Source of the DNA: an uncultured Alphaproteobacteria bacterium
GTDB lineage: Bacteria > Pseudomonadota > Alphaproteobacteria > CACZRW01
Assembly: GCA_944390645.1 (NCBI GenBank)
Contig: CALXRE010000058.1
Coordinates: forward strand, 10,737 to 74,736
Length of the DNA: 64,000 bases
Reading direction: 5' to 3'
Shown here: positions 1 to 64,000 of the stretch, in pieces
Position numbering within the stretch: position 1 is the first letter of the stretch
Layout of the letters: every line of letters begins with the position of its first letter
Notes under the pieces: model-generated
The model's input: the letters and a program-made list of their open reading frames with translations, nothing else
What the model was told of the DNA's origin: nothing
Databases searched by the model: none
Translations under genes and position numbers: made by a program

Positions 1-2010
1 CGCTGATGTGAATAAAACTCCATCAAATATTTTTGATAACTTATTACCAAAAGTTTCCATCGGATTCAAAAAATGACTTTGAAAACTTACATCGCTTTCT
101 TGACCATTATTCTTCTCTATACTAAACCACATAATCTCATCAGAACCTACTTCTCCACTAAGTAATGTCTCTAACATGAGATGCCAACTTAAACAGCGAT
201 CTAAAACCTTTCTCTTTAAAGCACGAATTAAGGAAAAATATTTTTGTCGTTCTAAAAAATCTAAAGATGTTTCTTCTTTATCTATTTTATCTTCTATAAA
301 AACTATAAGCTCTCTTAATGGTTGGCAAAAAGAAATTATTGCTCTTGATAAAGATTTTATACTTTCAGAAAAAACGGAACTTAAAGGAAAAACTTCACTC
401 TCTAAATCATAATTATCATCGTTATTAAATGATTCGGATTGCAACTTAACTCGTTGATAAACAAAACTTAAAAATTCTTCCATCTCTCCTTGTGGTTGGA
501 ACTTCTTTATCCTTAAAAGCCATCCTGTTTTAACTAAAAAAGAAGACTTTATTAATACTTCTTCCACTTTTGACAATATAAACGAATCCTTTAATCCAAG
601 CTCTTCTATCCTAAGAAAAAGACCCTTATTATGAGAAAAAGTTAAATTGCTTTCTTTCCCTTTTAACCAACGATGAACCTCTTCTCCTTCAAAACCACTT
701 ATAATCGAGCAAAAAGTATTGTCTGCGCTATTAAAAAGATGGTGTGCTTCATCAAAAATGTACCTTGTGGGAGAGTTCTTTTCTTCAAACTTACCTGATA
801 TCTCTGACATTGTTAAAGCATGATTGCTTATAACTATCTTTGCTCTTCGTGACCTACGAATTGTCTTTTCTATAAAACATTTACGAAAATAAGGGCATTG
901 TTGGTAAATACACTCTCTATGATAATCTGTTAAACTCTTGATGTTTTGTTTACCCATAAGATCACTTAACCAACTTGGAAAATCTCCGTCTTTTAAATCT
1001 CCATCTTTTGTCTCTAATAGCCAACGTGCTACCATTCCTAAATAAACCGATGATTGGTTAGTAGATTGTGATATCTTACTTACTGCTTCTGCGTATTTTA
1101 ATAAACAAAGATAATTTTCTCTTCCTTTACGAATAACTACTGTCCTATCTTTTTCTTCTTTGTTCTTGAAAAATTTCAAAAGCTCTAAATCTATTTGATT
1201 CTGTAAGTTCTTTGTATATGTGCTTATCCATACAGAACCACTGTTCTTCTTGCTCCAAGCTAATGCACTTGAAAGATAAGCTAATGTCTTTCCTATACCT
1301 GTTCCTGCTTGAGCTAAAACTACCTGAGGTTTATCTCCTTTATCCCTTGTATCAAAAGCTTTCGTAACAGCTCGTAAATATAAGTGTTGACCGTCTCTTT
1401 CTTCATAATCTGGAATCTTTAAAAGAATCTTCCCTAATTCTTCTTCTGCTTCCTTAATGCTTATTCCCCTTGTCCCTGAAGGACTATAACTTGCTATTTC
1501 TTCCCATTCTGAAAGCTTTTCCCATGAATCATATCCTTTTAAATTAAAAACAAAGTCTTCGCCTTTTCCTAAAAAGTCGCTAATTAATCCTCCCCATAAC
1601 CAATTACCCTTAACTTGCATAACGGTTGCTAAATTAAGAATGTTTCTTTGTTCGTTAAATGAAAAACTATTAAGGTGCTTTAAAATAACTTCTGTTGCTC
1701 TAAATAAACTTTGAGCTGCTGAAAAAGAATCCCTTGGTTCCTCTAAACCTAATTCTTTACATAAGCCCTTAAAACTTGGAGTGATGTTCTTTGCTGGATA
1801 TATAAAAGCAAAAAGCTCTAAAATATCTAATGGGGGTATTCCTATATCCTTGAAAAACTTACGATTTAAAAGCAAAGGAAGTACTTCTCCTTCTGTGAAA
1901 GGAAAATCTTTTAATTCTTTAAATGTAAATGCTTCTCCGTCCTTGGTAACTAAAACATAACCTTTGGGGCTATTAACTAAAGCCGAAATATTGACATGGT
2001 TATTAGAAAT
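1..2010 (-). CDS. dinG: DinG/Rad3-family ATP-dependent DNA helicase (partial, C-terminus outside window; exact start codon unclear, no in-frame ATG near the 5' end)
   Basis: My reverse-strand translation gives helicase motif I VLAQAGTGIGKTLAYL, a DEAH box YIFDEAHHLF, and Cys residues between them (CLLKY...CIYQQCPYFRKCF) typical of the Rad3/XPD/DinG FeS cluster. It is not in the ORF track because it runs off the window edge. The +strand ORF 176..412 lies antisense inside it. Confidence 0.6.
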   Translation of the reverse strand, partial: MSNNHVNISALVNSPKGYVLVTKDGEAFTFKELKDFPFTEGEVLPLLLNRKFFKDIGIPPLDILELFAFIYPAKNITPSFKGLCKELGLEEPRDSFSAAQSLFRATEVILKHLNSFSFNEQRNILNLATVMQVKGNWLWGGLISDFLGKGEDFVFNLKGYDSWEKLSEWEEIASYSPSGTRGISIKEAEEELGKILLKIPDYEERDGQHLYLRAVTKAFDTRDKGDKPQVVLAQAGTGIGKTLAYLSSALAWSKKNSGSVWISTYTKNLQNQIDLELLKFFKNKEEKDRTVVIRKGRENYLCLLKYAEAVSKISQSTNQSSVYLGMVARWLLETKDGDLKDGDFPSWLSDLMGKQNIKSLTDYHRECIYQQCPYFRKCFIEKTIRRSRRAKIVISNHALTMSEISGKFEEKNSPTRYIFDEAHHLFNSADNTFCSIISGFEGEEVHRWLKGKESNLTFSHNKGLFLRIEELGLKDSFILSKVEEVLIKSSFLVKTGWLLRIKKFQPQGEMEEFLSFVYQRVKLQSESFNNDDNYDLESEVFPLSSVFSESIKSLSRAIISFCQPLRELIVFIEDKIDKEETSLDFLERQKYFSLIRALKRKVLDRCLSWHLMLETLLSGEVGSDEIMWFSIEKNNGQESDVSFQSHFLNPMETFGNKLSKIFDGVLFTSA

Positions 2011-2095
2011 GTTATCCTCCTTTCATATCAACATATTATGAAAAAAGTATAAGGATATGTTTGCTTAAAATAAACTCATAAATTAAGGAAAAATA

Positions 2096-3571
2096 ATGTT
2101 GAATCCAAGCACTGAACAAAGACAAATTAGAATTGAAAAATTAAAACAAATTCAAAAAATGGGTATTAATCCATATCCTCAAATCTATAAACCAACAATT
2201 AATTCTGCAAAATTAATCGAAAAGTATGCAGATTTACCTAATGAAACTCAAACAGAAGATGTTGTTAAAGTCGCAGGACGGGTAAAAGCAATACGTAATT
2301 CTGGTATGTTTATGGATGTCTATGATAGCTCTGGAAAAATACAAATTTTCTGCTCAAAAGAACTTCTACCAGAAATAGAATTAAAAAAAATAGATCTAAT
2401 AGATATAGGCGATTTTATCGGTGTAACTGGAAGAGTAAGACGAACTAAAAGAGGGGAGCTAAGTGTAAATGCTGATGAAATAACGTTCCTTTCTAAAGCT
2501 TTACTTCCTTTGCCAGAAAAATTCCACGGACTACAAGACATAGAAACTAGATATAGGCAAAGATATCTGGATCTAATAACTAATGAAGAAACTGCTAAGA
2601 CATTAAAAAATAGAAGCATAATCATTAATTCTATTCGTAATACTCTTTCTGAAAAAGGTTTAATGGAAGTAGAAACTCCTATACTACACCCTGTTTTAGG
2701 TGGCGCTAATGCTAAACCTTTTAGAACTCATCATAATGCTTTGGATATGGATTTATATCTTAGAATAGCTACAGAGCTTTATCTCAAAAAACTTATTGTC
2801 GGGGGATTCGATGGTGTCTTCGAAATCGGAAGAAATTTCCGTAACGAGGGTATTTCAATTAAACATAATCCAGAGTTCACAGCCATGGAAGTCTACTGGG
2901 TATATAAGGATTATTATGATATGATGGATTTAGCTGAAGAACTCATTAGAAATGCGGCAAAAGCGGTTCATGGCTCAGCTATCATAAAATATGGAGATAT
3001 AGAAATAAATCTAGAAAAACCTTTCGAACGTAAAACTATGATCGATTTAGTTAAAGAATATACGGGTATCGATTTCGCAAAAATAAAAACGTATGAAGAA
3101 GCTTTATCTGAAGCTACGAGAATAGGGGTTAAATTCGATAAATTGCCTCTCTCTTGGGGCGAAACATTGGTCGCGGTGTTCGAGGATAAAGTAGAAAAAC
3201 ATCTGATCCAACCTATCCATGTTATGGATCATCCTTTGGAAACATCTCCTCTGACTAAAAAACACCGAAATGATGAGCGCTTGGTCGAACGATTCGAAAC
3301 TTATATAAATACTTGGGAACTTTGTAACGCTTATTCTGAACTTACAAACCCTCTTGATCAAAGAGAAAGATTGGAAGAACAAGCTAGGCAAAGAGAGGCG
3401 GGAAATGATGAGGCTAATGAAATGGATGAAGATTTCGTTACCGCTTTGGAATATGGTATGCCTCCTACTGGAGGCCTTGGTGTGGGAATCGATCGTTTGA
3501 TAATGATCCTTACAAATTCTCCTTCAATACGTGATGTTATTGCTTTCCCAACTATGCGAAAAAAGGACTGA
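2096..3571 (+). CDS. lysS: lysyl-tRNA synthetase, class II
   Basis: 491 aa with an N-terminal OB anticodon-binding region and class II core motifs (FRNEG, GGLGVGIDRL), typical LysRS length. Confidence 0.9.
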   Translation: MLNPSTEQRQIRIEKLKQIQKMGINPYPQIYKPTINSAKLIEKYADLPNETQTEDVVKVAGRVKAIRNSGMFMDVYDSSGKIQIFCSKELLPEIELKKIDLIDIGDFIGVTGRVRRTKRGELSVNADEITFLSKALLPLPEKFHGLQDIETRYRQRYLDLITNEETAKTLKNRSIIINSIRNTLSEKGLMEVETPILHPVLGGANAKPFRTHHNALDMDLYLRIATELYLKKLIVGGFDGVFEIGRNFRNEGISIKHNPEFTAMEVYWVYKDYYDMMDLAEELIRNAAKAVHGSAIIKYGDIEINLEKPFERKTMIDLVKEYTGIDFAKIKTYEEALSEATRIGVKFDKLPLSWGETLVAVFEDKVEKHLIQPIHVMDHPLETSPLTKKHRNDERLVERFETYINTWELCNAYSELTNPLDQRERLEEQARQREAGNDEANEMDEDFVTALEYGMPPTGGLGVGIDRLIMILTNSPSIRDVIAFPTMRKKD

Positions 3572-3573
3572 AT

Positions 3574-3948
3574 ATGACGGAAAATAATGAAAATTCTCAG
3601 GAAAAAAAAGAGTATATGAAACTATTTAAAAATAAATGGAAGGAAACTGCTATGAAACTACAAATAGATATTAAACCAGAAGATTTATTATCTTTCGATA
3701 AAATGATAGCTTTGCCTGCAATCAAAATTCTTTATTGGTTAGGTCTTTTGTGTGTGGCTATATATGGCTTAGCTAGTGTTTTCCAAGGAGGATTCCACAA
3801 TATATTAATCGGTTTTTCTTTGATAATCGTAGGCGCGGTCCTTTGGAGAATTACTTGTGAAGCCGCTATCTTGTTGTTCGGAATATACGATCGCTTGGGA
3901 GATATAAGAAACGCTATCGTAAAAGAAAATAAAAATATTAAAAAATAA
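3574..3948 (+). CDS. small membrane protein (DUF4282-like), co-transcribed with lysS
   Basis: Starts 3 nt after the lysS stop. Two hydrophobic helices (ILYWLGLLCVAIYGL, LIGFSLIIVGAVLW). Followed by a terminator. Confidence 0.5.
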   Translation: MTENNENSQEKKEYMKLFKNKWKETAMKLQIDIKPEDLLSFDKMIALPAIKILYWLGLLCVAIYGLASVFQGGFHNILIGFSLIIVGAVLWRITCEAAILLFGIYDRLGDIRNAIVKENKNIKK

Positions 3949-3957
3949 TTAGTCTAA

Positions 3958-3995
3958 GGAACCAGAAAAGATTAAAAAATACTGGTTCCTTTTTT
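3958..3995 (+). terminator. rho-independent terminator after the lysS operon
   Basis: ggaaccag-16 nt loop-ctggttcc followed by tttttt. Confidence 0.7.
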
Positions 3996-4501
3996 ATTTG
4001 TTGTTTGACGCTCAACAATACCAAAAAATTGGCTAGAAACTCCTCCTGAAACAAGCTTGTTAATCGGAAAAGCAGTTGTTTTTAATATCGGTTCGCTTGA
4101 CTTTTCTTCTCCTCTTTTCTTGCTTGGTCCACTCGTAAATACCTTTATCTTGTCAAGCATTTGTTTATACTCATTAGTTGTCATAATTTTACTTCTCCTT
4201 GAATATAATAACCTTATTTATAGTTGAATATTAGAATATTTGCTTTTATATGTCAACTAATTTGTCGAATAATAATTTGTTGCTTTATCTTACTGAAATA
4301 TATCTGTTTTTGTGGGTAATATTAAAGATAAAAAATTAAAGTTATTTCATTTTAATAATTAAACCTAATTCGTGAACTATGCTCTATGCATTATAAAAAG
4401 AAAAACCTTGACATATGGGGTTAAAATGAGTAAAAAACGTATCCCTCTGCGGCTATGGTTATCCGCGGTATCTTATTTTTTGGTTTTATGGTAGGAAAAT
4501 T

Positions 4502-4804
4502 ATGTTTGCAATAATAAAGACCGGCGGCAAGCAATATAAAGTCGCAAAAGATGAAATAATAATTGTAGAAAAGCTTGATGGTGATGTCGGTTCTACCTAT
4601 TCTTTTGATGAAGTGTTGATGGTAGACGATAACGTTGGAAATCCTTTGGTAAAGGGTGCTAAAGTTACTGGTGAAATAATGGCGCAGAAAAAAGATGATA
4701 AAGTCTTAGTATTTAAAAAAAGACGTCGTCAAAATTATCGTCGCTTAAAAGGTCACAGACAGCTAATTTCAATAGTGAAAATTAAGGATATAGTTGCCGG
4801 TTAA
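4502..4804 (+). CDS. rplU: 50S ribosomal protein L21
   Basis: MFAIIKTGGKQYKV start characteristic of L21; 100 aa. Confidence 0.9.
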   Translation: MFAIIKTGGKQYKVAKDEIIIVEKLDGDVGSTYSFDEVLMVDDNVGNPLVKGAKVTGEIMAQKKDDKVLVFKKRRRQNYRRLKGHRQLISIVKIKDIVAG

Positions 4805-4831
4805 GGCTTCTTTTGATTGGAGGATTTATAA

Positions 4832-5092
4832 ATGGCTCATAAAAAGGCAGGCGGAAGTACAAGAAACGGACGCGATTCTGAAGGTAGACGCCTCGGTTTG
4901 AAAAAATCTGGAGGTCAAGCGGTTATCCCTGGAAATATTATCGTTCGTCAGCGCGGAACTAAATATAAGCCAGGTGAAAATGTAGGCTTAGGAAAAGATC
5001 ATACTATTTTTGCTTTAATTGAAGGTGTGGTTGAGTTTACTCGCAAACATGACGATAGAGTTTATGTTTCTGTTGTTGCTCCAAAAGCATAA
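4832..5092 (+). CDS. rpmA: 50S ribosomal protein L27
   Basis: [16 protein letters not shown] start characteristic of L27; 86 aa. Confidence 0.92.
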
Positions 5093-5114
5093 TATTTAGA
5101 TAATTGGATTATTT

Positions 5115-6182
<1,068 letters not shown>

Positions 6183-6202
6183 AAAGGAAAAAGAAGAAAA
6201 AT

Positions 6203-6856
6203 ATGTATAAAAGCAAAATATCCTCTGTGGGAGATAAACGTAGGTTAAAAGTTGGTCTTTTAGGAGGATCTTTTAATCCTCCTCATCAAGGGCATTTGCA
6301 TATAACTATCGAGGCTATTAAAAAATTGGGTTTAGATGAAGTATGGTGGTTGGTCTCTCCTTTAAACCCTTTTAAAAAAAATAAAAAAATTCCTCCTGTC
6401 GATATTCGAGTCGATGAAGCTCTAAATATCATCAATAATCCTAAAATAAAAGTAACAGATATAGAAACTAAATTAGGAACGTTCTTAACTGCAGATACTT
6501 TGCAAAAATTATCTAGGCTTTTTCCTAATGTTAATTTCGTATGGATAATAGGTGATGATCTTGCTGATGAATTATCTAAATGGTATAATTGGAAAAAAAT
6601 TTTTGCGTTGGTTCCAATTGCTGTTTTCTCTCGAAAGGATTATCCTTGGAAAACAATTAAAAAAAAGGCTTTTAAAACTTTTGAAAAAAATCAGGTTTTC
6701 GGTAACAATATTCGAAACCTGGCAAAAAAGAAAAAACCAGCTTGGGCTTATGTGAGGATTCGTCCTAATCAAATGTCTTCAACTTTAATTAGAAATACAA
6801 AGGAAAATATTTATGCTTCAGCAAAAAATAAAGAAAAATCTTCCAACAAAAAATAA
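6203..6856 (+). CDS. nadD: nicotinate-nucleotide adenylyltransferase with Lys-rich C-terminal tail
   Basis: GGSFNPPHQGH nucleotidyltransferase (H/T)xGH motif. The C-terminal approx 40 aa are Lys-rich low complexity and overlap the next gene. Confidence 0.8.
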   Translation: MYKSKISSVGDKRRLKVGLLGGSFNPPHQGHLHITIEAIKKLGLDEVWWLVSPLNPFKKNKKIPPVDIRVDEALNIINNPKIKVTDIETKLGTFLTADTLQKLSRLFPNVNFVWIIGDDLADELSKWYNWKKIFALVPIAVFSRKDYPWKTIKKKAFKTFEKNQVFGNNIRNLAKKKKPAWAYVRIRPNQMSSTLIRNTKENIYASAKNKEKSSNKK

Positions 6857-7226
6857 AAAAATAAAAAAGAAAACTCCTTTAAATCTACAAGAAACAATTG
6901 ATTTAATAAAAAAATCTTTAGAAGATGGAAAAGCTCAGGATATCGTCATAATAGATCTAGAGGGAAAATCTAGTATCGCGGATTGTATGATTGTTGCTTC
7001 TGGAACTTCTCAGAGACAGGTCGTATCTTTAGCCGAACGGGTCGCTACCGATCTGAAAAAAGCAGGGGTAAAGTCTGCTCTGGAAGGAAAAAACTCTGGA
7101 GAATGGGTAATCGTTGATGCCTTAGATGTCATCGTTCATATCTTTTATCCTGAAACAAGAGCTTTCTATAGCTTAGAAGATATGTGGAAAAATATACCTG
7201 TTCAAAATAATGAAAGTCAAAAATAA
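6813..7226 (+). CDS. rsfS: ribosomal silencing factor RsfS (Iojap family); true start may be internal
   Basis: Core DIVIIDLEGKSSIADCMIVASGTSQRQV...WVIVDALDVIVHIF is typical of RsfS. The Lys-rich N-terminal extension overlaps the nadD tail. Confidence 0.75.
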   Translation: MLQQKIKKNLPTKNKKIKKKTPLNLQETIDLIKKSLEDGKAQDIVIIDLEGKSSIADCMIVASGTSQRQVVSLAERVATDLKKAGVKSALEGKNSGEWVIVDALDVIVHIFYPETRAFYSLEDMWKNIPVQNNESQK

Positions 7227-7675
7227 TGGAAATAATAATTGCGGCTATCGGTAAAATGAAAAATGGACCTGAATTGCAATTGTTTAATCATTATTTAAAA
7301 CTAACTAATCTGAAAATTAAGCTTAAGGAATTTGAAGAAAAAAGACCTCTAGATACTCAAAATCGTAAGCTTAAAGAAGCTGAAATGTTATTACAATGTG
7401 TACCCAAAGGCTTTACAATCGTGGCCCTTGATGAAAAAGGAAGCGAAATATCTTCTCTCGACTTCGCAGATAAATTAAATAAGTGGTACTCTACGGGAGT
7501 CGCTTTCTTAATCGGAGGAGCAGACGGTCATCATGATATAATACGAGAAAAAAGCGATTTCCTTTTAGCTTTCGGGCGTATGACTTGGCCTCACTTCTTA
7601 GCTAGAACCATGTTAGCCGAGCAAATATATCGGGCTAAAACTATTATAGACGGACACCCTTATCATAAAATATAA
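7226..7675 (+). CDS. rlmH: 23S rRNA (pseudouridine1915-N3)-methyltransferase RlmH (SPOUT)
   Basis: 149 aa; FLIGGADGHHD and WPH motifs of RlmH; conserved position after rsfS. Confidence 0.8.
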   Translation: MEIIIAAIGKMKNGPELQLFNHYLKLTNLKIKLKEFEEKRPLDTQNRKLKEAEMLLQCVPKGFTIVALDEKGSEISSLDFADKLNKWYSTGVAFLIGGADGHHDIIREKSDFLLAFGRMTWPHFLARTMLAEQIYRAKTIIDGHPYHKI

Positions 7676-7704
7676 TTTTATAAAAATTATACCTTCTTAT
7701 ATTT

Positions 7705-9603
7705 TTAATTTGAAAGTGTTTTCGTTTTATTTTCACTTATATTCTTATTTAAAGATGTTGTTTTCTTATTATAAAGAGCTAAAAGTTCTGTTTCATAATT
7801 CGCTTTTATTTGATTACGACGAACTTTTAATGTCGGTGTTAGCATCTCGTTATCTACTGAAAAAGGCTCTTTTGCTATAATTATCCTACGTACTTTCTCT
7901 ATAACCGAAAGATGCTTGTTCGCCTTTTCTACAATCTTGTAAACATCTGCAATAAAATCTTCGTTGTTACGTAAAACGGAAAGCTCTGGTATCGTATTAT
8001 GTTTGTGTGCCCAAAGAGAAATAAAATCAGAACTAGGAACTATAACTCCAACCATATGGGGATGCTTGTCACCATAAATCATACATTGAGCTATCTCTGG
8101 TTCTAAAGTTAAAAAACTCTCAACCCTTAAAGGTGATATATTATCTCCTCCAGAATTAACAATAATGTCTTTCTTGCGATCTGTAATCTTTATTCGTCCT
8201 TCTTCATCAATAATGCCTATATCTCCTGTATGTAACCAACCGCTCTCATCAATTACTAAATCTGTAGCTTCTTGATTGTTCCAGTAACCTCTCATAACCA
8301 TGTCGCCTTTAACTAGAATTTCTCCATCAAGAGCTATCTTTACATCTATACCCATTAAGGGTACTCCAACGGTGCTTAAATCACATTTACTCGCAAGATT
8401 ACAACTTATAAGAGGTGAAGATTCTGTTTGACCGTAACCTTGTAAAAGAGGTAAACCTAAAGCATGAAAAAACATACCTACATCGTAACTTAATGGAGCT
8501 CCTCCTGCTACAAATGCTTTGATGTTACCTCCAAAACCTTTCTTTATTTTCCTCCGTACTAAAAAGTTAAGACAAAAATTTTCTAGCTTGTCGGTTAAGC
8601 TCATTTGAGATCTTGATAGAATATTCTTCGTCCCCAACTCTATTGTACGATGAAAAAGCTTTTCTGATAAACCTCCTTTCCGCTTAACTGCTTGTTGCAT
8701 CCTCATTCGAATAACTTCAAAAAGCCTAGGTACGGCTATCATTATCGATGGTTTGGAAGCTGAAAGTTCTGCTAAAACCTTGTCCATCGCACTTAAATAA
8801 TATATCTGAGCCCCTAAGGAAATTGGTAAAAATTGACCACAAGTATGTTCGTATGCATGAGAAAGCGGAAGAACTGAAAAGAAAACTTCTTTGTTAAATT
8901 TAGCATGTAAATCTCTTACTATCTCCATCGCTGATGCTATGTTGCTAAGAATGTTACGATGTGAAAGCATAACTCCTTTCGGAGCTCCTCCTGTCCCCGA
9001 GGTGTAAATTAAGCAAGCAAGGTCATCTTTATTCGTACTTAATTCTATACTCTTATCTTCATATAAAATTTTCTTTCCTGCTTCAATGGTCTCATCAAAT
9101 GATACTAGTTCTACTATGCCTGATTGGTTCACTTGAGGGGTATCTATGCAAACCATAACCATCTTCCAAAAACTATCAACCGCAGCAGACATTAGTTTGT
9201 TCGCTAAAGGTAAACTAGATACTATTGCCATGTGAGCATCTGAATCCTTTAAAATATGCTGGTGATTGGCTGGCGTGTTGGTCGTGTAAACAGGAACAGA
9301 AACACCCCCTGCTAGCATTATTGCCATGTCTGAAATAAACCATTCTGGTCGGTTCTCTGATAAAATTACTACTCTATCTCCTCTCTTTAATCCTAATTCC
9401 CTAAGTCCGCAGGCTAAAGCTCTGACTTTTAAAGAGACTTCCTGCCACGATAAACTCTTATATTTACCATCTGGACCAATTCCCCATAAAAAGGGGCGCT
9501 TCTTCATTTTAGAGGCTTGAGAAAAAAATAAAGATACTAGATTAGGGCTGTCTTTAATATCGGTAAAAGATTTGTCCCTAAACGTCAAACTGAACTTGGT
9601 CAT
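7705..9603 (-). CDS. long-chain fatty acid--CoA ligase (AMP-binding superfamily)
   Basis: 632 aa; AMP-binding signature IYTSGTGGAPKGVMLSH and adenylate-forming core motifs. Confidence 0.8.
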   Translation of the reverse strand: MTKFSLTFRDKSFTDIKDSPNLVSLFFSQASKMKKRPFLWGIGPDGKYKSLSWQEVSLKVRALACGLRELGLKRGDRVVILSENRPEWFISDMAIMLAGGVSVPVYTTNTPANHQHILKDSDAHMAIVSSLPLANKLMSAAVDSFWKMVMVCIDTPQVNQSGIVELVSFDETIEAGKKILYEDKSIELSTNKDDLACLIYTSGTGGAPKGVMLSHRNILSNIASAMEIVRDLHAKFNKEVFFSVLPLSHAYEHTCGQFLPISLGAQIYYLSAMDKVLAELSASKPSIMIAVPRLFEVIRMRMQQAVKRKGGLSEKLFHRTIELGTKNILSRSQMSLTDKLENFCLNFLVRRKIKKGFGGNIKAFVAGGAPLSYDVGMFFHALGLPLLQGYGQTESSPLISCNLASKCDLSTVGVPLMGIDVKIALDGEILVKGDMVMRGYWNNQEATDLVIDESGWLHTGDIGIIDEEGRIKITDRKKDIIVNSGGDNISPLRVESFLTLEPEIAQCMIYGDKHPHMVGVIVPSSDFISLWAHKHNTIPELSVLRNNEDFIADVYKIVEKANKHLSVIEKVRRIIIAKEPFSVDNEMLTPTLKVRRNQIKANYETELLALYNKKTTSLNKNISENKTKTLSN

Positions 9604-9801
9604 GCATATACCTCTATGATACTACTTTAAGTATGATGTCTGACGTAGTAACGCATCAGAGCAAAATATGTGCTGGGAATCTATAGGATAAACTTATAAA
9701 ACACAACCCCTTTATAGCTATATTTCTTCTTATTATTTTCTTGTTTAAAATCTCTAGATTTTGCTTGTGATTTGACTATAATCACTTGGCGGAGAGTTAA
9801 A

Positions 9802-10326
9802 ATGACAAAATTGAAAATAGTGGAAATACCAGATCCTAGACTTAAAAAAATAAGTGAACCAGTAAAAGAAATAAATCAGGATATTATCAATCTTCTAGAT
9901 GATATGTTGGAAACTATGTATAGCGCTCCTGGAATCGGTTTGGCTGCTGTGCAGATCGGGGTCCTATTAAGAATGATCGTTGTGGATATTGCTGCAAAAG
10001 ATGAAACTCCAAACCCTATCTTCCTTATTAATCCAGAAATTATCGAAGCTTCAGAAAACCTACAGGAGTGTGAGGAAGGTTGTTTATCTGTGCCAAAACA
10101 ATTCGCTACAATTACTCGACCTGCTGAAGTAACCGTTAAATATCTAGATAAAAAAGGAAATGTCTCTCAAATAAAGGCTGATGGATTACTTGCTGTCGTC
10201 TTGCAACATGAAATAGATCATCTTAACGGAAAAGTCTTTATTGATTATTTATCTCCTCTAAAACGAAAAATATTGTTGCGAAAATTACAAAAAGAACGTC
10301 GACTTAATGAGTTAGAGGAAAAGTGA
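9802..10326 (+). CDS. def: peptide deformylase
   Basis: GIGLAAVQIG, EGCLS and QHEIDHLNG metal-binding motifs. The ATG at 9802 (MTKLKIVEIPD) fits the family better than the ORF-track start at 9772. Confidence 0.88.
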   Translation: MTKLKIVEIPDPRLKKISEPVKEINQDIINLLDDMLETMYSAPGIGLAAVQIGVLLRMIVVDIAAKDETPNPIFLINPEIIEASENLQECEEGCLSVPKQFATITRPAEVTVKYLDKKGNVSQIKADGLLAVVLQHEIDHLNGKVFIDYLSPLKRKILLRKLQKERRLNELEEK

Positions 10327-10329
10327 TAA

Positions 10330-11226
10330 ATGAAAATTGTCTTTATGGGAACTCCTGATTTCGCTATCCCTATATTAAAAACTTTAACGGAAAAACATCA
10401 GGTGATTTGTGTGTATACCCAACCTCCAAAACCTGCTGGAAGAGGTCATAAACTTACTCCTTCCCCAATCCATGCTCTGGCGGATACTCTAAATATACCT
10501 GTTCGCTGTCCTGTCTCTCTAAAATCACAAGAAGTTCAAAAGGATTTCTCTGACTTGAATGCTGATGTGGCGGTCGTCGCAGCTTATGGTTTGTTATTGC
10601 CTAAACCTATTCTGAAAGCTTTCCCTAAAGGATGTATAAATGTACATGCTTCCTTACTACCTAGATGGAGAGGCGCTGCTCCTATTCAGAGAGCTATATT
10701 AGCGGGAGATACTAAATCTGGAATTACTATTATGCAAATGGAAGAAGGGCTTGATACTGGAGATATGTTCTTACTTAAAGAAGTCCCTATAGAAAAACAA
10801 GAAACTTCTGAAACCCTATTACAAAAACTTGCTCTAACGGGAGCTCAGGCAATCCTTCAAGTCTTGGATACAAATCCTATCCCTATACCTCAAGACGAAA
10901 AAAAAGCTACATATGCTCATAAAATAAAAAAAGAAGAGGGCTTTATTGATTGGAATAAATCAGCAGAAGAAATAGATAGACAAATTCGGGCAATACCTTC
11001 TTGGTTCGTATATAAAGCTCAAAAAATAAAAATAAAAAAAGCTTCTGTCTTGTCTGATAATGAAAATAATAAACCAGCTACGGTCTTCCTTAAAGGTCAT
11101 GCTATCGCTGCTAAAAAAGGTGCAATATTGTTGAATACCCTGCAAAGAGAAGGGCGTCAATCTATGAATATTGATGCTTTCTTGCGGGGCTTTAATATCT
11201 CTGAGGGCGATAATGTATCGCTATAA
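10330..11226 (+). CDS. fmt: methionyl-tRNA formyltransferase
   Basis: MKIVFMGTPDFA N-terminus, HASLLPRWRGAAPIQ formyltransferase motif; def-fmt synteny. Confidence 0.88.
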   Translation: MKIVFMGTPDFAIPILKTLTEKHQVICVYTQPPKPAGRGHKLTPSPIHALADTLNIPVRCPVSLKSQEVQKDFSDLNADVAVVAAYGLLLPKPILKAFPKGCINVHASLLPRWRGAAPIQRAILAGDTKSGITIMQMEEGLDTGDMFLLKEVPIEKQETSETLLQKLALTGAQAILQVLDTNPIPIPQDEKKATYAHKIKKEEGFIDWNKSAEEIDRQIRAIPSWFVYKAQKIKIKKASVLSDNENNKPATVFLKGHAIAAKKGAILLNTLQREGRQSMNIDAFLRGFNISEGDNVSL

Positions 11227-11950
11227 AATAACTATAGAATATGATGGATCTAATTTCTCTGGTTGGCAAAAACAAAAGAATAACCCTTCCGTACAAGAAT
11301 CTATCTCTGATGCAATATATAAATTCTCTGCTCAAAAAGTAGAAGTGTGTGGTGCTGGAAGAACTGATGCTGGAGTCCATGCTTTAGGACAAGTGGCTCA
11401 CTTCGATAGCTTAAAAGATTTCTCGGATTATACGGTTCGTGAAGCTTTAAATTTCTATTTGCAAAATTCTGGTATCGCTGTCCTTAATGTAGAAAAAGTC
11501 CCTGATACTTTTAATGCTCGCTTCTGTGCAAAAAAACGCTCTTATCTTTATCGAATCCTAAATCGAAGGGCTCCTTCTCCTATCTTAGAAAAAAGAGTTT
11601 GGCATGTACCTTTACCTTTAGATGTTAATCAAATGTCTATTGCTGCTCTTAAACTTATTGGTAAACACGATTTCTCCAGCTTTAGAGCCGCTGAATGTCA
11701 AGCAAAATCTCCAATTAAAACGTTAGATGAAATTAATATTTCTCTTATTAATCAAGAGATAAATATATATGTCTCGGCTAAATCTTTCCTGCATAATCAA
11801 GTCCGTATCATAACAGGAACTCTTGTTAATGTCGGCTTGGGTAAGCTAAATCCTGAAGATATAACTCAAATATTAAGCGCAAAAAATAGAACAAAAGCTG
11901 GTCCAACAGCTCCTCCTTTTGGGTTGTATCTATACCAAATACAATATTAA
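11213..11950 (+). CDS. truA: tRNA pseudouridine(38-40) synthase
   Basis: MYRYKITIEYDGSNFSGWQ N-terminus and GAGRTDAGVHALGQVAHF catalytic Asp motif. The ORF-track start at 11171 overlaps fmt; 11213 is preferred. Confidence 0.85.
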   Translation: MYRYKITIEYDGSNFSGWQKQKNNPSVQESISDAIYKFSAQKVEVCGAGRTDAGVHALGQVAHFDSLKDFSDYTVREALNFYLQNSGIAVLNVEKVPDTFNARFCAKKRSYLYRILNRRAPSPILEKRVWHVPLPLDVNQMSIAALKLIGKHDFSSFRAAECQAKSPIKTLDEINISLINQEINIYVSAKSFLHNQVRIITGTLVNVGLGKLNPEDITQILSAKNRTKAGPTAPPFGLYLYQIQY

Positions 11951-12037
11951 TTTGAAATCTTCTTTAACGCTTTATAAGAAATAGTTTATTAACGCTTTTA
12001 TGTTCTAATATTGCTTTAAAATAGCTAGGGATAAATT

Positions 12038-13306
12038 ATGGATGCTTTAAATCAGGGACCTGAACAGCAAATAATTGATACTTTAGAGAGATTACTAAAA
12101 TCTCCTGATATCTTCTATGCGGTAAGAATTTTCGTCTCTCGCTTGCTCCCTGTACATCAAAATAATAATAAAATCGCTATTATCTTCCATATCTTGGGCG
12201 AAAATAATTATATTTATAAATTATCAAACCAAGATGTGATTTTGCTTATTCGAAATGTCAAAAAAAAACAACTTGAACAACTCTTTGATTCTATTCGTTC
12301 CTTGTTCCCTAGAGACCCTGCTATATTAAAAAATCCTCCAGAATATTTTATCAAAACCTATAATCTGAAAAGTGAATATAGATCTTTTGTTCAAGATCTT
12401 AATAAATTAGAAAATGAAGAAAAAATAAATAAAAATGAAAAATACAAAATCCCTTTAACTCCTGAAAACTTAGAGGAGGAAATCCAAAGAGCTAAACTCT
12501 CTGATATCGTAGACGCTATTCGAAAACAACCTGTAATAACTCTCGCTGCTCAACAAAAAATAAAAATCTTATTCTATGAATTCTTTACTTCAACTACTTT
12601 GTTAGGGCAAAAAGCTATACCAAATGTTAATTTATTATCTGATCCTTGGTTGTTCCAACACTTAACGGAAACTTTGGATTTGAAAGTTATTGATGCTATT
12701 CAAAATAGTAAACTAGCTTTTCTCCCTCCTGTAATTAGTCTGAATTTAAATATTTCATCTCTTTTTAATCCTATTTTCTCAGACTTTAGCTATAAAATGT
12801 TGGAAAAAAATATAACCATTATCGCTGAAATACAAGTCCGTGATATCTTTTCTAATCCTGATGGCTATATAAAAGCAAAAGAAATGTTAAATAAAATGGG
12901 GCATAAAATCCTCTTGGATGGTGTTAATCACAATTCTTTGCTCTTCCTAGACGTTATTAGCTTTAATCCTGATTTAATAAAAATTATTTGGTCATCTCAG
13001 CTCGAAGATGATTATGATATTGAAAGGTTAAAACAAATTCGTGAAAAAAACCAAAAAATTATATTGTGTAGATGTGATGATGAAAAAGCTCTAATGTGGG
13101 GCGTGAATAATAAAATACGATTATTCCAAGGTGTTTTCGTAGATAAAATGGTCGCTGCTCTTACTAAAAAAATATGTAAAAACTTATCTTGCTCCTTAGC
13201 CGAATGTATCGAAAATCTTAATGCTATGCCTAGCAATATATACTCAAAATGTCAAAATACAGAAATTATTGATAATCCTCCGTTCGAAACTGAAAAAATC
13301 TGGTAG
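12038..13306 (+). CDS. hypothetical protein, N-terminal unknown domain + C-terminal degenerate EAL-like domain (paralog A)
   Basis: C-terminal half aligns by eye to the EAL fold: PWLFQHLTETLD, LNLNISSLFNP, ILLDGVNHNSLLFLDVISFNPDLIKIIWS, IILCRCDDEKALMWGVNNKIRLFQGVFV. Catalytic residues are substituted. Paralogous over its full length to the next gene. Confidence 0.55.
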   Translation: MDALNQGPEQQIIDTLERLLKSPDIFYAVRIFVSRLLPVHQNNNKIAIIFHILGENNYIYKLSNQDVILLIRNVKKKQLEQLFDSIRSLFPRDPAILKNPPEYFIKTYNLKSEYRSFVQDLNKLENEEKINKNEKYKIPLTPENLEEEIQRAKLSDIVDAIRKQPVITLAAQQKIKILFYEFFTSTTLLGQKAIPNVNLLSDPWLFQHLTETLDLKVIDAIQNSKLAFLPPVISLNLNISSLFNPIFSDFSYKMLEKNITIIAEIQVRDIFSNPDGYIKAKEMLNKMGHKILLDGVNHNSLLFLDVISFNPDLIKIIWSSQLEDDYDIERLKQIREKNQKIILCRCDDEKALMWGVNNKIRLFQGVFVDKMVAALTKKICKNLSCSLAECIENLNAMPSNIYSKCQNTEIIDNPPFETEKIW

Positions 13307-13312
13307 GATAAA

Positions 13313-14560
13313 ATGGTAAAAAATAATCTTACACGACAAGAAACTCAATTACTCTTATATATAAAAAAACTTGAGAAAGATATAAATAAAATCCCTTATG
13401 ATGTTTTATATCTTAAAACTTCTCAGTTGCCAGAAAAACAAAAAAATCGCTTCTTAAAAGCAATAAATGATATGATCCAACCTATGGTTCTCTTACATAA
13501 ATGGCAAAAATTCTTCCTCGCTAATGATGATATCGTCTTATTCTTCTCTGCTACTCAAAAAGATGAACTGGAAGCTATTATATTTAAAATCAATTTCTTC
13601 GTCCCAGAAGAAAACGCTTATGAACTGACAAAGGTCTATAATCTTAAAAAACAATTTAAAGAGTTTTTAGAATGCTTGAATTCAAAAATAGGAAGAAAAA
13701 AAGAAAATAAAAATGTTCAAAAAAAAGAAAATGTTTTTGAAGCTTTACCTAATAATTTAGATAAAGAAAAAAATGAAGATAAACCAAAAAAACAACCATT
13801 AACTCCTAAAATGCTCTCAATGGTTGAAAATTCCCTTAAAGGAACAGATTTCGCTAATATGATTAGACGGCAGTCGATATGTGTAGTCGTAGGTTCTTCT
13901 CAGCCTCAACCTATGTTCGATGAGGTGTTCGTATCTGTTTCGGATTTAAGAGATACTTTGCTCCCTAATGTCGATTTCTCTCTTACTCCATGGCTTTTCC
14001 AACATCTTACGGAAACTCTGGATAAAAGAGTACTATCAAATATTAATAGACATGATGACGGTTCGTTTAAAAGTCATTTTAGTATCAATTTAAATGTTTC
14101 TACTATCTTGTCTCCTGATTTTATAAGCTTCGATAAAGGTATACCTAACGCTTTCAAAAATACTATATTCCTAGAACTTCAACCAGTTGATATATTCTCT
14201 GATCTAGCTTCTTATATTATGGCTAAAAACTTTGCTAAAGAACGAGGATATAAAATCTGTATTGATGGTATCTCTCATACTTCTTTGCAATACATAGATA
14301 GAGAACGATTAGATGCGGATCTATTAAAAGTTTTCTGGAGCCAAGATATTATTAATCGAATAGAAAAAAATGATGAAAACATCTTCCTTGATATCAAAAA
14401 AAATGGTCCTTCAAGAGTAGTCCTAGCTAGAGTAGATGATGCTAAAGCTATAGATATAGGGCATACTCTAGGAATAAATATATTCCAAGGGCGATATATC
14501 CAAAAACTCTTAACTTCTTCTCCAGAAAAAAGAAGAGTAAATTCTTTTTATATGGGATAA
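13313..14560 (+). CDS. hypothetical protein, N-terminal unknown domain + C-terminal degenerate EAL-like domain (paralog B)
   Basis: Shares PWLFQHLTETLD exactly with paralog A. FSINLNVSTILSPDF, ICIDGISHTSLQYIDRERLDADLLKVFWS, VVLARVDDAKAIDIGHTLGINIFQGRYI match the EAL scaffold with degenerate DDFGTG and EGVE positions. Confidence 0.55.
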   Translation: MVKNNLTRQETQLLLYIKKLEKDINKIPYDVLYLKTSQLPEKQKNRFLKAINDMIQPMVLLHKWQKFFLANDDIVLFFSATQKDELEAIIFKINFFVPEENAYELTKVYNLKKQFKEFLECLNSKIGRKKENKNVQKKENVFEALPNNLDKEKNEDKPKKQPLTPKMLSMVENSLKGTDFANMIRRQSICVVVGSSQPQPMFDEVFVSVSDLRDTLLPNVDFSLTPWLFQHLTETLDKRVLSNINRHDDGSFKSHFSINLNVSTILSPDFISFDKGIPNAFKNTIFLELQPVDIFSDLASYIMAKNFAKERGYKICIDGISHTSLQYIDRERLDADLLKVFWSQDIINRIEKNDENIFLDIKKNGPSRVVLARVDDAKAIDIGHTLGINIFQGRYIQKLLTSSPEKRRVNSFYMG

Positions 14561-14618
14561 AACAAATCTTTAAAGCGATACCTAAAAGATTAGAATATTT
14601 TTTATACCCTATAAATAC

Positions 14619-14655
14619 AAAAAAACCGGAGGAAAATATTCTCCTCCGGTTTAAT
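14619..14655. terminator. bidirectional rho-independent terminator between paralog B (+) and hppA (-)
   Basis: Perfect 8-bp stem ccggagga / tcctccgg with an 8-nt loop, flanked by an A-run upstream and a T-run downstream. Confidence 0.7.
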
Positions 14656-14668
14656 CTTGCGCTTTAAG

Positions 14669-17107
14669 CTACCTCTTTAAATTGGTAATCTGCATCCCGT
14701 AAAAAGAACGAAGAACAAAACCACAGGCAACTATCAATAAACCAGCTCCAACATATGGCGCTATATCCGTAAAGTTCGGTGCAACTGCTATTTCAACCGC
14801 AAGAAGACCAAACAAAGTCGTAAATTTAATGATAGGATTTAAAGCAACCGAAGAGGTGTCCTTAAACGGATCCCCAACAGTATCTCCAATAACTGCTGCC
14901 TCGTGTAAGTCTGTTCCTTTCTCTTTTAGGTCAACTTCAACAACTTTTTTCGCGTTGTCCCATGAACCTCCAGCATTAGCCATGAAAATAGCTTGGTATA
15001 AACCAAAAATAGCTATCGATACTAAGTAACTGGCAAAGAATGTCGGATCAAAAAAGGCAAATGCTAATGTGAACGCAAAAATAGCTCCAAATATGTTTAC
15101 CATACCTGATTGAGCATATTGCGTACAAATCTTAACAACTTCCTTGGATGATTCTATTGAAGCTTTCTGCGTCGTATCAAGCTTAATATTGGCCTTAATA
15201 TATTCAACAGCTCGATAAGCTCCTGTTGATACTGCCTGCATAGATGCTCCACAGAACCAATAAATAACAGCTCCTCCTGTAATTAAACCAAGAAGAACTT
15301 TCGGCTCTACAATGTTAAGATTTAAACTTAACATTAATATGATCGAGAAAATCATCGTCGTAGCACCAATAACTGCCGTACCTATTAATACTGGCTTCGC
15401 AGTGGCTTTAAAGGTGTTACCTGCCGAGTCATTCTCTTCTAAAAAGTCCTTGCCTTCTGCAAAACAAGGCTTGAAACCAAAGTCCTTCTCTATTTCCTTC
15501 GATATGTTCGGCTCTTGCTCTATTTGAGAAAGCTCAAATACTGATTGAGCATTGTCGGTTACTGGACCATAACTATCTACGGCTATAGTAACAGGTCCCA
15601 TACCAAGCATACCAAATGCTACTAATCCAAAAGCAAAAATTGCAGGGAAAATCATGTGATCATTAAGATGAAACTCTGGACATATAACTGCAACATAAGT
15701 TGCTAAAGTCATTATGCCTACTAAAACTAAGCCTTTCCAAAATGCACTGAAATTACCCGCTATAATGCCAGATAAAATAGTTAGCGATGCTCCTCCTTCT
15801 CGGCTGGCTGCAACTATCTCTTTAACGTGCTTTGACTTCGAAGAAGTAAAAATCTTCGTAAATTCTGGAATAAGTGCAGCTATTAATGTCCCACAACTAA
15901 TAATTAACGATAAAGCTAACCATAAAGTCGTGTCTCCATTAATATTCCCTATCAAAAGATAACTTGCTCCAAATGTCATAGCTATGGAAATAATCGAGGT
16001 TAACCAAACTAAAGAAGTTAATGGATTCTCAAAATTGAATTTCTTCGAATTCTTATATACTCTCGAAGATACAAACTTGTTGATACCATATGATAACAAA
16101 CTCGTGAGAATCATTAATACACGCATGGTGAAAATCCAAACGATTAATTGAGCTTGCGTCTCTGCTCCTATGGCTGTCGCTACCCTCGTCCCATCTGGAC
16201 CAACCGTAGTTCCTACTGCCATAACAATAAATACAACAAGCGCAACTCCTGTAACACCATATGTCTCAAATCCATCTGCCGTAGGTCCTACTGAATCTCC
16301 TGCGTTATCTCCTGTGCAGTCGGCTATAACTCCAGGATTCCTTGCATCATCTTCTTTTATCTTGAAAACAATCTTCATTAAGTCAGAACCAATGTCGGCA
16401 ATCTTGGTGAAAATACCTCCGCAAATCCTAAGCGCTGATGCTCCTAAAGATTCTCCAATCGCAAAACCTATAAAACAGGCTCCTGCATTCGCTGGATCTA
16501 CAAACTTTAAAATGAAAAGCATCATGATAAGTTCTACACAGATTAGTAATACACCTATGGACATGCCTGCTCTTAATGGTATCCCCATAACAGGATAGGG
16601 CTTGCCTTGCAAAGATGCAAAAGCTGTACGACTGTTCGCATATGTGTTAATCCTAATACCAAACCAGGCAACACTGAAAGAGCCTAAAATTCCTATGATA
16701 GACCAGCTTAAAATTACAAGAACTCTAGAAAGTTCAAAGTCATTCAGACAGTAAAAATAATAAAATATACATGCCCCTATGAATAACTCTAAAACAATCA
16801 AAAGCTTACCTTGTTGCAAAAGATATGTCTTACAGGTCTCATATATAGTGTTCGAAACATCTGCCATGGTACGATGAACGGGTAATTTCTTTATCCCTAA
16901 AAATTCATAAAATCCAAAAAGCATACCAAGTACACAGATAACCATTCCCCACCCAATCAATGAATATCCAGTTAATACATGACCGAATATGTTATATGTT
17001 TGATTAAGCTTGGGGAGAACTATATCAGCTTCACTCGCTAATGATGGACTCGAAATACATACAAGACCTATCATTAATAAGGAAAGCTTAAGAATAAACT
17101 TATTCAT
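14669..17107 (-). CDS. hppA: membrane-bound H+ (or Na+)-translocating inorganic pyrophosphatase
   Basis: 812 aa polytopic membrane protein with V-PPase signatures GDTVGDPFKDT, GGSWDNAKK, DNAGDSVGP and DCTGDNAG. Confidence 0.9.
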   Translation of the reverse strand: MNKFILKLSLLMIGLVCISSPSLASEADIVLPKLNQTYNIFGHVLTGYSLIGWGMVICVLGMLFGFYEFLGIKKLPVHRTMADVSNTIYETCKTYLLQQGKLLIVLELFIGACIFYYFYCLNDFELSRVLVILSWSIIGILGSFSVAWFGIRINTYANSRTAFASLQGKPYPVMGIPLRAGMSIGVLLICVELIMMLFILKFVDPANAGACFIGFAIGESLGASALRICGGIFTKIADIGSDLMKIVFKIKEDDARNPGVIADCTGDNAGDSVGPTADGFETYGVTGVALVVFIVMAVGTTVGPDGTRVATAIGAETQAQLIVWIFTMRVLMILTSLLSYGINKFVSSRVYKNSKKFNFENPLTSLVWLTSIISIAMTFGASYLLIGNINGDTTLWLALSLIISCGTLIAALIPEFTKIFTSSKSKHVKEIVAASREGGASLTILSGIIAGNFSAFWKGLVLVGIMTLATYVAVICPEFHLNDHMIFPAIFAFGLVAFGMLGMGPVTIAVDSYGPVTDNAQSVFELSQIEQEPNISKEIEKDFGFKPCFAEGKDFLEENDSAGNTFKATAKPVLIGTAVIGATTMIFSIILMLSLNLNIVEPKVLLGLITGGAVIYWFCGASMQAVSTGAYRAVEYIKANIKLDTTQKASIESSKEVVKICTQYAQSGMVNIFGAIFAFTLAFAFFDPTFFASYLVSIAIFGLYQAIFMANAGGSWDNAKKVVEVDLKEKGTDLHEAAVIGDTVGDPFKDTSSVALNPIIKFTTLFGLLAVEIAVAPNFTDIAPYVGAGLLIVACGFVLRSFYGMQITNLKR

Positions 17108-17383
17108 AATATCTCCACCTTAAAAGTTAAGAACAAAAAAGCTTCTTACGATTTACCATTTTGAACTAAAAAGCAACCCTAAAAGCTTAGTTTTATGTAA
17201 ATAAAAAAGTTTTTTATATACATGTGTTTATCTTTTAGGTTATATTGCTAAATGGAGGAAGTTTTCCTCTAAATAAATAAAGTAAAAAAGAATGTTAAAA
17301 TACTCTAAAATGAAAGTTTTTTAATGAAAAAATACTCTGATAAAAGATCAGCGTGTTGAGTATATTATTGCTAAATCTACTAA

Positions 17384-19201
17384 TCAAAAATCATCCTCTT
17401 TTTCTTGCTTCTCACTAGCCTTTAAATCATAAACTGGTGGTGGCGGAGGAGGTGCTATATTATCTTCTAACTGCTTGCTCGTTGATAAAGATTTCTTCGT
17501 ATAAGATAATTCTAATCTTTTATCGTCTTCTGTAGCATTAACATAAATAACTCTCTCTGGATTTATCTTATCTGCTAAAATTAACATCGATAATGGAGTC
17601 TCTATATTGTGTTGGATTAACCGTCTCATCTGGCGAACTCCATTTTTTGCTATCTGTGTCTCTTTTGCCATCCATTTTATCGCATCTTCTGTTACTTCTA
17701 GTTTAATATTTAACGGTAATAACTTCTTATAAAGCTTCCTTATATGAATCCCAACTATTCCTTCTAAACTTTCTAATGTTAAAGGCATAAAAGAAACTAT
17801 ATCATCTATACGAGCTAAAAGCTCTGGACGCAAATATTCTGATAAAACTTCTGCTCTCTTATAACTCGGAACATTCGCTGCTACGTTCGATGTCATAATT
17901 ATAACTGTATTACGAAAATCTACTGTATTTCCTCTACTATCTGTTAAACGACCTTCATCTAAAACTTGCAAAAGAAGTGTAAGAATATCTGGATTGGCTT
18001 TCTCTAACTCATCAAATAAAACTACTTGATAAGGGCGTAAACGTACGGCCTCTGTTAGTAATCCACCATTCTCAAAACCAGGAGAGCCTGGTGGCGGACC
18101 TATTAAACGATTAATACTCTGCTTCTCCATATATTCTGACATATCAAGCCTTAAAATCGCTTTCTCATCACTAAATAAAAACTCAGCTATAGCTTTCGCT
18201 AATTCTGTCTTTCCTGTCCCTGTCGTTCCTATAAATAAAAAAGTACCTATAGGTCTGCCAGGATCTTGTAAGCCTGAGCGTGACCTCCTTAATGCCGCAG
18301 CCATAACCCTTACCGCTGATGGTTGACCAATAACTCTGCGAGTCAAAAATTCTTCTAATTGTAGTAGTTTCTTCTTCTCTTCAGAATCTACATTATCAAC
18401 AGGTATTCCTGTCCAAAGTGAAATAGTGTGAACAAGTTCTTCTTCTCCTAATTCTTTTTTCCCTCTTCCTACGGTCAGAGTAGATGCTTCGTCTATTAAA
18501 TCTAATGCCTTCTCCGGAAATGTACGTTGCTTAACATAACGATCTGCAAGCTTTACCGCTGTTAGCATTATTTTATCTGGTATTTTTATATTGTGTTTAT
18601 TTTCAAAAATACTCTTTACACTCTCTGCAATCTTAACGCTTGTATCTATGTCTGGTTCTTCTATATATACAGTTTGAAGATGTCTTATAAATTCTGTATC
18701 AGTTTCTAAATCTAAACGAAAATGAGGAATGTCCGAGGTTATTATGCACTTAATATCTCCCGAGATAATCTTTAACTTTAAAAAATCAGAAACTGGAACT
18801 CCAACATTTATAGATGAATCTTTACTTAAAAGCGTAGTGTCATTCAAAAATAAAATTACTTTATCCTTATGTTCAGAAAGATAATTTATTACTTCTTTTA
18901 TCGTCTCAGAATATTGTTCTGTACTTTTTGTTTCGGCTATAATCTTACTTTGATTTATACCTACAATCCTTATTCCTTTAAACTCTGGGGGTATATCTTC
19001 TGCATCTGATGCAAATTTCTTAATTAAAGTTAAAACTATAGAATGCTTACCAACACCTATTGGTCCAATTAAAACAGGATTGGGCTTGTAATAACGAAGT
19101 AAAATGTACATCAATCTCTCTGCTTCTGCATCCCTGCCAACAGTAGGCGGAAGTTGGTTCGATCTTGCAAGTGATGTATAGTCTATAAGGTATTTTTCCA
19201 T
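17384..19201 (-). CDS. Clp/Hsp100-family AAA+ ATPase with degenerate first nucleotide-binding domain
   Basis: D2 domain is canonical: Walker A GTTGTGKTELAKA, Walker B VVLFDELEKA, sensor RNTVIIMTSN, and a ClpA/B-like RLDMSEYMEK stretch. D1 has Walker A GPIGVGKHS and Walker B ILFLNDTT in place of DE. No N-domain or long middle domain; 605 aa. Confidence 0.7.
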   Translation of the reverse strand: MEKYLIDYTSLARSNQLPPTVGRDAEAERLMYILLRYYKPNPVLIGPIGVGKHSIVLTLIKKFASDAEDIPPEFKGIRIVGINQSKIIAETKSTEQYSETIKEVINYLSEHKDKVILFLNDTTLLSKDSSINVGVPVSDFLKLKIISGDIKCIITSDIPHFRLDLETDTEFIRHLQTVYIEEPDIDTSVKIAESVKSIFENKHNIKIPDKIMLTAVKLADRYVKQRTFPEKALDLIDEASTLTVGRGKKELGEEELVHTISLWTGIPVDNVDSEEKKKLLQLEEFLTRRVIGQPSAVRVMAAALRRSRSGLQDPGRPIGTFLFIGTTGTGKTELAKAIAEFLFSDEKAILRLDMSEYMEKQSINRLIGPPPGSPGFENGGLLTEAVRLRPYQVVLFDELEKANPDILTLLLQVLDEGRLTDSRGNTVDFRNTVIIMTSNVAANVPSYKRAEVLSEYLRPELLARIDDIVSFMPLTLESLEGIVGIHIRKLYKKLLPLNIKLEVTEDAIKWMAKETQIAKNGVRQMRRLIQHNIETPLSMLILADKINPERVIYVNATEDDKRLELSYTKKSLSTSKQLEDNIAPPPPPPVYDLKASEKQEKEDDF

Positions 19202-19285
19202 GCTTGTTTACCTCTTTTTTGCTTCTATTGCCATTAGTATATAAGATGCTTATAGTGCAGGTAAACTAATAAAGGGTAAAATTAA

Positions 19286-20341
19286 ATGAAAAAAGTAATA
19301 TTAGCTATGAGTGGCGGTGTAGATTCTTCTGTGGCTGCACTTACTTTATTAGATGCGGGATATGATGTGATCGGTGTAAATATGACAATATATAAAGGAG
19401 AAAGCTTGCCCGCTGCAAAAAAAGGTTGTTATGGACGTGAAAACTTACAAGATAAATTAGCCGCAGCTGAAATATGTAAAAAACTTGGAATCCCTTTCTT
19501 TAATTTCGATTGCTCTGAAGAATATAAAAAAACGGTAATTAAATATTTTAAAGAAGAGTATTTAAATGGGAAAACTCCTAATCCTTGCGTATGCTGTAAT
19601 TCCTTTATTAAATTCGATCTCCTGCCTCGTAAAGCACGTGAAGCGGGTTTAATGTTTGATTTCTTCGCAACAGGACATTATGCAAGAATTGTCCTTAAAA
19701 AGAATGGTAGATATTATCTAAAACAGGCAAAAGATATAGAAAAAGATCAAACCTATTTTTTATTCCGTTTAAGTCAAAATGTATTAGCTAAAACTATTTT
19801 CCCCCTAGGGGATAAAACAAAAAAGGAAGTTAGAGAAATTGCTAAAAAATATTTGGGTGAAATCTATGAAAAACCAGATAGCCAAGACTTTTATGGAGGA
19901 AACTATAATGACATTTTGGAAATGCCTCCTAAAAAAGGAAAAATTATTCATACTAATGGAGAAATCCTTGGAAATCATAATGGTTTTTGGAATTATACTG
20001 TTGGGCAAAGAAAAGGTTTAGGAATATCGTATCATGTACCTTTGTATGTAAAATCCTTAGATCCTGAAAATAATTTAGTCATCGTTGATGAAGAAAATGC
20101 TGTTATGAATACGGAATGTCAGGCAAAAGATTTTTTCTTTTTCCCTTATGATGATAAGCCTTTACAGGCTAAAATACGATCATCTCAAACATTAAAAAAT
20201 GTTACAAGTCTTACGGTGAAAAATGATACTTCTTTGATTTTTTTTGAAAAACCACTTAAGGCAATTACTCCAGGACAAAATATTGTAATTTATCAAAATA
20301 AGTTACTTGTTGGTGGAGGAACAATAATAAGTAACTCTTAA
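19286..20341 (+). CDS. mnmA: tRNA-specific 2-thiouridylase
   Basis: PP-loop LAMSGGVDSSVAA, catalytic PNPCVCCN; 351 aa. Confidence 0.9.
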   Translation: MKKVILAMSGGVDSSVAALTLLDAGYDVIGVNMTIYKGESLPAAKKGCYGRENLQDKLAAAEICKKLGIPFFNFDCSEEYKKTVIKYFKEEYLNGKTPNPCVCCNSFIKFDLLPRKAREAGLMFDFFATGHYARIVLKKNGRYYLKQAKDIEKDQTYFLFRLSQNVLAKTIFPLGDKTKKEVREIAKKYLGEIYEKPDSQDFYGGNYNDILEMPPKKGKIIHTNGEILGNHNGFWNYTVGQRKGLGISYHVPLYVKSLDPENNLVIVDEENAVMNTECQAKDFFFFPYDDKPLQAKIRSSQTLKNVTSLTVKNDTSLIFFEKPLKAITPGQNIVIYQNKLLVGGGTIISNS

Positions 20342-20397
20342 AGCTTATATTGACTAGTTATTTGTTATGATATAAAAATTCTTCCTTTCCTTGATGT

Positions 20398-20474
20398 CGG
20401 AATGTAGCTCAGTCTGGTAGAGCACCACGTTCGGGACGTGGGGGTCGCTGGTTCGAATCCCGTCATTCCGACCA
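20398..20474 (+). tRNA. tRNA-Pro (anticodon CGG)
   Basis: 77-nt cloverleaf folded by hand. Acceptor stem cggaatg/cattccg, D arm agctcagtctggtagagc, anticodon stem ccacg/cgtgg with loop TTCGGGA (CGG), T arm ggttcgaatcc, 3' CCA encoded. Confidence 0.85.
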
Positions 20475-20503
20475 TAAATAAACTAATCTAAAAATCTTTA
20501 ACG

Positions 20504-20713
20504 TTAGTAGTGTGGTGGGGGTGTCTCTTCTGATAGTGGACGAATGTTGCTACCTAGTGCTTCTTTTAATTCTTTATTCTCTTTTATTAAACGGTCTATA
20601 ATCTTCCATTGCTTAATAATTTCTTCATTCAATTCATTTAGCATTTTTTGTTGATGGAGAAAGTCTATTTCTAAACTATCTATCCTTTCTTCTATTAGTT
20701 CTTTAATGCTCAT
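20504..20713 (-). CDS. slyX: SlyX family coiled-coil protein
   Basis: 69 aa; MSIKELIEERIDSLE...NELNEEI...IDRL with C-terminal ETPPPHY, which matches the E. coli SlyX C-terminus. Confidence 0.85.
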   Translation of the reverse strand: MSIKELIEERIDSLEIDFLHQQKMLNELNEEIIKQWKIIDRLIKENKELKEALGSNIRPLSEETPPPHY

Positions 20714-20776
20714 GATATCTCTCCTTTCCTTAAATTATATAAGGATAAGCTTAAAAACGTCAATAAGAGAAAATAA

Positions 20777-20806
20777 TTGACAAAAAAGAAAAAAAAGCAT
20801 TAAAAT
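20777..20806 (+). promoter_or_regulatory. sigma70-like promoter driving the 20842-22881 cassette
   Basis: TTGACA (20777-20782), 18-nt spacer, TAAAAT (20801-20806); AGAGGA RBS before ATG 20842. Confidence 0.55.
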
Positions 20807-20841
20807 ACTTAAATGCTTTCTTACAAAAGAGGATTACTATT

Positions 20842-21138
20842 ATGAATAGTGAAAAAATAAAGTATCTCGCATATAAAGAATTAGGTTTTAGTCCTTGTGA
20901 ACATAAATATTTTGATGAATTGCTAGAACAAATTGTTAAAGTTCGAGGTTTATCTGATGAAGACAACCCTATTCATAAAAGTAAAAATTATGAAAATGTG
21001 GAAGCACTTATTGGAAATATAAATAATTTCTTACAAAAATACGCTTTGCGAGCGGGAGAACGTATTGATATTAAACCGCCTGAAATGACAGAAGAAAATA
21101 TATTAGCTTTTGAAAAATTTTCTACCATTTGCAAATGA
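20842..21138 (+). CDS. hypothetical protein (98 aa), first gene of tRNA-adjacent cassette
   Basis: ORF with good promoter and RBS context; no recognisable motif; its 3' end overlaps the next ORF by 10 nt. Confidence 0.5.
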   Translation: MNSEKIKYLAYKELGFSPCEHKYFDELLEQIVKVRGLSDEDNPIHKSKNYENVEALIGNINNFLQKYALRAGERIDIKPPEMTEENILAFEKFSTICK

Positions 21139-21929
21139 GAAAAGAGAAAAAAACTCAATATAAGAACTATAATGCAGTTTTATGTATGGGGGCAGCAGAA
21201 AACGCTGTTCGTTCTCGTATGAAACGGTTGGGAGATGTCATTACAAATGAAGGCGTATCTATTGAAAATATTATGGTTTTAGGGGCGGAAAGAAAATTAT
21301 GGCCTTTGAAAAAAGATGGAGATAGTCGTTCTTTCCCAGAGCCTATTTTATATGATATTTTAGCAAGGCGTTTGACTCAACGGGATGGAAAAACTGTTTT
21401 GCCTGAAGAGGTAAAAGAATATATTTTAAACTTAGAAATTAAAGAAAATGCAGTGGAAAAAATTGCTGAAGAAGTGGCTGCTGATAAATATTTTTCTAGT
21501 ATAAAATGGCCAACTGAAACAGATTTAATCTGTGAAGTTATTAAACAAAATCCAGTATTTGATGCGCAAAAAATTATTGTTGTAAATACACCAGATTTTC
21601 CTGATGGGAAAAGGGCTGATTCTGCTCGTACTATAAAATATGCTTATAAGGAAAATTCGGATATTTTTGTTGCTGGAGCAAAAATTTTGCAAATTTCTTC
21701 ACAGCCATTTACGAGAAACCAAAAAAGAGTTGCTGAATTAAACCTTCCCTCAAACGTTGAAATTGATGTCATAGGAGAAGGAATAGATGAAGGAAAATCT
21801 TTTGAAGCAAGAAAAAAAGATGTGATGATCGGAATGGATTCTATGGCACGAACAATTTATGCATCTTATGGTAAAATAAAAGAGAACATATTGTCTAAAA
21901 ACATGATAGGTAATGAATATAGAAGATAA
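21129..21929 (+). CDS. hypothetical protein (266 aa), alternating beta-strand/helix hydrophobic pattern, family not recognised
   Basis: Alternating hydrophobic strand / helix pattern (AVLCMGAAEN, NIMVLGAERK, KIIVVNTPDFPDG, DIFVAGAKIL) suggests a Rossmann-like fold. Translationally coupled to neighbours on both sides. Confidence 0.5.
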   Translation: MQMRKEKKTQYKNYNAVLCMGAAENAVRSRMKRLGDVITNEGVSIENIMVLGAERKLWPLKKDGDSRSFPEPILYDILARRLTQRDGKTVLPEEVKEYILNLEIKENAVEKIAEEVAADKYFSSIKWPTETDLICEVIKQNPVFDAQKIIVVNTPDFPDGKRADSARTIKYAYKENSDIFVAGAKILQISSQPFTRNQKRVAELNLPSNVEIDVIGEGIDEGKSFEARKKDVMIGMDSMARTIYASYGKIKENILSKNMIGNEYRR

Positions 21930-22881
21930 ATATGAAATTTTGGATGTTATAGAGTCTGGATATAATTCTATAGTCTTTAAAGTACAAATCCCAGAATTTG
22001 GTTTGTGTGCAGTAAAACGTTTAAGAAGTAAACATGAGTTCAGACGATCTACAGATAACGCTTTTGCCGAATTCTCTAAAGAAATAGAAATATATAAGCG
22101 TCTAAAAGGACTAAAAGGTTTCCCTCAAATATATGATTTTTACCTTGATGAAAAAGCTCTTGAAAAGAATTATTTAATAATGAGTTGGGTCGATGGTAAA
22201 ATGGTCTCTGATTTGTGGGCTCAACACTATGATTTATCTCTTATTACACCTGAAAAAATAACAAAAATATATCATCTATTATTAGAAATGGATAAAAAAG
22301 GAATTATCCATAATGATTTATGGGCAACAAATATATTGTTCGCAGAAGAGGATGTTAGTATTATAGACTTTAATTTAGGACAAATTGTTAATCCTTTGAT
22401 ATTGTATGAATATAAGCATAAAGATTATTTTAGTAATCTAAAAGTCTTTAATAGATTATTTTTGGATAATTTCCTTGCAGATGTGTATGAAAAAAAAGGA
22501 AGCCAAGTTTTTAATGCTTTCTATATGCATATTGCTAATTGTGAGTATGATTTTTATAAGCAAAAAGCTGTTTTTATGTTGGCTAATAATGAACCTCAGA
22601 AAGCCGATTATTTACTTAAATCCGCAATGGAGATAAAAAGAAAAATTAATCAACCCAAAAGCTTGGAAAAAGAAGGTTTAAAAAGAATATTGGCTTTCTC
22701 TGTAAAACAAGCATTCAAAAATAAAAAACGAGAAAATGTTTTTAAAGTGAATTATCAGAGAGTCTTGAAAATTATCTCTGAAAATCCAGATTTGCTTACT
22801 CCTAAAATACAGGCTTACCTTTATCCTATGCAAAGAAAAATAAGATTTCTTGCTTCGCTATCTAATACAAGAGCATTATAA
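21913..22881 (+). CDS. protein-kinase-like-fold phosphotransferase (APH/choline-kinase/Kdo-kinase-like Brenner motif)
   Basis: Gly-rich loop region ESGYNSIVFKV, beta3 Lys CAVKRL, catalytic loop IIHNDLWATNILF (Brenner motif h-H-N-D-L-x3-N-I-L), DFG-equivalent IIDFNLG. An approx 130-aa C-terminal extension of unknown nature. Confidence 0.6.
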   Translation: MNIEDKYEILDVIESGYNSIVFKVQIPEFGLCAVKRLRSKHEFRRSTDNAFAEFSKEIEIYKRLKGLKGFPQIYDFYLDEKALEKNYLIMSWVDGKMVSDLWAQHYDLSLITPEKITKIYHLLLEMDKKGIIHNDLWATNILFAEEDVSIIDFNLGQIVNPLILYEYKHKDYFSNLKVFNRLFLDNFLADVYEKKGSQVFNAFYMHIANCEYDFYKQKAVFMLANNEPQKADYLLKSAMEIKRKINQPKSLEKEGLKRILAFSVKQAFKNKKRENVFKVNYQRVLKIISENPDLLTPKIQAYLYPMQRKIRFLASLSNTRAL

Positions 22882-22971
22882 CAATATAATTTTTATAAAA
22901 TAATTTTATTGCACCGAATTAAATAGCGTAATAACCTTCTAAGCAGGTTTAATCCGAGATGGAGATATATT

Positions 22972-23778
22972 ATGGCTGATGAAAAGCTACAAAAAGAAGA
23001 AATTAATGAAACAGAAAAGGTTAAGGAAAATCAAACAAAAGATCCTTCTTGTACAACCGTAGAGCCAAAAGGACAAAAAGCTAAAATATCTTGGCAACGC
23101 TTCCTTTTTCCAAATATTCATATGGATGGCTGGAAGTTCGTCGGTTTGGCAGCTTTGTTCGCTATAGTCTTAGGGGTTATCTCCACGCCACTTGGAGTTT
23201 TGGGTTGGTTGTTGACTGCTTTTGTCTTTTTCTTCTTTAGAGATCCAGATAGAGTTACTCCTGTCGGAGATAATTTCGTTGTCAGTCCTGCAGATGGCTT
23301 GGTTAATGCTATTGTAATGGCGCCTCCTCCTCCAGAACTTGAAATGGGAGACGAGCCTGTTGTAAGAGTAAGTATATTCTTAAGCTTATTTAATGTTCAT
23401 ATAAATCGTGTGCCAGCTACAGGTACAATAACTCGTTTAATTTATATCCCTGGGAAATTCTTTAATGCATCACTTGATAAAGCCAGTAAATATAATGAAC
23501 GTCAAATCGTGGCTATGAAAACTGCTCAAGAAAACCAAAATTTGGTTTTTGTACAAATAGCTGGCTTAGTTGCGCGTAGGATTCTATGTGATTTGAATGA
23601 AGGTGATAAAGTTATTGCAGGTCAAAAATTTGGTCTTATCCGTTTTGGAAGTAGAATGGATGTATATTTGCCTAAAGGTGTCGAACCTCAGGTGGTTTGT
23701 GGGCAAGAAGTTGTCGCTGGAGAGACTGTTATCGCTGATATAGCAATTAAACATGGTCGAAAAGGAGAAATTCGATAA
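22972..23778 (+). CDS. psd: phosphatidylserine decarboxylase proenzyme
   Basis: 268 aa; the self-cleavage/pyruvoyl site sits in LIRFGSRMDVYLP (GS(R/T) motif). Confidence 0.85.
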   Translation: MADEKLQKEEINETEKVKENQTKDPSCTTVEPKGQKAKISWQRFLFPNIHMDGWKFVGLAALFAIVLGVISTPLGVLGWLLTAFVFFFFRDPDRVTPVGDNFVVSPADGLVNAIVMAPPPPELEMGDEPVVRVSIFLSLFNVHINRVPATGTITRLIYIPGKFFNASLDKASKYNERQIVAMKTAQENQNLVFVQIAGLVARRILCDLNEGDKVIAGQKFGLIRFGSRMDVYLPKGVEPQVVCGQEVVAGETVIADIAIKHGRKGEIR

Positions 23779-23779
23779 A

Positions 23780-24559
23780 ATGCAGGATAATAATAGGGGC
23801 GATTATAAAAATCGCATCAAAGAGCTGCCCTTTAATATGATTATCCCGAATGTAGTTACCTTGTTGGCTTTGTCTTGCGGTGTTACAGCTATGCGTTGGG
23901 CGGTACAAGGAAAATGGGAACTCGCTGTAGTCGCTATAATCTTAGCGGCTATATTCGATGGCTTAGATGGTAGAGTGGCTAGGTTATTACAAGGTACTTC
24001 TAAATTCGGTGCAGAGCTGGATTCTTTATCTGATTTCGTCAGTTTTGGGGTCGCTCCTGCCTTCATAGTCTATCATTGGGCTATGCTGGCTTATCCTAAA
24101 ATAGGGTGGATCCTCGCTCTTATGTTTGCTATTTGTTGCGCTTTACGCTTGGCTCGCTTTAATACAATGTTAGATGAAGAACCTCGACCGCCTTATTGGA
24201 ATTATTTCTTCGTAGGCTTACCTGCTCCTGGGGGCGCAATGGTTGCTATTGCTCCTTTAATGCTATATCTATATGAACCGTTGGCTGTTTTTGTTTCTCC
24301 TTGGTTCGTTGGTTTCTTTATGTTCTTAGCCGCTATTTTAATGGCTAGCCGAATCCCAACTATTTGTATTAAAAAATTAAAAATACCTGCTAAATGTATG
24401 CCCTTATTATTAGTTTCTGCGGCTTTATATGTAGGATGCTTGTTTACTCAATTCTGGTTGACAATGAGTGTTTCAACAATTTTGTACCTAATGATGACTC
24501 CTTTTGGAGGTATTGTTTTTGCAAAAATGAAAAAATCTTATGAACGCTTGGAGGCTTAA
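23780..24559 (+). CDS. pssA: CDP-diacylglycerol--serine O-phosphatidyltransferase
   Basis: CDP-alcohol phosphatidyltransferase motif DGLDGRVARL...GAELDSLSD; multi-TM. ATG 23780 with AAGGAGA RBS is preferred over the ORF-track start 23753, which overlaps psd. Confidence 0.85.
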   Translation: MQDNNRGDYKNRIKELPFNMIIPNVVTLLALSCGVTAMRWAVQGKWELAVVAIILAAIFDGLDGRVARLLQGTSKFGAELDSLSDFVSFGVAPAFIVYHWAMLAYPKIGWILALMFAICCALRLARFNTMLDEEPRPPYWNYFFVGLPAPGGAMVAIAPLMLYLYEPLAVFVSPWFVGFFMFLAAILMASRIPTICIKKLKIPAKCMPLLLVSAALYVGCLFTQFWLTMSVSTILYLMMTPFGGIVFAKMKKSYERLEA

Positions 24560-25668
24560 TGATCGAAGATCTTAGACGAACCCCCTTGTATGATTTCCAT
24601 ATTGAAAACGGAGCTAAAATAGTCCCTTTCGCAGGATTTGAAATGCCTTTACAATATGCTGGAGCTGGTATAATCGCTGAACATAAACATACGCGGGAAA
24701 AAGCTTCTTTATTTGATGTCGCTCATATGGGAATTATTAAATTAGAAGGAGAAGAGGTAGCTAAAGGTTTGGAAACTATTACTCCTGGTGATTTCTTGTC
24801 TCTAGCGGTTGGTAAGCAAAAGTATTCTTTCTTTACTAATGAAAATGGCGGCATAATTGATGATATCATGGTCGCTAATTATCCAAACTTCTTTATCGTG
24901 GTGGTAAATGCTGCTTCTCGAAATAATGACCTATTATTAATGCAACAAAAATTAGCTAATTATGCAAAAGTTACTGAACTTGATGATTATGCTTTGTTGG
25001 CTTTACAAGGACCAATGGCTAGAAAAGCTCTAGCAAAAATAATCCCAGATGTATCTGATATGACTTTCATGCAAGTTAGAGAAAGTCAATTTATGAATAA
25101 TCCTGCTTTAATTTCTTGTTCTGGATATACAGGCGAAGATGGTTTTGAAATAGCTGTCCCAAATTATCTGGTAGAAACCTTAGCTCGAAAATTACTAGAA
25201 AATCCTGATGTAAAAATGGCGGGATTAGGAGCTAGAGATACTTTACGTCTTGAAGCAGGTCTTCCTTTACATGGTAATGATATTGATGCTTTTACAACTC
25301 CAGTCGAAGCCCAGCTCACTTGGGCTATTGGTAAAAGAAGACAAATAGAAGGAAATTTCCCAGGAAAAGAAATAATATTAGCTCAAATAGCTAATGGTAC
25401 AGATCTTTTGATGGTCGGAATAAAAGTTGATTCTAAAATTCCTGTTCGTTCTCATGCTGTAATTAAAGATGAAACAGGAGATGAAGAAATTGGTATGATT
25501 ACTTCTGGAACTTTTGGTGCAACAATTAATGCTCCTGTTGCTTTGGGGTATATAGACCCTGCCTTTGCTACAGATGGAATTAATGTTAAAGTGGTTGTTC
25601 ATGGTAATCTTTTGGATGCTAAGGTAGTAAATCTTCCTTTTGTACCTCATAATTATGTAAGAAAATAG
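24559..25668 (+). CDS. gcvT: glycine cleavage system T protein (aminomethyltransferase)
   Basis: RTPLYDFHIENGAKIVPFAGFEMPLQY N-terminus and GYTGEDGFEI motif; gcvTHP synteny. Confidence 0.9.
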   Translation: MIEDLRRTPLYDFHIENGAKIVPFAGFEMPLQYAGAGIIAEHKHTREKASLFDVAHMGIIKLEGEEVAKGLETITPGDFLSLAVGKQKYSFFTNENGGIIDDIMVANYPNFFIVVVNAASRNNDLLLMQQKLANYAKVTELDDYALLALQGPMARKALAKIIPDVSDMTFMQVRESQFMNNPALISCSGYTGEDGFEIAVPNYLVETLARKLLENPDVKMAGLGARDTLRLEAGLPLHGNDIDAFTTPVEAQLTWAIGKRRQIEGNFPGKEIILAQIANGTDLLMVGIKVDSKIPVRSHAVIKDETGDEEIGMITSGTFGATINAPVALGYIDPAFATDGINVKVVVHGNLLDAKVVNLPFVPHNYVRK

Positions 25669-25677
25669 GAGAAAAAA

Positions 25678-26055
25678 ATGTCCCAAATAAAATTTACTAA
25701 AGAACATGAATGGGTGATTTTAGAGCAAAATACAGCAGTTATTGGAATCACTAATCATGCTCAAGAACAGTTGGGAGATGTAGTCTTTGTCGAATTGCCC
25801 CAAGTAGGAGAGACAATCGTAAAAGATAAACAAATGGCGGTTGTCGAATCTGTAAAAGCCGCAAGTGAAGTCTATGCTCCGTTATCGGGAAAAATTATCG
25901 AGGTTAATTCATCTTTAGCTACTTCTCCAGAATTAGTAAATAATTCCCCAGAAAAAGATGGTTGGTTCATTAAAATAACTCCAGAAAATATCCAAGAGTT
26001 TGATACGTTAATGACAAAAGAAGAATACGATAATTTTATTAAGGAAATCTTTTAA
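25678..26055 (+). CDS. gcvH: glycine cleavage system H protein
   Basis: Lipoyl-Lys motif AVVESVKAASEVYAPLSG; 125 aa. Confidence 0.92.
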   Translation: MSQIKFTKEHEWVILEQNTAVIGITNHAQEQLGDVVFVELPQVGETIVKDKQMAVVESVKAASEVYAPLSGKIIEVNSSLATSPELVNNSPEKDGWFIKITPENIQEFDTLMTKEEYDNFIKEIF

Positions 26056-27371
26056 TGCGTTATTTGCCTTTGACTAATGCTGATAGAGAAGAAATGCTTA
26101 AAGATATAGGTGTTTCTTCTATCTCAGAACTTTTTAAGGATATTCCTAAAGTTACAACTAAACCTATAGAAATTCCTGAACCAAAAAATGAAGTAGAAGT
26201 GGAAAGAAAGTTGACGGCTTTGGCTGCTAAAAATATGACTACAACTAAAATCCCTTCATTCCTTGGGGCTGGTGCTTATCATCATCATATCCCTGCTCTT
26301 ATTGATTATATGATCGAAAGAGGAGAATTCTTAACTTCTTATACTCCATATCAGCCAGAAGTTAGTCAAGGAACTCTACAAATATTGTTTGAATTCCAAA
26401 CTCAAGTAGCTAGATTGTTTGGTCTCGAAATTGCTAACGCTTCACTCTATGATGCTTCAACTGCAACTTTTGAAGCTGCGGCAATGGCTGAAAGAGTTAA
26501 AAAAAAAAAAAAAATATTGTTGTCGGGTGGACTGCATCCTCAAATAGTGGAAACGGTAAAATCTTGTATGCAGTTTAATGGAACTGTATGCTCTGTATTA
26601 TCTCCTGATGCTGAAAATTTTGAAAATATTGAACCAACAGGTGAAGAAGCTTGTGTCATCGTGCAATACCCAACTTTTTTTGGTCATATAAATGATTACT
26701 CTATTTTAGCTGAAAAATGTCATGCTAAAAATGTCTTGTTCGTAGTCGTTGTTATGGAACCTTTGGCTCTTGGAGTGTTAAAATCTCCTGGAGAAATGGG
26801 TGCTGATATCGCAGTCGGAGAAGGAATGGGTTTAGCTTCTCATCTCAATTTCGGAGGTCCAGGTTTAGGTTTGTTCGCTACCAAAAAAAATCTTATGCGA
26901 AATATGCCTGGTCGGATAGTCGGAAAAACTAAAGATTTAGATGGGAAAACTGGCTTCGTATTGACTATGGCAACTCGAGAGCAACACATAAGAAGAGAAA
27001 AAGCAACCTCAAATATTTGTACTAACTCTGGCCTGCTTGCTTTGGCTTTTTCTATGCATATGGCAATGCTTGGTGAAAAAGGTTTTACTAAATTAGCTGA
27101 ATCTAATCATGCGAGAGCTTCTCGCTTGGCAGAAGAATTATCTAAAATTCCTGGAATTACATTACTTAATAAAACCTTCTTTAATGAGTTTACTTTGAAA
27201 CTAGATAGATCTGTTTCTGCTTTGGTCGAAAAAATGGCTGGTCATAAACTCTTGGGAGGAGTCCCTGTTTCTCGTTTTTATCCAGATAAAGATGACTTAT
27301 TGTTAGTCGCGAGAACAGAAATGAATAATACTGAAGAATCTTTATTCTTGCGGGAGGAATTGAAAAAATGA
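26055..27371 (+). CDS. gcvPA: glycine dehydrogenase (decarboxylating) subunit 1
   Basis: YLPLTNADREEML N-terminus and FLGAGAYHHHIP, typical of split-type GcvPA. Contains an in-frame 16-A homopolymer. Confidence 0.88.
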   Translation: MRYLPLTNADREEMLKDIGVSSISELFKDIPKVTTKPIEIPEPKNEVEVERKLTALAAKNMTTTKIPSFLGAGAYHHHIPALIDYMIERGEFLTSYTPYQPEVSQGTLQILFEFQTQVARLFGLEIANASLYDASTATFEAAAMAERVKKKKKILLSGGLHPQIVETVKSCMQFNGTVCSVLSPDAENFENIEPTGEEACVIVQYPTFFGHINDYSILAEKCHAKNVLFVVVVMEPLALGVLKSPGEMGADIAVGEGMGLASHLNFGGPGLGLFATKKNLMRNMPGRIVGKTKDLDGKTGFVLTMATREQHIRREKATSNICTNSGLLALAFSMHMAMLGEKGFTKLAESNHARASRLAEELSKIPGITLLNKTFFNEFTLKLDRSVSALVEKMAGHKLLGGVPVSRFYPDKDDLLLVARTEMNNTEESLFLREELKK

Positions 27372-28831
27372 TAGCAGAAGAACCTTTGTTGTTTGAAATA
27401 GGGTCGGAAGATAAAACTGCTGTTGATTTTCCTCCTCAACCAGATGCTAAAGATTGTTTGGGAACTTGCCGAAAAAATACAAAAATAGGTCTCCCTGGTT
27501 TGTCTGAGCCAGAAACTATGAGACATTATACTCGTTTGTCTCAAATGAACATATTTGAGGACTCTGCTTTCTATCCTCTAGGTTCTTGCACTATGAAATA
27601 TAATCCGAGAGTTAATGAAAAACTAGCTGCCTTACCAGGATTCTCTGAAATACATCCTTTCCAACCTCAAAATACGGTTCAAGGAGCTTTAGAAGCTATA
27701 TATACTTTAAGTAATTTACTAACCGAAATTACAGGAATGAAAGCTGTTTCCTTTTCTCCTGCCGCTGGAGCTCATGGAGAATTATGCGGAATGATGACTA
27801 TTCGTGCGGCTCTTACGCATAAAGGAAATCCAAAGGAAGTTGTATTAATACCTGAATCCGCTCATGGAACAAATCCTGCAACAGCGGCTATGTGTGGATA
27901 TCGTATTGAAACAATTCCTGTAAATAATCATGGTTTAGTAGATATTCAAGCTTTGCAAAAACGCCTCTCGGAGGGAGAAAAAAATGTTGCAGCTTTTATG
28001 CTTACTAATCCTAATACTTGTGGGTTGTTTGAGCGTAATATTATAACAATCGCAAATATGCTTCATGAGGCAGGAGCTTTCTTTTATATGGATGGAGCTA
28101 ATTTTAATGCAATTATGGGTCTTGTTAAACCCGCAGATTTCGGTGTAGATGCTATGCATATAAATCTACATAAAACTTTCTCTACCCCTCATGGAGGAGG
28201 TGGTCCTGGTGCTGGACCTGTTGTCTTTAATGCAGAACTTGCTCCTTTTAGACCGTTGCCTTGGATAGAAAAAGATGGAGACTCCTATCGCTTGTTAGAA
28301 ACTAATGAAGAATCTATGCATTCTTTCGGAAGAATGAAAGCTTTTAATGGTCAGTTCTCTATCTTAATTAGAGCTTTAGCTTATATATTATCAATGGGAT
28401 TACCTGGTTTGCGACAAGCTGCAGAAGATGCTGTTTTAAATGCAAATTATTTAAGAGTTAAATTGCAAGATATTTTACATCTTCCTTTCCCTGGAACGTG
28501 TATGCATGAGGTCTTGTTTGATGATTCTTCTTTAACTGAAACAGGAATCAATACTCTAGATATTGCAAAAAGTCTGATAGATAAAGGAGATCATCCAATG
28601 ACTATCTATTTCCCTTTGATCGTTCATGGTGCAATTCTTATTGAACCAACAGAAACAGAAAGCAAAAGGGTCTTAGATGAATTCGTAGCGGCAATAAAAG
28701 ATATTGTTGCTAAAGCTAAATCTGAAAATAATCAAGACTTAAAACAGACTCCTTTAAAAGCTTTTCGTAAACGTTTAGATGAGACTACTGCTGCTCGTCA
28801 GCCTATATTGGTGCATACAGACGACTTGTAG
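27368..28831 (+). CDS. gcvPB: glycine dehydrogenase (decarboxylating) subunit 2
   Basis: PLP-Lys region HINLHKTFSTPHGGGGPGAGP characteristic of GcvPB; 4-nt overlap with gcvPA. Confidence 0.9.
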   Translation: MIAEEPLLFEIGSEDKTAVDFPPQPDAKDCLGTCRKNTKIGLPGLSEPETMRHYTRLSQMNIFEDSAFYPLGSCTMKYNPRVNEKLAALPGFSEIHPFQPQNTVQGALEAIYTLSNLLTEITGMKAVSFSPAAGAHGELCGMMTIRAALTHKGNPKEVVLIPESAHGTNPATAAMCGYRIETIPVNNHGLVDIQALQKRLSEGEKNVAAFMLTNPNTCGLFERNIITIANMLHEAGAFFYMDGANFNAIMGLVKPADFGVDAMHINLHKTFSTPHGGGGPGAGPVVFNAELAPFRPLPWIEKDGDSYRLLETNEESMHSFGRMKAFNGQFSILIRALAYILSMGLPGLRQAAEDAVLNANYLRVKLQDILHLPFPGTCMHEVLFDDSSLTETGINTLDIAKSLIDKGDHPMTIYFPLIVHGAILIEPTETESKRVLDEFVAAIKDIVAKAKSENNQDLKQTPLKAFRKRLDETTAARQPILVHTDDL

Positions 28832-28856
28832 TAATGATAGCGAAAGGTTCATAAAT

Positions 28857-29672
28857 ATGAAAATCATAGCATTTGGAGATGTGGTTGGTAGAAAAGCTCG
28901 TAAAATGCTATTTGAAAAAATACCAAAGTTGCGAACAAAACTTGATTTGGATTTGGTTATAGTTAATGCTGAAAATGCAGCTCATGGCTTTGGAATAACC
29001 GAGGGAATGTGTTTAGATTTCTTTAAAGCTGGAGTCGATGTATTAACTATGGGGAACCATACTTGGGATAAAAGAGAAATTATTCCTTTTATCTCTATTG
29101 AGCCTAGACTTATACGACCAGCAAATTATCCTGAGCATACTCCTGGTAATGGATTTTGTGAGGTTAAATTACCTGATGGTAGGATTGCTTTAGTAATACA
29201 ATTAATGGGAACGTTGTTTATTGATCCTTTAGATAATCCTTTCTCTTATATGCAAAAATGGTTAGAAACTCATATAATTGCTCAAAAGTATCAAGCAATA
29301 GTTCTCGATTTTCATGCTGAGGCCACAAGTGAAAAAATGGCTATGGGGCATTTTTGTGATGGTAGAGTATCTTTAGTGTTTGGAACTCATACCCATGTTC
29401 CAACTGCAGATGCTATGATCTTAGATAAAGGAACAGCTTATATTACTGATCTTGGAATGTGTGGAGACTATAACTCGGTTTTAGGTATGAAAGCTTCCGA
29501 AGCAGTATTACGATTTACTGATAAAATCCGTAGTGAACATTTGTCTCCTTCAGAAGGAGACCCTTCTTTATCTGGTGTGTATGTGGAAACAGATGATTAT
29601 ACTGGAATGGCAAAGAAAATAGAGCCTATTAGAATAGGGGGACGTATTGCTTCTACTCCTCCAATGTGCTAG
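28857..29672 (+). CDS. YmdB-like metallophosphoesterase (TIGR00282 family 2',3'-cyclic nucleotide phosphodiesterase)
   Basis: MKIIAFGDVVGRKAR...VNAENAAHGFG...GNHTWD...DFHAEATSEK...GTHTHV metallophosphatase motifs. ATG 28857 with RBS is preferred over ORF-track start 28779. Confidence 0.75.
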   Translation: MKIIAFGDVVGRKARKMLFEKIPKLRTKLDLDLVIVNAENAAHGFGITEGMCLDFFKAGVDVLTMGNHTWDKREIIPFISIEPRLIRPANYPEHTPGNGFCEVKLPDGRIALVIQLMGTLFIDPLDNPFSYMQKWLETHIIAQKYQAIVLDFHAEATSEKMAMGHFCDGRVSLVFGTHTHVPTADAMILDKGTAYITDLGMCGDYNSVLGMKASEAVLRFTDKIRSEHLSPSEGDPSLSGVYVETDDYTGMAKKIEPIRIGGRIASTPPMC

Positions 29673-29716
29673 AAGTATTCACGATTTTTATAAAACAAAC
29701 TAAAAGGTAGGTATAA

Positions 29717-30469
29717 ATGGCTGGCCATTCTCAATTTAAAAATATTATGCATCGTAAAGGTGCTCAAGATAAAGAACGTGCAAAAACATTCGCAAAATTA
29801 GCAAAAGAAATTACAGTCGCAGCTAAAAGCGGTCTTCCTGATCCTAGTATGAATCCTAGGCTTAGAACTGCTATTGCTGCAGCACGAGCTCAAAATATGC
29901 CTAAAGATAATATCGAAAGAGCAATTAAAAAGGGCTCACCTGGAATGGATGATACTGTATATGAAGAAGTCAGATATGAAGGTTATGGACCAGGTGGAGT
30001 GGCCGTAATAGTTGAAGCCTTAACTGATAATCGTAATCGTACTGCTCCTGTCGTGCGTTCTATTTTTAGCAAAAGTGGTGGTGCTCTAGGAGAGACAAAT
30101 TCTGTATCGTTTAATTTTGAAAGAATAGGATTAATTCAATATCCTTTTGATATTGCTTCTCCAGATGATATGTTCGAAGCTGCTTTGGAAGCTGGAGCAA
30201 ATGATGTCGTATCAGATGAAGAGGAAGGGCATAGTATAATTTGTTCTCCTGATGATTTGGCTGCGGTTCGAGATGCTTTAGAGGCTAAATTTAAAGAACC
30301 TATTGCTGCTCGCTTTGATTGGAAAGCTTTAAATACTATTCCTCTCGATGAAGAAAATGCTCGTAAATTGATGAATATGTTAGAAGCTTTTAATGATGAT
30401 GATGATGTTCAGAGAATATTTGAAAACTCTGATATATCTGATGAAATTATGGATAAGCTCAATAAGTAA
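29717..30469 (+). CDS. yebC: YebC/PmpR family DNA-binding transcriptional regulator
   Basis: [19 protein letters not shown]-terminus is diagnostic; 250 aa; classic position upstream of ruvC. Confidence 0.9.
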
Positions 30470-30481
30470 AACGGAAAAAGT

Positions 30482-30991
30482 GTGAAAGTAAAATCTTGTC
30501 GAATATTGGGAATCGATCCTGGTTTACAAAATACCGGTTGGGGGGTGATTGATTGTTCGGCTAATGATTTTATTTTCGTCGCCGCAGGTACCATACATTC
30601 TGAACCAAAGAAAAAACTTCCTGAACGATTGGCAGAACTATATCAAGGAATAGATAAAGTTATTAACGATTTCTCTCCAGTTGAAGCGGCTATTGAGGAA
30701 ACGTTTGTTAATAAAAACCCTAATTCTACTTTGAAATTGGGACAGGCAAGAGGGGCGGTGATATTAGTCCCTGCTTTAAAAAAAATACCTGTTTTTGAAT
30801 ATGCTCCTAACCAAATAAAAAAAATGGTGGTAGGATCTGGGCATGCGGAAAAAAGACAGGTAGATATGATGGTACATACTATGATAAAAGGTTTAAAAAG
30901 TTATAAAATAGGTCCTGATGCCGCTGATGCTTTAGCTATTGCTATCTGTCACGGATATATGCGATCTTCTTTGATAAGGATGCTTCCATGA
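30482..30991 (+). CDS. ruvC: crossover junction endodeoxyribonuclease RuvC
   Basis: ILGIDPGLQNTGWGVI catalytic Asp N-terminus; GTG start; yebC-ruvCAB synteny. Confidence 0.88.
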   Translation: MKVKSCRILGIDPGLQNTGWGVIDCSANDFIFVAAGTIHSEPKKKLPERLAELYQGIDKVINDFSPVEAAIEETFVNKNPNSTLKLGQARGAVILVPALKKIPVFEYAPNQIKKMVVGSGHAEKRQVDMMVHTMIKGLKSYKIGPDAADALAIAICHGYMRSSLIRMLP

Positions 30992-31605
30992 TTGCAAAAT
31001 TGTATGGAAAAATAGATACTTTAGATAATGGCTCTTTAATCTTAAATGTAGGAGGAGTCGGTTATTTAGTCTTTTGTTCTTCAAAAACTTTATCTAAAAT
31101 GCCAAAAAAAGGCGAAAGTGCTGCTTTGTTCATTGAAACAGTCGTAAGAGATGATGCTATTAATCTTTATGGCTTCGCTGAAGAATATGAAAAAAATTGC
31201 TTCAATATATTAACTGCTGTTCAAGGTGTCGGTGCTAAATTAGCTCTAGCTATATTGTCTTCTTTATCTCCTGATGCTCTAAACTTAGCAATAGCTTCTG
31301 AAGATGCAAAAGCTTTAAATAAAATAAATGGGGTCGGGGCAAAATTAGCTGCTCGACTTATTACTGAACTTAAAGATAAAATGGGCAATAGTTATATAAA
31401 CTCTAATATAAATCAGAGCCATTTTGAAAATAATCAAGCAGTTAATATACCTTCTGCTGCAAAAGACGCTGTATCTGCTTTGGCTAATCTTGGTTATCAA
31501 AAAATGGAAGCTCTTATGGCTGTGAATAAAGCTATTGCAAATATAGGTGAAAATGCTTCGTTGCAAAATCTCATTAAAGAAGCTCTAAAGGAATTCGGTA
31601 AATGA
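30988..31605 (+). CDS. ruvA: Holliday junction DNA helicase RuvA
   Basis: MIAKLYGKI start, HhH motifs [12 protein letters not shown] and [12 protein letters not shown]. Confidence 0.9.
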
Positions 31606-32642
31606 AAGAAGAAAGAATTGTTGCTCCTCATTTCCAAAACGAAGATAAAGAAGAGGCTTCATCTTTACGCCCTTTGTTGCTTGAAGACTTTATTGGTCAA
31701 GACAAAGTAAAAGATAATATAAACGTCTTTATTAAAGCTGCCAAAAATCGTCAAGATGCAATGGATCATGTTCTATTGTTTGGTCCTCCTGGTTTAGGTA
31801 AAACTACTTTGGCTCAAATCATTGCTCGAGAATTGGGCGTTAATTTTAGAGCTACTTCTGGTCCTATGATTGCTAAGGCTGGAGATCTAGCTGCAATATT
31901 GACTAATTTAGAAGCTAGAGATGTATTGTTCATTGATGAAATACATCGTTTAAATCCTGCAATAGAAGAAGTATTATATTCCGCTATGGAAGATTTCCAG
32001 TTAGATTTAATTATTGGAGAAGGTCCTGCTGCTCGATCGGTTAGAATAGATCTTCAACCTTTTACTCTCGTAGGGGCTACTACTAGATCTGGTTTGTTGA
32101 CTACTCCTTTGCGTGATAGGTTCGGTATACCCTTGAGACTAGATTTTTATAAGCCAGAAGATTTGGAAAAAATCGTCTTCCGAGCCGCTGAAATATTAAA
32201 AATGCCCATAACTTTACTTGGCGCAAAAGAAATCGCTATGCGGGCAAGAGGAACTCCTCGTGTGGCTGCAAGACTGTTAAAAAGAGTGCGTGACTTTGCT
32301 TCTGTAGCTAATGCTTCTACTATCGATGAAAAAATTGCTGATTCTGCACTTAAAAAGTTGGAAGTGGATGATAAAGGTTTAGATACCATGGATCGAAGAT
32401 ATCTTAGATGTATAGTGGAAAAATATGCTGGAGGACCTGTCGGGGCAGATACTTTGTCTGCAGCTTTGGCTGAAGAAAGAGATACTATAGAAGAAGTGAT
32501 TGAACCATTCTTAATGCAACTTGGCTTGGTACAAAGAACTCCTCGCGGAAGAATCTTATCTCCTGCTGGATATAAACATTTAGGAATCAAAGAGCCTAAA
32601 ACTAATAATACACCTGATTTATTCTCGGAGGTGGATAAATAA
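31602..32642 (+). CDS. ruvB: Holliday junction DNA helicase RuvB
   Basis: Walker [12 protein letters not shown], Walker [10 protein letters not shown], sensor and arginine finger regions. Confidence 0.92.
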
Positions 32643-33061
32643 TGAAATCTTTTGTGTACAATAGAAGAGTATATTTCCGAGATACAGATGCTGGTGGTGT
32701 GGTATATCACGCTAATTATTTAGCTTTTGCTGAAGAAGCTAGAACTCAAGCTTTGTTGTCTCTGTCTGAGGACTTCTCTAACGTAGCTATGATGCAAAAA
32801 GGCGAGGTATTCGTTGTGGTGCATTGTGAAGTCGATTTTATTAAATCTGCTAAGCTCGATGATCAATTGGTTATATATTCTAATGTCTTGAAATTAGCTC
32901 CTGCTTCTGCGGTGTTTTTGCAAAATATAATGAAAAATGATACCCTTTTAGCAAAGCTAAAAGTCAAAGTAGCTGCAATAAATATGGCTTCTGGACGCCC
33001 TATATCCTTTAACCCAAAACTAAAAGAACTTTTAAAGCAATATATCAAAACGGAGGAATAA
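32642..33061 (+). CDS. ybgC: tol-pal-associated acyl-CoA thioesterase (4HBT fold)
   Basis: YFRDTDAGGVVYHANYL hot-dog thioesterase motif; directly upstream of tolQ. Confidence 0.8.
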   Translation: MKSFVYNRRVYFRDTDAGGVVYHANYLAFAEEARTQALLSLSEDFSNVAMMQKGEVFVVVHCEVDFIKSAKLDDQLVIYSNVLKLAPASAVFLQNIMKNDTLLAKLKVKVAAINMASGRPISFNPKLKELLKQYIKTEE

Positions 33062-33063
33062 TT

Positions 33064-33789
33064 ATGGAAACTGAAGCTATAAATACTATTTCTACGGCAA
33101 ACCTTTCTTTATGGGCTTTATTCTGGCAGGCAGATTTTATAGTTAAAATGGTAATTTTAGCTTTGTTGGCTGCTTCTGTTTGGTCTTGGGCTATAATTAT
33201 TGAAAAATTATTATGCTTTAAACGAATACGTCTTGGAATGCGAAAATTTGAAGAAAAATTCTGGTCCGGAATGCCTTTAGATCGTTTGTATGCAGAGGTG
33301 AAAGATGAACATACAAATCCTATGGCGGATATTTTCTCCGCTGCAACTAAAGAGTGGAAAACTTCGGGTTTCGTCGTAGAAAATGTAAATCATGTTATGG
33401 GACTACAACAAAGAATTGAAAGAGTAATGAAAATTACTTTGGATAAAGAAATTGGAAAAATGGAAACTCGGATGACTTTTCTGGCTTCTACTGGAGCTGT
33501 GGCTCCTTTCGTAGGTCTGTTCGGAACTGTATGGGGAATTATGAATAGCTTTCATGCTATCGGATTAACTAATAATACTAGTTTGGCTGTTGTAGCTCCT
33601 GGTATTGCTGAAGCTCTATTTGCTACAGCTTTGGGTTTGGTCGCCGCTATACCTGCGGTGATCGCTTATAATAAACTATCTAGTGATATTGATAAAATTG
33701 CAGTTAAATTAGAAAATTTCGCAGGTGAATTCTCGGCTATAATGTCTAGACAAATAGATGCAAAAACAGCAAAAATTAAAGGAAATTAA
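33064..33789 (+). CDS. tolQ: Tol-Pal system protein TolQ
   Basis: MotA/TolQ/ExbB family TM pattern with GLFGTVWGIM and LVAAIPAVIAYN. Confidence 0.88.
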   Translation: METEAINTISTANLSLWALFWQADFIVKMVILALLAASVWSWAIIIEKLLCFKRIRLGMRKFEEKFWSGMPLDRLYAEVKDEHTNPMADIFSAATKEWKTSGFVVENVNHVMGLQQRIERVMKITLDKEIGKMETRMTFLASTGAVAPFVGLFGTVWGIMNSFHAIGLTNNTSLAVVAPGIAEALFATALGLVAAIPAVIAYNKLSSDIDKIAVKLENFAGEFSAIMSRQIDAKTAKIKGN

Positions 33790-33794
33790 TTAGT

Positions 33795-34232
33795 ATGTCT
33801 ATGTATTTTAATCGTCGATCTGCTTCTCTTAATCGAAAAAAAGCTATGAGTGATATAAATGTTACTCCTATGGTAGACGTTATGTTAGTCTTGTTGGTTA
33901 TCTTTATGGTAACTGCTCCTTTACTTACTTCTGGAATTAATATCGATCTACCTAAAGGCGATGGAAAAGTTATGCAAAGTAGTGATAAATCTTTAGACAT
34001 AAGCATAAATCATAAGGGAAAAATATTTATTGGAAATAAAGAATATAAACAATCTGAAGTAATTCCTAAAATTACTTCTATCGCTGAAAATAATCCTGAA
34101 ATTAGAATTATTATTAGCGGAGATAAAAAAGCTTCTTATGGTCAGATTATTGAAGTCATGGCTATGATTAAAGCGGCGGGATTTTCTAAAGTCGGTTTGA
34201 AAACCGACCCTAAAGAGGTGGTGAAAAAGTAA
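33795..34232 (+). CDS. tolR: Tol-Pal system protein TolR (ExbD family)
   Basis: INVTPMVDVMLVLLVIFMVTAPL ExbD/TolR TM and core. Confidence 0.85.
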   Translation: MSMYFNRRSASLNRKKAMSDINVTPMVDVMLVLLVIFMVTAPLLTSGINIDLPKGDGKVMQSSDKSLDISINHKGKIFIGNKEYKQSEVIPKITSIAENNPEIRIIISGDKKASYGQIIEVMAMIKAAGFSKVGLKTDPKEVVKK

Positions 34233-34233
34233 A

Positions 34234-35067
34234 GTGAAAAAACCTTTGCTCGCTTCAATTGTTATGCATATTGTTTTAATTACGGCTATCTTAATCGATT
34301 TGCCTATCTGGACTCATGTGCCTAAAAATAATCCTAAAGAAAATATCGTCTTCGTCGATTTATCTAAAATAAAAATAGCTGAAATATCTAACCTACCAAA
34401 AACTAAAGAAAAAAAAGCAACTCAAACTAATAAAACTAATAACAAAAAAAATGAACCCAAAACGGTTAAAATAAAAAATAAGCCTAAAACTAAAAGAGAA
34501 ACGACAAAAACAAAAAAAACTGATGCAACCTTAGAAAATAATCAAAAAAATAATGAAAAAAAACAATCTCAAGTTCAAAAACAAGATAAAAGTAATAATG
34601 AAATAAAAAGTCTTTTAGCCTCTGTCGAAAAAATTAAAGAAAATATACAAAAAGAAGCTGATCCAGAAAACCAAAACGATAAAAATAAAGGTATATCTGG
34701 AGGAAATGAAGGTTCTTATAATCAAATATTATCAATAAGCGAAAAAGATTTAATCTCAGCTAAATTAAGAGCTTGTTGGTCCTTAGATCCTGGCGTAAAA
34801 AATGTTGATGATATTATAGTCGAAGTTGAAACTATCTTATCTCCTGAAGGTCAAGTAAACGCAGTGCAAATCGTTGATACTTATAAATATAATAATGATG
34901 CTGCCTTCCGGGCTATTGCGGAAAGCGCTCGTAGAGCGGTTCTTATTTGTGGAAAAATGAACGAAGAATCACCTTTTGTCTTGCTGGCAAAACGCCATCC
35001 TGATAAATATAATTCCTGGAAAAATATGCGCCTGTTTTTTAATCCTTTAGACGGCGGAGTCAATTAA
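34234..35067 (+). CDS. tolA: TolA-like protein (Lys/Asn-rich linker, C-terminal TolA domain)
   Basis: N-terminal TM anchor, long K/N/T-rich low-complexity linker, C-terminal globular domain; position between tolR and tolB. Confidence 0.7.
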   Translation: MKKPLLASIVMHIVLITAILIDLPIWTHVPKNNPKENIVFVDLSKIKIAEISNLPKTKEKKATQTNKTNNKKNEPKTVKIKNKPKTKRETTKTKKTDATLENNQKNNEKKQSQVQKQDKSNNEIKSLLASVEKIKENIQKEADPENQNDKNKGISGGNEGSYNQILSISEKDLISAKLRACWSLDPGVKNVDDIIVEVETILSPEGQVNAVQIVDTYKYNNDAAFRAIAESARRAVLICGKMNEESPFVLLAKRHPDKYNSWKNMRLFFNPLDGGVN

Positions 35068-36381
35068 ATGTATAAAATAATAATCTTTTTAACCGTATTC
35101 TCTTGTATGATAAATACAGCAAATGCTGAATTGCGTATTGATGTTACTGGGGCTAAATCAGAGCCTATGCCTATTGCTATCCCTGATTTCATCCCTTCTA
35201 ATCAAGATGTGAATGATACGGCTAAAAATATAACAAAAGTAATCTCTGATGATTTAAAAAACTCTGGTCTATTTGAAATCCTTAATCAAAACGGCTTTAT
35301 CCAAAAATTCTCCTCTATAGAACAACGCCCTAATTTTAATGACTGGCAAGCTATAAATGCTCAAGCCTTAATCCAAGGGGCTGTCGAAAATTTAAAAGAT
35401 GGCAAAATTAAAGTATCTTTCCGTTTGTGGGACGTATTCGCATCTAGCCAAATGGAAGGAAAAGTAATGACCACTAAAAGCGATAATTGGAGAAGAATTG
35501 CTCATATTATCGCTGATGCAGTATATAAAAGAATTACAGGGGAAAATGGCTATTTTGATACTCGGATAGTCTATATCGCTGAAACGGGAAAACAAACTAA
35601 AAAAATAAAACGTTTAGCCGTAATGGATCAAGACGGAGAAAATATTCGTATACTTACTGATGGACAAGATATGATATTAACTCCTCGCTTCTCTCCAAAT
35701 ATGCAGAAAATTACTTACTTATCTTATTATAAAAATAATCCTAAAGTGTATATTTTTGATATGGAAACTGGAAAACAGGAGTTAATTGGTAACTTCCCTG
35801 GTATGACTTTCGCTCCAAGATTTTCTCCCGATGGGAAAAGCGTGATCATGAGTATGGCTTTGAATGGTAATAGTGATGTCTATCTTATGAATTTAACAAC
35901 TAAAAAAAAGCAAAGACTTACTAATCATCCTGCTATCGATACTTCTCCTAGTTTCTCTCCTGATGGAAAACAAATTACCTTTAATTCAGATCGTAGTGGA
36001 ACACCTCAGATATATGTCATGAATGCTGATGGTAGTGATGTGAAAAGAATAAGTTTTGGAAATGGTAAATATGCTACTCCTGTATGGTCTCCTAGAGGTG
36101 ATTATATCGCTTTTACTAAAATCTATGAAGGAAACTTCTATATCGGAATTATGTTCCCTGATGGATCGGGAGAAAGACAATTGGCTTCTGGATATCTTGT
36201 AGAAGCTCCTACTTGGGCTCCTAACGGACGTGTATTGATGTTCTTTAGGCAAGATCCTCCTGAAAATGGAAAACCTGGAAAAACAAAATTATATACTATA
36301 GATATTACTGGATATAATGAAAGAATCGTTGATACTCCTACTGATGCTTCAGATCCAGCTTGGTCTCCTTTGTTACCATAA
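35068..36381 (+). CDS. tolB: Tol-Pal system beta-propeller protein TolB
   Basis: Signal peptide, N-terminal TolB domain, repeated PxFSPDG beta-propeller blades ([28 protein letters not shown]). Confidence 0.9.
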
Positions 36382-36397
36382 AAAATCGACAAACCGT

Positions 36398-36426
36398 TTG
36401 ACAACATAAATCCTCGGTAGTATTAC
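36398..36426 (+). promoter_or_regulatory. candidate sigma70 promoter for the 36463 gene
   Basis: TTGACA (36398-36403), 17-nt spacer, TATTAC (36421-36426); weak -10. Confidence 0.35.
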
Positions 36427-36462
36427 TTAAATAAACTATAATCATAGTTAATGAGGATTAAA

Positions 36463-37053
36463 ATGGATAAAAATAATTTTGCTACTAATTATGATAAAAA
36501 AATCCACGATCTTTATCGTCTAATCAAAATAGATGGAAATTGCTTACGATTAAAAAAAGAAAATTGGCAAACAATTTTAAAAGTATCTTCTATCTTGGAG
36601 GATCTAGAAATAAACTATGATTTCAGTTTTATAAGAGATGATTTCTTTAAAAAGGAAGTAACTATTGTTTCCTTCGCTAATCCAAAAGATTTGCAAATAA
36701 TTAAAGACTTGTTGGTACTAGAAAATAAAAAAATTAAAGATAAAATTAGTACCGCTAGTTATGAAAATAAAATAAATATCCTTGCTGCCGTCTTTTCTGT
36801 AACAAAACAAGGTTTTCTAGAAACTCCAAAATATTTGGGAAAATCTCCTGAAGCTTTTTTCCAAACGGATTTGCGCTTTAAAATAGCTATGGAAACGCTA
36901 AGAAATTTAAATTTCTCTATAGCGGAAGTGCAACAAAAAAGAAACTCTCTCTTGTTTATTCCAGATGGAGAAAAAACTCAAAAAATCATTCAAGATATCT
37001 TAAATGCTAGAATCAATATCCAACTCGCTAATAATAAAAAAAGAACTAAGTAA
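36463..37053 (+). CDS. hypothetical protein (approx 196 aa) in the position normally occupied by pal
   Basis: GAGGA RBS 5 nt before ATG 36463. No signal peptide or OmpA-like motif; no recognisable family. Confidence 0.5.
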   Translation: MDKNNFATNYDKKIHDLYRLIKIDGNCLRLKKENWQTILKVSSILEDLEINYDFSFIRDDFFKKEVTIVSFANPKDLQIIKDLLVLENKKIKDKISTASYENKINILAAVFSVTKQGFLETPKYLGKSPEAFFQTDLRFKIAMETLRNLNFSIAEVQQKRNSLLFIPDGEKTQKIIQDILNARINIQLANNKKRTK

Positions 37054-37080
37054 AAATCCAATTTGATCTCTACTTAGAAA

Positions 37081-37503
37081 TCAAATGTTCTCTGGTTCAA
37101 GAGTTCTAATGCGTTTGCAAAGTACTGGTATTAAAGCTCTCGCTATATCTGGATGCTCATTGATAAGATCATAAATCTCTACCCCTTTAAGACGAAACAT
37201 TAAAGTATCATCTATCGCGGATATTGTTAAATCTATAGGGGCTGGATCAAATGCATAGGTTACTCCAAAAAAAGAATTCTTACCTAATTCCTTTATCGTC
37301 TTGCCTCCTTTTTCAAAGCGGACCATGCCTTGTACAATTATATATAAAGAATCTAAAATCCCTCCTTCTTTAATAATATCTGAACCAATGATAGCTGGAA
37401 CATCCGTACTCTTCCTAACTATATCGCTTAGTACGGATTCTGGAATACCTGAAAATAAAGGTATCGTTTTCAAAAATAAAACTTTCTCAAAGGTTAATCG
37501 CAT
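37081..37503 (-). CDS. stand-alone cyclic-nucleotide-binding (CAP-effector-like) domain protein with atypical phosphate-binding cassette
   Basis: G-D-x-x-Y-I-V-x-G-x-V pattern (GGILDSLYIIVQGMVRFEKGG) and FFGVTYAF cassette of the cNMP-binding beta-barrel. No HTH. 140 aa. Confidence 0.65.
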   Translation of the reverse strand: MRLTFEKVLFLKTIPLFSGIPESVLSDIVRKSTDVPAIIGSDIIKEGGILDSLYIIVQGMVRFEKGGKTIKELGKNSFFGVTYAFDPAPIDLTISAIDDTLMFRLKGVEIYDLINEHPDIARALIPVLCKRIRTLEPENI

Positions 37504-37515
37504 TACCGTAATCTC

Positions 37516-40221
37516 CTAGTCAAATACAAAATGAGCTATCCTAAATACTTCTGGACAGGGATCTTTAAAGCAGACTGCTGCAAAATCTCTTAGTTCTTCT
37601 TTAGTCGCAACTCGACTTAAAGCCCAAACAGCGGTTTCTCTAATTAAATTATCTGAATTACTACCCGCAAATAATAAAACATCTTTTAAACTCTTATCTT
37701 GGCTCTTGCCCGCAACATAAACTGCACAAGAGGTCGTCCAAGAATGTAAACTACCATTCGCATAATATATTAAATCTTTTAATCGATCAGAAAGATTTAA
37801 TGCACCTATAAACGGTGATGATGATTCTTGATACTTCTTACCGTGAGTAAACGGTAATGTAAAAGATGAGCTAATATCTCCATAATAACTTAAAAGCTTC
37901 TTTAAATTTTTTATCCTATCTTCGCTTTGTTCATGTTCCTTAGCTAAGGCAACGCCTAGAGTATTTACGGAATCCAAAAGTTCTTTATGTTCTTCTTTAC
38001 TCCGATTTATATCATTCTCTGCTGAGCTTAACCAAGCTAAATGCTCTAATTCACTCTTAAGATGCGTACTTAATATTGACGGATTTCCAAAATCAATAAA
38101 AAGATAATCTTTAGAAGTTAAAATCTTTAAAATAACCATCTGTAAATATCTTGATGAGTTATTTAAAACTTCTAATAAAATCGTTTGCGCCTTTAATCCT
38201 CCTATACGACCTATGATATTTATTAACCGTACTTGTAAAGAAATACTGTGTTCTTCAGAATATAATGCTTCTTTTAAGTATGGTAAGGCTTCTTCATCTA
38301 GCTTTAAAAGACCTTCTGTCGCATCCTCTCTGAGCTCAGGAACACTAAGTGCATAGATTAGTTCTTTGGCTAGCTTTGTTGTTCTAAGCTTGCCTGCAGC
38401 AATTACAGCTTCTCTCCTTACTTGAAGTGTCTCATCATGAAGCAAAGGAAATAAAGGACGATAATATTCCTTAATTTTAACACTACCTATGATCTGGGCT
38501 ACTAATAGCCTTTGTTCAGCATTTTCCGAGTTGATTAAACCTGCTATACTTTGAGAGGCTATAAACGATCCTTCTAATCCTCCTTTTAATAAACCTATGG
38601 CGGCTCCTTTTATCATGTTAGGATTGTTTAAATACCAAGAAACTTTCGAATATGTATTCTCTCCCCCTATAACACAATAAGCTCTTAATGCTCGATTGCG
38701 AACCTCTATTGAAGGATCTAATTCTACTAAATTTAAAATTAAAGGTAAGGCACTCTTAACCTTTAAATACTCTAATCTAGAAAGAGCAAAAAGTCTTACT
38801 CGTTCTTCAGAATTATTCAAAGAATACGAAAGTAATCGATCAATACTTGGATGTTCAGATACTTCTAAAACTCTTAAAAAATAAATCGTACTTTCTACAT
38901 CTTGATGTAAAATTTCTTCCTCTATGTAATCTTTTAAATGCTTATCTTCTAAAAATAAACGACCTCCCCACCAATAACGACTCATTAAAGTATCATATGT
39001 AATGCGGGTATAAAGACGAAAAGAAATATAAGCAAAAAGAATAATCAAAAGCGTAATTATTAATAATGAAATCGGTAAATCCCAAAATACAGGATGCGCC
39101 TCTATAAAAATTAAAAGAACTCCTGCAAAAACTATACTTACTGGTTCAACTATGATCCTTCTTACTGCTGATAGGCGTTTGCCTAAAGAAGGAAGTAAAG
39201 GAACTGAAAAGGATTTTGCTATCGGAGTAAGAACTAATTTATATATAATATCTTTCCCCATACGCGAAAAAGAAACTAGCCATAATAAAACTAAAAAACA
39301 ACCTGTCGCTCCTATAAAAATAAATATAGGAAGCGTTAATATCGTTGCTTTTAAACCTCTTATCCAAGGAAAATAATGAAATAACAATATAATAGCTAAA
39401 GTTAATAAACCTGCAAAAACATGAAACATCGCAAAAAAAGCTGTCATGTTCGATAGCCATTCTCCATATATCGCATAAACTCCTTGATAAAAAACGTAAT
39501 CGATTAAATAGCCTCCGATAATAAATAAACTTATTAAAGCAAAAAAACAGCATACAAGATATATTTGACGAGGAGAATTCTTTATTCCTTGAACGGTATA
39601 TGTTGAAGAATCTGGTTTGTGCTTATCTAAATGCTTCGCTATCCGATATAACAAAAATCCTGAAATAAATAATAAAAAGGTACTAATTAAAATTAAATTT
39701 ATTGGTAAGACAAAATAAACTAAAACCGTAACCGCAAGTCCACTTGTAATCATCGCTATAGCTTCAGTTGAAAGAATAGCTAGAAAACGCCAAGACTTCC
39801 AATCGTATTCACAAAAACGAAGTGCTATCAGCATAAAAGTAATATCGCTTAAAATAACACAAACGCTCTTCCATACCATTAATGAAGAGATAGAAAAACT
39901 GTTGTATTGACCAAAATAAAGAAGATAAAGCATCAAGGTAATAATAGATAAGGCCATCAAGGTTATTCCCGCCATTATCCCTGGTTGCTTCTTTATTCGA
40001 ATAAAATGAATCGATCCTATGCTCATTAATATACCTGATAGCATAAAGACTATCGGTAAATAGGCTCCTGAAAATTCATATAAAAAAATCGAAGAGGAAG
40101 CCGTCTCTAACATTAAAGACGAAATACGTCGTAGTAAATCACAACAAAAAAGCAAAAGTAAAAGCTTAGCTTCCTTACTCTTAAGTTGTAAAATCTCGTT
40201 TAACGTTCTATCTGATGCCAA
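37516..40221 (-). CDS. large polytopic membrane protein (10-12 TM, MFS/TLC-like) fused to C-terminal HEAT / PBS-lyase-like repeat array
   Basis: N-terminal approx 420 aa are almost entirely hydrophobic helices. The C-terminal approx 450 aa contain repeated units of type SxEVRNRALRAYCVIGG, VRREAVIAAGKL, LREDATEGLLKL, IRETAVWALSRV, typical of HEAT_2 repeats. Confidence 0.6.
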   Translation of the reverse strand: MASDRTLNEILQLKSKEAKLLLLLFCCDLLRRISSLMLETASSSIFLYEFSGAYLPIVFMLSGILMSIGSIHFIRIKKQPGIMAGITLMALSIITLMLYLLYFGQYNSFSISSLMVWKSVCVILSDITFMLIALRFCEYDWKSWRFLAILSTEAIAMITSGLAVTVLVYFVLPINLILISTFLLFISGFLLYRIAKHLDKHKPDSSTYTVQGIKNSPRQIYLVCCFFALISLFIIGGYLIDYVFYQGVYAIYGEWLSNMTAFFAMFHVFAGLLTLAIILLFHYFPWIRGLKATILTLPIFIFIGATGCFLVLLWLVSFSRMGKDIIYKLVLTPIAKSFSVPLLPSLGKRLSAVRRIIVEPVSIVFAGVLLIFIEAHPVFWDLPISLLIITLLIILFAYISFRLYTRITYDTLMSRYWWGGRLFLEDKHLKDYIEEEILHQDVESTIYFLRVLEVSEHPSIDRLLSYSLNNSEERVRLFALSRLEYLKVKSALPLILNLVELDPSIEVRNRALRAYCVIGGENTYSKVSWYLNNPNMIKGAAIGLLKGGLEGSFIASQSIAGLINSENAEQRLLVAQIIGSVKIKEYYRPLFPLLHDETLQVRREAVIAAGKLRTTKLAKELIYALSVPELREDATEGLLKLDEEALPYLKEALYSEEHSISLQVRLINIIGRIGGLKAQTILLEVLNNSSRYLQMVILKILTSKDYLFIDFGNPSILSTHLKSELEHLAWLSSAENDINRSKEEHKELLDSVNTLGVALAKEHEQSEDRIKNLKKLLSYYGDISSSFTLPFTHGKKYQESSSPFIGALNLSDRLKDLIYYANGSLHSWTTSCAVYVAGKSQDKSLKDVLLFAGSNSDNLIRETAVWALSRVATKEELRDFAAVCFKDPCPEVFRIAHFVFD

Positions 40222-40222
40222 T

Positions 40223-41140
40223 TTATTTTACTCCCATAAGGATAGCTGAATAATCTTCTGCCTTAAACTCTTGTAAATCTTCTAATCCTTCTCCTACACC
40301 TATATAGTGTATAGGTATTTTAAACTTGTCTGCAAGAGATACAATTACTCCTCCTTTCGCTGTACCGTCAAGCTTGGTAACTATTATACCTGTAACTCCA
40401 AGAATAGAACTAAATGCTTCAACTTGTAAATGCGCATTTTGACCTACTGTCGCATCTAAAACTAAAATACAAGAATGAGGGGCTTCTTTATCAAGCTTTT
40501 TTATTACTCTAACTATTTTCTCTATCTCTGACATTAGTGTACTTTTGTTTTGTAAACGTCCTGCTGTGTCTATTAGTAAAACATCATCTCCTCGTCTCTG
40601 ACTTTGCTGATATGAATCATAAATAAGACCTGCTGAATCAGAACCATGAGAACCACAAAAAACATGACTACAGGTACGTTCTCCCCATACCTTTAATTGT
40701 TCTATGGCTGCGGCTCTAAAGGTATCTCCTGCAACTAAACTAACCTTTAATCCTTCTTTCCTAAATCTATCCGCTAGTTTCCCTATTGTGGTTGTTTTCC
40801 CTGAACCATTTACTCCCGCAAATAAAATAACATATGGTTTCCTTTGCTTATCTATGGATAAGGGAACAGATACCGATTCTAATATCTTACTTATTCCTTT
40901 ACTTAAAAAAAGACGAACTTCTTCTCCTGTTACCTCTTTACCAAACTTCTCTTTGCTTAATGCTCCTAAAAGCTTCTTGCTTGTGTTGTATCCTACATCT
41001 GACATTAATAACAAATCTTCAAGTTCTTCTATGGCTGTATCATCAAGTCTCTTCTTCGTAAAAATATTACCTATACCAGAAACTAAAGAACTCGATGTCC
41101 GATTTAAGCCGCTTTTTAATCTATTGAAAAAGCCTAGCAT
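40223..41140 (-). CDS. ftsY: signal recognition particle receptor FtsY (short alphaproteobacterial form)
   Basis: SRP GTPase motifs GVNGSGKTTTIGKLA, DTAGR and TKLDGTAKGG. Confidence 0.9.
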   Translation of the reverse strand: MLGFFNRLKSGLNRTSSSLVSGIGNIFTKKRLDDTAIEELEDLLLMSDVGYNTSKKLLGALSKEKFGKEVTGEEVRLFLSKGISKILESVSVPLSIDKQRKPYVILFAGVNGSGKTTTIGKLADRFRKEGLKVSLVAGDTFRAAAIEQLKVWGERTCSHVFCGSHGSDSAGLIYDSYQQSQRRGDDVLLIDTAGRLQNKSTLMSEIEKIVRVIKKLDKEAPHSCILVLDATVGQNAHLQVEAFSSILGVTGIIVTKLDGTAKGGVIVSLADKFKIPIHYIGVGEGLEDLQEFKAEDYSAILMGVK

Positions 41141-42375
41141 TAAATAATCTCTCCCTTTAAAAGTTTATCTTCCCAGCCCGTAATCTTTACGTCTAAAATT
41201 TCTCCTGCTTTGCCTTGCTTCCCTGTCAATTTTACTGGTATATAGTGAGAATCACTACCAAAATCTGACTTCTCAAGTAAAACAGATGTTGTTAATCCTA
41301 CCCTTGAAGAAAGATAACTTGCAAGTAATCTTTCTCCTTCTTGACGTAAAAGAAATGCTCGTTCTTTCCTGATAGAAGACAAAACTTGGGGCATCTTGAT
41401 GGCTGCGGTACCTTCTCTTTCTGAATATGGAAAAACATGTAAAAGAATTATATTACATCTATTTACTAAATCTATAGTGTCTGAAAACATCTCTTCGCTT
41501 TCTGTCGGAAAACCTGTAATAAAATCCGAGCCAAAAACTATATCTGGACGAATAGATCTAAGTTTTGAACATAATGAAAAAATATCTTCTCTTCTATGAC
41601 GTCTTCCCATCCTCTTTAAAATTATGTCGTTACCTGATTGTAAAGAAAAATGAATGTGAGGCATTAAACGGTTCTCTCTTGAAAAAAGAGATATTAAATC
41701 TTCATCAAAAGCTCCTGGATCTAAAGAGCTAAAACGAAGCCTCTTAATCCCTGGAACTTCTTGTAAAAGAAGTTCTGTAAGTCCTCCTAGACGCGGATAT
41801 TTAGAGTTATCTTCTCCATAAGATGCTATATTTATACCACTAAGCACAAACTCTCTAAAACCGGCTGAAACTAACCTTTTTGCTTCAGAAACTATCCTAC
41901 AAGGAGAAACGCTTCGATTCTTACCTCTAACTTTCGGTACAATGCAAAAAGTACAATGGTAATCACACCCTTGTTGTATTTGCAAAAAAGCCCTTGAACG
42001 TCCTTCAAAACCACTTAAAAGATGATCCGAAAAACCTCCTTCTTGCATTATATCTCCTACGTTTAAAAAAGAACCCTCTCTTTTGAAATTAATCGATGAT
42101 AACTTCTCTTTGTTACCTAAAACTCTATCTACTTCGGGCATCGAGGCAAACCTTTCTGGATGAAATTGCGCCGCACAACCAGTTACAACTAAAAAGGTAT
42201 GTGGATTTTCTTTCCTAAGCCTCCTAATAGTTTGGCGACTTTGTCTCTCTGCTTCACCTGTAACTGCACAGGTGTTTACAACGGTCAAATCAATATCTTT
42301 AGGAACAATTTCTTTAATTAATTCCGATTCATACGCATTAATACGACACCCTAAAGTAATGACACGTATAGACAC
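41140..42375 (-). CDS. mtaB: MiaB/MtaB-family radical-SAM tRNA methylthiotransferase (MtaB-like)
   Basis: N-terminal MTTase domain VITLGCRINAYESE, radical SAM CDYHCTFCIVP, TRAM-like C-terminus. Confidence 0.8.
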   Translation of the reverse strand: MSIRVITLGCRINAYESELIKEIVPKDIDLTVVNTCAVTGEAERQSRQTIRRLRKENPHTFLVVTGCAAQFHPERFASMPEVDRVLGNKEKLSSINFKREGSFLNVGDIMQEGGFSDHLLSGFEGRSRAFLQIQQGCDYHCTFCIVPKVRGKNRSVSPCRIVSEAKRLVSAGFREFVLSGINIASYGEDNSKYPRLGGLTELLLQEVPGIKRLRFSSLDPGAFDEDLISLFSRENRLMPHIHFSLQSGNDIILKRMGRRHRREDIFSLCSKLRSIRPDIVFGSDFITGFPTESEEMFSDTIDLVNRCNIILLHVFPYSEREGTAAIKMPQVLSSIRKERAFLLRQEGERLLASYLSSRVGLTTSVLLEKSDFGSDSHYIPVKLTGKQGKAGEILDVKITGWEDKLLKGEII

Positions 42376-42401
42376 TTTTCCCCCTTTTAAAAATAATACT
42401 T

Positions 42402-42971
42402 TTAATATGGGGCAGGGTACGAATTAACTGAATTTGGTTGAGAATAATAAGTGTTATTCGGATCCGTATATTGTTGTTTACCTTTGGTGATGGCATCTAT
42501 CCTTTCTTGGTAAATCTTCTTTACACTTTCAAAAGAACTCTCTAACTCATCTGGGGAAAGTTGTGCTTCTAAACGATCCCTTAAGGGAATAGCATCTGAA
42601 TACTTATCCATAACCGCAAGTTGTGCCCAACGATAAGCAAAAGAAGGACTGTGGGGAAGTATCGTACCTGTATTGTACATCTTTGCTATTTCAAATTCTG
42701 ATGGACCGTGTCCTCGGCTAGCGGCCGAAAGTAAACAATCAACAGCATCTACTCTTTCTTTCTCATCTTTGGAATCCCTAAGTGAAAGTGCTGTATGGTA
42801 TAATTCTTGAACATCTTTTATATTCTTGCAGCGTTCTGATGTATAGGTAAAGTAATTTATAGGTTGATCTGATAAAGTAGAGGATTCACTGCTAAAAGAA
42901 ATTGTAGGAATTCCTAAAATCCCTAAAATAAAAGATAGATAAATAAACTTAGGCATTGTATTCTCCGCCAC
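42402..42971 (-). CDS. secreted Sel1-like repeat protein
   Basis: N-terminal signal peptide (FIYLSFILGILGIPTISFS). Sel1/TPR-like segment AASRGHGPSEFEIAKMYNTGTILPHSPSFAYRWAQLAVMD. Confidence 0.5.
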   Translation of the reverse strand: MAENTMPKFIYLSFILGILGIPTISFSSESSTLSDQPINYFTYTSERCKNIKDVQELYHTALSLRDSKDEKERVDAVDCLLSAASRGHGPSEFEIAKMYNTGTILPHSPSFAYRWAQLAVMDKYSDAIPLRDRLEAQLSPDELESSFESVKKIYQERIDAITKGKQQYTDPNNTYYSQPNSVNSYPAPY

Positions 42972-43044
42972 TTATGGTGTTATAAAATTTATAGGTTAAT
43001 TTAAACCACCTTTGGTCATTTTAGCAATTATATTAAGTGTAAAA

Positions 43045-44961
43045 ATGAAAAAATTTATTCTCTTTTTGCTTTTACCTTTCTTTGTCGCAGAAATAAATAC
43101 GGTTAAAGCCGAGCCTTTCTTCGCAGAAATTATACCTTTAAATGAAAATGTAACTCCTGGTGAAAACTTAATCCTTGCTGTCGTAATTAATCTCGAGTCG
43201 GGTTGGCACTCTTATTGGCGAAATCCTGGTGAAGCTGGTGAAGCTATTAATATTATTTGGACCTTACCTCAGGGATTCTCTGCTAGTGAAATCAAATGGC
43301 CTGTGCCTAAACGTTTCGTAACCGCTGGATTCCACGAGCTTGGTTATAGTCAAAAAGCTTATCTTTTTACAGAAATTAAAATACCTGAAAATTATGATAA
43401 AAAGCTCATTCCAATAAAAGCTAATATTTCTTTTCTCCTATGTGGAACCGAATGTATACCTAAAAACATAGACTTGTCTTTGGATATTAAGATTGGAAAA
43501 AAAGAAAAACTTAACCAAGAAATAGCTAAAGTATATGAAACTTTGCCAGAGATGTTCCCTAATGAAGTGTTTTTCCTAGATAAAGGTAATTATTTAGAAC
43601 TATATTTTCCTTATAACCTCGATGATAAAGCTGATTTTTTCCCTTACCAAAATGAAATCGTTGCTAAAAATAAGCCAACTATAAATAAAAATACTCTAAT
43701 CCTAGAAAAATATAAAACTTCCTTTAATCCTCTCTATGTTAGTGGGGTGTTAGTTGAAAAAGAAAAAAATTATGAAGTCTTTGCTAAACCTCTTACTAAT
43801 CAAAAAATAAATCTTCTTTTCATAGTTTGTTTAGCTTTCTTGGGGGGCTTAATCCTTAATTTTATGCCTTGTGTCCTTCCTTTGTTGTCTTTGAAAATCC
43901 TTGGAATCCTTAATGCTGAAAAAGAAAAAATCCGTAAAAATAGTATCGCTTATGCTTGCGGAATATTAGTTTCTTTCCTGATTATTGCTTGTTTAATCGT
44001 AATATTAAAAAACGCTGGAATGGCTATAGGTTGGGGATTCCAAATGCAAAACCCTGTGTTCGTTTTCTTCCTCGTAGGATTGATGATGTTGTTGGGGCTA
44101 ATGTTCTCTGGATTATTCGAACTCGGTACTTCTTTAGTAAAATTTGGCTCTGGGAAAAATGGAGCCTTTATGTCTGGTGTCCTTGCTGTATTAGTATCTT
44201 CTCCTTGTGTCGCTCCGTTCATGGGAACGGCTATGGCTTATACTTTAACTGCTTCTGCTTTGGTAACTTTATTAATATTTGCTACTATGGCAATAGGGCT
44301 CGCTTCACCTTTCATCTTGCTATCTTTAAATACAAAATGGATAAAATATATTCCTAAAACGGGTAAATGGACTAAAAGATTAAAAGAAATATTAGCGATA
44401 CCTTTATATGCTACTTCTTGTTGGTTGGTTTGGATATTAGAAAAACAAACTGGATATAATGGGTTGTGCTTGGCTATAGCTCTACAACTAACTATTGTAA
44501 TCGCAGTACTCGGAAAACGTAAGTCCTTATTCTTAATCGTCGCTATGTTATTCTTATTAGGTTCTTTCTTTTTAGCTGAAAATAAAAATGTAAAAAATAT
44601 CCAAAAAGGATTGTATATAACTTGGCAACCTTATGAACAGCAAAAATTTCAAACCTTGTTAGAACAAGGAAAACCTGTCTTCTTAAAATTTTCTGCTGCT
44701 TGGTGTTTAACTTGTTTGATAAATGAAAAAATCGCTCTAGATACTCCTCAGACAAAAAAGATTTTTGAACAAAAAAATATTGTTCCTATAAGCTTAGATT
44801 GGACTAATAAAGATAATAATATTACTTTATTGATTAATAAATATGGCTATAATGGGGTGCCTTTGTACATTTATTATCCTAAAGGTAAAAACTCTCAATT
44901 CCATGTATTGCCACAATTACTTACTCAGAGTATGCTCGAAAAGTCATTAAATGAGGAATAA
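43045..44961 (+). CDS. dsbD: thiol:disulfide interchange protein DsbD (protein-disulfide reductase)
   Basis: Signal peptide MKKFILFLLLPFFVA. TM Cys pair in the FMPCVLP and SSPCVAP regions. C-terminal thioredoxin-like AAWCLTC. ATG 43045 is preferred over ORF-track start 43012. Confidence 0.8.
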   Translation: MKKFILFLLLPFFVAEINTVKAEPFFAEIIPLNENVTPGENLILAVVINLESGWHSYWRNPGEAGEAINIIWTLPQGFSASEIKWPVPKRFVTAGFHELGYSQKAYLFTEIKIPENYDKKLIPIKANISFLLCGTECIPKNIDLSLDIKIGKKEKLNQEIAKVYETLPEMFPNEVFFLDKGNYLELYFPYNLDDKADFFPYQNEIVAKNKPTINKNTLILEKYKTSFNPLYVSGVLVEKEKNYEVFAKPLTNQKINLLFIVCLAFLGGLILNFMPCVLPLLSLKILGILNAEKEKIRKNSIAYACGILVSFLIIACLIVILKNAGMAIGWGFQMQNPVFVFFLVGLMMLLGLMFSGLFELGTSLVKFGSGKNGAFMSGVLAVLVSSPCVAPFMGTAMAYTLTASALVTLLIFATMAIGLASPFILLSLNTKWIKYIPKTGKWTKRLKEILAIPLYATSCWLVWILEKQTGYNGLCLAIALQLTIVIAVLGKRKSLFLIVAMLFLLGSFFLAENKNVKNIQKGLYITWQPYEQQKFQTLLEQGKPVFLKFSAAWCLTCLINEKIALDTPQTKKIFEQKNIVPISLDWTNKDNNITLLINKYGYNGVPLYIYYPKGKNSQFHVLPQLLTQSMLEKSLNEE

Positions 44962-44963
44962 TC

Positions 44964-46286
44964 TTGCAAACAGAAACTTTTAAATATACTAGCTATCTAT
45001 TTCAGCCTGAGCTTGGACTACTTACTTTAAATTATGCAGTCGATGATAAATATTCTTTCTCTGAAAAAATATTCTTCCCAAAACCTTTTAGATCTTTAAA
45101 TCAAATAGAACTTAAAGCTCTCGATCGTGTTTTTAGGGCTCTTCATATCGCTGCTGGAATAAGTTATTATAAAGCTTTCTTATCCCCTAAAATGGAAATC
45201 TTAACAGAACCTTTGAATCATAATGAGGTCATATTCTTTAACGACTTCTATATCAAAGGATTGGGAGAATTTTCTTTTCGAAATGATGTCAGTATAAAGC
45301 CAAATTTTACTCCAATAGCAAAGTATTCTTATCCTGAAACTATTGAATTACCTAAAAAAATTTTATTGCCTGTAGGGGGTGGAAAAGATTCTTCGGTCGT
45401 AACGGAAATCTTAAAAAATGCTGGATATAAACCTGTTCTTTTTTCTGTTGGTAATCCTCGACCTATTAAAGATTGTATGAAGGTTGCTAATCTGGAAACT
45501 TTAATCGTTAAAAGAGAAATATCTCCTTTGTTGTTAAAACTTAATGAGGAAAATAATATCTTAAACGGTCATGTCCCTGTTACTGGAATTCTTTCTTTTA
45601 TTATGGTCGCTGCTGCTTTATTATATGGTTTCTCAGATATTATTATGGCAAATGAACGTTCTGCAAATGTCGGAAATGTCAAAAAAAATAAGCTTATAGT
45701 TAATCACCAATGGAGTAAATCTCTTGAATTCGAAACCTCTTTTCGAAACTTTATAGCTCAAAATTTATTCATAGGACTTGAATACTTTTCTCTTTTACGA
45801 GGAATGTCAGAGCTTGCTATTGCAAAAAAATTTGCATCCCTTAAACAATATCATACGGTCTTTACTAGTTGTAATCATGCTTTTAAAATCGATGAAACTA
45901 AACGAATTGATCGTTGGTGTTGCTTGTGTGATAAATGCCGTTTCGTCTTCTTGGCTTTGGCTCCTTTCTTATCAAAAAATGAAATGATAAAAATATTTGG
46001 TACAAATCTCCTCGCTGAACCTTCTCAAGAAAGAGGATACAAAGAGTTGTTAGGTCTTAGTGCTTATAAACCTTTCGAATGTGTCGGAGAAATTAAAGAA
46101 TCTGCTGCCGCTCTATCTTTGTTGGCTTCTGAAAAAGACTGGAAAGATGAATATATCGTCCAAAAATTGTTCCCAGAGGTATTTAAAAAATATGGAGATT
46201 GTCAAAACTTTATTCGTGAAGCCTTCTCTAAATCTAATAAACATAATATACCAACGGAGTTCTTAAGTGCAGTTGATAGAGCTTGA
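44964..46286 (+). CDS. PP-loop ATP-pyrophosphatase-like protein with Cys cluster (candidate MurL-type epimerase partner of the adjacent Mur ligase)
   Basis: TTG start with GAGGA RBS. PP-loop-like LPVGGGKDSSVV; Cys cluster DRWCCLCDKCRF. Translationally coupled to the downstream Mur ligase. Confidence 0.5.
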   Translation: MQTETFKYTSYLFQPELGLLTLNYAVDDKYSFSEKIFFPKPFRSLNQIELKALDRVFRALHIAAGISYYKAFLSPKMEILTEPLNHNEVIFFNDFYIKGLGEFSFRNDVSIKPNFTPIAKYSYPETIELPKKILLPVGGGKDSSVVTEILKNAGYKPVLFSVGNPRPIKDCMKVANLETLIVKREISPLLLKLNEENNILNGHVPVTGILSFIMVAAALLYGFSDIIMANERSANVGNVKKNKLIVNHQWSKSLEFETSFRNFIAQNLFIGLEYFSLLRGMSELAIAKKFASLKQYHTVFTSCNHAFKIDETKRIDRWCCLCDKCRFVFLALAPFLSKNEMIKIFGTNLLAEPSQERGYKELLGLSAYKPFECVGEIKESAAALSLLASEKDWKDEYIVQKLFPEVFKKYGDCQNFIREAFSKSNKHNIPTEFLSAVDRA

Positions 46287-47517
46287 AAAACAAAAAATCG
46301 CTATCTGGGGGCAGGGAAAAGAGGGTAAGGCTGTCGCTAAATTCCTTTCTGAAAAAAAAATCAATTTCTCTTTCATTGATGATAAAGAAAAAAATTTAGA
46401 AAAATTCTCTTTCATCTTTAAATCTCCAGGAGTCAGTCTGTATAAACCTGAAATATCCTTGGCAAGAAAAAAAGGTGTTTTCTTCTCTTCTGCAACTAAT
46501 TTATTCCTTGCTCAAATTAAACAACTCAAAAAACGACCATTCCTAATAGCGGTTACTGGAACTAAAGGAAAAAGTACTACTTCTTATATGATAGCTCATA
46601 TACTTTCTTCCCTCGGTTATAAAACTTTCTTGGGCGGAAATTTCGGTACTCCTATTTTAGAAGCCTTGGATAACATTCAAAATTATGACTTCATCGTAGC
46701 TGAAATATCTAGTTACCAAGCTGCAGATTTAAAATATGGTTTTGATGCATCTTTGCTTAATAATCTCTTCCCTGAGCATTTAAATTGGCATCTATCTCAT
46801 GAAAATTATTATCGGGATAAATTAAATCTACTTGCTCTTACTCCTATGAATATTGTAAATGCTGCTGATCCTAAAACCCTAGAAATGACTAAAAAAATAA
46901 AAACTATTCCTTTTAATATTCCAGAAGGTTTCCATATAAAAGATAATTGTATATATAAAAAAAATATAAAATTCTTAGATAAAAAAATCCCTTTGTTAGG
47001 TTATCATAATCTTAGTAATTTATGTGGCGCTTTAACTATGATTTATAACTTAGGGCTAAACTTAAATTATAATAAAATATTAAAGGCTATTGATGCTTTC
47101 AAACCTTTACCTCATCGCTTGCAAATATTCGAAAAAAATAATCAATGGTTCGTTGATGATAGTATTTCTACAACCCCAGAAACAGCTATCGCCGCATTGG
47201 ATGTCTTCTCGGATAAAAAAATTACTTTAATTGCTGGCGGCTTCGAACGAGGTCAAAATTATCAAAAATTGGCAGAAAAAATCTATGATAATAACGTTAA
47301 ACTGGTTGCTATACCAAATACTGGTAAGCGAATTGCTTTAGAAGTACGAAAACTAGGCGGTGAAGTCTATGAAGTCGATAATATGGAACTTGCTGTCTCT
47401 AAAGCTAAACAAATAACCCCTATTGGGGGTGTAATCCTTTTATCTCCTGCTGCTCCTAGCTATGGGGTATATAAAAACTTCGAAGAAAGAGGAAATACTT
47501 TCGTTTCCTTAATATAA
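46267..47517 (+). CDS. stand-alone MurD-like UDP-N-acetylmuramoyl-L-alanine--glutamate ligase (candidate MurD2)
   Basis: Mur ligase P-loop AVTGTKGKSTTSYMIAHIL, central and C-terminal Mur ligase domains, MurD-like N-terminus IAIWGQGKEGKAV; 416 aa; outside any dcw cluster. Confidence 0.65.
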   Translation: MQLIELEKQKIAIWGQGKEGKAVAKFLSEKKINFSFIDDKEKNLEKFSFIFKSPGVSLYKPEISLARKKGVFFSSATNLFLAQIKQLKKRPFLIAVTGTKGKSTTSYMIAHILSSLGYKTFLGGNFGTPILEALDNIQNYDFIVAEISSYQAADLKYGFDASLLNNLFPEHLNWHLSHENYYRDKLNLLALTPMNIVNAADPKTLEMTKKIKTIPFNIPEGFHIKDNCIYKKNIKFLDKKIPLLGYHNLSNLCGALTMIYNLGLNLNYNKILKAIDAFKPLPHRLQIFEKNNQWFVDDSISTTPETAIAALDVFSDKKITLIAGGFERGQNYQKLAEKIYDNNVKLVAIPNTGKRIALEVRKLGGEVYEVDNMELAVSKAKQITPIGGVILLSPAAPSYGVYKNFEERGNTFVSLI

Positions 47518-47922
47518 TTACCCTCTGCTATTATTTTGGGTATATAAAGCTCTCGGTAATGGAGAAAATTCTTTAGCCTCTGTCCTCTTGGAACCCTTGG
47601 GATTAACTATAAATAAAGCTTTCTTCTTGTCCTTTTTGTGATACCTTGATCTTATCTTAATGGATCTTTTATTTAATGCTGTAGGAGAAATAGGATTGAT
47701 TTTCTTCTCTACTCCTTCTTGAACAAGTCTTTGTTCGACTTCTTTCCCCTTATTCGTCAACTCTTTTGCAACTTCAACTTCTAAATTCGTTTTCTTATTA
47801 TCTTCTAATACTTTCGGTTGCACTTCTTCTTTCTTTACCGTCTTCTCTATAGGAGTAGAAATTATATCTTCTGCTACCTTTTGGGCATCTCCATTCTCTC
47901 TAGGCTTTGATACTTCTTCCAT
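47518..47922 (-). CDS. hypothetical Lys/Glu-rich protein
   Basis: 134 aa, highly charged, no recognisable motifs. Confidence 0.35.
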   Translation of the reverse strand: MEEVSKPRENGDAQKVAEDIISTPIEKTVKKEEVQPKVLEDNKKTNLEVEVAKELTNKGKEVEQRLVQEGVEKKINPISPTALNKRSIKIRSRYHKKDKKKALFIVNPKGSKRTEAKEFSPLPRALYTQNNSRG

Positions 47923-47943
47923 AGTAAATATTCCTTCTCTTGT

Positions 47944-48633
47944 TTAATGATTATGTAATGCTTCTCTCTGTGCTGCAATAAACCTAAGACGTAATATGCT
48001 TTCTTTCTTCTGTTCTTTTGCCATATGAGAAAAATTATGTTGTATCCTTTTCCCTGCTACATTTATATTCTCTGCTTTGTTATAATCATGTCTATTTAAA
48101 GCTGCTTTTAGCTTCTTTATGCCAAATGTCGAACTAACTAGTTGGGTGGATGATAAATCATTCCCAAATTTCCCTGTAATCCTATTTCGTTGCCATTCTT
48201 GTAAACTTAAATAATTCTCCTTATTTATTTGAATCTCTTGAATTTTCTTCTCTCCATCAAAATCTTTTTCTTCCTCCTTGGAGAGTAAATTATTTTCCTT
48301 TCCTTGTTCTTCTTCTTTAATGCGTTTTAAAAGTTTATTTAACACTTCTGGGTTGTTGGTTTTTATTCTTATAGTAACGTCATCTAAAATAAAAAAAGGT
48401 AAGTCATTTTCTTTTATGGAAGTTGAAGAAGATGAACTTCCTTCTGTCCCCATCTTACTTAAAAGATCTAAAAAGGTAGAACGATTGCTCTCTGTAGGAT
48501 AAATCTCTAAATATTTGTTGATTGCTTTATAAACATCTTTTATATCTCCCGTCAGAGAACGACCTGTTAAAGTGAAAGCCTTTAATATGCGACGGGCTTC
48601 TTCTATGCTTACAGTAGCAACTTTTCCTTCCAT
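47944..48633 (-). CDS. hypothetical protein
   Basis: 229 aa, Ser-rich patch and charged low-complexity middle; no recognisable motifs. Confidence 0.4.
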   Translation of the reverse strand: MEGKVATVSIEEARRILKAFTLTGRSLTGDIKDVYKAINKYLEIYPTESNRSTFLDLLSKMGTEGSSSSSTSIKENDLPFFILDDVTIRIKTNNPEVLNKLLKRIKEEEQGKENNLLSKEEEKDFDGEKKIQEIQINKENYLSLQEWQRNRITGKFGNDLSSTQLVSSTFGIKKLKAALNRHDYNKAENINVAGKRIQHNFSHMAKEQKKESILRLRFIAAQREALHNH

Positions 48634-48710
48634 TAATAGACTCTTTAAACTACATTAATACTATATAATTATAGCTTATAAAAAAAAACTTTTTTGTCAA
48701 GGTTTTTCAA

Positions 48711-49316
48711 ATGACGGTCGTGGTTGCTCTTACTGGCGGGATAGCTTCTGGAAAAACTACTTTAGCTCTATTCGCAGAGAACAAAGGAATACCTGTGTTC
48801 TATGCAGATAAAATAGTATATGAATTATATAAAACTCGACTTGTTCAATCTGAACTAAAAACAAATTTTCCTTATATAGAAGAGATAACTATTGAAAACG
48901 TTCATAAAATTGTGCAACAACTCGCAACAAATATCGATAATCTTATAATCTTAGAAAAAATTATTCACCCATTAGTCGCTAAAGAAGTTAAAACTTTTAT
49001 TAATAAGGCTATACAAAATAATATACCCCTTGTTTTGCTAGAAGTGCCTTTATTGTTTCAAAGTGGTATTAACAAATATTGTGATTATATTATTACTTTA
49101 TCCTTACCAGAAAAAATCCAACAACAAAGAGCTTTACAAAGATCAAATATGACAAAACAGAAATTCCAACTCTTGAACGAACGGCAAAAAAATAACTTTA
49201 ATAATAAAGCTGACTTTATTATTGATACTTCTTGTAGTATCACAAAAGCAAAACAAGCTTTTAAAAAAATTATCTTAAAAATAAAAGGAGACATAAATGG
49301 TAGCAAAAATTCGTAA
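48711..49316 (+). CDS. coaE: dephospho-CoA kinase
   Basis: P-loop ALTGGIASGKTT at N-terminus; 201 aa. Confidence 0.85.
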   Translation: MTVVVALTGGIASGKTTLALFAENKGIPVFYADKIVYELYKTRLVQSELKTNFPYIEEITIENVHKIVQQLATNIDNLIILEKIIHPLVAKEVKTFINKAIQNNIPLVLLEVPLLFQSGINKYCDYIITLSLPEKIQQQRALQRSNMTKQKFQLLNERQKNNFNNKADFIIDTSCSITKAKQAFKKIILKIKGDINGSKNS

Positions 49317-50190
49317 AGCGGTTTTCCCTGTTGCTGGTCAAGGAACCAGATTCTTGCCTGCAACAAAAGTTGTTCCAAAAGAATTATTACCTATCATTGA
49401 TAAACCCTTAATCCAGTACGCTGTCGAGGAAGCTAGAGAAGCTGGAATCGAGGAGTTCATCTTTGTCGACAGTAGAGGAAAAAGTATAATTGCTAACCAT
49501 TTCGACGCTAACCCTGAACTCGAAGATATATTATTAGCTAAAGGAAAATACGAATTATTACAAACCGTGCAAGAAAGTACTATACCTCCTGGTTGCGCTG
49601 TTTATTCGCGCCAGGAAAAAGCTTTAGGTCTTGGTCATGCTATTTGGTGTGCTAGAAAACTTATTGATAATCAACCTTTCGCTGTTTTGTTGCCTGACGA
49701 CTTATTCTTCTATTCTCCTAATTGTTTAAAACAATTAGTAGATGAATATGAACGCTTTGGTGGGCATATGTTAGCTGTACATGATGTCCCTATCCAAGAT
49801 ACTGAAAAATATGGAATACTCAAAATTACTAAAGATAATGGTTTAACTGTAATCGCAGATACTTTAGTCGAAAAACCTAAACCAATTGATGCTCCTTCAA
49901 ATGTTGCTATTGCTGGAAGATATATTTTGTCTCCTGTTATATTTGAAGCTTTGGATAAAAAAATCATAGGAACAGGAGGGGAAATTCAACTAACAGACGC
50001 AATAACGGCTACATTAGATAAAGTAACTTGTACGGGCGTAAGATTTAAAGGAAAACGCTTCGATTGTGGATCGGTAAATGGTTGGTTGCAAGCTAATATC
50101 TATCTAGGCTTGCAAAGAGAAGATATTAATGATTTTTTACTCAAATATCTACAAAAGCTAGGCTTTAATTGTGAAAATGATAAAATATAA
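49297..50190 (+). CDS. galU: UTP--glucose-1-phosphate uridylyltransferase
   Basis: VFPVAGQGTRFLPATKVVPKELLPI nucleotidyltransferase signature of GalU. Confidence 0.85.
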   Translation: MVAKIRKAVFPVAGQGTRFLPATKVVPKELLPIIDKPLIQYAVEEAREAGIEEFIFVDSRGKSIIANHFDANPELEDILLAKGKYELLQTVQESTIPPGCAVYSRQEKALGLGHAIWCARKLIDNQPFAVLLPDDLFFYSPNCLKQLVDEYERFGGHMLAVHDVPIQDTEKYGILKITKDNGLTVIADTLVEKPKPIDAPSNVAIAGRYILSPVIFEALDKKIIGTGGEIQLTDAITATLDKVTCTGVRFKGKRFDCGSVNGWLQANIYLGLQREDINDFLLKYLQKLGFNCENDKI

Positions 50191-51687
50191 TTATTGGGTA
50201 GATAAAACCTTTTCAAGGTATTTGCTTAAGTTTTCCATAACTTGAATCCTTGCATAACGCTTGTTATTACCTGAAATAAGTACCCAGGGCGCATACCAGG
50301 TGTCACAAAGCTTAAGCATATCATTAAAAGCTTTTACATAATCATCCCATTTCGAACGATTCCGCCAGTCTTCATCGGTTATCTTCCATTCTTTGTATAT
50401 GGTATTCTCTCGCTCCTTAAAACGTTTTAATTGTTCATCTTCTGAAATACAAAGTAAAAATTTGATAATATGATTCTTCTCTTTTACTAAAAGATCTTCA
50501 AAATAATTTATTTCTTCATAACCTCTAATCCAATCTCTTTCAGAAGTTAGTTTCTCTACTCTTTCAACTAAAACTCTCCCATACCAACTACGATCAAATA
50601 CGGTCAAAAGCTTCTGTTGATTGAAATCTTTCCAAAAACGCCACAAAAAATGATGCTCTAACTCTTCTTTGTTCGGAGCTGATATCGGAAAAATATTGAA
50701 ATCATGAATGTTTAAGGAGGATGTCATGCGAGTTATCGATCCTCCTTTACCAGAAGCATCGGTTCCTTCAAAAACTGTAATTACTTTTTCTCCTTTGGTC
50801 TTTATCTCCATAAATTGGCGATTTAAAATAGCCCGTAACTCTATAAGCTTTTGATTATATTCTTCTTTAGATAAAGAAAGACTTAAGTCTACATCTTCAA
50901 ATCGAGAAGATAATGAAATACCTTTCTCTTTTATCAATTCTTTTAATTCTATCTTCGGCTTGTCTCCTTGCTTGCTATCTAATGCTTTCTCTATGTGGTT
51001 ACAAAAATCTTTGAGTGTCTTTTCTATGCGTCTGTTTAAATTACTTTCTTTTATAAAATACCATTTCGCATAATCTTTATCCGTATACTTAATTATCTTC
51101 TTCGTAGCTTCTGAAAAATTATCGTGAAGAGACATGTTCGCAAAATCATCAGAAGTTACTCGCCAATTCTCTAAAGGATCTGACGAAATGCTTTTTAAGT
51201 ACTTCTCTTGATCTGCTTTATCCATATAAAGCCAAAATTTAACTATTATTGCTCCCCAATCCGATAATGTCTTCTCAAAAAAATTTAACTTATCTAACAT
51301 CGTGTGAAATTCTGCTTCATTGCATTCTTTATGCGCATATGCTGATAATGGATTTGAATACCATGAACTAACAAATAAACCAATCTTACCTTCTGGCGGT
51401 GTGTCAACCCAATATCTACGAAACTCTTGCATACTGTTCTTCATCTCACTTCGATCATAAGCCTTTAATATGAGATACTTGTTATTAAGCCATTCCCTTA
51501 AAAGCTCGGTTACTTGATCTTTACCTGCTCCATTTACTCCGCAAAATACTGCAATAACGGCTCTCTTCGATGAAACTACTTTCTCTTGCAACTTGATAAG
51601 ACGTTCTCTAAGCTTTTCCTCGGTTTCTTCATCTAAATCTATATAAGCGTTCGTATTTACTTCACTAAAAATCTCTTTATCACTCAC
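50191..51687 (-). CDS. ppk2: two-domain polyphosphate kinase 2 (PPK2 family; possibly polyphosphate:AMP/ADP phosphotransferase)
   Basis: Two tandem PPK2 modules, each with a P-loop (FCGVNGAGKDQ and FEGTDASGKGG) and lid regions; 498 aa. Confidence 0.75.
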   Translation of the reverse strand: MSDKEIFSEVNTNAYIDLDEETEEKLRERLIKLQEKVVSSKRAVIAVFCGVNGAGKDQVTELLREWLNNKYLILKAYDRSEMKNSMQEFRRYWVDTPPEGKIGLFVSSWYSNPLSAYAHKECNEAEFHTMLDKLNFFEKTLSDWGAIIVKFWLYMDKADQEKYLKSISSDPLENWRVTSDDFANMSLHDNFSEATKKIIKYTDKDYAKWYFIKESNLNRRIEKTLKDFCNHIEKALDSKQGDKPKIELKELIKEKGISLSSRFEDVDLSLSLSKEEYNQKLIELRAILNRQFMEIKTKGEKVITVFEGTDASGKGGSITRMTSSLNIHDFNIFPISAPNKEELEHHFLWRFWKDFNQQKLLTVFDRSWYGRVLVERVEKLTSERDWIRGYEEINYFEDLLVKEKNHIIKFLLCISEDEQLKRFKERENTIYKEWKITDEDWRNRSKWDDYVKAFNDMLKLCDTWYAPWVLISGNNKRYARIQVMENLSKYLEKVLSTQ

Positions 51688-53801
51688 TGCTTATCTCCTG
51701 CTTTCTTTAAAATCTTATTCTTATCTGATAACGAAAGATGGGAAAGATTACAAAAAAAATCTTGGCTGTTGAAAACCTTTTTATTCTCTCCATTACTTAA
51801 ACGAGTATATTGCATATCTTTGTCTAAAACCCAACTTTGTCCTTTGTCTAGAATCTCTGCTCTCATAATCTCATTCATTATTCTATCGTGAATCTCATCA
51901 TCTATTATCGGTATTAATGTCTCAACCCTCTCTTGCATATTCCTGTACATTAAATCTGCTGAAGAAATATAAACTTTAGCTTTCTTCGAGGGTAAAATAT
52001 GTCCGTTCCCAAAACAATAAATCCTCGCATGTTCTAAAAACCGTCCAATAATGCTCTTTACTCTAATGTTCTCTGATAATCCTTTTATCCCTGGTCTTAA
52101 AACGCAAATCCCTCTGACTATTAATTCTATTGAAACTCCTGCCCTCGAAGCTCGATATAATGCATCAACTATGTTCGCATCTACTAATGCATTCATCTTC
52201 GCCCAAATAAATGCTGGTTTCCCTTTTTGCGCATTCTTTATTTCATTCTCTATTAATGAAATTATTTTCCCTCTTAAACTTAAAGGGGCAATCGTAAGAT
52301 AACTTAAATCTCTTGGAATAATACCTCCGGTAAGGTAATTGAAAACCTTAATACCATCTAAACATAATTCCTTATTACAACTGAAAAACGATAAATCCGT
52401 ATATGTATTCGCTGTGTCCGGATTATAATTGCCCGTACCAAAATGAGCATATGTTTTTATCCCTTTATCTTCATTCCTAGTAACTAATGACATCTTAGAA
52501 TGCGTTTTGTATTCCCTAAGACCAAAAAATACTTTTACTCCAGCTTTCTCTAAATCCCTTGCCCATTTTATGTTCGCTTCTTCATCAAACCGTGCTCTTA
52601 GCTCTACTACAGCAACAACATCTTTCCCATTCTCCGCTGCTTGAATCAATGACTTGATAATTGGTGAGTCCTTACTGGTTCGATATAAGGTTTGTTTTAT
52701 AGAAATAACGTTTATATCCTTAGAGGCTTGCTTTAAAAATTGAACAACAAAATCAAAAGATTCATATGGATGATGAAGTAATATATCTTGCTTACTTAAA
52801 AAAGAAAAAAAATCACTAGAAAACTTCTTCTGCTTGTTGATTTTTTTCGGCTTGTAATCTTTAAAACTCAGATCTGGACGCTCTGGTACTTCTATACTAC
52901 TTAATTGCTTAATCCCTATAAAACCATCTATTAAAATTATATCTTCTGAATCAACATAAATATCTTCTGATATAAAACGGATTAAATCTGAAGGTGTCTT
53001 CTTATCTATTACTAAACGAACTACTGAACCTCTCTTCCTCCTTTCTAACGCTATCTCAAAACCTTTTACTAAATCATCCGCTCGTTCATCAAATTCTACT
53101 ATACTGTCTCGAACAATATAAAATATCCCTCTCCCCATAACTTCATGATCTGGAAATAATATCTCTATAAATAAAATTATCGCTTCTTCAACAGGTAAAA
53201 AACGAATCTTCTCTCCTGGAAGCCTTATAAAACGTTTCAAAATGTTTGGTAAGGGGATTAATACTCTTTTCTCTTCTTCTGAAAAATTACCTTTGTTCCT
53301 TAATGATAAAATTAAAGTTTGTTCTTGATTTAAAAGTAATGGAAATTCATTGTTAGCATTCTTAACTATTGGCGTGATTAATGGAAAAATCTCTCTCGTA
53401 AACTTATCCTTCAACCAGTTTATGTCTTCTGCACTTAAATTCTTTGTTTTAATTATTTCTATACCTTGATTCTTTAGTTCTTTAAATAATGTTTTGCATA
53501 TAGATGATTGTTCTGCATGTATACTGTTAGCAGAATTCCTAACCATACGAATCCTTTCTGATACGCTTTTACCATCATCACTTAAAAGATTTATCCCTGC
53601 TTTTAATTGCGCTTTAAGCCCAGCGTACCTAACCATATAAAACTCTTGTAAATTAGAGCCAGATATAGCTAAAAACTTAACTCTTTCTAGTAAAGGATAA
53701 CGTGGGTTCTCGGCTTCTTTTAAAACTCGACGATTAAATTCTAGCCATGAAAGTTCTCGATTGAAAAATCTACTTGCAGAGGCAAAATCTATCGTTTCCA
53801 T
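51684..53801 (-). CDS. ppk1: polyphosphate kinase 1
   Basis: 705 aa. N-terminal FFNRELSWLEFNRRVL, typical of PPK1, and two PLD-like HxK-containing C-terminal domains (HSKMSLV). Confidence 0.88.
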   Translation of the reverse strand: METIDFASASRFFNRELSWLEFNRRVLKEAENPRYPLLERVKFLAISGSNLQEFYMVRYAGLKAQLKAGINLLSDDGKSVSERIRMVRNSANSIHAEQSSICKTLFKELKNQGIEIIKTKNLSAEDINWLKDKFTREIFPLITPIVKNANNEFPLLLNQEQTLILSLRNKGNFSEEEKRVLIPLPNILKRFIRLPGEKIRFLPVEEAIILFIEILFPDHEVMGRGIFYIVRDSIVEFDERADDLVKGFEIALERRKRGSVVRLVIDKKTPSDLIRFISEDIYVDSEDIILIDGFIGIKQLSSIEVPERPDLSFKDYKPKKINKQKKFSSDFFSFLSKQDILLHHPYESFDFVVQFLKQASKDINVISIKQTLYRTSKDSPIIKSLIQAAENGKDVVAVVELRARFDEEANIKWARDLEKAGVKVFFGLREYKTHSKMSLVTRNEDKGIKTYAHFGTGNYNPDTANTYTDLSFFSCNKELCLDGIKVFNYLTGGIIPRDLSYLTIAPLSLRGKIISLIENEIKNAQKGKPAFIWAKMNALVDANIVDALYRASRAGVSIELIVRGICVLRPGIKGLSENIRVKSIIGRFLEHARIYCFGNGHILPSKKAKVYISSADLMYRNMQERVETLIPIIDDEIHDRIMNEIMRAEILDKGQSWVLDKDMQYTRLSNGENKKVFNSQDFFCNLSHLSLSDKNKILKKAGDKQ

Positions 53802-53945
53802 ATTGAATACTTCCTAACTTAATAAAATATTATGTAAAATATACATCTTTAAACTAAAAATAAATAGATTATCCTATCTTAATCTCTATGGACATAACGA
53901 ATTCTGATTGATAATATCTACCTGTAACTATGAGGAGAATTTGAA

Positions 53946-54527
53946 ATGTTGGTCGGGACAAATAATGAAATACCCGAAAAAAGTAACTATTCTGATCTAG
54001 AAAATATGAAAATTATTTTCTTGGTGCGTCATGCTAAGGCTTCTTTTAAAAAAGAGCTAGACGATTTTTCTCGTAAACTCTCAAAAAAAGGAAAAAAACA
54101 GGCCATTGCTGTTCGAGATGCTATCGATAAGTTTGAACAAAAGCCTCAGTGTGTTTTCTGCTCCCCAAGTATACGAACTTCAGAAACTTTAGATGTCCTG
54201 TTGCCTGCCTTATCAAATGCTGAGGTCACTTTCGAAGAGTTTCTTTATTTGGCTTCTGATGCTCAAATGCTTGAATTGTTAAAAAGCTTCAGCGAGGAAA
54301 CAAAAAGAGTAATGATAGTCGCTCATAATCCAGGTCTTGAAAATCTAATTTTTTACTTGGCAAATCCTAGTAAAAGCGATACTAAAAGCTATAAAAAAAT
54401 TAAGGAAAAATTCTCTCCTGGATCTGTAGCGATTATGTTGGTTAATAGTAAATGGGCTGAAATAAGCAAAAATAGTGCAGAGCTAGCTTTGGCCTTCAGC
54501 CCAAAGGATGTTTTAGGAGATAAATAA
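53946..54527 (+). CDS. sixA: SixA-like phosphohistidine phosphatase (histidine phosphatase superfamily)
   Basis: KIIFLVRHAKA RHG-type catalytic motif; 193 aa; GAGGAG RBS before ATG 53946. Confidence 0.65.
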   Translation: MLVGTNNEIPEKSNYSDLENMKIIFLVRHAKASFKKELDDFSRKLSKKGKKQAIAVRDAIDKFEQKPQCVFCSPSIRTSETLDVLLPALSNAEVTFEEFLYLASDAQMLELLKSFSEETKRVMIVAHNPGLENLIFYLANPSKSDTKSYKKIKEKFSPGSVAIMLVNSKWAEISKNSAELALAFSPKDVLGDK

Positions 54528-55082
54528 ATGCATGCTTGGCATACTGTAGAAACTGGAAATAATGTTCCAGAAGAAATTAATGCTGTAATCGAAGTCCCAA
54601 TGGGATCTAAAATAAAATATGAGCTTGATAAAAAAAGTGGTCTTATAATCGTAGATCGAATATTGTTTAGTTCTGTTCATTATCCTGCAAATTATGGTTT
54701 CATTCCTCAGACTTATTCTGAAGATCATGACCCTTTAGATATTTTAGTTCTAGGACAAATGCCTGTACATCCTTTATCTATTATGCGGGCTAAGCCTATT
54801 GGTTTAATGAAAATGCTTGATCAAGGGGAAGCTGACGATAAAGTAATCGCTGTACATGCTAATGATCCAGAATTTAATCATTATGAATCTGTAAATGATT
54901 TGCCTCCTCATAGATTGGAAGAAGTTAAGCGTTTCTTTGAGGATTATAAAGCGTTAGAAAATAAAACCGTAGTAGTAGAAAAATTCTTAGATAAAGATGA
55001 GGCGTTTAAAGTAATTAAACACTCTATAGATGCTTATAAAAAACAAATAAAGCCTATAATTAGCTTCGGTTTTAAACCTTAA
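54528..55082 (+). CDS. ppa: inorganic pyrophosphatase (family I)
   Basis: 184 aa; [11 protein letters not shown] and [20 protein letters not shown] motifs. Confidence 0.9.
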
Positions 55083-55092
55083 TAAAGTTATC

Positions 55093-55129
55093 AAATCCTC
55101 CCTTAGTAAAAAAAGTGGAGGATTTTTTA
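55093..55129 (+). terminator. rho-independent terminator after ppa
   Basis: aaatcctcc / ggaggattt stem with approx 14-nt loop followed by tttta. Confidence 0.65.
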
Positions 55130-55237
55130 TGTAATATGTATTTTATTAATTTTGTTTTGTTGAAAAATACTTTAACACTGTTTAAAGTGAAAAAATTGCT
55201 AACCTTATCTCTGTTTAAGAGCGGCGGTAACTGAAAT

Positions 55238-56188
55238 ATGGGTTTTGTTTTAAAAATTGTTCTTATTGGGGTCGCTCTGTCCGGAATCGGTTTGGGTAAT
55301 TTCGGACTTAATGGCGATAGTCCCGAAAGTATTGCTATCGGGGTTGTAGGTGTATTGGCCGCTCTAATAAGTGTAACGTTTTTATTTAAATTCTTATGGC
55401 GTTTCTTGGGTTGCTTATCAACAATCTTAATCGCTTTAGTCATTGTGGTTATATTGTTAATTCTAACAGGAACTTTTGATACGGTTGCTTCTAAAGTCGT
55501 AAGTATTTTTAAAAGTGGATTATCTCAACAAAGCCAGTATCAAACAAACCAAATGCCTCAGAATAATCCAGCAAATGCTGCTGTTTCTTATGTCCCTGTA
55601 TTGCAACCTGATGGAACGACTATATATGTTCCTTCTGATATGTTAAATCCTAATTCTGAAACCTCTGGGCAACAAAAAAATAACTATAATTCTGCAGATT
55701 TCATAGGATCTATATCCGCTATCCGTTCTGGAAGCCAGTTCTTTATAGATGATTTGAAAGTAATATTATATGGTATTGATACTCCTGATATAGGGCAAAT
55801 ATGTTCCGATAGACGTGGAAGACCATATGATTGTGGTCAAGAATCGGTAAGACAACTACGAAAATTTACTGGTCAAACAAATTTAATCTGTAATATCAAG
55901 CAAAGAGGTCAGAATGATGGAAACTTAGTTTCAGCTGTCTGTACTATAAACGACTATGATTTAGCCGCTGCTATGGTGCAATCAGGATGGGCTCTTGCTA
56001 ATTTAAACGAAACAAGAATATATCTACCGTATCAACAGGAAGCTAGTAACTTTCATAGGGGTATGTGGTCAGGACAATTCTATATGCCAAGTGAATGGAG
56101 ATTGCAAAAAACCCAAGAAGCTCAGAGAGAAGAGGCGGCTTCTAGAAAAAGAGCAACGTCTAGTTTTATAAATGGTCTATTTAAATGA
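55238..56188 (+). CDS. membrane-anchored staphylococcal-nuclease-like (SNase/thermonuclease fold) protein
   Basis: N-terminal 2-3 TM helices, Q/N-rich linker, C-terminal SNase-like core YGIDTPDIGQIC...RGRPYDCGQES...AAAMVQSGWALAN. Confidence 0.65.
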   Translation: MGFVLKIVLIGVALSGIGLGNFGLNGDSPESIAIGVVGVLAALISVTFLFKFLWRFLGCLSTILIALVIVVILLILTGTFDTVASKVVSIFKSGLSQQSQYQTNQMPQNNPANAAVSYVPVLQPDGTTIYVPSDMLNPNSETSGQQKNNYNSADFIGSISAIRSGSQFFIDDLKVILYGIDTPDIGQICSDRRGRPYDCGQESVRQLRKFTGQTNLICNIKQRGQNDGNLVSAVCTINDYDLAAAMVQSGWALANLNETRIYLPYQQEASNFHRGMWSGQFYMPSEWRLQKTQEAQREEAASRKRATSSFINGLFK

Positions 56189-56661
56189 TATTTCAAGTCA
56201 AAACTCCTGATGATACTATCATAGTAGCTAAAAAAATTGCCTCTTTATTAAAAAACAACGATGTCGTCTTATTGGAAGGAAATCTTGGAGTCGGTAAGAC
56301 GTTTTTTGCTAGAGAAGTAATTAAAACTCTTTGTCCAAAAGTACAAGAAGTACAAAGTCCTACTTTTAATTTGGTTCAAATATATGAAAATGATTTACCT
56401 CAAAAATTAAAAATATGGCATTTCGATTTATATCGTTTGGAAGATTCTCAAGAAATATGGGAAATAGGTCTTGAAGAAGCCATGGCTGATGGTATTTCTT
56501 TAATAGAATGGGCAGAAAAAATAAAAGACTTCCTCCCTAAAGAATATTTGAAAATTAAAATTGATTGGGTATTTCAAAACACAAACGCTAGAAAAATAGA
56601 AATAATACCCGTTGGAGAAAAATGGATACATAGATTAGCTAAGATAAATTTTGATATTTAA
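56185..56661 (+). CDS. tsaE: tRNA t6A37 biosynthesis ATPase TsaE
   Basis: P-loop LEGNLGVGKTFFAREV and WHFDLYRL motif of the YjeE/TsaE family; 4-nt overlap with upstream gene. Confidence 0.85.
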   Translation: MIFQVKTPDDTIIVAKKIASLLKNNDVVLLEGNLGVGKTFFAREVIKTLCPKVQEVQSPTFNLVQIYENDLPQKLKIWHFDLYRLEDSQEIWEIGLEEAMADGISLIEWAEKIKDFLPKEYLKIKIDWVFQNTNARKIEIIPVGEKWIHRLAKINFDI

Positions 56662-56673
56662 TTTAGATAAAAA

Positions 56674-59562
56674 ATGAAAGCAAAAGTTGTAACCGTAGAT
56701 GCATCTTCTCCTTTGCTAGAAATCTTAGCAAAAAGACTTTTAGTGCAGAATAAAGATAATCCTATGAAGCTTGCGGATACGATTATAATTCTTCCTACAA
56801 GACGTGCTTGCCGGAGTCTTAAAGAGGCTTTTATCCGTTTGAGCGAAGGAAAGGTTCTTTTATTGCCAAGAATGTTGCCTGTGACAAATCTTGAAGATAC
56901 AGCTTTGTTCGATGGTGAAAATATTCCTCCTGATATATCTGGCTTAGAACGAAAAATGATTCTAACTAGATTGATAATGGCTAAATCTAGTTTATATGGA
57001 ATTGAAAATCCCACTCCAGAAAAAGCAGCTATGTTGGCCGATGCTTTAGCGGATTTCTTAGATGAAGCTTATTTATATGAAATAGACTTATCATGCTTAA
57101 AAAAGTTAGTTCCAGAAGATTTTGCTACTCATTGGCAAGAAATATTAAAATTTTTACAAATTATTATTGAAGAATTCCCAAAAATATTAGCGGAAGCTGG
57201 ACAAATTAATCCTTCAGAAAGGCAGGTTAAATTACTTGATGCTCAGGCGGAAAAATGGCAAAAAAAATCTCCGAATAATCAAATTATCGCCGCTGGAATA
57301 ACAGGTAGTATTCCTGCAATAGGAAGACTTTTAAAGGTTATTGCTAAATTGCCAGAGGGGTTGGTTATATTGCCTGCTTTGGATAAAGAAATGGATGATG
57401 AAAGTTTTGATCTTATTGATTCTTCTCATCCTCAATACGAAACAAAAATACTCTTGCAAAATATGAGCTTAAATCGTCAAGATGTCCAAGTTTGGTGTCA
57501 AACTAGTGATCCTATCTTAAAAGAAAGAGAACGCCTGGTAAAGGAGGCTTTAAGGTCTGCTTCTACTACTGATAAATGGCGAGAAATTAAAAAGTTTAAT
57601 CCTGATGTACTTAAAAAAGTTCGTAAAATAGAATGTGAAAATGTAAATCAGGAAGCTTTAACTATAGCTTTGGCTCTTAGGGAGGTTTTGGAAACTCCTG
57701 CTAAAAGAGCCATGATGGTTACTTCTGATAGAGATCTAGCACAAAGAGTTATTGCTCAAATGAAAAGGTGGGACATATTATTAGATGATTCCGCTGGTAA
57801 AGATATTACTGAAACTCCTGTCGGTGTGTTCTTAAGATTAGTAGCTGAAGCCGCTAGTACTAATTGTGAGTTTAGGGCTATGTTGGCTTTGTTAAAACAT
57901 CCTATGGCTGCTGCGGGAATGAATCCTATAGATTTACGTATAATCGTTCGTAAATGGGAAAAATTTTTACGAGATCCTAAAAAAAATACTAAACCTATAC
58001 AATGGAATAAAAATAATATTGATTTCTCTAATTTAGTTACTTTATTCCAAAATCCTTCGGACGTATTATTCTCTGATATTTTGCAAGCTCATATGGAATT
58101 GGCTGAGGCTTTAGCTGCTTCAGAAACTGAGCCAGGTCCTTTGAGACTATGGAAAGGTGAAATAGGCCAAGAAGCGGCAGCTTTGATTACGGAAATCTCT
58201 TCTTTTGCTCATATTATTGGTCGTATAAATCCTTTATATTATCCTGCTCTTTTCTATAATTTATTAAAAGGGCATCAGATACGTCCAAAATTTGGAACTC
58301 ATCCAAGATTAGAAATCCTTGGTCCTATAGAAGCTCGTTTACAAAAGGCTGATTTGATAATAATCGCTGGTTTGAATGAAGGAATATTCCCTAAAACAAA
58401 TATTGCTGATCCATGGTTGTCTCGTCAAATGCGTGCCGAATGTGGCTTACCATCTATAGAAGCTAAAATAGGTATTGCTGCTCATGATTTTATTGAAATG
58501 TTCTGTGCTCCAGAAGTGATAATGACGCGATCTTTGAAAAATGAAGGAACTCCTACGGTTCCTTCTCGTTGGATGCTTAGAATAGATACACTACTCAAAA
58601 TGGTCAATTTAGAAGATAAATGGGAAGTGCAAAATTTATCTGAAATTACTAAAAAATTAGATCTCCCAAAAGATGTTAAACCTTGCTCGCCTCCTGAACC
58701 TTGTCCGCCTCTTGAAGTAAGACCTAGACGTCTTTCGGTTACTGAAATCGAAACCTTAATGCGAGATCCTTATACTATTTATGCTAAACATATTTTAAAA
58801 CTTTTGCCTCTTGATGATATCGATTATGAGCCGGGTAGGGCTGAATATGGAACGGTATTACATAATGTATTCGAATTGTTCATAAAAGAAAATGGTTTAA
58901 CTGATTTTGATAACGCTAAGGAAAAAATTCTAGCCTTAGCTCATAAAGCTTTTGAAAAAACAGGTTTCTCTGAAGCTACTTTCGCTTTCTGGTGGCCTCG
59001 TTTCGTGAGAGTCGCGGAATGGTTCTTGGAAAAAATGAAAGAACGTAATCTTTATTATCATAAATATATTTGTGAAACTAAAGGCTCTTTAAAAATATCT
59101 GCTCCTGCAGGAGATTTCACTTTGGTTGCTAAAGTTGATAGAATAGATATAAAGCAAACAACAAATAATGCTATGATTATAGATTATAAAACTGGAGAAC
59201 CTCCAAGCATAAAAACTATACAAGCTGGATATGCTCCTCAATTACCTTTGGAGGCGGTTATGATCCAAAAAAATGCTTTCCCTGAGCTAAGTGCGAATAC
59301 AAAAGTTGAAGGAATGGAATTTTGGAAACTCTCTGGAACGGCAAAGGGATCAAAAATTATTTCCTTCTCTAAAGAGGAAACGCAAATTTATCTTAAAGAT
59401 GCATATGAAAAATTGCGGGAACTCATTTATAAGTTTGATAACAATAATGTTCCTTATCCTGCTTCTCCTCGTGCTGATATGGCTCCTAAATATTCCGATT
59501 ATGAACATCTTGAAAGAGTAAAAGAATGGTCAAGTGGTAAATCTGAAGGAGATGATGAATGA
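56674..59562 (+). CDS. addB: double-strand break repair protein AddB (alphaproteobacterial type)
   Basis: 962 aa, degenerate N-terminal helicase-like region, C-terminal PD-(D/E)XK nuclease (DRIDI...DYKTG); immediately precedes addA with 4-nt overlap. Confidence 0.85.
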   Translation: MKAKVVTVDASSPLLEILAKRLLVQNKDNPMKLADTIIILPTRRACRSLKEAFIRLSEGKVLLLPRMLPVTNLEDTALFDGENIPPDISGLERKMILTRLIMAKSSLYGIENPTPEKAAMLADALADFLDEAYLYEIDLSCLKKLVPEDFATHWQEILKFLQIIIEEFPKILAEAGQINPSERQVKLLDAQAEKWQKKSPNNQIIAAGITGSIPAIGRLLKVIAKLPEGLVILPALDKEMDDESFDLIDSSHPQYETKILLQNMSLNRQDVQVWCQTSDPILKERERLVKEALRSASTTDKWREIKKFNPDVLKKVRKIECENVNQEALTIALALREVLETPAKRAMMVTSDRDLAQRVIAQMKRWDILLDDSAGKDITETPVGVFLRLVAEAASTNCEFRAMLALLKHPMAAAGMNPIDLRIIVRKWEKFLRDPKKNTKPIQWNKNNIDFSNLVTLFQNPSDVLFSDILQAHMELAEALAASETEPGPLRLWKGEIGQEAAALITEISSFAHIIGRINPLYYPALFYNLLKGHQIRPKFGTHPRLEILGPIEARLQKADLIIIAGLNEGIFPKTNIADPWLSRQMRAECGLPSIEAKIGIAAHDFIEMFCAPEVIMTRSLKNEGTPTVPSRWMLRIDTLLKMVNLEDKWEVQNLSEITKKLDLPKDVKPCSPPEPCPPLEVRPRRLSVTEIETLMRDPYTIYAKHILKLLPLDDIDYEPGRAEYGTVLHNVFELFIKENGLTDFDNAKEKILALAHKAFEKTGFSEATFAFWWPRFVRVAEWFLEKMKERNLYYHKYICETKGSLKISAPAGDFTLVAKVDRIDIKQTTNNAMIIDYKTGEPPSIKTIQAGYAPQLPLEAVMIQKNAFPELSANTKVEGMEFWKLSGTAKGSKIISFSKEETQIYLKDAYEKLRELIYKFDNNNVPYPASPRADMAPKYSDYEHLERVKEWSSGKSEGDDE

Positions 59563-62500
59563 TTGATAAATTTCCTTCTCTTGATCCAAATGTAAATCAG
59601 AGAAAAGCAGCTGATCCAAAATCTTCGGTTTGGGTGGCTGCTTCTGCTGGTTCTGGAAAAACTAAAGTATTATCGGATAGAGTTCTTAATCTTTTACTTA
59701 ATGGTGCTAAACCTGAAAAAATTTTATGCCTTACCTTTACTAAAGCAGCTGCAACTCAAATGTCTAATAGAATAGCTAACCGTTTAAGTCAGTGGGCTGT
59801 TATCTCTGATGAAGAGTTGATTGTACAACTTAAAGAATTACAAGAAAAACAAATAGATGATTCTCAAATACGTAAAGCTAGACGCTTGTTTGCTGAAGTA
59901 CTCGATGCTTCTGGTGGAATGAAAATACTCACAATTCATAGCTTTTGTCAGCAAATTTTAAAACGTTTCCCTTTGGAAGCAGGAGTTGCTCCTAATTTTG
60001 AAGTGATGGATGAAAGAAGCTCTAAGCTTGTTTTAGATAACGTATTACAAGCTTCTATACGTTCCTCTGTATTACAAGATGATGTAGAAACAATTTCTGA
60101 ATATATGGAGGAAAAAGTTTTTGAAGAAAATTTCCAAAAAATATATTCAGAAAGAGGAAAAATTCAAAGCCTAATTAAATCTCTAGGTTCAATAGAAAAA
60201 GTAATTGATATATTGTATCAAACTATAGAAATTGATCCTAAGCTTACTTTGGAAAAAGTGAATCAGAGTATCATAAATGTGAATCAAAATATCAAAATCG
60301 CTGCTGATATATTGCTAGAAGGGGGTGTAAAAGATAAAGCTAGAGCCGATAAAATCTATACTTTCCTTCAAGCCGATGAAAATAAAAGGAAAAAGCTTAT
60401 TGAAGAATATATTTTAGTTTTTCTTACTAAAAAAGGTCAAATTTGTAAGCAATTAACAACTAAATCTACCGCAAAAGCAGCTGAAATTATGGAAACAGAA
60501 GCGGAAAGAATCTATGATTTAAATCAAAAACGTAAGTTAATTGTAGTGGCTAAAATTAATGCAACCTTAATTAGAATTTGTATTTTTATACTGCAAGAAT
60601 ATGAAAAAAGAAAAGCTTGCTTGGGATTCTTAGATTATAGTGATTTGATCTTAAAAACTTTGAACCTATTAGAAAAGGTAAATGGTGCTGCTTGGGTACT
60701 ATATAAATTAGATGGAGGAATTGATCATATTTTAGTCGATGAGGCTCAGGATACAAGTCCTGAACAATGGGCTATTGTTCGTGCTTTGGCTGCTGAGTTC
60801 TTCGCGGGAGAAGGAGCTAGAACTCTAAAAAGAACTATTTTCGCCGTAGGAGATAAAAAACAATCAATATTTAGTTTTCAAGGGGCTGATCCTTTGGAAT
60901 TCGCTGAAAATAAAAAATATTTTCAAAATAAGCTCCTTGATATAGGGGAAAAATTAGAAGAAATTCCTTTGGAAATTTCTTTTCGATCTTCAGAGGCAAT
61001 TTTAAATTTAGTCAATCTAATCCTAGAAAATCCTAAGGCTAGAAAGGGGGTCCTTGATGAAAATGAGCAACTTAAGCATTTCCCTTATCGCAAAAATTCT
61101 GCTGGTAGAGTCGAAGTCTGGGAACCTGTTGTAACAGAAAAAAATGATCAAACTTCTATTCCTTGGTCGCCTCCTTTAGAAAGGGTCTTTAAAGATTCTC
61201 CTCAAAGTCGTTTAGCTAACTTGATCGCAAATCGAATTGCTAAAATGATTAATGAAAAAGAAATGCTAATCTCTGAAGCAAGACCTATAAAACCTGCTGA
61301 TATAATGGTGCTAGTACGAAAAAGAAATATCTTTTTCGAAGAATTAGTTAGAGCTTTAAAAACTTTGAAAATACCTGTTACTGGATTGGATCGTATGATC
61401 TTATCAGAACAAATGCCAGTTATGGATTTGATTGCTCTAGGTGATTTCTTACTCTTGCCTGAAGATGATTTAAATCTTGCTCAACTCTTAAAAAGTCCTT
61501 TATTCAATTTTGATGATGATGATTTATTCTCTATTGCTTATGATCGGAAAGATAAATCTTTGTGGGAAAATCTTAGAGAACAAGCTGAACAAAAAAAAGA
61601 AAAAAAATATCAAAATACTGTAGAAACTTTATTAATATTGCTTGATAAAGTCGATAATGTAACTCCTTTTACTTTGTATTCTATAGCTGTTGATGCTATG
61701 GGAGGGCGAAAAGCTTTGTTAAGTAGGTTGGGATATGAAGCCGAAGATGCTTTAGATGAATTTATGAATTTGACTTTAATCTTCTCTAAAACTAATACTC
61801 CTTCATTACAAAATTTCCTATCTTGGATTAAAAATTCTGATATCAAAATTAAAAGAGATCTAGAGCAGGAAAATGTAAATGCGGTCAGAATTACTACTGT
61901 TCATAGTTCTAAAGGCTTAGAGGCTCCTATAATTTTTTTACCAGATACTTTCTCTAAAATTAGTAAAAAAAATCACTTGTCTTGGATAACTAATAAACAA
62001 AATCTTAAAATACCTTTGTGGCTTCCAAATGACGAGTTGATACCTGAATCTTTGGAAATATGGAAGGAAAAGGAAAAAGAAAAGGCATTATCTGAAAGTC
62101 GTAGACTTCTATATGTCGCTTTGACTAGACCTCGTGATCGAATCTATATATGTGGTTGGCTAAACAAAAATGAAACAAAAGCTAAAGATGAAAAACAAAA
62201 CCAAAAAGAACAAAAGGAAGAAACTTGGTATGATTTAATTCTTGATGCTTTAAATACAAATGAAGCTAAAGAAATATTAAAGGTTGAATACCACAAAAAT
62301 ATCGGAAAAGTATTGGTGATCGAATCTAAACAAACAAACCTTCCTTTAAAACAAATAAACACTAATAAAGAAAAAACTATAGAAATACCTTCTTGGGTAT
62401 TGCAAAAACCTAAAGAAGAACCTATGCCTCCTCGACCCTTATCTCCTTCTCGCTTGCTAAATGAAAATGAAGAAATATCTGCTCCTTCTCCTATTACTCC

Positions 62501-62975
62501 TAAAAGAGAAATCGCTTTGTTAAGAGGAAAAGTAATCCATAGACTCTTACAAATATTACCAGAAATAAATGAAGATAAACGTATGCAAATCGCTCAAAAA
62601 TATTTGACCGAACCTGCGTTTAAGTTCTCAGAAATAGAGCAAAAAAATATATTGCAAAAAGTCTTTAATCTTTTACTTAATCCAACTTTAGCTCCTTTGT
62701 TCTCCGAAAAATCAAAAGCTGAAGTTCCTATCGTGGGTGTCTTGGATGATAAAGTCTTTTCTGGGCAGGTCGATAGATTAGTGGAAACTCAAAACGAAAT
62801 AATCATAATTGATTATAAAACTAATCAAAAACCTCCTGATAATACTCAAAAAATCCCTGAACAATATTTAAGACAAATGAAAGTATACAAACAAATGTTA
62901 CAAAAAATATTCCCTGAAAAAAATATACGTGGCTTATTATTGTGGACTGAAAATATGTCGTTAACGGAGATTTAA
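59559..62975 (+). CDS. addA: double-strand break repair helicase AddA (UvrD-like helicase + C-terminal nuclease)
   Basis: UvrD motif I AASAGSGKTKVL, motif II DEAQDTSP, motif VI-like TVHSSKGLEAPI, C-terminal nuclease motif GQVDRLVE...IIDYKT. Confidence 0.9.
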   Translation: MIDKFPSLDPNVNQRKAADPKSSVWVAASAGSGKTKVLSDRVLNLLLNGAKPEKILCLTFTKAAATQMSNRIANRLSQWAVISDEELIVQLKELQEKQIDDSQIRKARRLFAEVLDASGGMKILTIHSFCQQILKRFPLEAGVAPNFEVMDERSSKLVLDNVLQASIRSSVLQDDVETISEYMEEKVFEENFQKIYSERGKIQSLIKSLGSIEKVIDILYQTIEIDPKLTLEKVNQSIINVNQNIKIAADILLEGGVKDKARADKIYTFLQADENKRKKLIEEYILVFLTKKGQICKQLTTKSTAKAAEIMETEAERIYDLNQKRKLIVVAKINATLIRICIFILQEYEKRKACLGFLDYSDLILKTLNLLEKVNGAAWVLYKLDGGIDHILVDEAQDTSPEQWAIVRALAAEFFAGEGARTLKRTIFAVGDKKQSIFSFQGADPLEFAENKKYFQNKLLDIGEKLEEIPLEISFRSSEAILNLVNLILENPKARKGVLDENEQLKHFPYRKNSAGRVEVWEPVVTEKNDQTSIPWSPPLERVFKDSPQSRLANLIANRIAKMINEKEMLISEARPIKPADIMVLVRKRNIFFEELVRALKTLKIPVTGLDRMILSEQMPVMDLIALGDFLLLPEDDLNLAQLLKSPLFNFDDDDLFSIAYDRKDKSLWENLREQAEQKKEKKYQNTVETLLILLDKVDNVTPFTLYSIAVDAMGGRKALLSRLGYEAEDALDEFMNLTLIFSKTNTPSLQNFLSWIKNSDIKIKRDLEQENVNAVRITTVHSSKGLEAPIIFLPDTFSKISKKNHLSWITNKQNLKIPLWLPNDELIPESLEIWKEKEKEKALSESRRLLYVALTRPRDRIYICGWLNKNETKAKDEKQNQKEQKEETWYDLILDALNTNEAKEILKVEYHKNIGKVLVIESKQTNLPLKQINTNKEKTIEIPSWVLQKPKEEPMPPRPLSPSRLLNENEEISAPSPITPKREIALLRGKVIHRLLQILPEINEDKRMQIAQKYLTEPAFKFSEIEQKNILQKVFNLLLNPTLAPLFSEKSKAEVPIVGVLDDKVFSGQVDRLVETQNEIIIIDYKTNQKPPDNTQKIPEQYLRQMKVYKQMLQKIFPEKNIRGLLLWTENMSLTEI

Positions 62976-62976
62976 A

Positions 62977-63093
62977 ATGAAAAAAATACTTATAACTTTC
63001 TTCTTAACCGCTTTTATTGTAGCTTGCGGTGTATATGGAGCTCCTTCTTTCCCTCCTGGTTCTACTTACCCGGGAAATTATCCTGCTGAATAA
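62977..63093 (+). CDS. small putative lipoprotein (38 aa), translationally coupled to addA
   Basis: ATG 1 nt after addA stop. MKKILITFFLTAFIVAC has a signal peptide and lipobox I-V-A-C. Followed by a terminator. Too short to be certain. Confidence 0.35.
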   Translation: MKKILITFFLTAFIVACGVYGAPSFPPGSTYPGNYPAE

Positions 63094-63117
63094 TACTTAA
63101 ACCTTTGTTCAAAAAAA

Positions 63118-63138
63118 GTGCGGATCGTTCATCCGCAC
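63118..63138. terminator. hairpin terminator between convergent genes (strongest for the minus-strand DUF378 gene)
   Basis: gtgcggat-cgttc-atccgcac; on the minus strand it is followed by TTTTTTTGAA. Confidence 0.65.
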
Positions 63139-63165
63139 TCCTTATTAAAAAATTTAAATTTTCTT

Positions 63166-63438
63166 CTATTTGTCTTCTTTATCCTTGCCTTCACAATGGC
63201 ATCCGCTTCCTTCTTTCTTGGAGCATTGGCAAGAAGAACCACATAAACATTCGCCTTTTGCTATCATAACAGAAATGACTAAAGCAGAAAGACCTACAAG
63301 GCAATAAATTATTTGTCCTGATATACTTCCTTCTCCTAAAATACGATCAATAAAATTGAAATTAAAAAAACCTATAAGACCCCAATTTAATCCACCAATT
63401 ATAACTAATATTTTGGATATACATAGTATTGCTTGCAT
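63166..63438 (-). CDS. DUF378-type small membrane protein with C-terminal Cys-rich (metallothionein-like) tail
   Basis: GGLNWGLIGFFNFNF matches the DUF378 signature; two TM helices; tail CLCGSSCQCSKKEGSGCHCEGK; AGGAGGG RBS. Confidence 0.6.
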   Translation of the reverse strand: MQAILCISKILVIIGGLNWGLIGFFNFNFIDRILGEGSISGQIIYCLVGLSALVISVMIAKGECLCGSSCQCSKKEGSGCHCEGKDKEDK

Positions 63439-63536
63439 CTAATCCCTCCTTTAAATATTAAATACGTCGTAAATACTTTATTATAATCTTATTTAAAAAA
63501 AGATGTACATAAGTTTAGGAAATCTTAATTTGCTTT

Positions 63537-63776
63537 TTAAGCTGCTTTCTCTGAATCCTTCTTTAAAAAAAGATTACAATGACAATGACCATTAATGGCA
63601 ACATCTCGTTCGCAAAAAACACAAGGACAAAGGTGGTCTTCTGTCCATTCTGTCTCTGGTACACATGGACAATGACCCTCTGTTATTGACAGCCTTGTTA
63701 GTATTCTATCTATAACCTTCTCATTTATTTTCATATTGTGCTCTTCTGCAAATTTGAAATAATCTTCTTTTTCCAT
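63537..63776 (-). CDS. ferredoxin-thioredoxin reductase catalytic-subunit-like protein (FtrC-like)
   Basis: CPC...CPC...CHC spacing (HCPCVPETEWTEDHLCPCVFCERDVAINGHCHCNLF) as in the FTR catalytic chain 4Fe-4S / redox-active disulfide site; 79 aa. Confidence 0.6.
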   Translation of the reverse strand: MEKEDYFKFAEEHNMKINEKVIDRILTRLSITEGHCPCVPETEWTEDHLCPCVFCERDVAINGHCHCNLFLKKDSEKAA

Positions 63777-64000
63777 TTTTTGCTCTCTTGTTTCGTTATT
63801 AACTGTTATACTTTAAAATATGATATATATTCTATAAAATATGTTATGAAAATAGTACTTTGTTTGTAAAAGTAAATATTGTACGCATTTTTTTTGTTGT
63901 AGTTGTATTGATGATGAGATATTTGTAAAATATAAAACAGGTGATATTGTATATGGAATCTATTGGATATTCAATTTTAAAATTAGCTTTTGCTTTCTTT

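Follow-up and report, generated by a model that had tools for sequence, protein, structure and literature searches.

A tandem pair of ancient paralogous proteins with degenerate GGDEF-like and EAL-like domains in Alphaproteobacteria: a possible heteromeric nucleotide receptor

The 64-kb window, that is, the whole stretch of DNA analysed here, contains two adjacent genes on the plus strand, separated by 6 nt, which code for proteins of 422 and 415 amino acids. The product of the upstream gene, ORF1 (12038..13306), designated the A subunit, consists of a degenerate GGDEF-like domain, a degenerate EAL-like domain and a tail with four cysteines (Cys4), while that of ORF2 (13313..14560), the B subunit, is composed of a degenerate GGDEF-like domain, a disordered linker and a degenerate EAL-like domain. 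Both reading frames are intact and encode strictly conserved residues. The paralogy of these adjacent genes, proposed in the first-pass annotation, was borne out by BLASTP (31% identity over 350 aa, E=7e-46), and the 12-residue motif PWLFQHLTETLD reported there is indeed common to both proteins (residues 203-214 of ORF1 and 226-237 of ORF2). Because the DNA encoding it is identical at only 29 of 36 positions, sharing of this motif can be ascribed to purifying selection; recent gene conversion as its source was ruled out by the same divergence. The genome is AT-rich, with a GC content of about 33%. Between ORF2 and the convergent H+-pyrophosphatase gene, a 13-bp GC-rich hairpin was read in the sequence (14623..14652), at a terminator-like site called on the minus strand, and it is likely to serve as a terminator shared by both genes. 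The A-B pair itself is probably co-transcribed and translationally coupled.

ORF1 is preceded by the previously noted direct repeat, TTAACGCTTT, 10 nt long. The window contains exactly two copies of it (at 11964 and 11989), against a chance expectation of about 0.38, and two or more were obtained in 4 of 100 shuffles. In L004 and L087, the two relatives closest to the window, the distal copy (11964..11973, plus strand, exact match) has not been kept as such. Judging from its sequence, it could supply a -35-like hexamer (TTAACG), 17 nt upstream of TATTAA. The proximal copy (11989-11998) is included in a conserved block of 25 nt, TTTATTAACGCTTTTATGTTCTAAT (11985..12009, plus strand), ending 28 nt before the start codon of ORF1. 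Save for one R position, this block is the same in L004 and L087, the proteins of which are only 69-78% identical, and it was not found in the other 89 loci. The gene upstream of the block is truA in the window and codes for an OmpR-type response regulator in L087. Such a pattern suggests that TTTATTAACGCTTTTATGTTCTAAT probably serves the operon as a promoter or operator of its own. The direct repeat as a conserved pair of operators was ruled out, since the relatives keep the proximal copy only.

The C-terminal domains of both proteins, about 240 aa in length, adopt the EAL fold, as had been proposed: Foldseek comparison with the PDB gave a probability of 1.0 and E-values from 2.6e-12 to 1e-7. 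In ORF1 this domain spans residues ~138-372 (12449..13153, plus strand), as judged from the Pfam match and residue mapping, and in ORF2 residues 161-405 (13793..14527, plus strand), as judged from the Pfam and Foldseek matches, the comparison of the family profile with PDB sequences and the conservation table. The AF2 model of ORF2 had a mean pLDDT of 84.9, and the best 50 of its 99 matches at E<=1e-3 were all EAL-domain structures or GGDEF-EAL proteins. Dual-domain GGDEF-EAL structures, aligned over 420-460 columns, were at the top, with RbdA (5xgb, E=2.6e-12) as the best match and MorA (4rnf), Vibrio cholerae LapD (6pwk/6pwj), PA0575, DosP and Pseudomonas fluorescens LapD (3pjw) among the others. 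The suggested comparison with EAL domains of receptors also gave matches, namely FimX (4afy, TMt 0.60), LapD-EAL (3pjt, TMt 0.65) and, additionally, YkuI (2bas). At the sequence level, the family profile recognized 8pps (2.5e-6), RbdA (1e-5) and V. cholerae LapD (4e-5). The Pfam EAL similarity is weak but real (25.1 bits, E=1.3e-5, for ORF2; 15.1 bits, E=0.016, for ORF1), neither protein reaching the PF00563 gathering cut-off of 31.3 bits; relatives above this cut-off include P0217 (52.1 bits) and P0243 (36.8 bits).

Conservation of the EAL pocket was assessed in 140 family sequences, 70 of type A and 70 of type B. The EAL-like domain of ORF1 keeps Q164, E181 (in EFF), N236, E264, D269, D294, K315, Q364 and G365, and that of ORF2 keeps Q187, E204 (in EVF), N259, E288, D293, D318, K339, Q392 and G393; E204, N259, E288, D293, D318, K339, Q392 and G393 (ORF2 numbering) are 100% conserved in 70/70 A and 70/70 B proteins. 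They comprise the ligands of the first metal site, present in 140/140 sequences, which are the Glu of EAL (E204/E181 in ORF2/ORF1), the Asn (N259/N236), the Glu of ExxE (E288/E264) and the first Asp of DDF (D318/D294). The catalytic Lys (K339/K315) and the Gln of the QG motif (Q392/Q364), invariant as well, align to the DFIKID Lys and the QG of PdeL and RbdA. The second Asp of DD and the Glu of EGVE are missing across all 140 sequences: the former is changed to Gly or Ala (G295 in ORF1, G319 in ORF2), and the first Glu of EGVE to Ala or Cys, in C344-R345-C346-D347 of ORF1 and A372-R373-V374-D375 of ORF2. Moreover, the Arg of EALxR is replaced by Ser or Ala (E-F-F-T-S in ORF1; E-V-F-V-S, with S208, in ORF2), and loop 6 (DFGTGYSS) is lost, being unrecognisable in DGVNHNSL of ORF1 and DGISHTSL of ORF2. 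The replacements of DDFGTG by IDGISHTS/LDGVNHNS and of EGVE by ARVD/CRCD were identified properly from the beginning; HMMER and hhalign are in agreement on them when the proteins are aligned with E. coli PdeL, RbdA and V. cholerae LapD. An Arg or Lys is conserved at the Gly position of EGVE, and V. cholerae LapD is alike in this respect (SRVE). Beside the site are two invariant residues specific to the family, D293 and R373, the latter being Lys in most A proteins.

The statement that there is no EAL motif has to be withdrawn, as EVF of ORF2 and EFF of ORF1 appear to be its equivalents, with the Glu invariant in 140/140 sequences. According to the model, E204/E181 would belong to the second barrel strand of the EAL domain and follow the conserved Gln of the strand equivalent to YQP by 17 residues. 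E. coli PdeL, which is an active enzyme, has EVL at the position of the EAL motif, and PdeL-like EVL/EVF variants are compatible with activity. The N-terminal EAL segment bearing E204 could not be aligned to canonical EAL sequences with HMMER or hhalign, and in a local hhalign comparison with a shallow E. coli EAL profile the C-terminal half alone was aligned; the assignment of E204 as the Glu of EAL rests therefore on predicted topology, spacing and invariance. The earlier view that the metal- and substrate-binding residues are replaced holds for the second Asp, the EGVE Glu, the EALxR Arg and loop 6, but not for the first metal site, the Lys and the Gln, which remain intact in the alignment. 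The degeneracy read from these sequences is selective, not general, with one complete metal site, the Lys and the Gln strictly conserved. Loss of the catalytic-base Glu of EGVE is an accepted criterion for predicted phosphodiesterase inactivity (PMC12900916), and both proteins are on these grounds predicted to be inactive as canonical phosphodiesterases. With such a prediction, the role of a receptor or an interaction module, favored in the first-pass annotation, is a reasonable default.

The N-terminal domains, previously thought to match nothing recognisable, appear from Foldseek and hhalign to be truncated, degenerate GGDEF-like palm domains. In ORF2 (aa 1-126; 13313..13690, plus strand) the palm has the order alpha-beta-alpha-beta-beta-alpha-beta-alpha, as indicated by AF2, Foldseek and hhalign; modelled alone with AF2, it had a pLDDT of 88.6, and its best Foldseek matches, weak ones (E 0.015-0.1), were all palm domains of class III cyclases, GGDEF proteins or Cas10. 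In ORF1 (aa 1-125; 12038..12412, plus strand) the domain was assigned by alignment with that of ORF2 and by profile-profile match. Compared by hhalign with seven E. coli GGDEF domains, the N-domain scored 25.0 (P=0.0015) over 119 in-register columns, compared with 10.9 +/- 1.9 for 100 shuffles of the columns, the highest of which reached 17.4, and 10.7 for the alignment in reverse. The GG[DE]EF motif is absent; in ORF2 its position is occupied by A70-N71-D72-D73-I74, of which only N71 and D73 are conserved, and in ORF1 the hairpin bearing GGDEF in cyclases holds N64 and D66. The metal-binding Asp of strand 1 aligns to a variable Lys, and no RxxD I-site was present in the alignment five residues upstream of the GGDEF position. 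The palm domain is predicted to be catalytically dead in both proteins.

In ORF2, a low-complexity linker rich in Lys and Glu (aa 127-160; 13691..13792, plus strand; pLDDT <50 at residues 130-154) connects the two domains; it ends at the conserved PLTP start of a helix, and its length varies across the family. Since the N-domain also appears GGDEF-like, and the tandem GGDEF-like, EAL-like architecture is accompanied by degenerate motifs in both domains, A and B can be grouped with LapD, FimX and CsrD as GGDEF-EAL proteins that are degenerate twice over. Apart from the two domains and the linker the AF2 model contains nothing else, and neither a further Pfam domain nor a hydrophobic stretch of at least 15 residues was detected, hence no sensor, receiver or membrane module, including the input and anchoring modules of LapD (TM-HAMP) and FimX (REC-PAS), was found in ORF1 or ORF2. 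The tail of ORF1 bears the motif C380-x4-C385-x4-C390-x14-C405 (13175..13252, plus strand), a candidate Zn or Fe-S site. The pattern C-x4-6-C-x4-C-x13-14-C was present in 56/70 A proteins and in 0/70 B proteins, the four Cys being invariant among the aligned tails; no significant relative of this tail was found in PDB or Pfam.

Among 80 species-representative loci, 73 had A followed by B on the same strand; when all loci were counted, the figure was 81 of 88, and A was the upstream gene in every A-B pair. Homologs are present in the genomes of at least 430 species and, clustered at 50% identity, form about 1,000 groups; the carriers include gut MAGs as well as Rhodospirillales of marine and groundwater origin. 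The A orthologs form their own clade, and for 140/140 sequences the nearest neighbour was of their own type; identities were 26% between A and B, 43% among A and 49% among B proteins, the B clade being the more conserved one. Gaps between the two genes of +6, +7, -4 and -37 nt were found in four lineages. Two independent natural fusions, L053 (A-B, 863 aa) and P0217 (A with the EAL domain of B, 712 aa), were encountered, one of them on a MAG contig of very low coverage. Apparent A-B fusions in L039 and L074 were ruled out as long alternative-frame ORFs in GC-rich DNA. B is present alone at the locus in five lineages (BAL199, Thalassobaculum, Oceanibaculum and two MAGs), and Azospirillum brasilense has one distant member, so a heterodimer would not be obligatory everywhere. 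Beyond lineage-level synteny there are no conserved gene neighbours: a hybrid histidine kinase upstream of the pair in 28 gut-lineage loci and the OmpR-type regulator next to it in L087 are not general features. The pair can therefore be considered a self-contained unit. We found no paper describing the A/B family.

These results change the initial picture of a duplicated pair in a reduced genome into that of an ancient, order-conserved unit of Rhodospirillales-like and gut Alphaproteobacteria, and the duplication which gave A and B is, from the sequence comparisons, ancient. A recent lineage-specific tandem duplication, or decaying EAL remnants in a shrinking genome, devoid of any joint function, might have been suspected from the AT-richness of the genome and from the scarcity of close ORF1 homologs (43 matches, against 849 for ORF2, in a word-indexed search). 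We give this possibility almost no credence: it is refuted by the comparative data, in which A and B constitute separate ancient clades in a fixed order, and is further contradicted by the intactness of both genes, the strict conservation of their residues and the synonymous differences at 7 of 36 positions in the DNA of the shared motif.

A separate problem is the connection of the pair with c-di-GMP. Pfam searches of the 64-kb window revealed no GGDEF cyclase, PilZ protein or HD-GYP, and the Rfam search found one tRNA alone and no c-di-GMP riboswitch. Likewise, an E. coli-derived HMM, with a working positive control, detected no GGDEF domain in 1.22 Mb of the window and related loci. Canonical EAL domains contact c-di-GMP through the Arg of EALxR, and this is the residue replaced by Ser or Ala in this family. 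All these observations speak against a receptor of c-di-GMP.

Among c-di-GMP effectors, GGDEF-EAL proteins with degenerate domains form a known class; to our knowledge, only a handful of them have been worked out (LapD, FimX, CsrD), all being single genes with obvious input modules. LapD (3pjw/3pjt and 6pwj/6pwk) shares with A and B the tandem of a degenerate GGDEF and a degenerate EAL domain, ranks with the best structural matches over the full length (E 5.8e-12 to 1.2e-9), and in V. cholerae has S-R-V-E at EGVE, where A-R-V-D occurs here; c-di-GMP is bound by its EAL domain, according to PDB entry titles. However, LapD is a membrane homodimer with periplasmic, HAMP and S-helix modules, while A and B are soluble, lack these modules and form a heterologous pair, and the profile similarity is marginal (E=4e-5). 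LapD has also lost the metal ligands, whereas the A/B family keeps the full first metal site. In FimX of P. aeruginosa and Xanthomonas (4j40, 4afy, 4f48; E about 1e-7 to 1e-8, TMt 0.55-0.60), also a degenerate GGDEF-EAL protein, the EAL domain binds c-di-GMP unhydrolysed and signals by contacts with PilZ and PilB. It differs in having REC and PAS input domains and in being encoded by a single gene, not by a pair of paralogs. Binding of c-di-GMP by FimX does not involve a metal. E. coli CsrD, which targets CsrB and CsrC RNAs for decay by RNase E, resembles A and B in the degeneracy of both domains and does not metabolize c-di-GMP; it was the sole NCBIfam model with any match (E=5.7e-4; 18 bits against a cut-off of 663). 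CsrD has, on the other hand, two transmembrane segments and a HAMP-like region, and in the alignment has lost most of the EAL active-site residues kept by A and B. YkuI of Bacillus subtilis (2bas/2w27; EAL fold, E=2e-7) binds c-di-GMP and keeps the metal-site residues yet is apparently inactive, which is the binding-competent, catalysis-poor state proposed for A and B; it is homodimeric and has a C-terminal PAS-like domain instead of the N-terminal GGDEF-like one. YkuI retains the Glu of EGVE and both Asp of DD. An alphaproteobacterial effector of c-di-GMP with a degenerate, inactive EAL domain, TipF of Caulobacter crescentus, acts in flagellar placement; it contains transmembrane and coiled-coil regions but lacks a GGDEF-like domain. 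No link of sequence or synteny between TipF and A/B appeared in any search.

Most likely, A and B work together as a sensor rather than as an enzyme. We propose, with as much confidence as reserve, that they constitute a nucleotide receptor, heteromeric and devoid of catalytic activity, the ligand of which is probably c-di-GMP. As soluble, minimal proteins with degenerate GGDEF and EAL domains, they would join into an EAL-EAL heterodimer that relies on a metal to bind a phosphodiester (most probably c-di-GMP) and does not hydrolyse it, and the occupancy of the site would be relayed through protein-protein contacts. B would probably be the main ligand-binding subunit, as it is more constrained and has extra invariant arginines, while the putative metal-binding Cys4 tail, present in A of most lineages, may provide a second input or an interaction surface. 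In a bolder variant, which we consider quite unlikely, the proteins would form an obligate A-B hetero-oligomeric pseudoenzyme, an undescribed core signalling module of gut and Rhodospirillales-like Alphaproteobacteria, responding to a nucleotide messenger that is not necessarily c-di-GMP, with a one-metal, Arg/Lys-substituted EAL pocket and a redox or metal input through Cys4; because no neighbouring gene is conserved, its output would have to be directed to an unnamed partner.

Removal of the catalytic base, the second-metal ligand, loop 6 and the EALxR Arg would also be expected if the EAL-like fold were used as a nucleotide-independent scaffold, offering a surface for proteins or RNA as in YdiV/STM1697, BluF and CsrD, with the Lys/Arg-rich Cys4 tail of A as a zinc-knuckle-type binder of nucleic acids or partners. 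The weak similarity to CsrD, the lack of a cyclase in the window and related loci examined (1.22 Mb), and the resemblance of the first three Cys of the tail (C-x5-C-x4-C) to the CCCH RNA-binding fingers of Nab2, insignificant as it is (E=6.5), fit such a role. Nevertheless, we regard it as unlikely, since complete conservation of the metal site, the Lys and the Gln in both paralogs would be difficult to account for if no metal-phosphate ligand were bound; CsrD itself has lost most such positions (NQAG for DDFG, ATGVR for EGVE), and 14/70 A proteins, like all B proteins, lack the Cys4 tail. The same conserved ligands and catalytic Lys, together with the PdeL-like variant of the EAL motif, could instead indicate that the proteins are still enzymes, namely a non-canonical one-metal phosphodiesterase, with the invariant D293 and R373/K beside the site standing in for the missing base and second metal; its activity might require the A/B heterodimer or be directed at some other substrate, such as pGpG, a linear phosphodiester or a cyclic dinucleotide of a different kind. 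This appears decidedly unlikely with both the EGVE Glu and the second DDF Asp missing, as the loss of these residues reportedly abolished EAL enzyme activity in mutagenesis of RocR and TBD1265. Loop 6 is, moreover, unrecognisable, and V. cholerae LapD, a non-catalytic receptor, carries the same S/A-R-V-E/D substitution.

The proposed A/B receptor would represent a minimal, soluble version of degenerate GGDEF-EAL proteins, fixed as a pair of ancient paralogs; members of the family have been annotated merely as 'hypothetical' or 'EAL domain-containing'. The conserved half of the active site, with one metal site kept and Arg/Lys taking the place of the general base and the second metal, would make a clean case for how EAL enzymes become receptors, and the pair may serve as a test case of whether paralogous pseudoenzymes act as heterodimers. 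Among cultured bacteria, the pair is carried by Oleispirillum naphthae, and single copies by Oceanibaculum, Thalassobaculum and Azospirillum. In the AT-rich gut or rumen alphaproteobacterial lineage to which the window belongs, and which has no cultured representative, the A/B pair is among the few signalling-type genes visible.

The two genes, ORF1 (positions 12038-13306; its 422-aa product is called A here) and ORF2 (13313-14560; 415 aa, called B), were called on the same strand, 6 nt apart, with def-fmt-truA on one side and a convergent H+-pyrophosphatase gene on the other. Their products are paralogs (31% identity across 350 residues, E=7e-46) and have PWLFQHLTETLD in common. Because the DNA beneath this stretch differs between the two genes at 7 of 36 positions, its identity has to be ascribed to selection; recent gene conversion was considered as its source and ruled out.

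The first-pass annotation regarded the pair as a duplication in a reduced genome. This view of its origin has to be corrected, as the pair is ancient and fixed. A word-indexed search returned 849 homologs of B and only 43 of A; the orthologs of A itself reach down to about 33% identity, the rest of the 43 matches being about 25-31% identical. When one genome per species was scanned, a match was present in 430 species. The carriers included gut and rumen MAGs named 'Alphaproteobacteria bacterium', Candidatus Scatocola, and marine, groundwater and soil Rhodospirillales, as well as the cultured Oleispirillum naphthae, Oceanibaculum pacificum, Thalassobaculum, Caenispirillum and strain BAL199. Two copies were detected with the family HMM in 73 of the 80 species loci retrieved, always A followed by B on one strand; among the other seven, one contig was too short, one contained a single fused ORF, and five had B alone. 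The distance from A to B in four lineages, in gene-caller coordinates, was +6, +7, -4 and -37 nt. The nearest neighbour was of the same type for all 140 sequences, hence A and B are fully separate, and mean identity was 49% between B proteins, 43% between A proteins and 26% between A and B.

Two natural fusions were found. One, in a homologous locus on a MAG contig of very low coverage (L053, 2097-4688), is a continuous A-B ORF of 863 aa, and the other is a 712-aa protein (P0217) in which complete A is followed directly by the linker and EAL domain of B, without the B N-domain. Two further apparent A-B fusions were rejected as artefacts of ORF calling in GC-rich DNA. None of the genes neighbouring the pair was conserved beyond lineage synteny. 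In L002/L003 (4618-6678) and 27 further loci, all of one gut lineage, the pair is preceded at about 79 nt, on the same strand, by a hybrid histidine kinase gene (SBP_bac_3-HisKA-HATPase-REC), and in the homologous locus L087 (3928-4635) an OmpR-type response regulator gene occupies a similar place, about 77 nt upstream on the same strand. The presence of a kinase or regulator in some loci hints at a link to two-component signalling, albeit not a general one.

The Pfam EAL profile matched both proteins below its threshold (B 25.1 bits, A 15.1 bits; cut-off 31.3), the sole NCBIfam match was CsrD, far below threshold, and a single-sequence search of the PDB gave no match. The AlphaFold2 model of B, built from a 28-sequence family alignment (mean pLDDT 84.9), consists of an N-domain (residues 1-126), a disordered linker (130-154) and a beta/alpha barrel (about 160-405). 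Foldseek returned 99 PDB matches of this model with E<=1e-3. The top ones were GGDEF-EAL dual-domain proteins, with 420-460 aligned columns: RbdA (5xgb, 2.6e-12) was the best, and MorA, V. cholerae LapD, PA0575, DosP and P. fluorescens LapD were also among them. Isolated EAL domains, including the receptors FimX, LapD-EAL (TMt 0.65) and YkuI, came next. Family profiles searched against PDB sequences retrieved 8pps (2.5e-6), RbdA (1e-5) and V. cholerae LapD (4e-5). Both the model and the profile search indicate that the C-terminal domain has the EAL fold.

The N-domain, previously said to match nothing recognisable, is, as judged from modelling and profile-profile comparison, probably a degenerate GGDEF-like palm. 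Modelled alone, that of B (pLDDT 88.6) has the order alpha-beta-alpha-beta-beta-alpha-beta-alpha. Foldseek gave no match of this domain at E<=1e-3, and its entire top list (E 0.015-0.1) consisted of class III nucleotidyl cyclases, GGDEF domains (PA2567, PA0575) and Cas10 palm domains. A 140-sequence alignment of the domain, compared with seven E. coli GGDEF domains, gave 119 columns in register with a score of 25.0 (P=0.0015), versus 10.9 +/- 1.9 (maximum 17.4) in 100 column shuffles and 10.7 for the reversed alignment. GGDEF was aligned to A70-N71-D72-D73-I74, of which N71 and D73 only are near-invariant; neither the strand-1 metal Asp nor an RxxD I-site is present in the N-domain in this alignment. 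Searched as a profile against 1.84 billion representative proteins, the domain was found in 983 clusters; among the 150 matches listed it was N-terminal in every one, in proteins mostly of about 400-460 aa, with some shorter fragments and two longer proteins. On account of these comparisons and the full-length Foldseek result, A and B may be considered doubly degenerate GGDEF-EAL proteins.

Which residues of the EAL domain have been retained was mapped in an alignment of 70 A-type and 70 B-type proteins, from loci of species-representative genomes, in agreement with HMMER and hhalign alignments to RbdA, V. cholerae LapD and E. coli PdeL. Invariant in 140 of 140 sequences are the Asn of (S)xN(L)S (B N259, A N236), the first Glu of ExxE (E288, E264), the first Asp of DDF (D318, D294), the Lys of (D)xxK(I)D (K339, K315) and QG (Q392-G393, Q364-G365), and equally so is a family-specific Asp (D293, D269). 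The second Asp of DDF is lost (B G319, A G295), and so is the base of EGVE, whose place is taken by A372-R373-V374-D375 in B and C344-R345-C346-D347 in A. The Gly position of EGVE is Arg in 99% of B proteins and Lys or Arg in A, and V. cholerae LapD has S-R-V-E there. Loop 6 is unrecognisable, and Ser or Ala stands in place of the Arg of EALxR. For the mechanism this means that the first metal site, like the Lys and the Gln, appears to be kept, and that the general base and the ligands of the second metal are replaced. The earlier account of degeneracy was thus right about the second Asp of DDF and the EGVE base, and wrong in extending to the first-metal-site residues, Lys and Gln. It also erred in stating that there is no EAL motif. 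The second barrel strand carries E204-V-F in B and E181-F-F in A, 17 residues past the invariant Gln of the first strand (RRQ, the YQP equivalent); this Glu is invariant in the family alignment, and active E. coli PdeL has EVL at the EAL position. HMMER/hhalign-type alignments to known EAL proteins did not extend into this segment, and for this reason the proposal that E204/E181 is the equivalent of the EAL Glu draws on predicted topology, spacing and invariance.

The two subunits also differ at their C-terminal ends. The pattern C-x4-6-C-x4-C-x13-14-C, an A-specific feature overlooked previously, occurs in 56 of 70 A proteins and 0 of 70 B proteins; in ORF1 it comprises C380, C385, C390 and C405 (nt 13175-13252, aa 380-405), and in the gut lineage it is set within a Lys/Arg-rich segment. 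Searches of the PDB and Pfam gave no significant relative of this tail, the sole resemblance, insignificant, being to the CCCH fingers of Nab2. The four Cys are candidate ligands for Zn or an Fe-S cluster. B has instead the extra invariant arginines R185, R186, R213, R311, R330, R373 and R394.

A direct repeat had been reported upstream of the pair, and TTAACGCTTT is indeed present in two copies, at 11964 and 11989, with no further match in the window. The two-copy arrangement is not a conserved feature, as conservation is confined to the proximal copy. It lies inside a 25-nt block (11985-12009) which the two closest relatives (L004, 327-351; L087, 4659-4683) share without change except at one R position, in spite of protein identity of just 69-78%. 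The gene upstream of the block differs from that of the window in at least L087, and the block probably serves as promoter or operator of the operon itself.

Several other genes of the window deserve mention. The H+-pyrophosphatase gene is the convergent neighbour of ORF2 in L087 as well, and belongs to a set (PPK1, two-domain PPK2, soluble inorganic pyrophosphatase and membrane H+-pyrophosphatase) concentrated at 50194-53801 (-), 54528-55079 (+) and 14669-17107 (-). A 140-aa stand-alone cNMP_binding protein (37084-37503, -), encoded directly downstream of a 901-aa HEAT-repeat protein (37519-40221, -), is another candidate for small-molecule signalling. A strain-variable spot at ~20400-21900 adjoins a tRNA gene (20398-20471) and slyX; in the window, L088 and L090 it holds ORFs without annotation and, after them, a gene for a Ser/Thr protein kinase, and in L089 (17542-20755) an MmeI-type restriction-modification gene with a DUF2513 gene. 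Six ORFs of 134-440 aa (21129-21926, 36451-37050, 42405-42971, 44964-46283, 47521-47922 and 47947-48633) had no Pfam match (at E<=1e-5 for 47521-47922 and E<=0.01 for the other five) and encode uncharacterised proteins of the source lineage.

What these results establish is the architecture and fold of A and B, which residues have selectively been retained or lost, and that the two genes are coupled in evolution. EAL domains generally dimerise, and we therefore infer that A and B would form a heteromer via these domains; given the B-only lineages, it is not universal. The heteromer would use one metal ion to bind, but not turn over, a phosphodiester ligand, most probably c-di-GMP, its output would be exerted by protein contacts, and the Cys4 tail of A could serve as an additional input or docking element. 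Absence of the EGVE Glu is the current criterion for a PDE-inactive EAL domain (PMC12900916), and the core idea of the first-pass annotation, that a degenerate EAL domain acts as a receptor, stands. The reading of c-di-GMP as the ligand has two observations against it: EALxR has lost its Arg, and neither the window nor 1.22 Mb of related loci yielded any cyclase, PilZ protein or riboswitch. A scaffold that works independently of nucleotides, like YdiV, BluF or CsrD, with which the same two observations would be compatible, is rather unlikely beside the invariant first-metal-site residues. A non-canonical enzyme, to which those residues might equally belong, seems less probable still, the second-metal ligands and general base being replaced. 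Recent duplication or decay is refuted by the separate clades and constant gene order.

Assuming a ligand-binding heteromer, the closest functional parallel to A and B would be the cytoplasmic GGDEF-EAL modules of LapD and FimX. A and B belong to neither of these families: they have neither the TM-HAMP modules of LapD nor the REC-PAS modules of FimX, they retain a metal site which both lack, and, unlike both, they are a fixed paralog pair. Literature and family database searches found no published description or curated family for these proteins. Azospirillum brasilense Sp7 encodes one copy only of a more distant family member of 429 aa (family HMM E=4e-79) on chromid p1 (ABSP7_p1, NZ_CP012915.1; L094, 3725-5014), and the PLSDB table gives it no annotation; this species provides a cultured, genetically tractable carrier.

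Follow-up and report, generated by a model that had tools for sequence, protein, structure and literature searches.

Bud32 and the RIO kinases have a compact catalytic core, which carries HxDLxxxN and DF(G/N)LG motifs and has no activation segment. A small core without activation loop is also found in the effector kinases OspG and NleH, and APH-type kinases are characterized by a helical C-lobe and a catalytic loop that is free of Lys. APH and choline kinases carry, in addition, a second Asp/Glu-rich motif. The 322-aa kinase described here, from an uncultured alphaproteobacterium, resembles Bud32, RIO, OspG and NleH in its small core without activation segment, and shares the helical C-lobe and the Lys-free loop with the APH-type enzymes. 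The gene that precedes it, here called X, encodes a protein whose Rossmann-like domain seems to have YdcF as its nearest solved relative. YdcF, a DUF218 protein like SanA and ElyC, is a nucleotide/SAM-binding protein, and a Thr-His-Glu triad has been proposed for it (PMC12176290). The likeness is weak, as a Foldseek search with the X model against the PDB gave no significant match, and it does not extend to the membrane anchor of SanA and ElyC, which X lacks. The pair as such matched no described system, in agreement with an earlier note on this DNA.

The operon was analyzed within a stretch of 64,000 nucleotides (the window), in which the following features define the locus:

20398 to 20474, plus strand: tRNA-Pro(CGG) (ARAGORN; Rfam tRNA, 60.3 bits); context; place of variable insertions, empty in the window
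20504 to 20713, minus strand: slyX, 69 aa (Pfam SlyX, 7.5e-16, 59 bits against a cut-off of 30); divergent to the X-kinase operon
20777 to 20806, plus strand: sigma-70-type operon promoter, TTGACA-18-TAAAAT (11 of 12 consensus matches)
20842 to 21138, plus strand: ORF1, 98 aa, the 5' piece of gene X (ORF list)
21113 to 21117, plus strand: A5 homopolymer, the frameshift site in X; intact alleles have A6 (alignment to L001, L002 and L003)
21129 to 21929, plus strand: ORF2, 266 aa, the 3' piece of gene X (ORF list)
21913 to 22881, plus strand: kinase gene, 322 aa, atypical protein-kinase-like (ORF list)

With mnmA upstream and psd-pssA downstream, the positions of the tRNA, slyX and the three plus-strand ORFs are those given in the earlier note. 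However, the ORFs do not lie immediately 3' of the tRNA, as had been stated there, but are separated from it by slyX on the opposite strand. The remainder of the window consists of ordinary housekeeping genes (LysRS, Obg, PPK, DsbD, AddAB, H+-PPase, glycine cleavage), and an Rfam scan of the whole window returned nothing besides the tRNA. The relatives are metagenome-assembled genomes (MAGs) from sheep colon and rumen that are labelled only as Alphaproteobacteria, which, together with this gene content, gives no footing to the former assignment to obligate intracellular Rickettsiales.

The near-consensus promoter is present as described before, and slyX has a divergent promoter-like site of its own at 20763-20734. 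Promoter-like matches are no commoner in the region than in shuffled sequence (8 found versus 13.3 expected), so the support for the operon promoter comes from its conservation across species rather than from its match to the consensus. TTGACA and a TAnnAT -10 element are kept at equal spacing in L004, L006 and L007 although spacer and flanks have diverged, and hexamers and spacing persist even in species whose X protein is only ~68% identical. The start of the kinase gene overlaps the stop of X by 17 nt in the window, and X and the kinase are therefore probably translated together; in L004, the two genes are separated by a gap of 1 nt.

What had been counted as three genes is two, with ORF1 and ORF2 being the halves of a single 362-aa gene, X, that is split by A5 in place of A6. 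Three other assemblies of the same species (L001-L003) have A6 and an intact X, and all seven X homologue clusters (362-368 aa) span both ORFs. ORF1 corresponds to residues 1-92 of intact X, to which it is identical apart from D39E (compared with P0001), followed by six out-of-frame codons and a stop. ORF2 covers residues 97/99-362, and its ATG at 21135 shares bases with the upstream stop (ATGA). The break thus falls exactly at a domain boundary, with an in-frame ATG overlapping the new stop. For annotators of such MAGs it matters that the 98-aa “orphan” is the product of a split gene, of which it represents the N-terminal domain. Neither programmed frameshifting nor slippage during transcription needs to be invoked at A5, and both were rejected, because the A5 and A6 alleles both exist as DNA. 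In addition, A5 is a short run, and the sequence at this site contains no canonical X XXY YYZ heptamer.

X is a cytoplasmic protein of an unannotated family, which comprises roughly 500 clusters at 50% identity and is found mainly in uncultured Alphaproteobacteria. In the AF2 model, the N-terminal domain is formed by four helices (residues 3-13, 18-34, 53-67 and 84-96) and holds the most conserved motif of the protein, QKYALRAGER; the ORF2 part is modelled as a Rossmann-like alpha/beta domain that carries a helical insert and a long helix at the C-terminus. Across an alignment of 60 members, R74, G117, R151 and Q294 are invariant, and Q65, R70, E73, R126, E226, R258, S/T261 and S286 nearly so. 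The upstream proteins had previously been left unassigned, and indeed neither the 98-aa piece, nor the 266-aa piece, nor intact X has a match in Pfam, NCBIfam, PADLOC or PHROGs. When the PDB was searched with a profile of the X family, all matches stayed at chance level (best E 0.23). The neighborhoods of remote homologues contain no recurrent functional partner, X being a single gene among housekeeping genes, and among longer proteins only one fusion is informative, with an N-terminal GNAT domain. The family shows lineage-specific paralogy and tandem duplication, and one member is recorded from an annelid assembly. The family is worth curating: it is sizeable, its structure is predicted with confidence, it has a clear set of invariant Arg, Glu and Gln residues, and none of Pfam, NCBIfam, PADLOC and PHROGs has a model for it.

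Some traits connect X with YdcF and DUF218: two of the 60 remote relatives have weak Pfam DUF218 matches (best E 0.0023), beyond which this set yielded only chance-level matches in Pfam, NCBIfam and PADLOC, and small conserved motifs seem to follow one another along the strands in a similar order, a by-eye reading without statistical support. With respect to the proposed triad, the X family keeps E226 and S/T261 but has no conserved His in ISSQPFTRNQ, again a correspondence by eye. Relative to YdcF/DUF218, X also has extra parts, namely a helical domain at the N-terminus, an insert of 60 residues and a C-terminal helix of 40 residues. Membership in DUF218 was rejected at the sequence level, since X itself has no Pfam match even at E up to 1, and hhalign of the X family gave a probability of 0.1% against YdcF alone and of 1.1% against YdcF, SanA, ElyC and YgjQ together. 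A second lead was discarded as well: in E. coli, elyC (DUF218) overlaps the APH-like gene ycbJ, but the two genes are convergent. This overlap is taken as incidental in the literature, and YcbJ has no profile similarity to the kinase described here.

The kinase consists of a catalytic core (residues 1-160) and a helical domain (residues 175-316). The protein contains the motifs IIHNDLWATNILF and DFNLG, and its Gly loop, ESGYNS, is degenerate. The beta3 Lys (K35), the alphaC Glu (E57), the HxD motif with the catalytic Asp (H133/D135), the Asn downstream of it (N140) and the Asp of DFx (D152), placed by alignment to Bud32, are invariant in five of five family members. The Pfam Pkinase profile matches residues 7-160 above its cut-off (E 4e-10, 40 bits versus 31.7), with the match ending at profile position 149 of 263. 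A canonical GxGxxG loop, an activation segment with APE and the full ePK C-lobe are missing; instead, DFNLG is followed by a disordered stretch (residues 166-172) and then by the private helical domain. The core is complete and Bud32/RIO-like. The initial description of the protein is supported in that it is a phosphotransferase of kinase fold, its Gly loop is degenerate, and it has an additional domain at the C-terminus, which is helical and private to it. Four clusters among 5.8 billion proteins make up this tiny family. The total GC of the kinase gene lies ~2 SD below the window mean.

The kinase had been placed closest to aminoglycoside, choline and Kdo kinases. By sequence it is nearer to Pkinase, Bud32 and RIO, and the fold search did not discriminate between kinases of proteins and kinases of small molecules. 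Among solved structures, Bud32 (2.8e-7) and Rio2 (6e-4) match its sequence best. However, NCBIfam models of Bud32 score only 19-36 bits against cut-offs of 125-447, a Kae1/TsaD partner gene is absent beside the kinase, and the helical C-terminal domain of ~150 residues has no counterpart in Bud32 or RIO. On the other side, Pfam APH scores above its cut-off as two short stretches (best, residues 45-103), but sequence identity to 5-methylthioribose (MTR) and APH/choline kinases is only 12-14%, and the NCBIfam APH(3') model reaches 15 bits against a cut-off of 205. Kdo kinase falls below both cut-offs (Pfam, 15.8 versus 21.3; NCBIfam, 23.3 versus 142).

These observations bear on the possibility of a two-step small-molecule pathway, in which the kinase would be an APH/MTR-kinase-like metabolite kinase and X a nucleotide- or SAM-using enzyme acting on the same metabolite. 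Since psd-pssA is located next door, such a pathway might be tied to head-group or phospholipid metabolism. The APH match above cut-off and the catalytic loop HNDLWATN, which lacks the Lys of HRDLKxxN, are consistent with this idea, as are the SAM binding of YdcF (PMC12176290) and the fact that X adjoins psd-pssA in two different gene arrangements. However, the sequence matches favor Pkinase, Bud32 and RIO over APH, and DFNLG resembles the DFGLG of Bud32, with no second Asp/Glu-rich motif after it. Moreover, X occurs in many unrelated housekeeping contexts, and its linkage to psd-pssA may simply be inherited synteny. A small-molecule pathway is a tentative possibility, which we regard as rather doubtful.

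Whether the locus is an island or part of the core genome can be judged from its relatives. Three other assemblies of the species, and two more species whose X and kinase are 63-69% identical to those of the window, have the X-kinase pair at this position, and it is present in all same-species loci that are long enough to show it. The genes follow one another as X-kinase-psd-pssA-gcv in L001-L003, L018 and L004, and as far as pssA in L019; in L010, kinase-psd-pssA-gcv comes after the C-terminal part of a copy of X. Even in a lineage at 44% identity, X is still linked to tRNA-Pro(CGG) and psd-pssA. Identity to the L004 orthologues is 67% for X and 63% for the kinase, compared with 66% for mnmA, 70% for gcvH and 84% for psd. 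Base composition, for which a check had been recommended earlier, is ordinary at third codon positions, with GC3 z-scores of X and kinase (-0.9 and -0.8) within 1 SD of the other window genes. No close relatives of either protein were found in plasmids, phages or IMG/VR, and the ORF list contains no integrase between 20474 and 22972. What does vary in the relatives is the interval just 3' of tRNA-Pro, between the tRNA and slyX, where different cargo is found (MmeI R-M, HipBA and others); this interval is the variable insertion hotspot, and it is empty in the window. The locus itself is an operon of two genes that is chromosomal, inherited vertically and preceded by a conserved sigma-70 promoter of its own, and its annotation changes accordingly from a possible acquired three-gene effector or defense cassette.

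The leading idea of the earlier note, namely that the locus is an effector module directed at a host or an island acquired horizontally at tRNA-Pro, is very improbable in this light. The kinase core is eukaryote-like and gives very weak profile matches to OspG and NleH (E 0.029 and 0.055), and the paralogy and tandem duplication of X, its annelid record and the low total GC of the kinase gene could be seen as further hints. Yet the OspG and NleH scores lie far below their cut-offs (14.8 versus 27 and 12.9 versus 450), the gene is chromosomal and core-like in its lineage, and neither a secretion system nor a virulence context was found. The pair occupies the same site in every examined relative that has this neighborhood and diverges in step with the flanking genes, GC3 is ordinary, integrases and mobile relatives are absent from the sets named above, and the variable cargo lies on the other side of slyX. 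The earlier note had itself set two findings against its reading, of which one was obtained: the genes are syntenic and core-like in the relatives, while no profile match places them with confidence in a known pathway.

A kinase-based toxin-antitoxin or anti-phage defense pair is, in our view, extremely improbable. Residues 2-160 of the kinase do match the PADLOC models PD-T4-6 (best, 1.2e-16), mad6 and Stk2, but these matches cover the generic kinase core only. X has no PADLOC match, and its 60 remote relatives reach chance level at most. Compared with the PD-T4-6, MADS and HipA systems, the X-kinase pair shows neither a match to all components nor a patchy or mobile distribution, but is fixed in position. 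X is often disrupted while the kinase is intact, which makes X hard to reconcile with an antitoxin, and it occurs alone in many genomes and is therefore no toxin in need of the kinase.

The disruption of X is itself widespread. The split arrangement recurs in L018-L020, with gene calls of 98 aa and then 264 aa (L020 ends 29 codons into the second), and the variants comprise four distinct 98-aa and three 264-aa sequences from many contigs and several samples, alongside four intact 362-aa variants. The haplotypes C19/D39, Y19/D39 and C19/E39 were each found both split and intact. Recurrence in several samples and haplotypes common to both states argue that the A5 split is a real polymorphism and not a one-off sequencing error, and in natural populations the split allele is common and coexists with the intact one. 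Split and intact X differ by 5-6 synonymous and 1 non-synonymous differences (pN/pS ~0.05). Further lesions within the species include a second split (66 + 294 aa) and in-frame deletions of 13 and 21 aa, the former of which removes the conserved WPTETD motif, and in L011 X is a multi-lesion pseudogene. For L011, recoding of UGA as Trp was considered and dismissed, as the stop at a conserved Trp is TAG and the gene contains two frameshifts besides.

Several apparent loss-of-function alleles and the L011 pseudogene imply that X may be dispensable or decaying in this species. The corresponding hypothesis is that X is under relaxed selection, or switched in a contingency-type manner at the A run, that the kinase functions alone, and that the operon is historical. 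In the cluster listing, assemblies with a lesioned X (by A5 split, second split or deletion) seem to outnumber intact ones, although counts are per sequence variant and may overlap. The kinase stays full length in most listed variants (322 aa in 13 of 15, with one of 325 aa and one 197-aa piece on a 1.2-kb contig), and X without kinase and kinase without X both occur elsewhere. However, split alleles show no non-synonymous excess, the cut lies exactly at the domain boundary where an ATG overlaps the new stop, and related species have kept X at 44-69% identity, one of them in tandem copies. Classical phase-variation tracts are longer than A5/A6. Decay of X is unlikely.

Taken as a whole, the observations are best explained, we believe with moderate confidence, by an inherited X-kinase operon in which X binds or processes a nucleotide-like ligand and the kinase acts on X or on its ligand. 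The ligand of X would be anionic and nucleotide-like, because five Arg as well as Glu, Gln and Ser/Thr residues are retained in the family on a fold of nucleotide-binding type. X lacks the kinase in most lineages (L005, L012, L014, L025 and L028), and the nearest paralogue of the kinase occurs without X, which makes the partnership a recent one and not necessarily an obligate one. The kinase was presumably added beside X in one sub-lineage, where its most likely target is X itself or the ligand of X, in a regulatory or two-step partnership. In the window, loss of one A from the A6 run cuts X at its two-domain boundary. The downstream piece can restart at the ATG overlapping the new stop, and the split allele probably still yields both halves of the protein. 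A bolder version, quite unlikely at present, is that X founds an undescribed enzyme or ligand-binding family, for which one gut lineage recruited a Bud32-like kinase as a new signaling or modification module, with A5/A6 as a population-level switch between fused and two-piece (or off) X. None of this touches a long-standing open question, but a family such as X beside a very rare atypical kinase poses a cheap and concrete biochemical one, namely, whether the kinase acts on X or on its ligand. The intact and domain-boundary-split alleles that coexist on shared haplotypes in gut metagenomes also constitute a small natural experiment on gene fission.

The cassette of three genes that the earlier note described next to tRNA-Pro(CGG) comprises two: the open reading frames (ORFs) of 98 and 266 aa are the halves of one 362-aa gene (referred to here as X), which is followed by the gene for a 322-aa kinase. 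The features listed in that note, i.e., the tRNA, slyX, the three ORFs, the promoter and the flanking genes (mnmA upstream; psd, pssA and gcvTHP downstream), are all present in the sequence, and the observation as a whole is partly confirmed.

Features of the locus (window positions)
20398-20474, tRNA-Pro(CGG)
20504-20713, minus strand, slyX
20763-20734, promoter-like site facing slyX, mirror image of the X promoter
20777-20806, promoter of X, TTGACA-18-TAAAAT
20842-21138, ORF of 98 aa, co-directional with the next two ORFs
21129-21929, ORF of 266 aa
21913-22881, ORF of 322 aa (kinase)

For the 266-aa ORF, each of the seven clusters of homologues (7/7) consists of proteins of 362-368 aa that cover the 98-aa ORF as well; for the closest homologue, P0001, the search showed complete identity to the 266-aa ORF. 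At the break, P0001 reads ...LAFEKIFYHLQMRKEKK, whereas the window reads ...LAFEKFSTICK-stop. DNA alignment with three assemblies of the same species revealed a single difference at this point: a run of five A in the window (21113-21117) versus six in the others. The frameshift falls after the N-terminal helical domain, whose helices extend to residue 96, and before the first strand of the alpha/beta domain, at residue 109; an in-frame ATG overlaps the new stop codon as ATGA. Since the break thus separates domains and a start codon overlaps the stop, it is plausible that the split allele yields a two-piece X protein.

The frameshift is a real and common allele. Exact-sequence look-up in the P0001 cluster yielded four distinct 98-aa and three distinct 264-aa variants of the split form (totals of 9 and 7 listed contigs, respectively, counted per variant and possibly overlapping), as well as four intact 362-aa variants. 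The split arrangement, with gene calls of 98 aa and then 264 aa, recurs at three more loci, which come from three ENA samples; the third contig stops 29 codons into the second gene. Split and intact states were both found on each of the haplotypes C19/D39, Y19/D39 and C19/E39; either the length of the A run changes repeatedly, or there is frequent recombination. Comparison of the window with the intact X of the sister strain L001 gave five synonymous and one non-synonymous difference (pN/pS 0.05), with no sign of post-split decay. Other lesions of X within the window's species, which might be genuine alleles or errors of assembly, occur in the P0001 cluster (P0183, P0186, P0187, and P0190): a second split into 66 + 294 aa, an in-frame loss of 13 aa that takes out the conserved WPTETD motif (segment KYFSSIKWPTETD), and an in-frame loss of 21 aa within the N-terminal domain. 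In one MAG, X is a pseudogene with several lesions (L011:10001-11107), namely a TAG in place of the invariant Trp in RKLWPLKK and, in mid-gene, two frameshifts that compensate each other; the neighbouring psd and pssA are intact.

X and the kinase gene, whose start overlaps the X stop, form an operon with a conserved promoter. Promoter-like matches are not enriched in the sequence (8 found vs. 13.3 expected in shuffled sequence). However, in three loci from species with X only about 68% identical, both hexamers and their spacing are kept although the spacer has diverged, and this promoter is therefore accepted. The 90-nt gap between kinase stop and psd start (22882-22971) contains no terminator-like structure, and the operon may therefore be co-transcribed with psd-pssA-gcvTHP. 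An obligatory partnership of X and kinase, on the other hand, is weakened by the observations that X usually occurs without the kinase, that X is frequently disrupted while the kinase stays intact, and that X is a pseudogene in the MAG mentioned.

The order X-kinase-psd-pssA-gcv is common to the same-species assemblies (L001-L003), one locus with split gene calls (L018) and the more distant L004, and extends as far as pssA in L019; in L010, kinase-psd-pssA-gcv is preceded by the C-terminal portion of a copy of X. A tandem duplication of X, with the kinase after the second copy, is present in RGIG5556 (a sheep-colon MAG) and in a related contig from a metagenome (L006:9924-11673, L007:6687-8589 and L010:3-401), and the rumen MAG RUG12900 carries two unlinked paralogues (L008, L009). 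In a lineage with X 44% identical, X follows tRNA-Pro(CGG) and abuts psd-pssA in a different arrangement. Identity between window and L004 is 63% for the kinase and 67% for X, compared to 66% (mnmA), 70% (gcvH), 78% (gcvT), and 84% (psd). This recurring gene order and flank-like divergence, together with a GC3 within 1 SD of other window genes and the lack of close relatives of X or kinase in plasmids, phages and IMG/VR, leave the proposed island unsupported. The suggested effector and defence roles are not supported either, and nothing points to the Rickettsiales or to an obligate intracellular lifestyle: the related MAGs come from gut and rumen and carry the label Alphaproteobacteria, and the window encodes ordinary housekeeping functions.

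The tRNA-Pro hotspot is borne out in relatives, but its cargo consists of other genes, and these lie between the tRNA and either slyX or X. In L001, 3.8 kb (L001:3836-7667) are inserted between tRNA-Pro(CGG) and slyX, with one gene for a DUF2513 protein and one for a 932-aa restriction-modification protein of MmeI type; short similar sequences lie at both junctions (CTAGTTGT / CTAGTAGT). The cargo comprises HTH/HipA and a DEAD helicase in L004, and five other genes, one of them for an ABC ATPase, in L006. The tRNA-slyX interval is the real variable hotspot, of which the window, lacking the insert, represents the empty site (29 nt, 20475-20503).

The kinase passes the Pfam cut-offs for Pkinase (40/31.7 bits), APH (35.5/23.2) and RIO1 (26.3/22), and falls below that for Kdo; its closest solved structures by sequence are Bud32 (2.8e-7) and Rio2. 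The active site is complete, and since K35, E57, H133, D135, N140, and D152 are invariant in its family, the enzyme is probably active. Among 5.8 billion proteins, this family forms just four clusters, the most distant of which (32% identity, 452 aa) lies in an unrelated context without X. The AlphaFold model (pLDDT 84, pTM 0.84) shows a compact core that extends to residue 160, followed by a disordered linker and a domain made up entirely of helices (175-316). Within the species, pN/pS is higher for the kinase (0.30-0.35) than for its neighbours (0.00-0.21), with small counts.

X has no match in Pfam, NCBIfam, PADLOC or PHROGs. An exhaustive profile search recovered 497 representative proteins at E <= 1e-3 and 92 at <= 1e-10, the named members being “hypothetical protein” of Alphaproteobacteria MAGs and one annelid entry. 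The latter, from Dimorphilus gyrociliatus, lies on a 4.5-Mb scaffold; it could be due to transfer or to contamination, or be a genuine homologue in a eukaryote. In another member, the C-terminal half of the X domain follows an N-terminal GNAT acetyltransferase in a fusion protein. These two members are the family representatives P0022 and P0111. Sixty remote members gave two weak Pfam matches to DUF218 and nothing useful from NCBIfam or PADLOC; profile-profile comparison of the family with real E. coli DUF218 proteins was negative (0.1% and 1.1% probability). Superficially, the pairing resembles E. coli K-12 elyC (DUF218) and ycbJ (APH-like putative phosphotransferase), which are convergent and overlap tail to tail (L023:3753-5402). 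This parallel was rejected, as YcbJ has no profile similarity to the kinase and the overlap is incidental according to the literature. The AlphaFold model of X is confident (pLDDT 83.9, pTM 0.78), with no significant Foldseek match in the PDB. R74, G117, R151, and Q294 are invariant, and Q65, R70, E73, R126, E226, R258, S/T261, and S286 nearly so, a pattern that would fit a pocket for an anionic ligand. X might bind or process a nucleotide-like ligand, and the kinase might act on X or on this ligand. There remains a two-gene operon, uncharacterised and of modest interest, with an unusual split/intact polymorphism of its first gene.

Elsewhere in the window, two adjacent paralogues of 422 and 415 aa (12038-13306 and 13313-14560; 31% identity over 350 residues, E 7e-46) have no Pfam match at E <= 1e-5. 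A 901-aa protein (37516-40221, minus strand) matches only HEAT repeats in Pfam, which is unusual in a small bacterial genome.

Follow-up and report, generated by a model that had tools for sequence, protein, structure and literature searches.

Two genes at the distal end of a tightly packed minus-strand gene string in the 64-kb window (the whole stretch of DNA that was analysed, 64,000 nucleotides) probably encode a two-subunit membrane complex derived from the NTT-HEAT/cNBD family, which would use neither canonical cAMP/cGMP gating nor canonical ATP/ADP exchange; we put the probability of this sequence-based reading at roughly 0.55. The large subunit would be an inner-membrane protein in which a 12-TM MFS-fold domain of NTT/TLC descent leads into a cytoplasmic HEAT solenoid, and the small subunit would be a cytoplasmic protein with the cNMP-binding fold, presumably co-translated with the large one and taking the place of the C-terminal cNBD of single-chain relatives. 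Because it holds the position of the fused cNBD, the small subunit would most likely bind to the HEAT arm or to the cytoplasmic face and modulate the membrane domain. Both 'nucleotide' functions appear to have been rewired in this alphaproteobacterial clade. The architecture itself is not new: fused NTT-HEAT-cNBD proteins, as well as NTT-HEAT genes with a cNBD gene within a few nucleotides, were described in 2017 (Major, Embley & Williams 2017, Genome Biol Evol 9:480; PMC5381601), with NTT-HEAT members that include cyanobacteria, Chlamydia trachomatis and oomycetes. The new point here is that, judging from search scores, the gut/rumen alphaproteobacterial clade of the window is an isolated long branch: in an exhaustive profile search the scores fall from about 1500 bits within the clade to about 380–410 bits outside it.

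The string reads mtaB-ftsY-NTT-HEAT-cNBD. Its upstream gene, mtaB (41140..42375, minus strand), codes for a tRNA methylthiotransferase (NCBIfam TIGR01579, 405 bits against a cut-off of 357) and overlaps by 1 nt the SRP receptor gene ftsY (40223..41140, minus strand; TIGR00064, 323 bits, cut-off 261), whose TAA stop codon lies 1 nt ahead of the TTG start of the NTT-HEAT gene. The latter encodes 901 aa (37516–40221, minus strand) and is followed by the ORF for the 140-aa cNBD protein (37081–37503, minus strand), so that ORFs, Pfam matches and AF2 models bear out the original prediction of a protein with TM and HEAT regions encoded next to a cNMP-binding protein. Directly 3' of the cNBD stop codon there is a single terminator-like hairpin with a T-run (37036..37077, minus strand) and a 13-pair stem that contains only three G-C pairs; it is likely to be the end of the transcription unit, as a consensus match of a kind that is not found in the region above the shuffled expectation. 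Promoter scans were uninformative (17 sites versus 24 expected). The gene spacing, the single hairpin and the conserved synteny, with mtaB in the equivalent position at L001, L004, L005, L006, L009 and L010, are consistent with an operon that joins the NTT-HEAT/cNBD pair to ftsY and mtaB, as had been proposed.

A profile search of genome contigs with the alignment of the window clade (A3) found two MAGs only, and the nearest relatives of the window are MAGs from sheep colon and rumen; a query for records identical to the window protein returned none. Against the loci L005, L006, L001 and L004, respectively, the NTT domain is 80, 59, 54 and 48% identical, FtsY 78, 60, 56 and 55% and the cNBD protein 89, 74, 44 and 43%. 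The 901-aa and 140-aa proteins are conserved at a level like that of FtsY or MtaB, and no other protein of the string is conserved as well as the cNBD when the window is compared with L005 and L006. Identities of this order indicate strong purifying selection on both proteins, which argues that the NTT-HEAT/cNBD pair is functional.

The AF2 model of the 901-aa protein (pLDDT 86.6) has 12 predicted TM helices (residues 15–413) in a 6+6 arrangement, in agreement with hydropathy, followed by about 12 HEAT-like hairpins. The membrane domain (residues 1–415; 38977..40221, minus strand) appears from the AF2 model, Foldseek and intermediate homology to be an NTT/TLC-derived, strongly diverged domain with the MFS fold. 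The best membrane matches of the model in Foldseek were AtNTT1 (9j3l_A, E 2.7e-5, TM 0.53) and CpNTT1 (9j3n_A, E 4.3e-5, TM 0.55). Pfam recognized no family in residues 1–420, with no match to TLC (PF03219) even at E<=1 and none to MFS, and an NCBIfam search of the N-terminal domain gave no assignment. By itself, the membrane domain matched the TLC-positive protein P0021 at E 2e-6 and P0042 at E 1.6e-19. In hhalign comparisons, the clade alignment A3 was linked to A7 (Prob 99.9, E 6e-37, 827 columns) and A7 to A6, an alignment of stand-alone TLC proteins (E 1.6e-41), whereas the direct comparison of A3 with A6 was not significant; the NTT homology therefore runs through intermediate sequences and fold comparison, and along this route a kinship of the domain to TLC/NTT proteins with the MFS fold is supported. 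Similarly, the clade-only profile A3 missed the NTT structures in PDB and the family-wide profile A2 reached 9j3n and 9j3j at about 3e-14. The expectation of a TLC/MFS-like transporter region is supported by intermediates and fold and not by a direct Pfam match to TLC or MFS.

Four charged residues, K155, E245, E385 and K527 of AtNTT1, are critical in characterized NTTs (PMC4256464). Their equivalents in the 901-aa protein are P56 or a gap, S119 (with K118 adjacent), D241 and F365, so that one of the four charges is kept, the TM7 acidic residue (D241); at the TM4 and TM11 sites the register against AtNTT1 is uncertain by about one residue. The K/R-x-x-K/R-D motif of TM1 reads E-T-A-S-S-S. Since three of these intramembrane charges, on which ATP/ADP exchange by characterized NTTs depends, are lost, the substrate of the membrane domain, if there is any, is probably handled in another way, and the suggestion that the system serves nucleotide uptake from a host finds no support. 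The charge loss does not by itself prove that nucleotide transport was lost, because the microsporidian ThNTT1 and ThNTT3 also differ at three of the four critical positions (PMC4256464). Within the clade, polar or charged intramembrane residues are conserved at E39, K118, D/E125, D140, E153, D/E241, R354-R355 and E359. In comparison with the canonical NTT/Tlc proteins (PF03219; AtNTT1 and Chlamydia pneumoniae NTT1; structures 9j3j, 9j3l and 9j3n), the window protein shares the 12-TM MFS fold but differs in the lack of a direct profile match, in most of the signature charges, in the addition of a 485-residue HEAT arm and in belonging to an organism without any sign of being an energy parasite.

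The HEAT arm (residues 416–901; 37519..38976, minus strand) is predicted to be a cytoplasmic solenoid built from some 12 HEAT-like helical hairpins. Pfam assigned this C-terminal half to HEAT_2 (E 1.3e-19, 70.7 bits, cut-off 27.7) and HEAT (28.7 bits, cut-off 23.5), with HEAT_EZ matching as well, and the AF2 secondary structure comprises about 24 repeat helices at 427–900, with a long central hairpin (714–778) and a disordered loop (781–804). Its strongest PDB sequence matches, among alphaRep and HEAT structures, were alphaRep designs. The HEAT_2/HEAT_PBS repeat type is shared with PBS-lyase/NblB-type proteins (CpcE/F, NblB and the alphaRep scaffold), but the likeness is confined to the repeats, the lineage is non-photosynthetic, nothing points to bilin chemistry and the scores fall well short of the equivalog cut-offs; an identity as a PBS-lyase/NblB protein was rejected (NblB, 32 bits versus a cut-off of 300).

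A HEAT solenoid is a typical platform for protein-protein interactions, and this, together with the lost transporter signature residues, speaks for a non-transporting scaffold or sensor, in which the MFS domain would be an anchor or transceptor and the solenoid would recruit the cNBD-like protein and others, possibly in connection with the neighbouring SRP-receptor gene. The linkage to mtaB and ftsY, which persists at loci with NTT-HEAT proteins that are only 22–26% identical, could be read in the same way. We consider such a role unlikely: the TM domain, including its polar and charged intramembrane residues, is conserved like FtsY, as would be expected of an active permease more than of an anchor, and the linkage may be inherited gene order without functional meaning, other neighbours being found at L007, L008 and the P0022 contig.

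The 140-aa stand-alone cNMP-binding-like protein (37081..37503, minus strand) matches PF00027 with E 9.3e-11 (42 bits, cut-off 27.5), and Pfam detected in it no DNA-binding or other effector domain. It resembles CRP/PKA-type cNBDs (PF00027), a group with members that regulate channels and transporters, in its predicted fold of a beta-barrel plus helices, in a Pfam score over the cut-off and in the retained FG motif and C-terminal helix; unlike them, it has no attached effector, and any role it plays would be that of a separate subunit. When it is aligned with CRP, PKA RIalpha and the fused homologues, a degenerate phosphate-binding cassette (PBC), FFGVTYAFDPAPIDLTISA, is seen at residues 78–96 (37216..37272, minus strand). 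Relative to the canonical FGE…R[ST]A, it has Val in place of Glu, Ile in place of Arg and Asp at the following Ser/Thr position; the absence of Glu and Arg had been noticed before, to which the Asp substitution is now added. The Arg is missing from every clade member (the window, L001, L004, L005, L006, L009 and L010), and the window copy has lost the Glu as well.

These substitutions bear on the canonical form of the mechanism, a cyclic-nucleotide-gated nucleotide transporter in which the cNBD would bind cAMP made from ATP and the HEAT arm would relay the signal and tune nucleotide uptake by the NTT domain. Gating of this kind has already been put forward for the family by Major et al. (PMC5381601), and it accords with the NTT descent and fold of the membrane domain, with the canonical Glu and Arg in 62 of the 82 cNBD domains fused to family members and with the intact PBC of the split partner in Sulfurimonas gotlandica (L007). 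For the window proteins it is unlikely, given an acidic residue at the phosphate-contacting Ser/Thr position, the altered TM1 motif and the missing signature charges and TLC match. With the loss of Arg, Glu and Ser/Thr, the residues by which cyclic phosphate and ribose are held, canonical cAMP/cGMP gating is itself improbable here on sequence grounds, and the ligand-gated mechanism of the original prediction becomes doubtful; a non-canonical cNBD could bind a cyclic nucleotide in another way. We would offer only as a speculative and rather improbable extension that the NTT-HEAT/cNBD pair has been neofunctionalised in gut-associated Alphaproteobacteria into a non-nucleotide permease or transceptor whose pseudo-cNBD senses some other ligand or none, and that its place in the mtaB-ftsY operon was fixed through a role in membrane or envelope biogenesis and not in energy or nucleotide import.

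The two-subunit reading draws further on comparison with fused relatives, whose existence had been anticipated and with which the window genes are colinear. Over its whole length, the 901-aa protein matches the fused 1123-aa protein P0009 (residues 6–892 on 5–947, BLASTP E 1e-54), and the 140-aa protein aligns with P0009 residues 970–1097 (31% identity, E 7e-22) and with fused P0008 (E 9e-22), in the identity range of 31–32%. The domain order in the fused proteins is MFS/TLC, HEAT and cNBD, with the cNBD at the C-terminus. By the colinear full-length homology, the HEAT repeats (PF13646/PF02985) and the cNBD immediately downstream, the window pair belongs to the NTT-HEAT family as defined from sequence. 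In AF2 models, the fused P0009 forms one compact three-domain body (pTM 0.81), and the 901-aa protein without its partner has a pTM of 0.67. The family is large: the exhaustive search returned 726 representatives at E<=1e-30, amounting to hundreds of 50%-identity clusters, and 76 of 184 proteins in the sampled family set carry a fused cNBD. A separate cNBD gene (137–151 aa) lies 3' of the NTT-HEAT gene in all nine related unfused loci that were looked at, the two genes overlapping by up to 7 nt or lying up to 59 nt apart; the split is therefore stable and does not reflect a recent break. Thus, a cNMP module that had appeared to be split off here follows the rule for unfused members, in the two-gene form published in 2017 (PMC5381601).

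At the gene junction (37504..37518, minus strand), the TAG stop codon of the NTT-HEAT gene overlaps an AGGAG Shine-Dalgarno-like motif (37513–37517) and is separated from the ATG of the cNBD gene by 12 nt (TAG-GAGATTACGGTA-ATG), confirming a closely spaced downstream gene and correcting the earlier spacing of 13 nt. Because the stop codon overlaps the motif, we infer that translation of the small subunit is probably coupled to that of the large one on a shared mRNA. That the two genes are independent and the cNBD protein works in some other place, say as an unattached cNMP receptor, is very unlikely, since the pair co-occurs in 9/9 loci across distant taxa, the two modules are repeatedly fused in one chain and the 140-aa protein lacks an output domain. 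The notion that a nonsense mutation recently broke an NTT-HEAT-cNBD fusion and left the downstream ORF as a remnant, to which one is led by the shared reading frame (…FVFD*EITVMRLTF…, one stop and four codons apart) and by a spacer that matches the roughly 8-residue linker of P0009, is exceedingly improbable: the split is shared by every relative down to 41% identity and by distant lineages, spacings and frames vary among loci, each cNBD gene begins at a start codon of its own and the cNBD leads the string in conservation against L005 and L006. These conservation data effectively refute a pseudogene or recent-fission origin.

NTT-HEAT proteins are widespread, and the family has been described bioinformatically. 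With published members the window pair shares the order of NTT-type membrane domain, HEAT repeats and cNBD and the operon form in which a cNBD gene follows within a few nucleotides, whereas its clade differs in having no Pfam TLC match, a degenerate cNBD PBC and a location behind mtaB-ftsY (PMC5381601). The window clade therefore offers a natural contrast, a two-subunit form under strong selection that has lost the canonical cNMP pocket and NTT charges, and setting it beside PBC-intact members, such as that of Sulfurimonas, could reveal which parts of the module are indispensable. It also counsels caution before such genes are labelled ATP/ADP antiporters or taken as evidence of host-dependent nucleotide scavenging. 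The 64-kb window carries ordinary envelope and housekeeping genes.

The two open reading frames lie on the minus strand as the original prediction had them: a 901-aa NTT-HEAT protein (37516–40221), with a membrane domain and a HEAT arm, and a 140-aa protein consisting of a cNMP-binding domain (cNBD; 37081–37503). In the large protein, Pfam recognised HEAT_2 (E 1.3e-19), HEAT and HEAT_EZ in the C-terminal half and no family in residues 1–420; the small protein matched PF00027 cNMP_binding (E 9.3e-11), and NCBIfam added sub-threshold repeat matches only. Protein searches retrieved close relatives of the large protein (878–899 aa) and, at ~25% identity, 1123-aa proteins combining MFS/TLC, HEAT and a C-terminal cNMP_binding domain (residues ~999–1081), so the single-chain relatives mentioned in the original prediction do exist. 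Residues 6–892 of the large protein align with residues 5–947 of one fused homologue, P0009 (E 1e-54), and the small protein with its residues 970–1097 (31% identity, E 7e-22). Thus, the two genes are colinear with one fused chain, and the 12-nt spacer between them falls at an ~8-residue linker of P0009. The pair belongs to the NTT-HEAT/NTT-HEAT-cNBD family described in 2017 (Major, Embley and Williams; PMC5381601), whose members are uncharacterised and of which later papers reuse the term only. An exhaustive profile search found 726 cluster representatives at E ≤ 1e-30; among 184 proteins, 70 had one fused cNBD and 6 had two. The architecture itself is already published and widespread, and the window pair is a diverged representative whose nucleotide-related motifs are degenerate. 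Its best matches outside the window clade (gut and rumen alphaproteobacterial relatives) are unfused. A third length class (P0038, P0042, P0048 and P0049; ~1250–1280 aa), which ranks among these matches, lacks a cNBD and carries an additional C-terminal HEAT/Arm block behind the usual NTT-HEAT body.

The AF2 model of the large protein (35-sequence alignment; pLDDT 86.6, pTM 0.67) has 12 predicted TM helices (6+6), in agreement with the 10–12 helix transporter-like region first proposed, followed by ~24 repeat helices. Hydropathy fits this topology and, combined with the positive-inside rule, predicts that the two termini and the HEAT arm are cytoplasmic. The best Foldseek membrane matches of the modelled fold in the PDB were AtNTT1 (9j3l, E 2.7e-5) and Chlamydia pneumoniae NTT1 (9j3n, E 4.3e-5), which outranked POT, VMAT2 and OCT transporters. 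The clade profile had no direct match to TLC proteins or NTT structures, but it matched TLC-positive NTT-HEAT proteins over 827 columns (E 6e-37), and these matched stand-alone TLC proteins (E 1.6e-41). The family-wide profile matched 9j3n and 9j3j at ~3e-14, and the N-terminal 415–423 residues alone matched P0021 (E 2e-6) and TLC-positive P0042 (E 1.6e-19). The proposed TLC relationship therefore holds through intermediates and fold and not directly, and the membrane domain is probably of NTT origin.

The AtNTT1 motifs were located in what we take to be its sequence; the stretch with E245, E385 and K527 was confirmed by the 9j3j alignment, and K155 was placed via the C. pneumoniae NTT1 alignment. 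These four charged residues are important in transport and conserved among NTTs (PMC4256464). Their equivalents in the large protein are a gap or P56 of an LPIVFM motif (K155), S119 adjoining K118 (E245), D241 (E385) and F365 (K527); in TM1, E-T-A-S-S-S stands in place of K/R-x-x-K/R-D, and ITFMLIAL replaces QFWxxAN. Some microsporidian family members likewise depart from the charged set at three of its four sites (PMC4256464). In the window clade, the membrane domain would probably not work as a canonical ATP/ADP exchanger. Apart from the acidic residue D241, the canonical charges are lost from a domain whose predicted fold is still that of NTT transporters. We consider a non-transporting scaffold rather unlikely.

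Fused family members mostly have the canonical FGE…PR(S/A)A phosphate-binding cassette, with Glu and Arg both present in 62 of 82 fused-domain sequences. The window cassette, FFGVTYAFDPAPIDLTISA, lacks both, as had been noticed from the sequence, and has Val and Ile in their place. Among related loci, Glu is also lost in L005 (a sheep-colon MAG; Ala), L008 (Lys) and L010 (Leu) and kept in L001, L004, L006 (a rumen MAG), L007 (Sulfurimonas gotlandica) and L009. The Arg position holds Ile in L005, L006 and L009, Ser in L001 and L004, and Arg in L007 and L008; L010 has no Arg (Pro or Ser, the alignment being ambiguous). The following position, where Ser or Thr normally contacts phosphate, is Asp, Asn or Glu in the window clade. 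Decay of the cNBD was rejected: no other protein of the mtaB-ftsY-NTT-HEAT-cNBD string is as well conserved relative to L005 (cNBD 89%) and L006 (74%), and the cassette segment DPAPIDLTISA is identical in L006 and differs in L005 by one Asp-to-Asn change. In the clade the signal is probably not canonical cAMP/cGMP binding. A canonical cNMP-gated nucleotide importer, whose cassette most fused relatives retain, is improbable for the window pair.

The junction reads …FVFD-TAG-GAGATTACGGTA-ATG, which bears out the close downstream cNBD gene but gives a spacer of 12 nt, not 13 nt. Both frames are the same (…FVFD*EITVMRLTF…), separated by one stop and four codons (37501–37530, minus strand), and an AGGAG motif overlaps the TAG stop, an overlap that would couple synthesis of the two proteins in roughly equimolar amounts. 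Upstream, the stop of ftsY (TIGR00064) lies 1 nt ahead of the NTT-HEAT TTG start, and mtaB (TIGR01579) overlaps ftsY by 1 nt; the sole terminator-like hairpin outside coding sequence (37077–37046) directly follows the cNBD stop. The model of P0009 shows its three domains packed into a compact body (pLDDT 89, pTM 0.81); the small protein may dock at the position of the fused cNBD and modulate the membrane domain.

A separate 137–151-aa cNBD gene lies directly downstream in nine of nine readable unfused loci. Spacing is 12 nt in L005 (NTT-HEAT 78% identical to the window), 18 nt in L006 (52%) and 59 nt in L001 (47%), with a 7-nt overlap in L004 (41%); for the partners of P0011 (L007), TLC-positive P0021 (L008), P0013 (L009), P0016 (L010) and P0022 it is 3, 24 and 8 nt, a 7-nt overlap and 16 nt, respectively. 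With spacing and frame varied, the split is stable, as is the operonic pairing; the cNMP module is a separate gene as predicted, though not peculiarly in this genome. Two functionally independent genes are very unlikely beside this constant pairing. A recently broken fusion gene, despite the shared frame, is rejected by the same nine loci. The cNBD is in frame with NTT-HEAT in five of nine loci with DNA (window, L005–L008) and at offset 2 in four, a difference not significant given shared ancestry. Loss of one stop codon would restore the fused chain, which suggests, from sequence, an easy route between the forms.

Purifying selection acts on the module. Identities to the window in L005, L006, L001 and L004 are 80, 59, 54 and 48% for the NTT domain, 76, 47, 41 and 40% for the HEAT arm, 78, 60, 56 and 55% for FtsY and 74, 61, 56 and 56% for MtaB. 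The gene order is common to the window (37081–42375), L009 (3001–6212) and L010 (3001–6170), yet the NTT-HEAT proteins of the latter two are only 22–26% identical to that of the window despite FtsY identity of 48–53%; hence either the module has diverged at an unusual rate on one or more of these branches or it was replaced in situ. In L001 and L004, with similar FtsY divergence, the NTT-HEAT parts are still 40–54% identical. In the exhaustive search the clade comprised two full-length 50%-identity clusters only, and scores fell from ~1500 bits within it to ~380–410 bits outside. G+C content is ~33% in the window, 45% in L005 and 49% in L006, a large shift among fairly close relatives (NTT-HEAT 78% and 52% identical).

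The window also carries ruvB, ybgC-tolQRAB, dsbD, a murL-like epimerase and Mur ligase, coaE, ppk2 and ppk1; alphaproteobacterial MAGs from sheep colon and rumen are its closest relatives. Neither these genes nor these relatives show signs of an intracellular energy parasite, so the suggested uptake from a host finds no support.

A 189-aa protein (42402–42971, minus strand), encoded 26 nt upstream of mtaB, carries a hydrophobic segment at its N terminus and weakly matches Sel1/TPR-like repeats (AlgK_TPR, E 3e-8). Its gene may open the transcription unit, with a weak promoter-like site nearby (42983–42955); unannotated 162–201-aa ORFs stand at the equivalent place in L001, L004, L005 and L006. 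Convergent with the cNBD gene, a 200-aa ORF (36451–37053, plus strand) without a family match overlaps the hairpin at 37046–37077 with its 3' end; similar-sized ORFs occur at the equivalent position in L004 and L005. The MurL-like UDP-MurNAc-L-Ala-L-Glu epimerase (NF041275, E 5e-125, under the equivalog cut-off) adjoins the MurD-like ligase (44964–47517, plus strand), resembling the MurD2/MurL route to peptidoglycan D-Glu of Xanthomonadales; the pair also stands beside dsbD in L001 and L004. Finally, the window's two polyphosphate kinase genes, ppk1 (705 aa) and ppk2 (498 aa, two domains), lie side by side on the minus strand (50191–53801).
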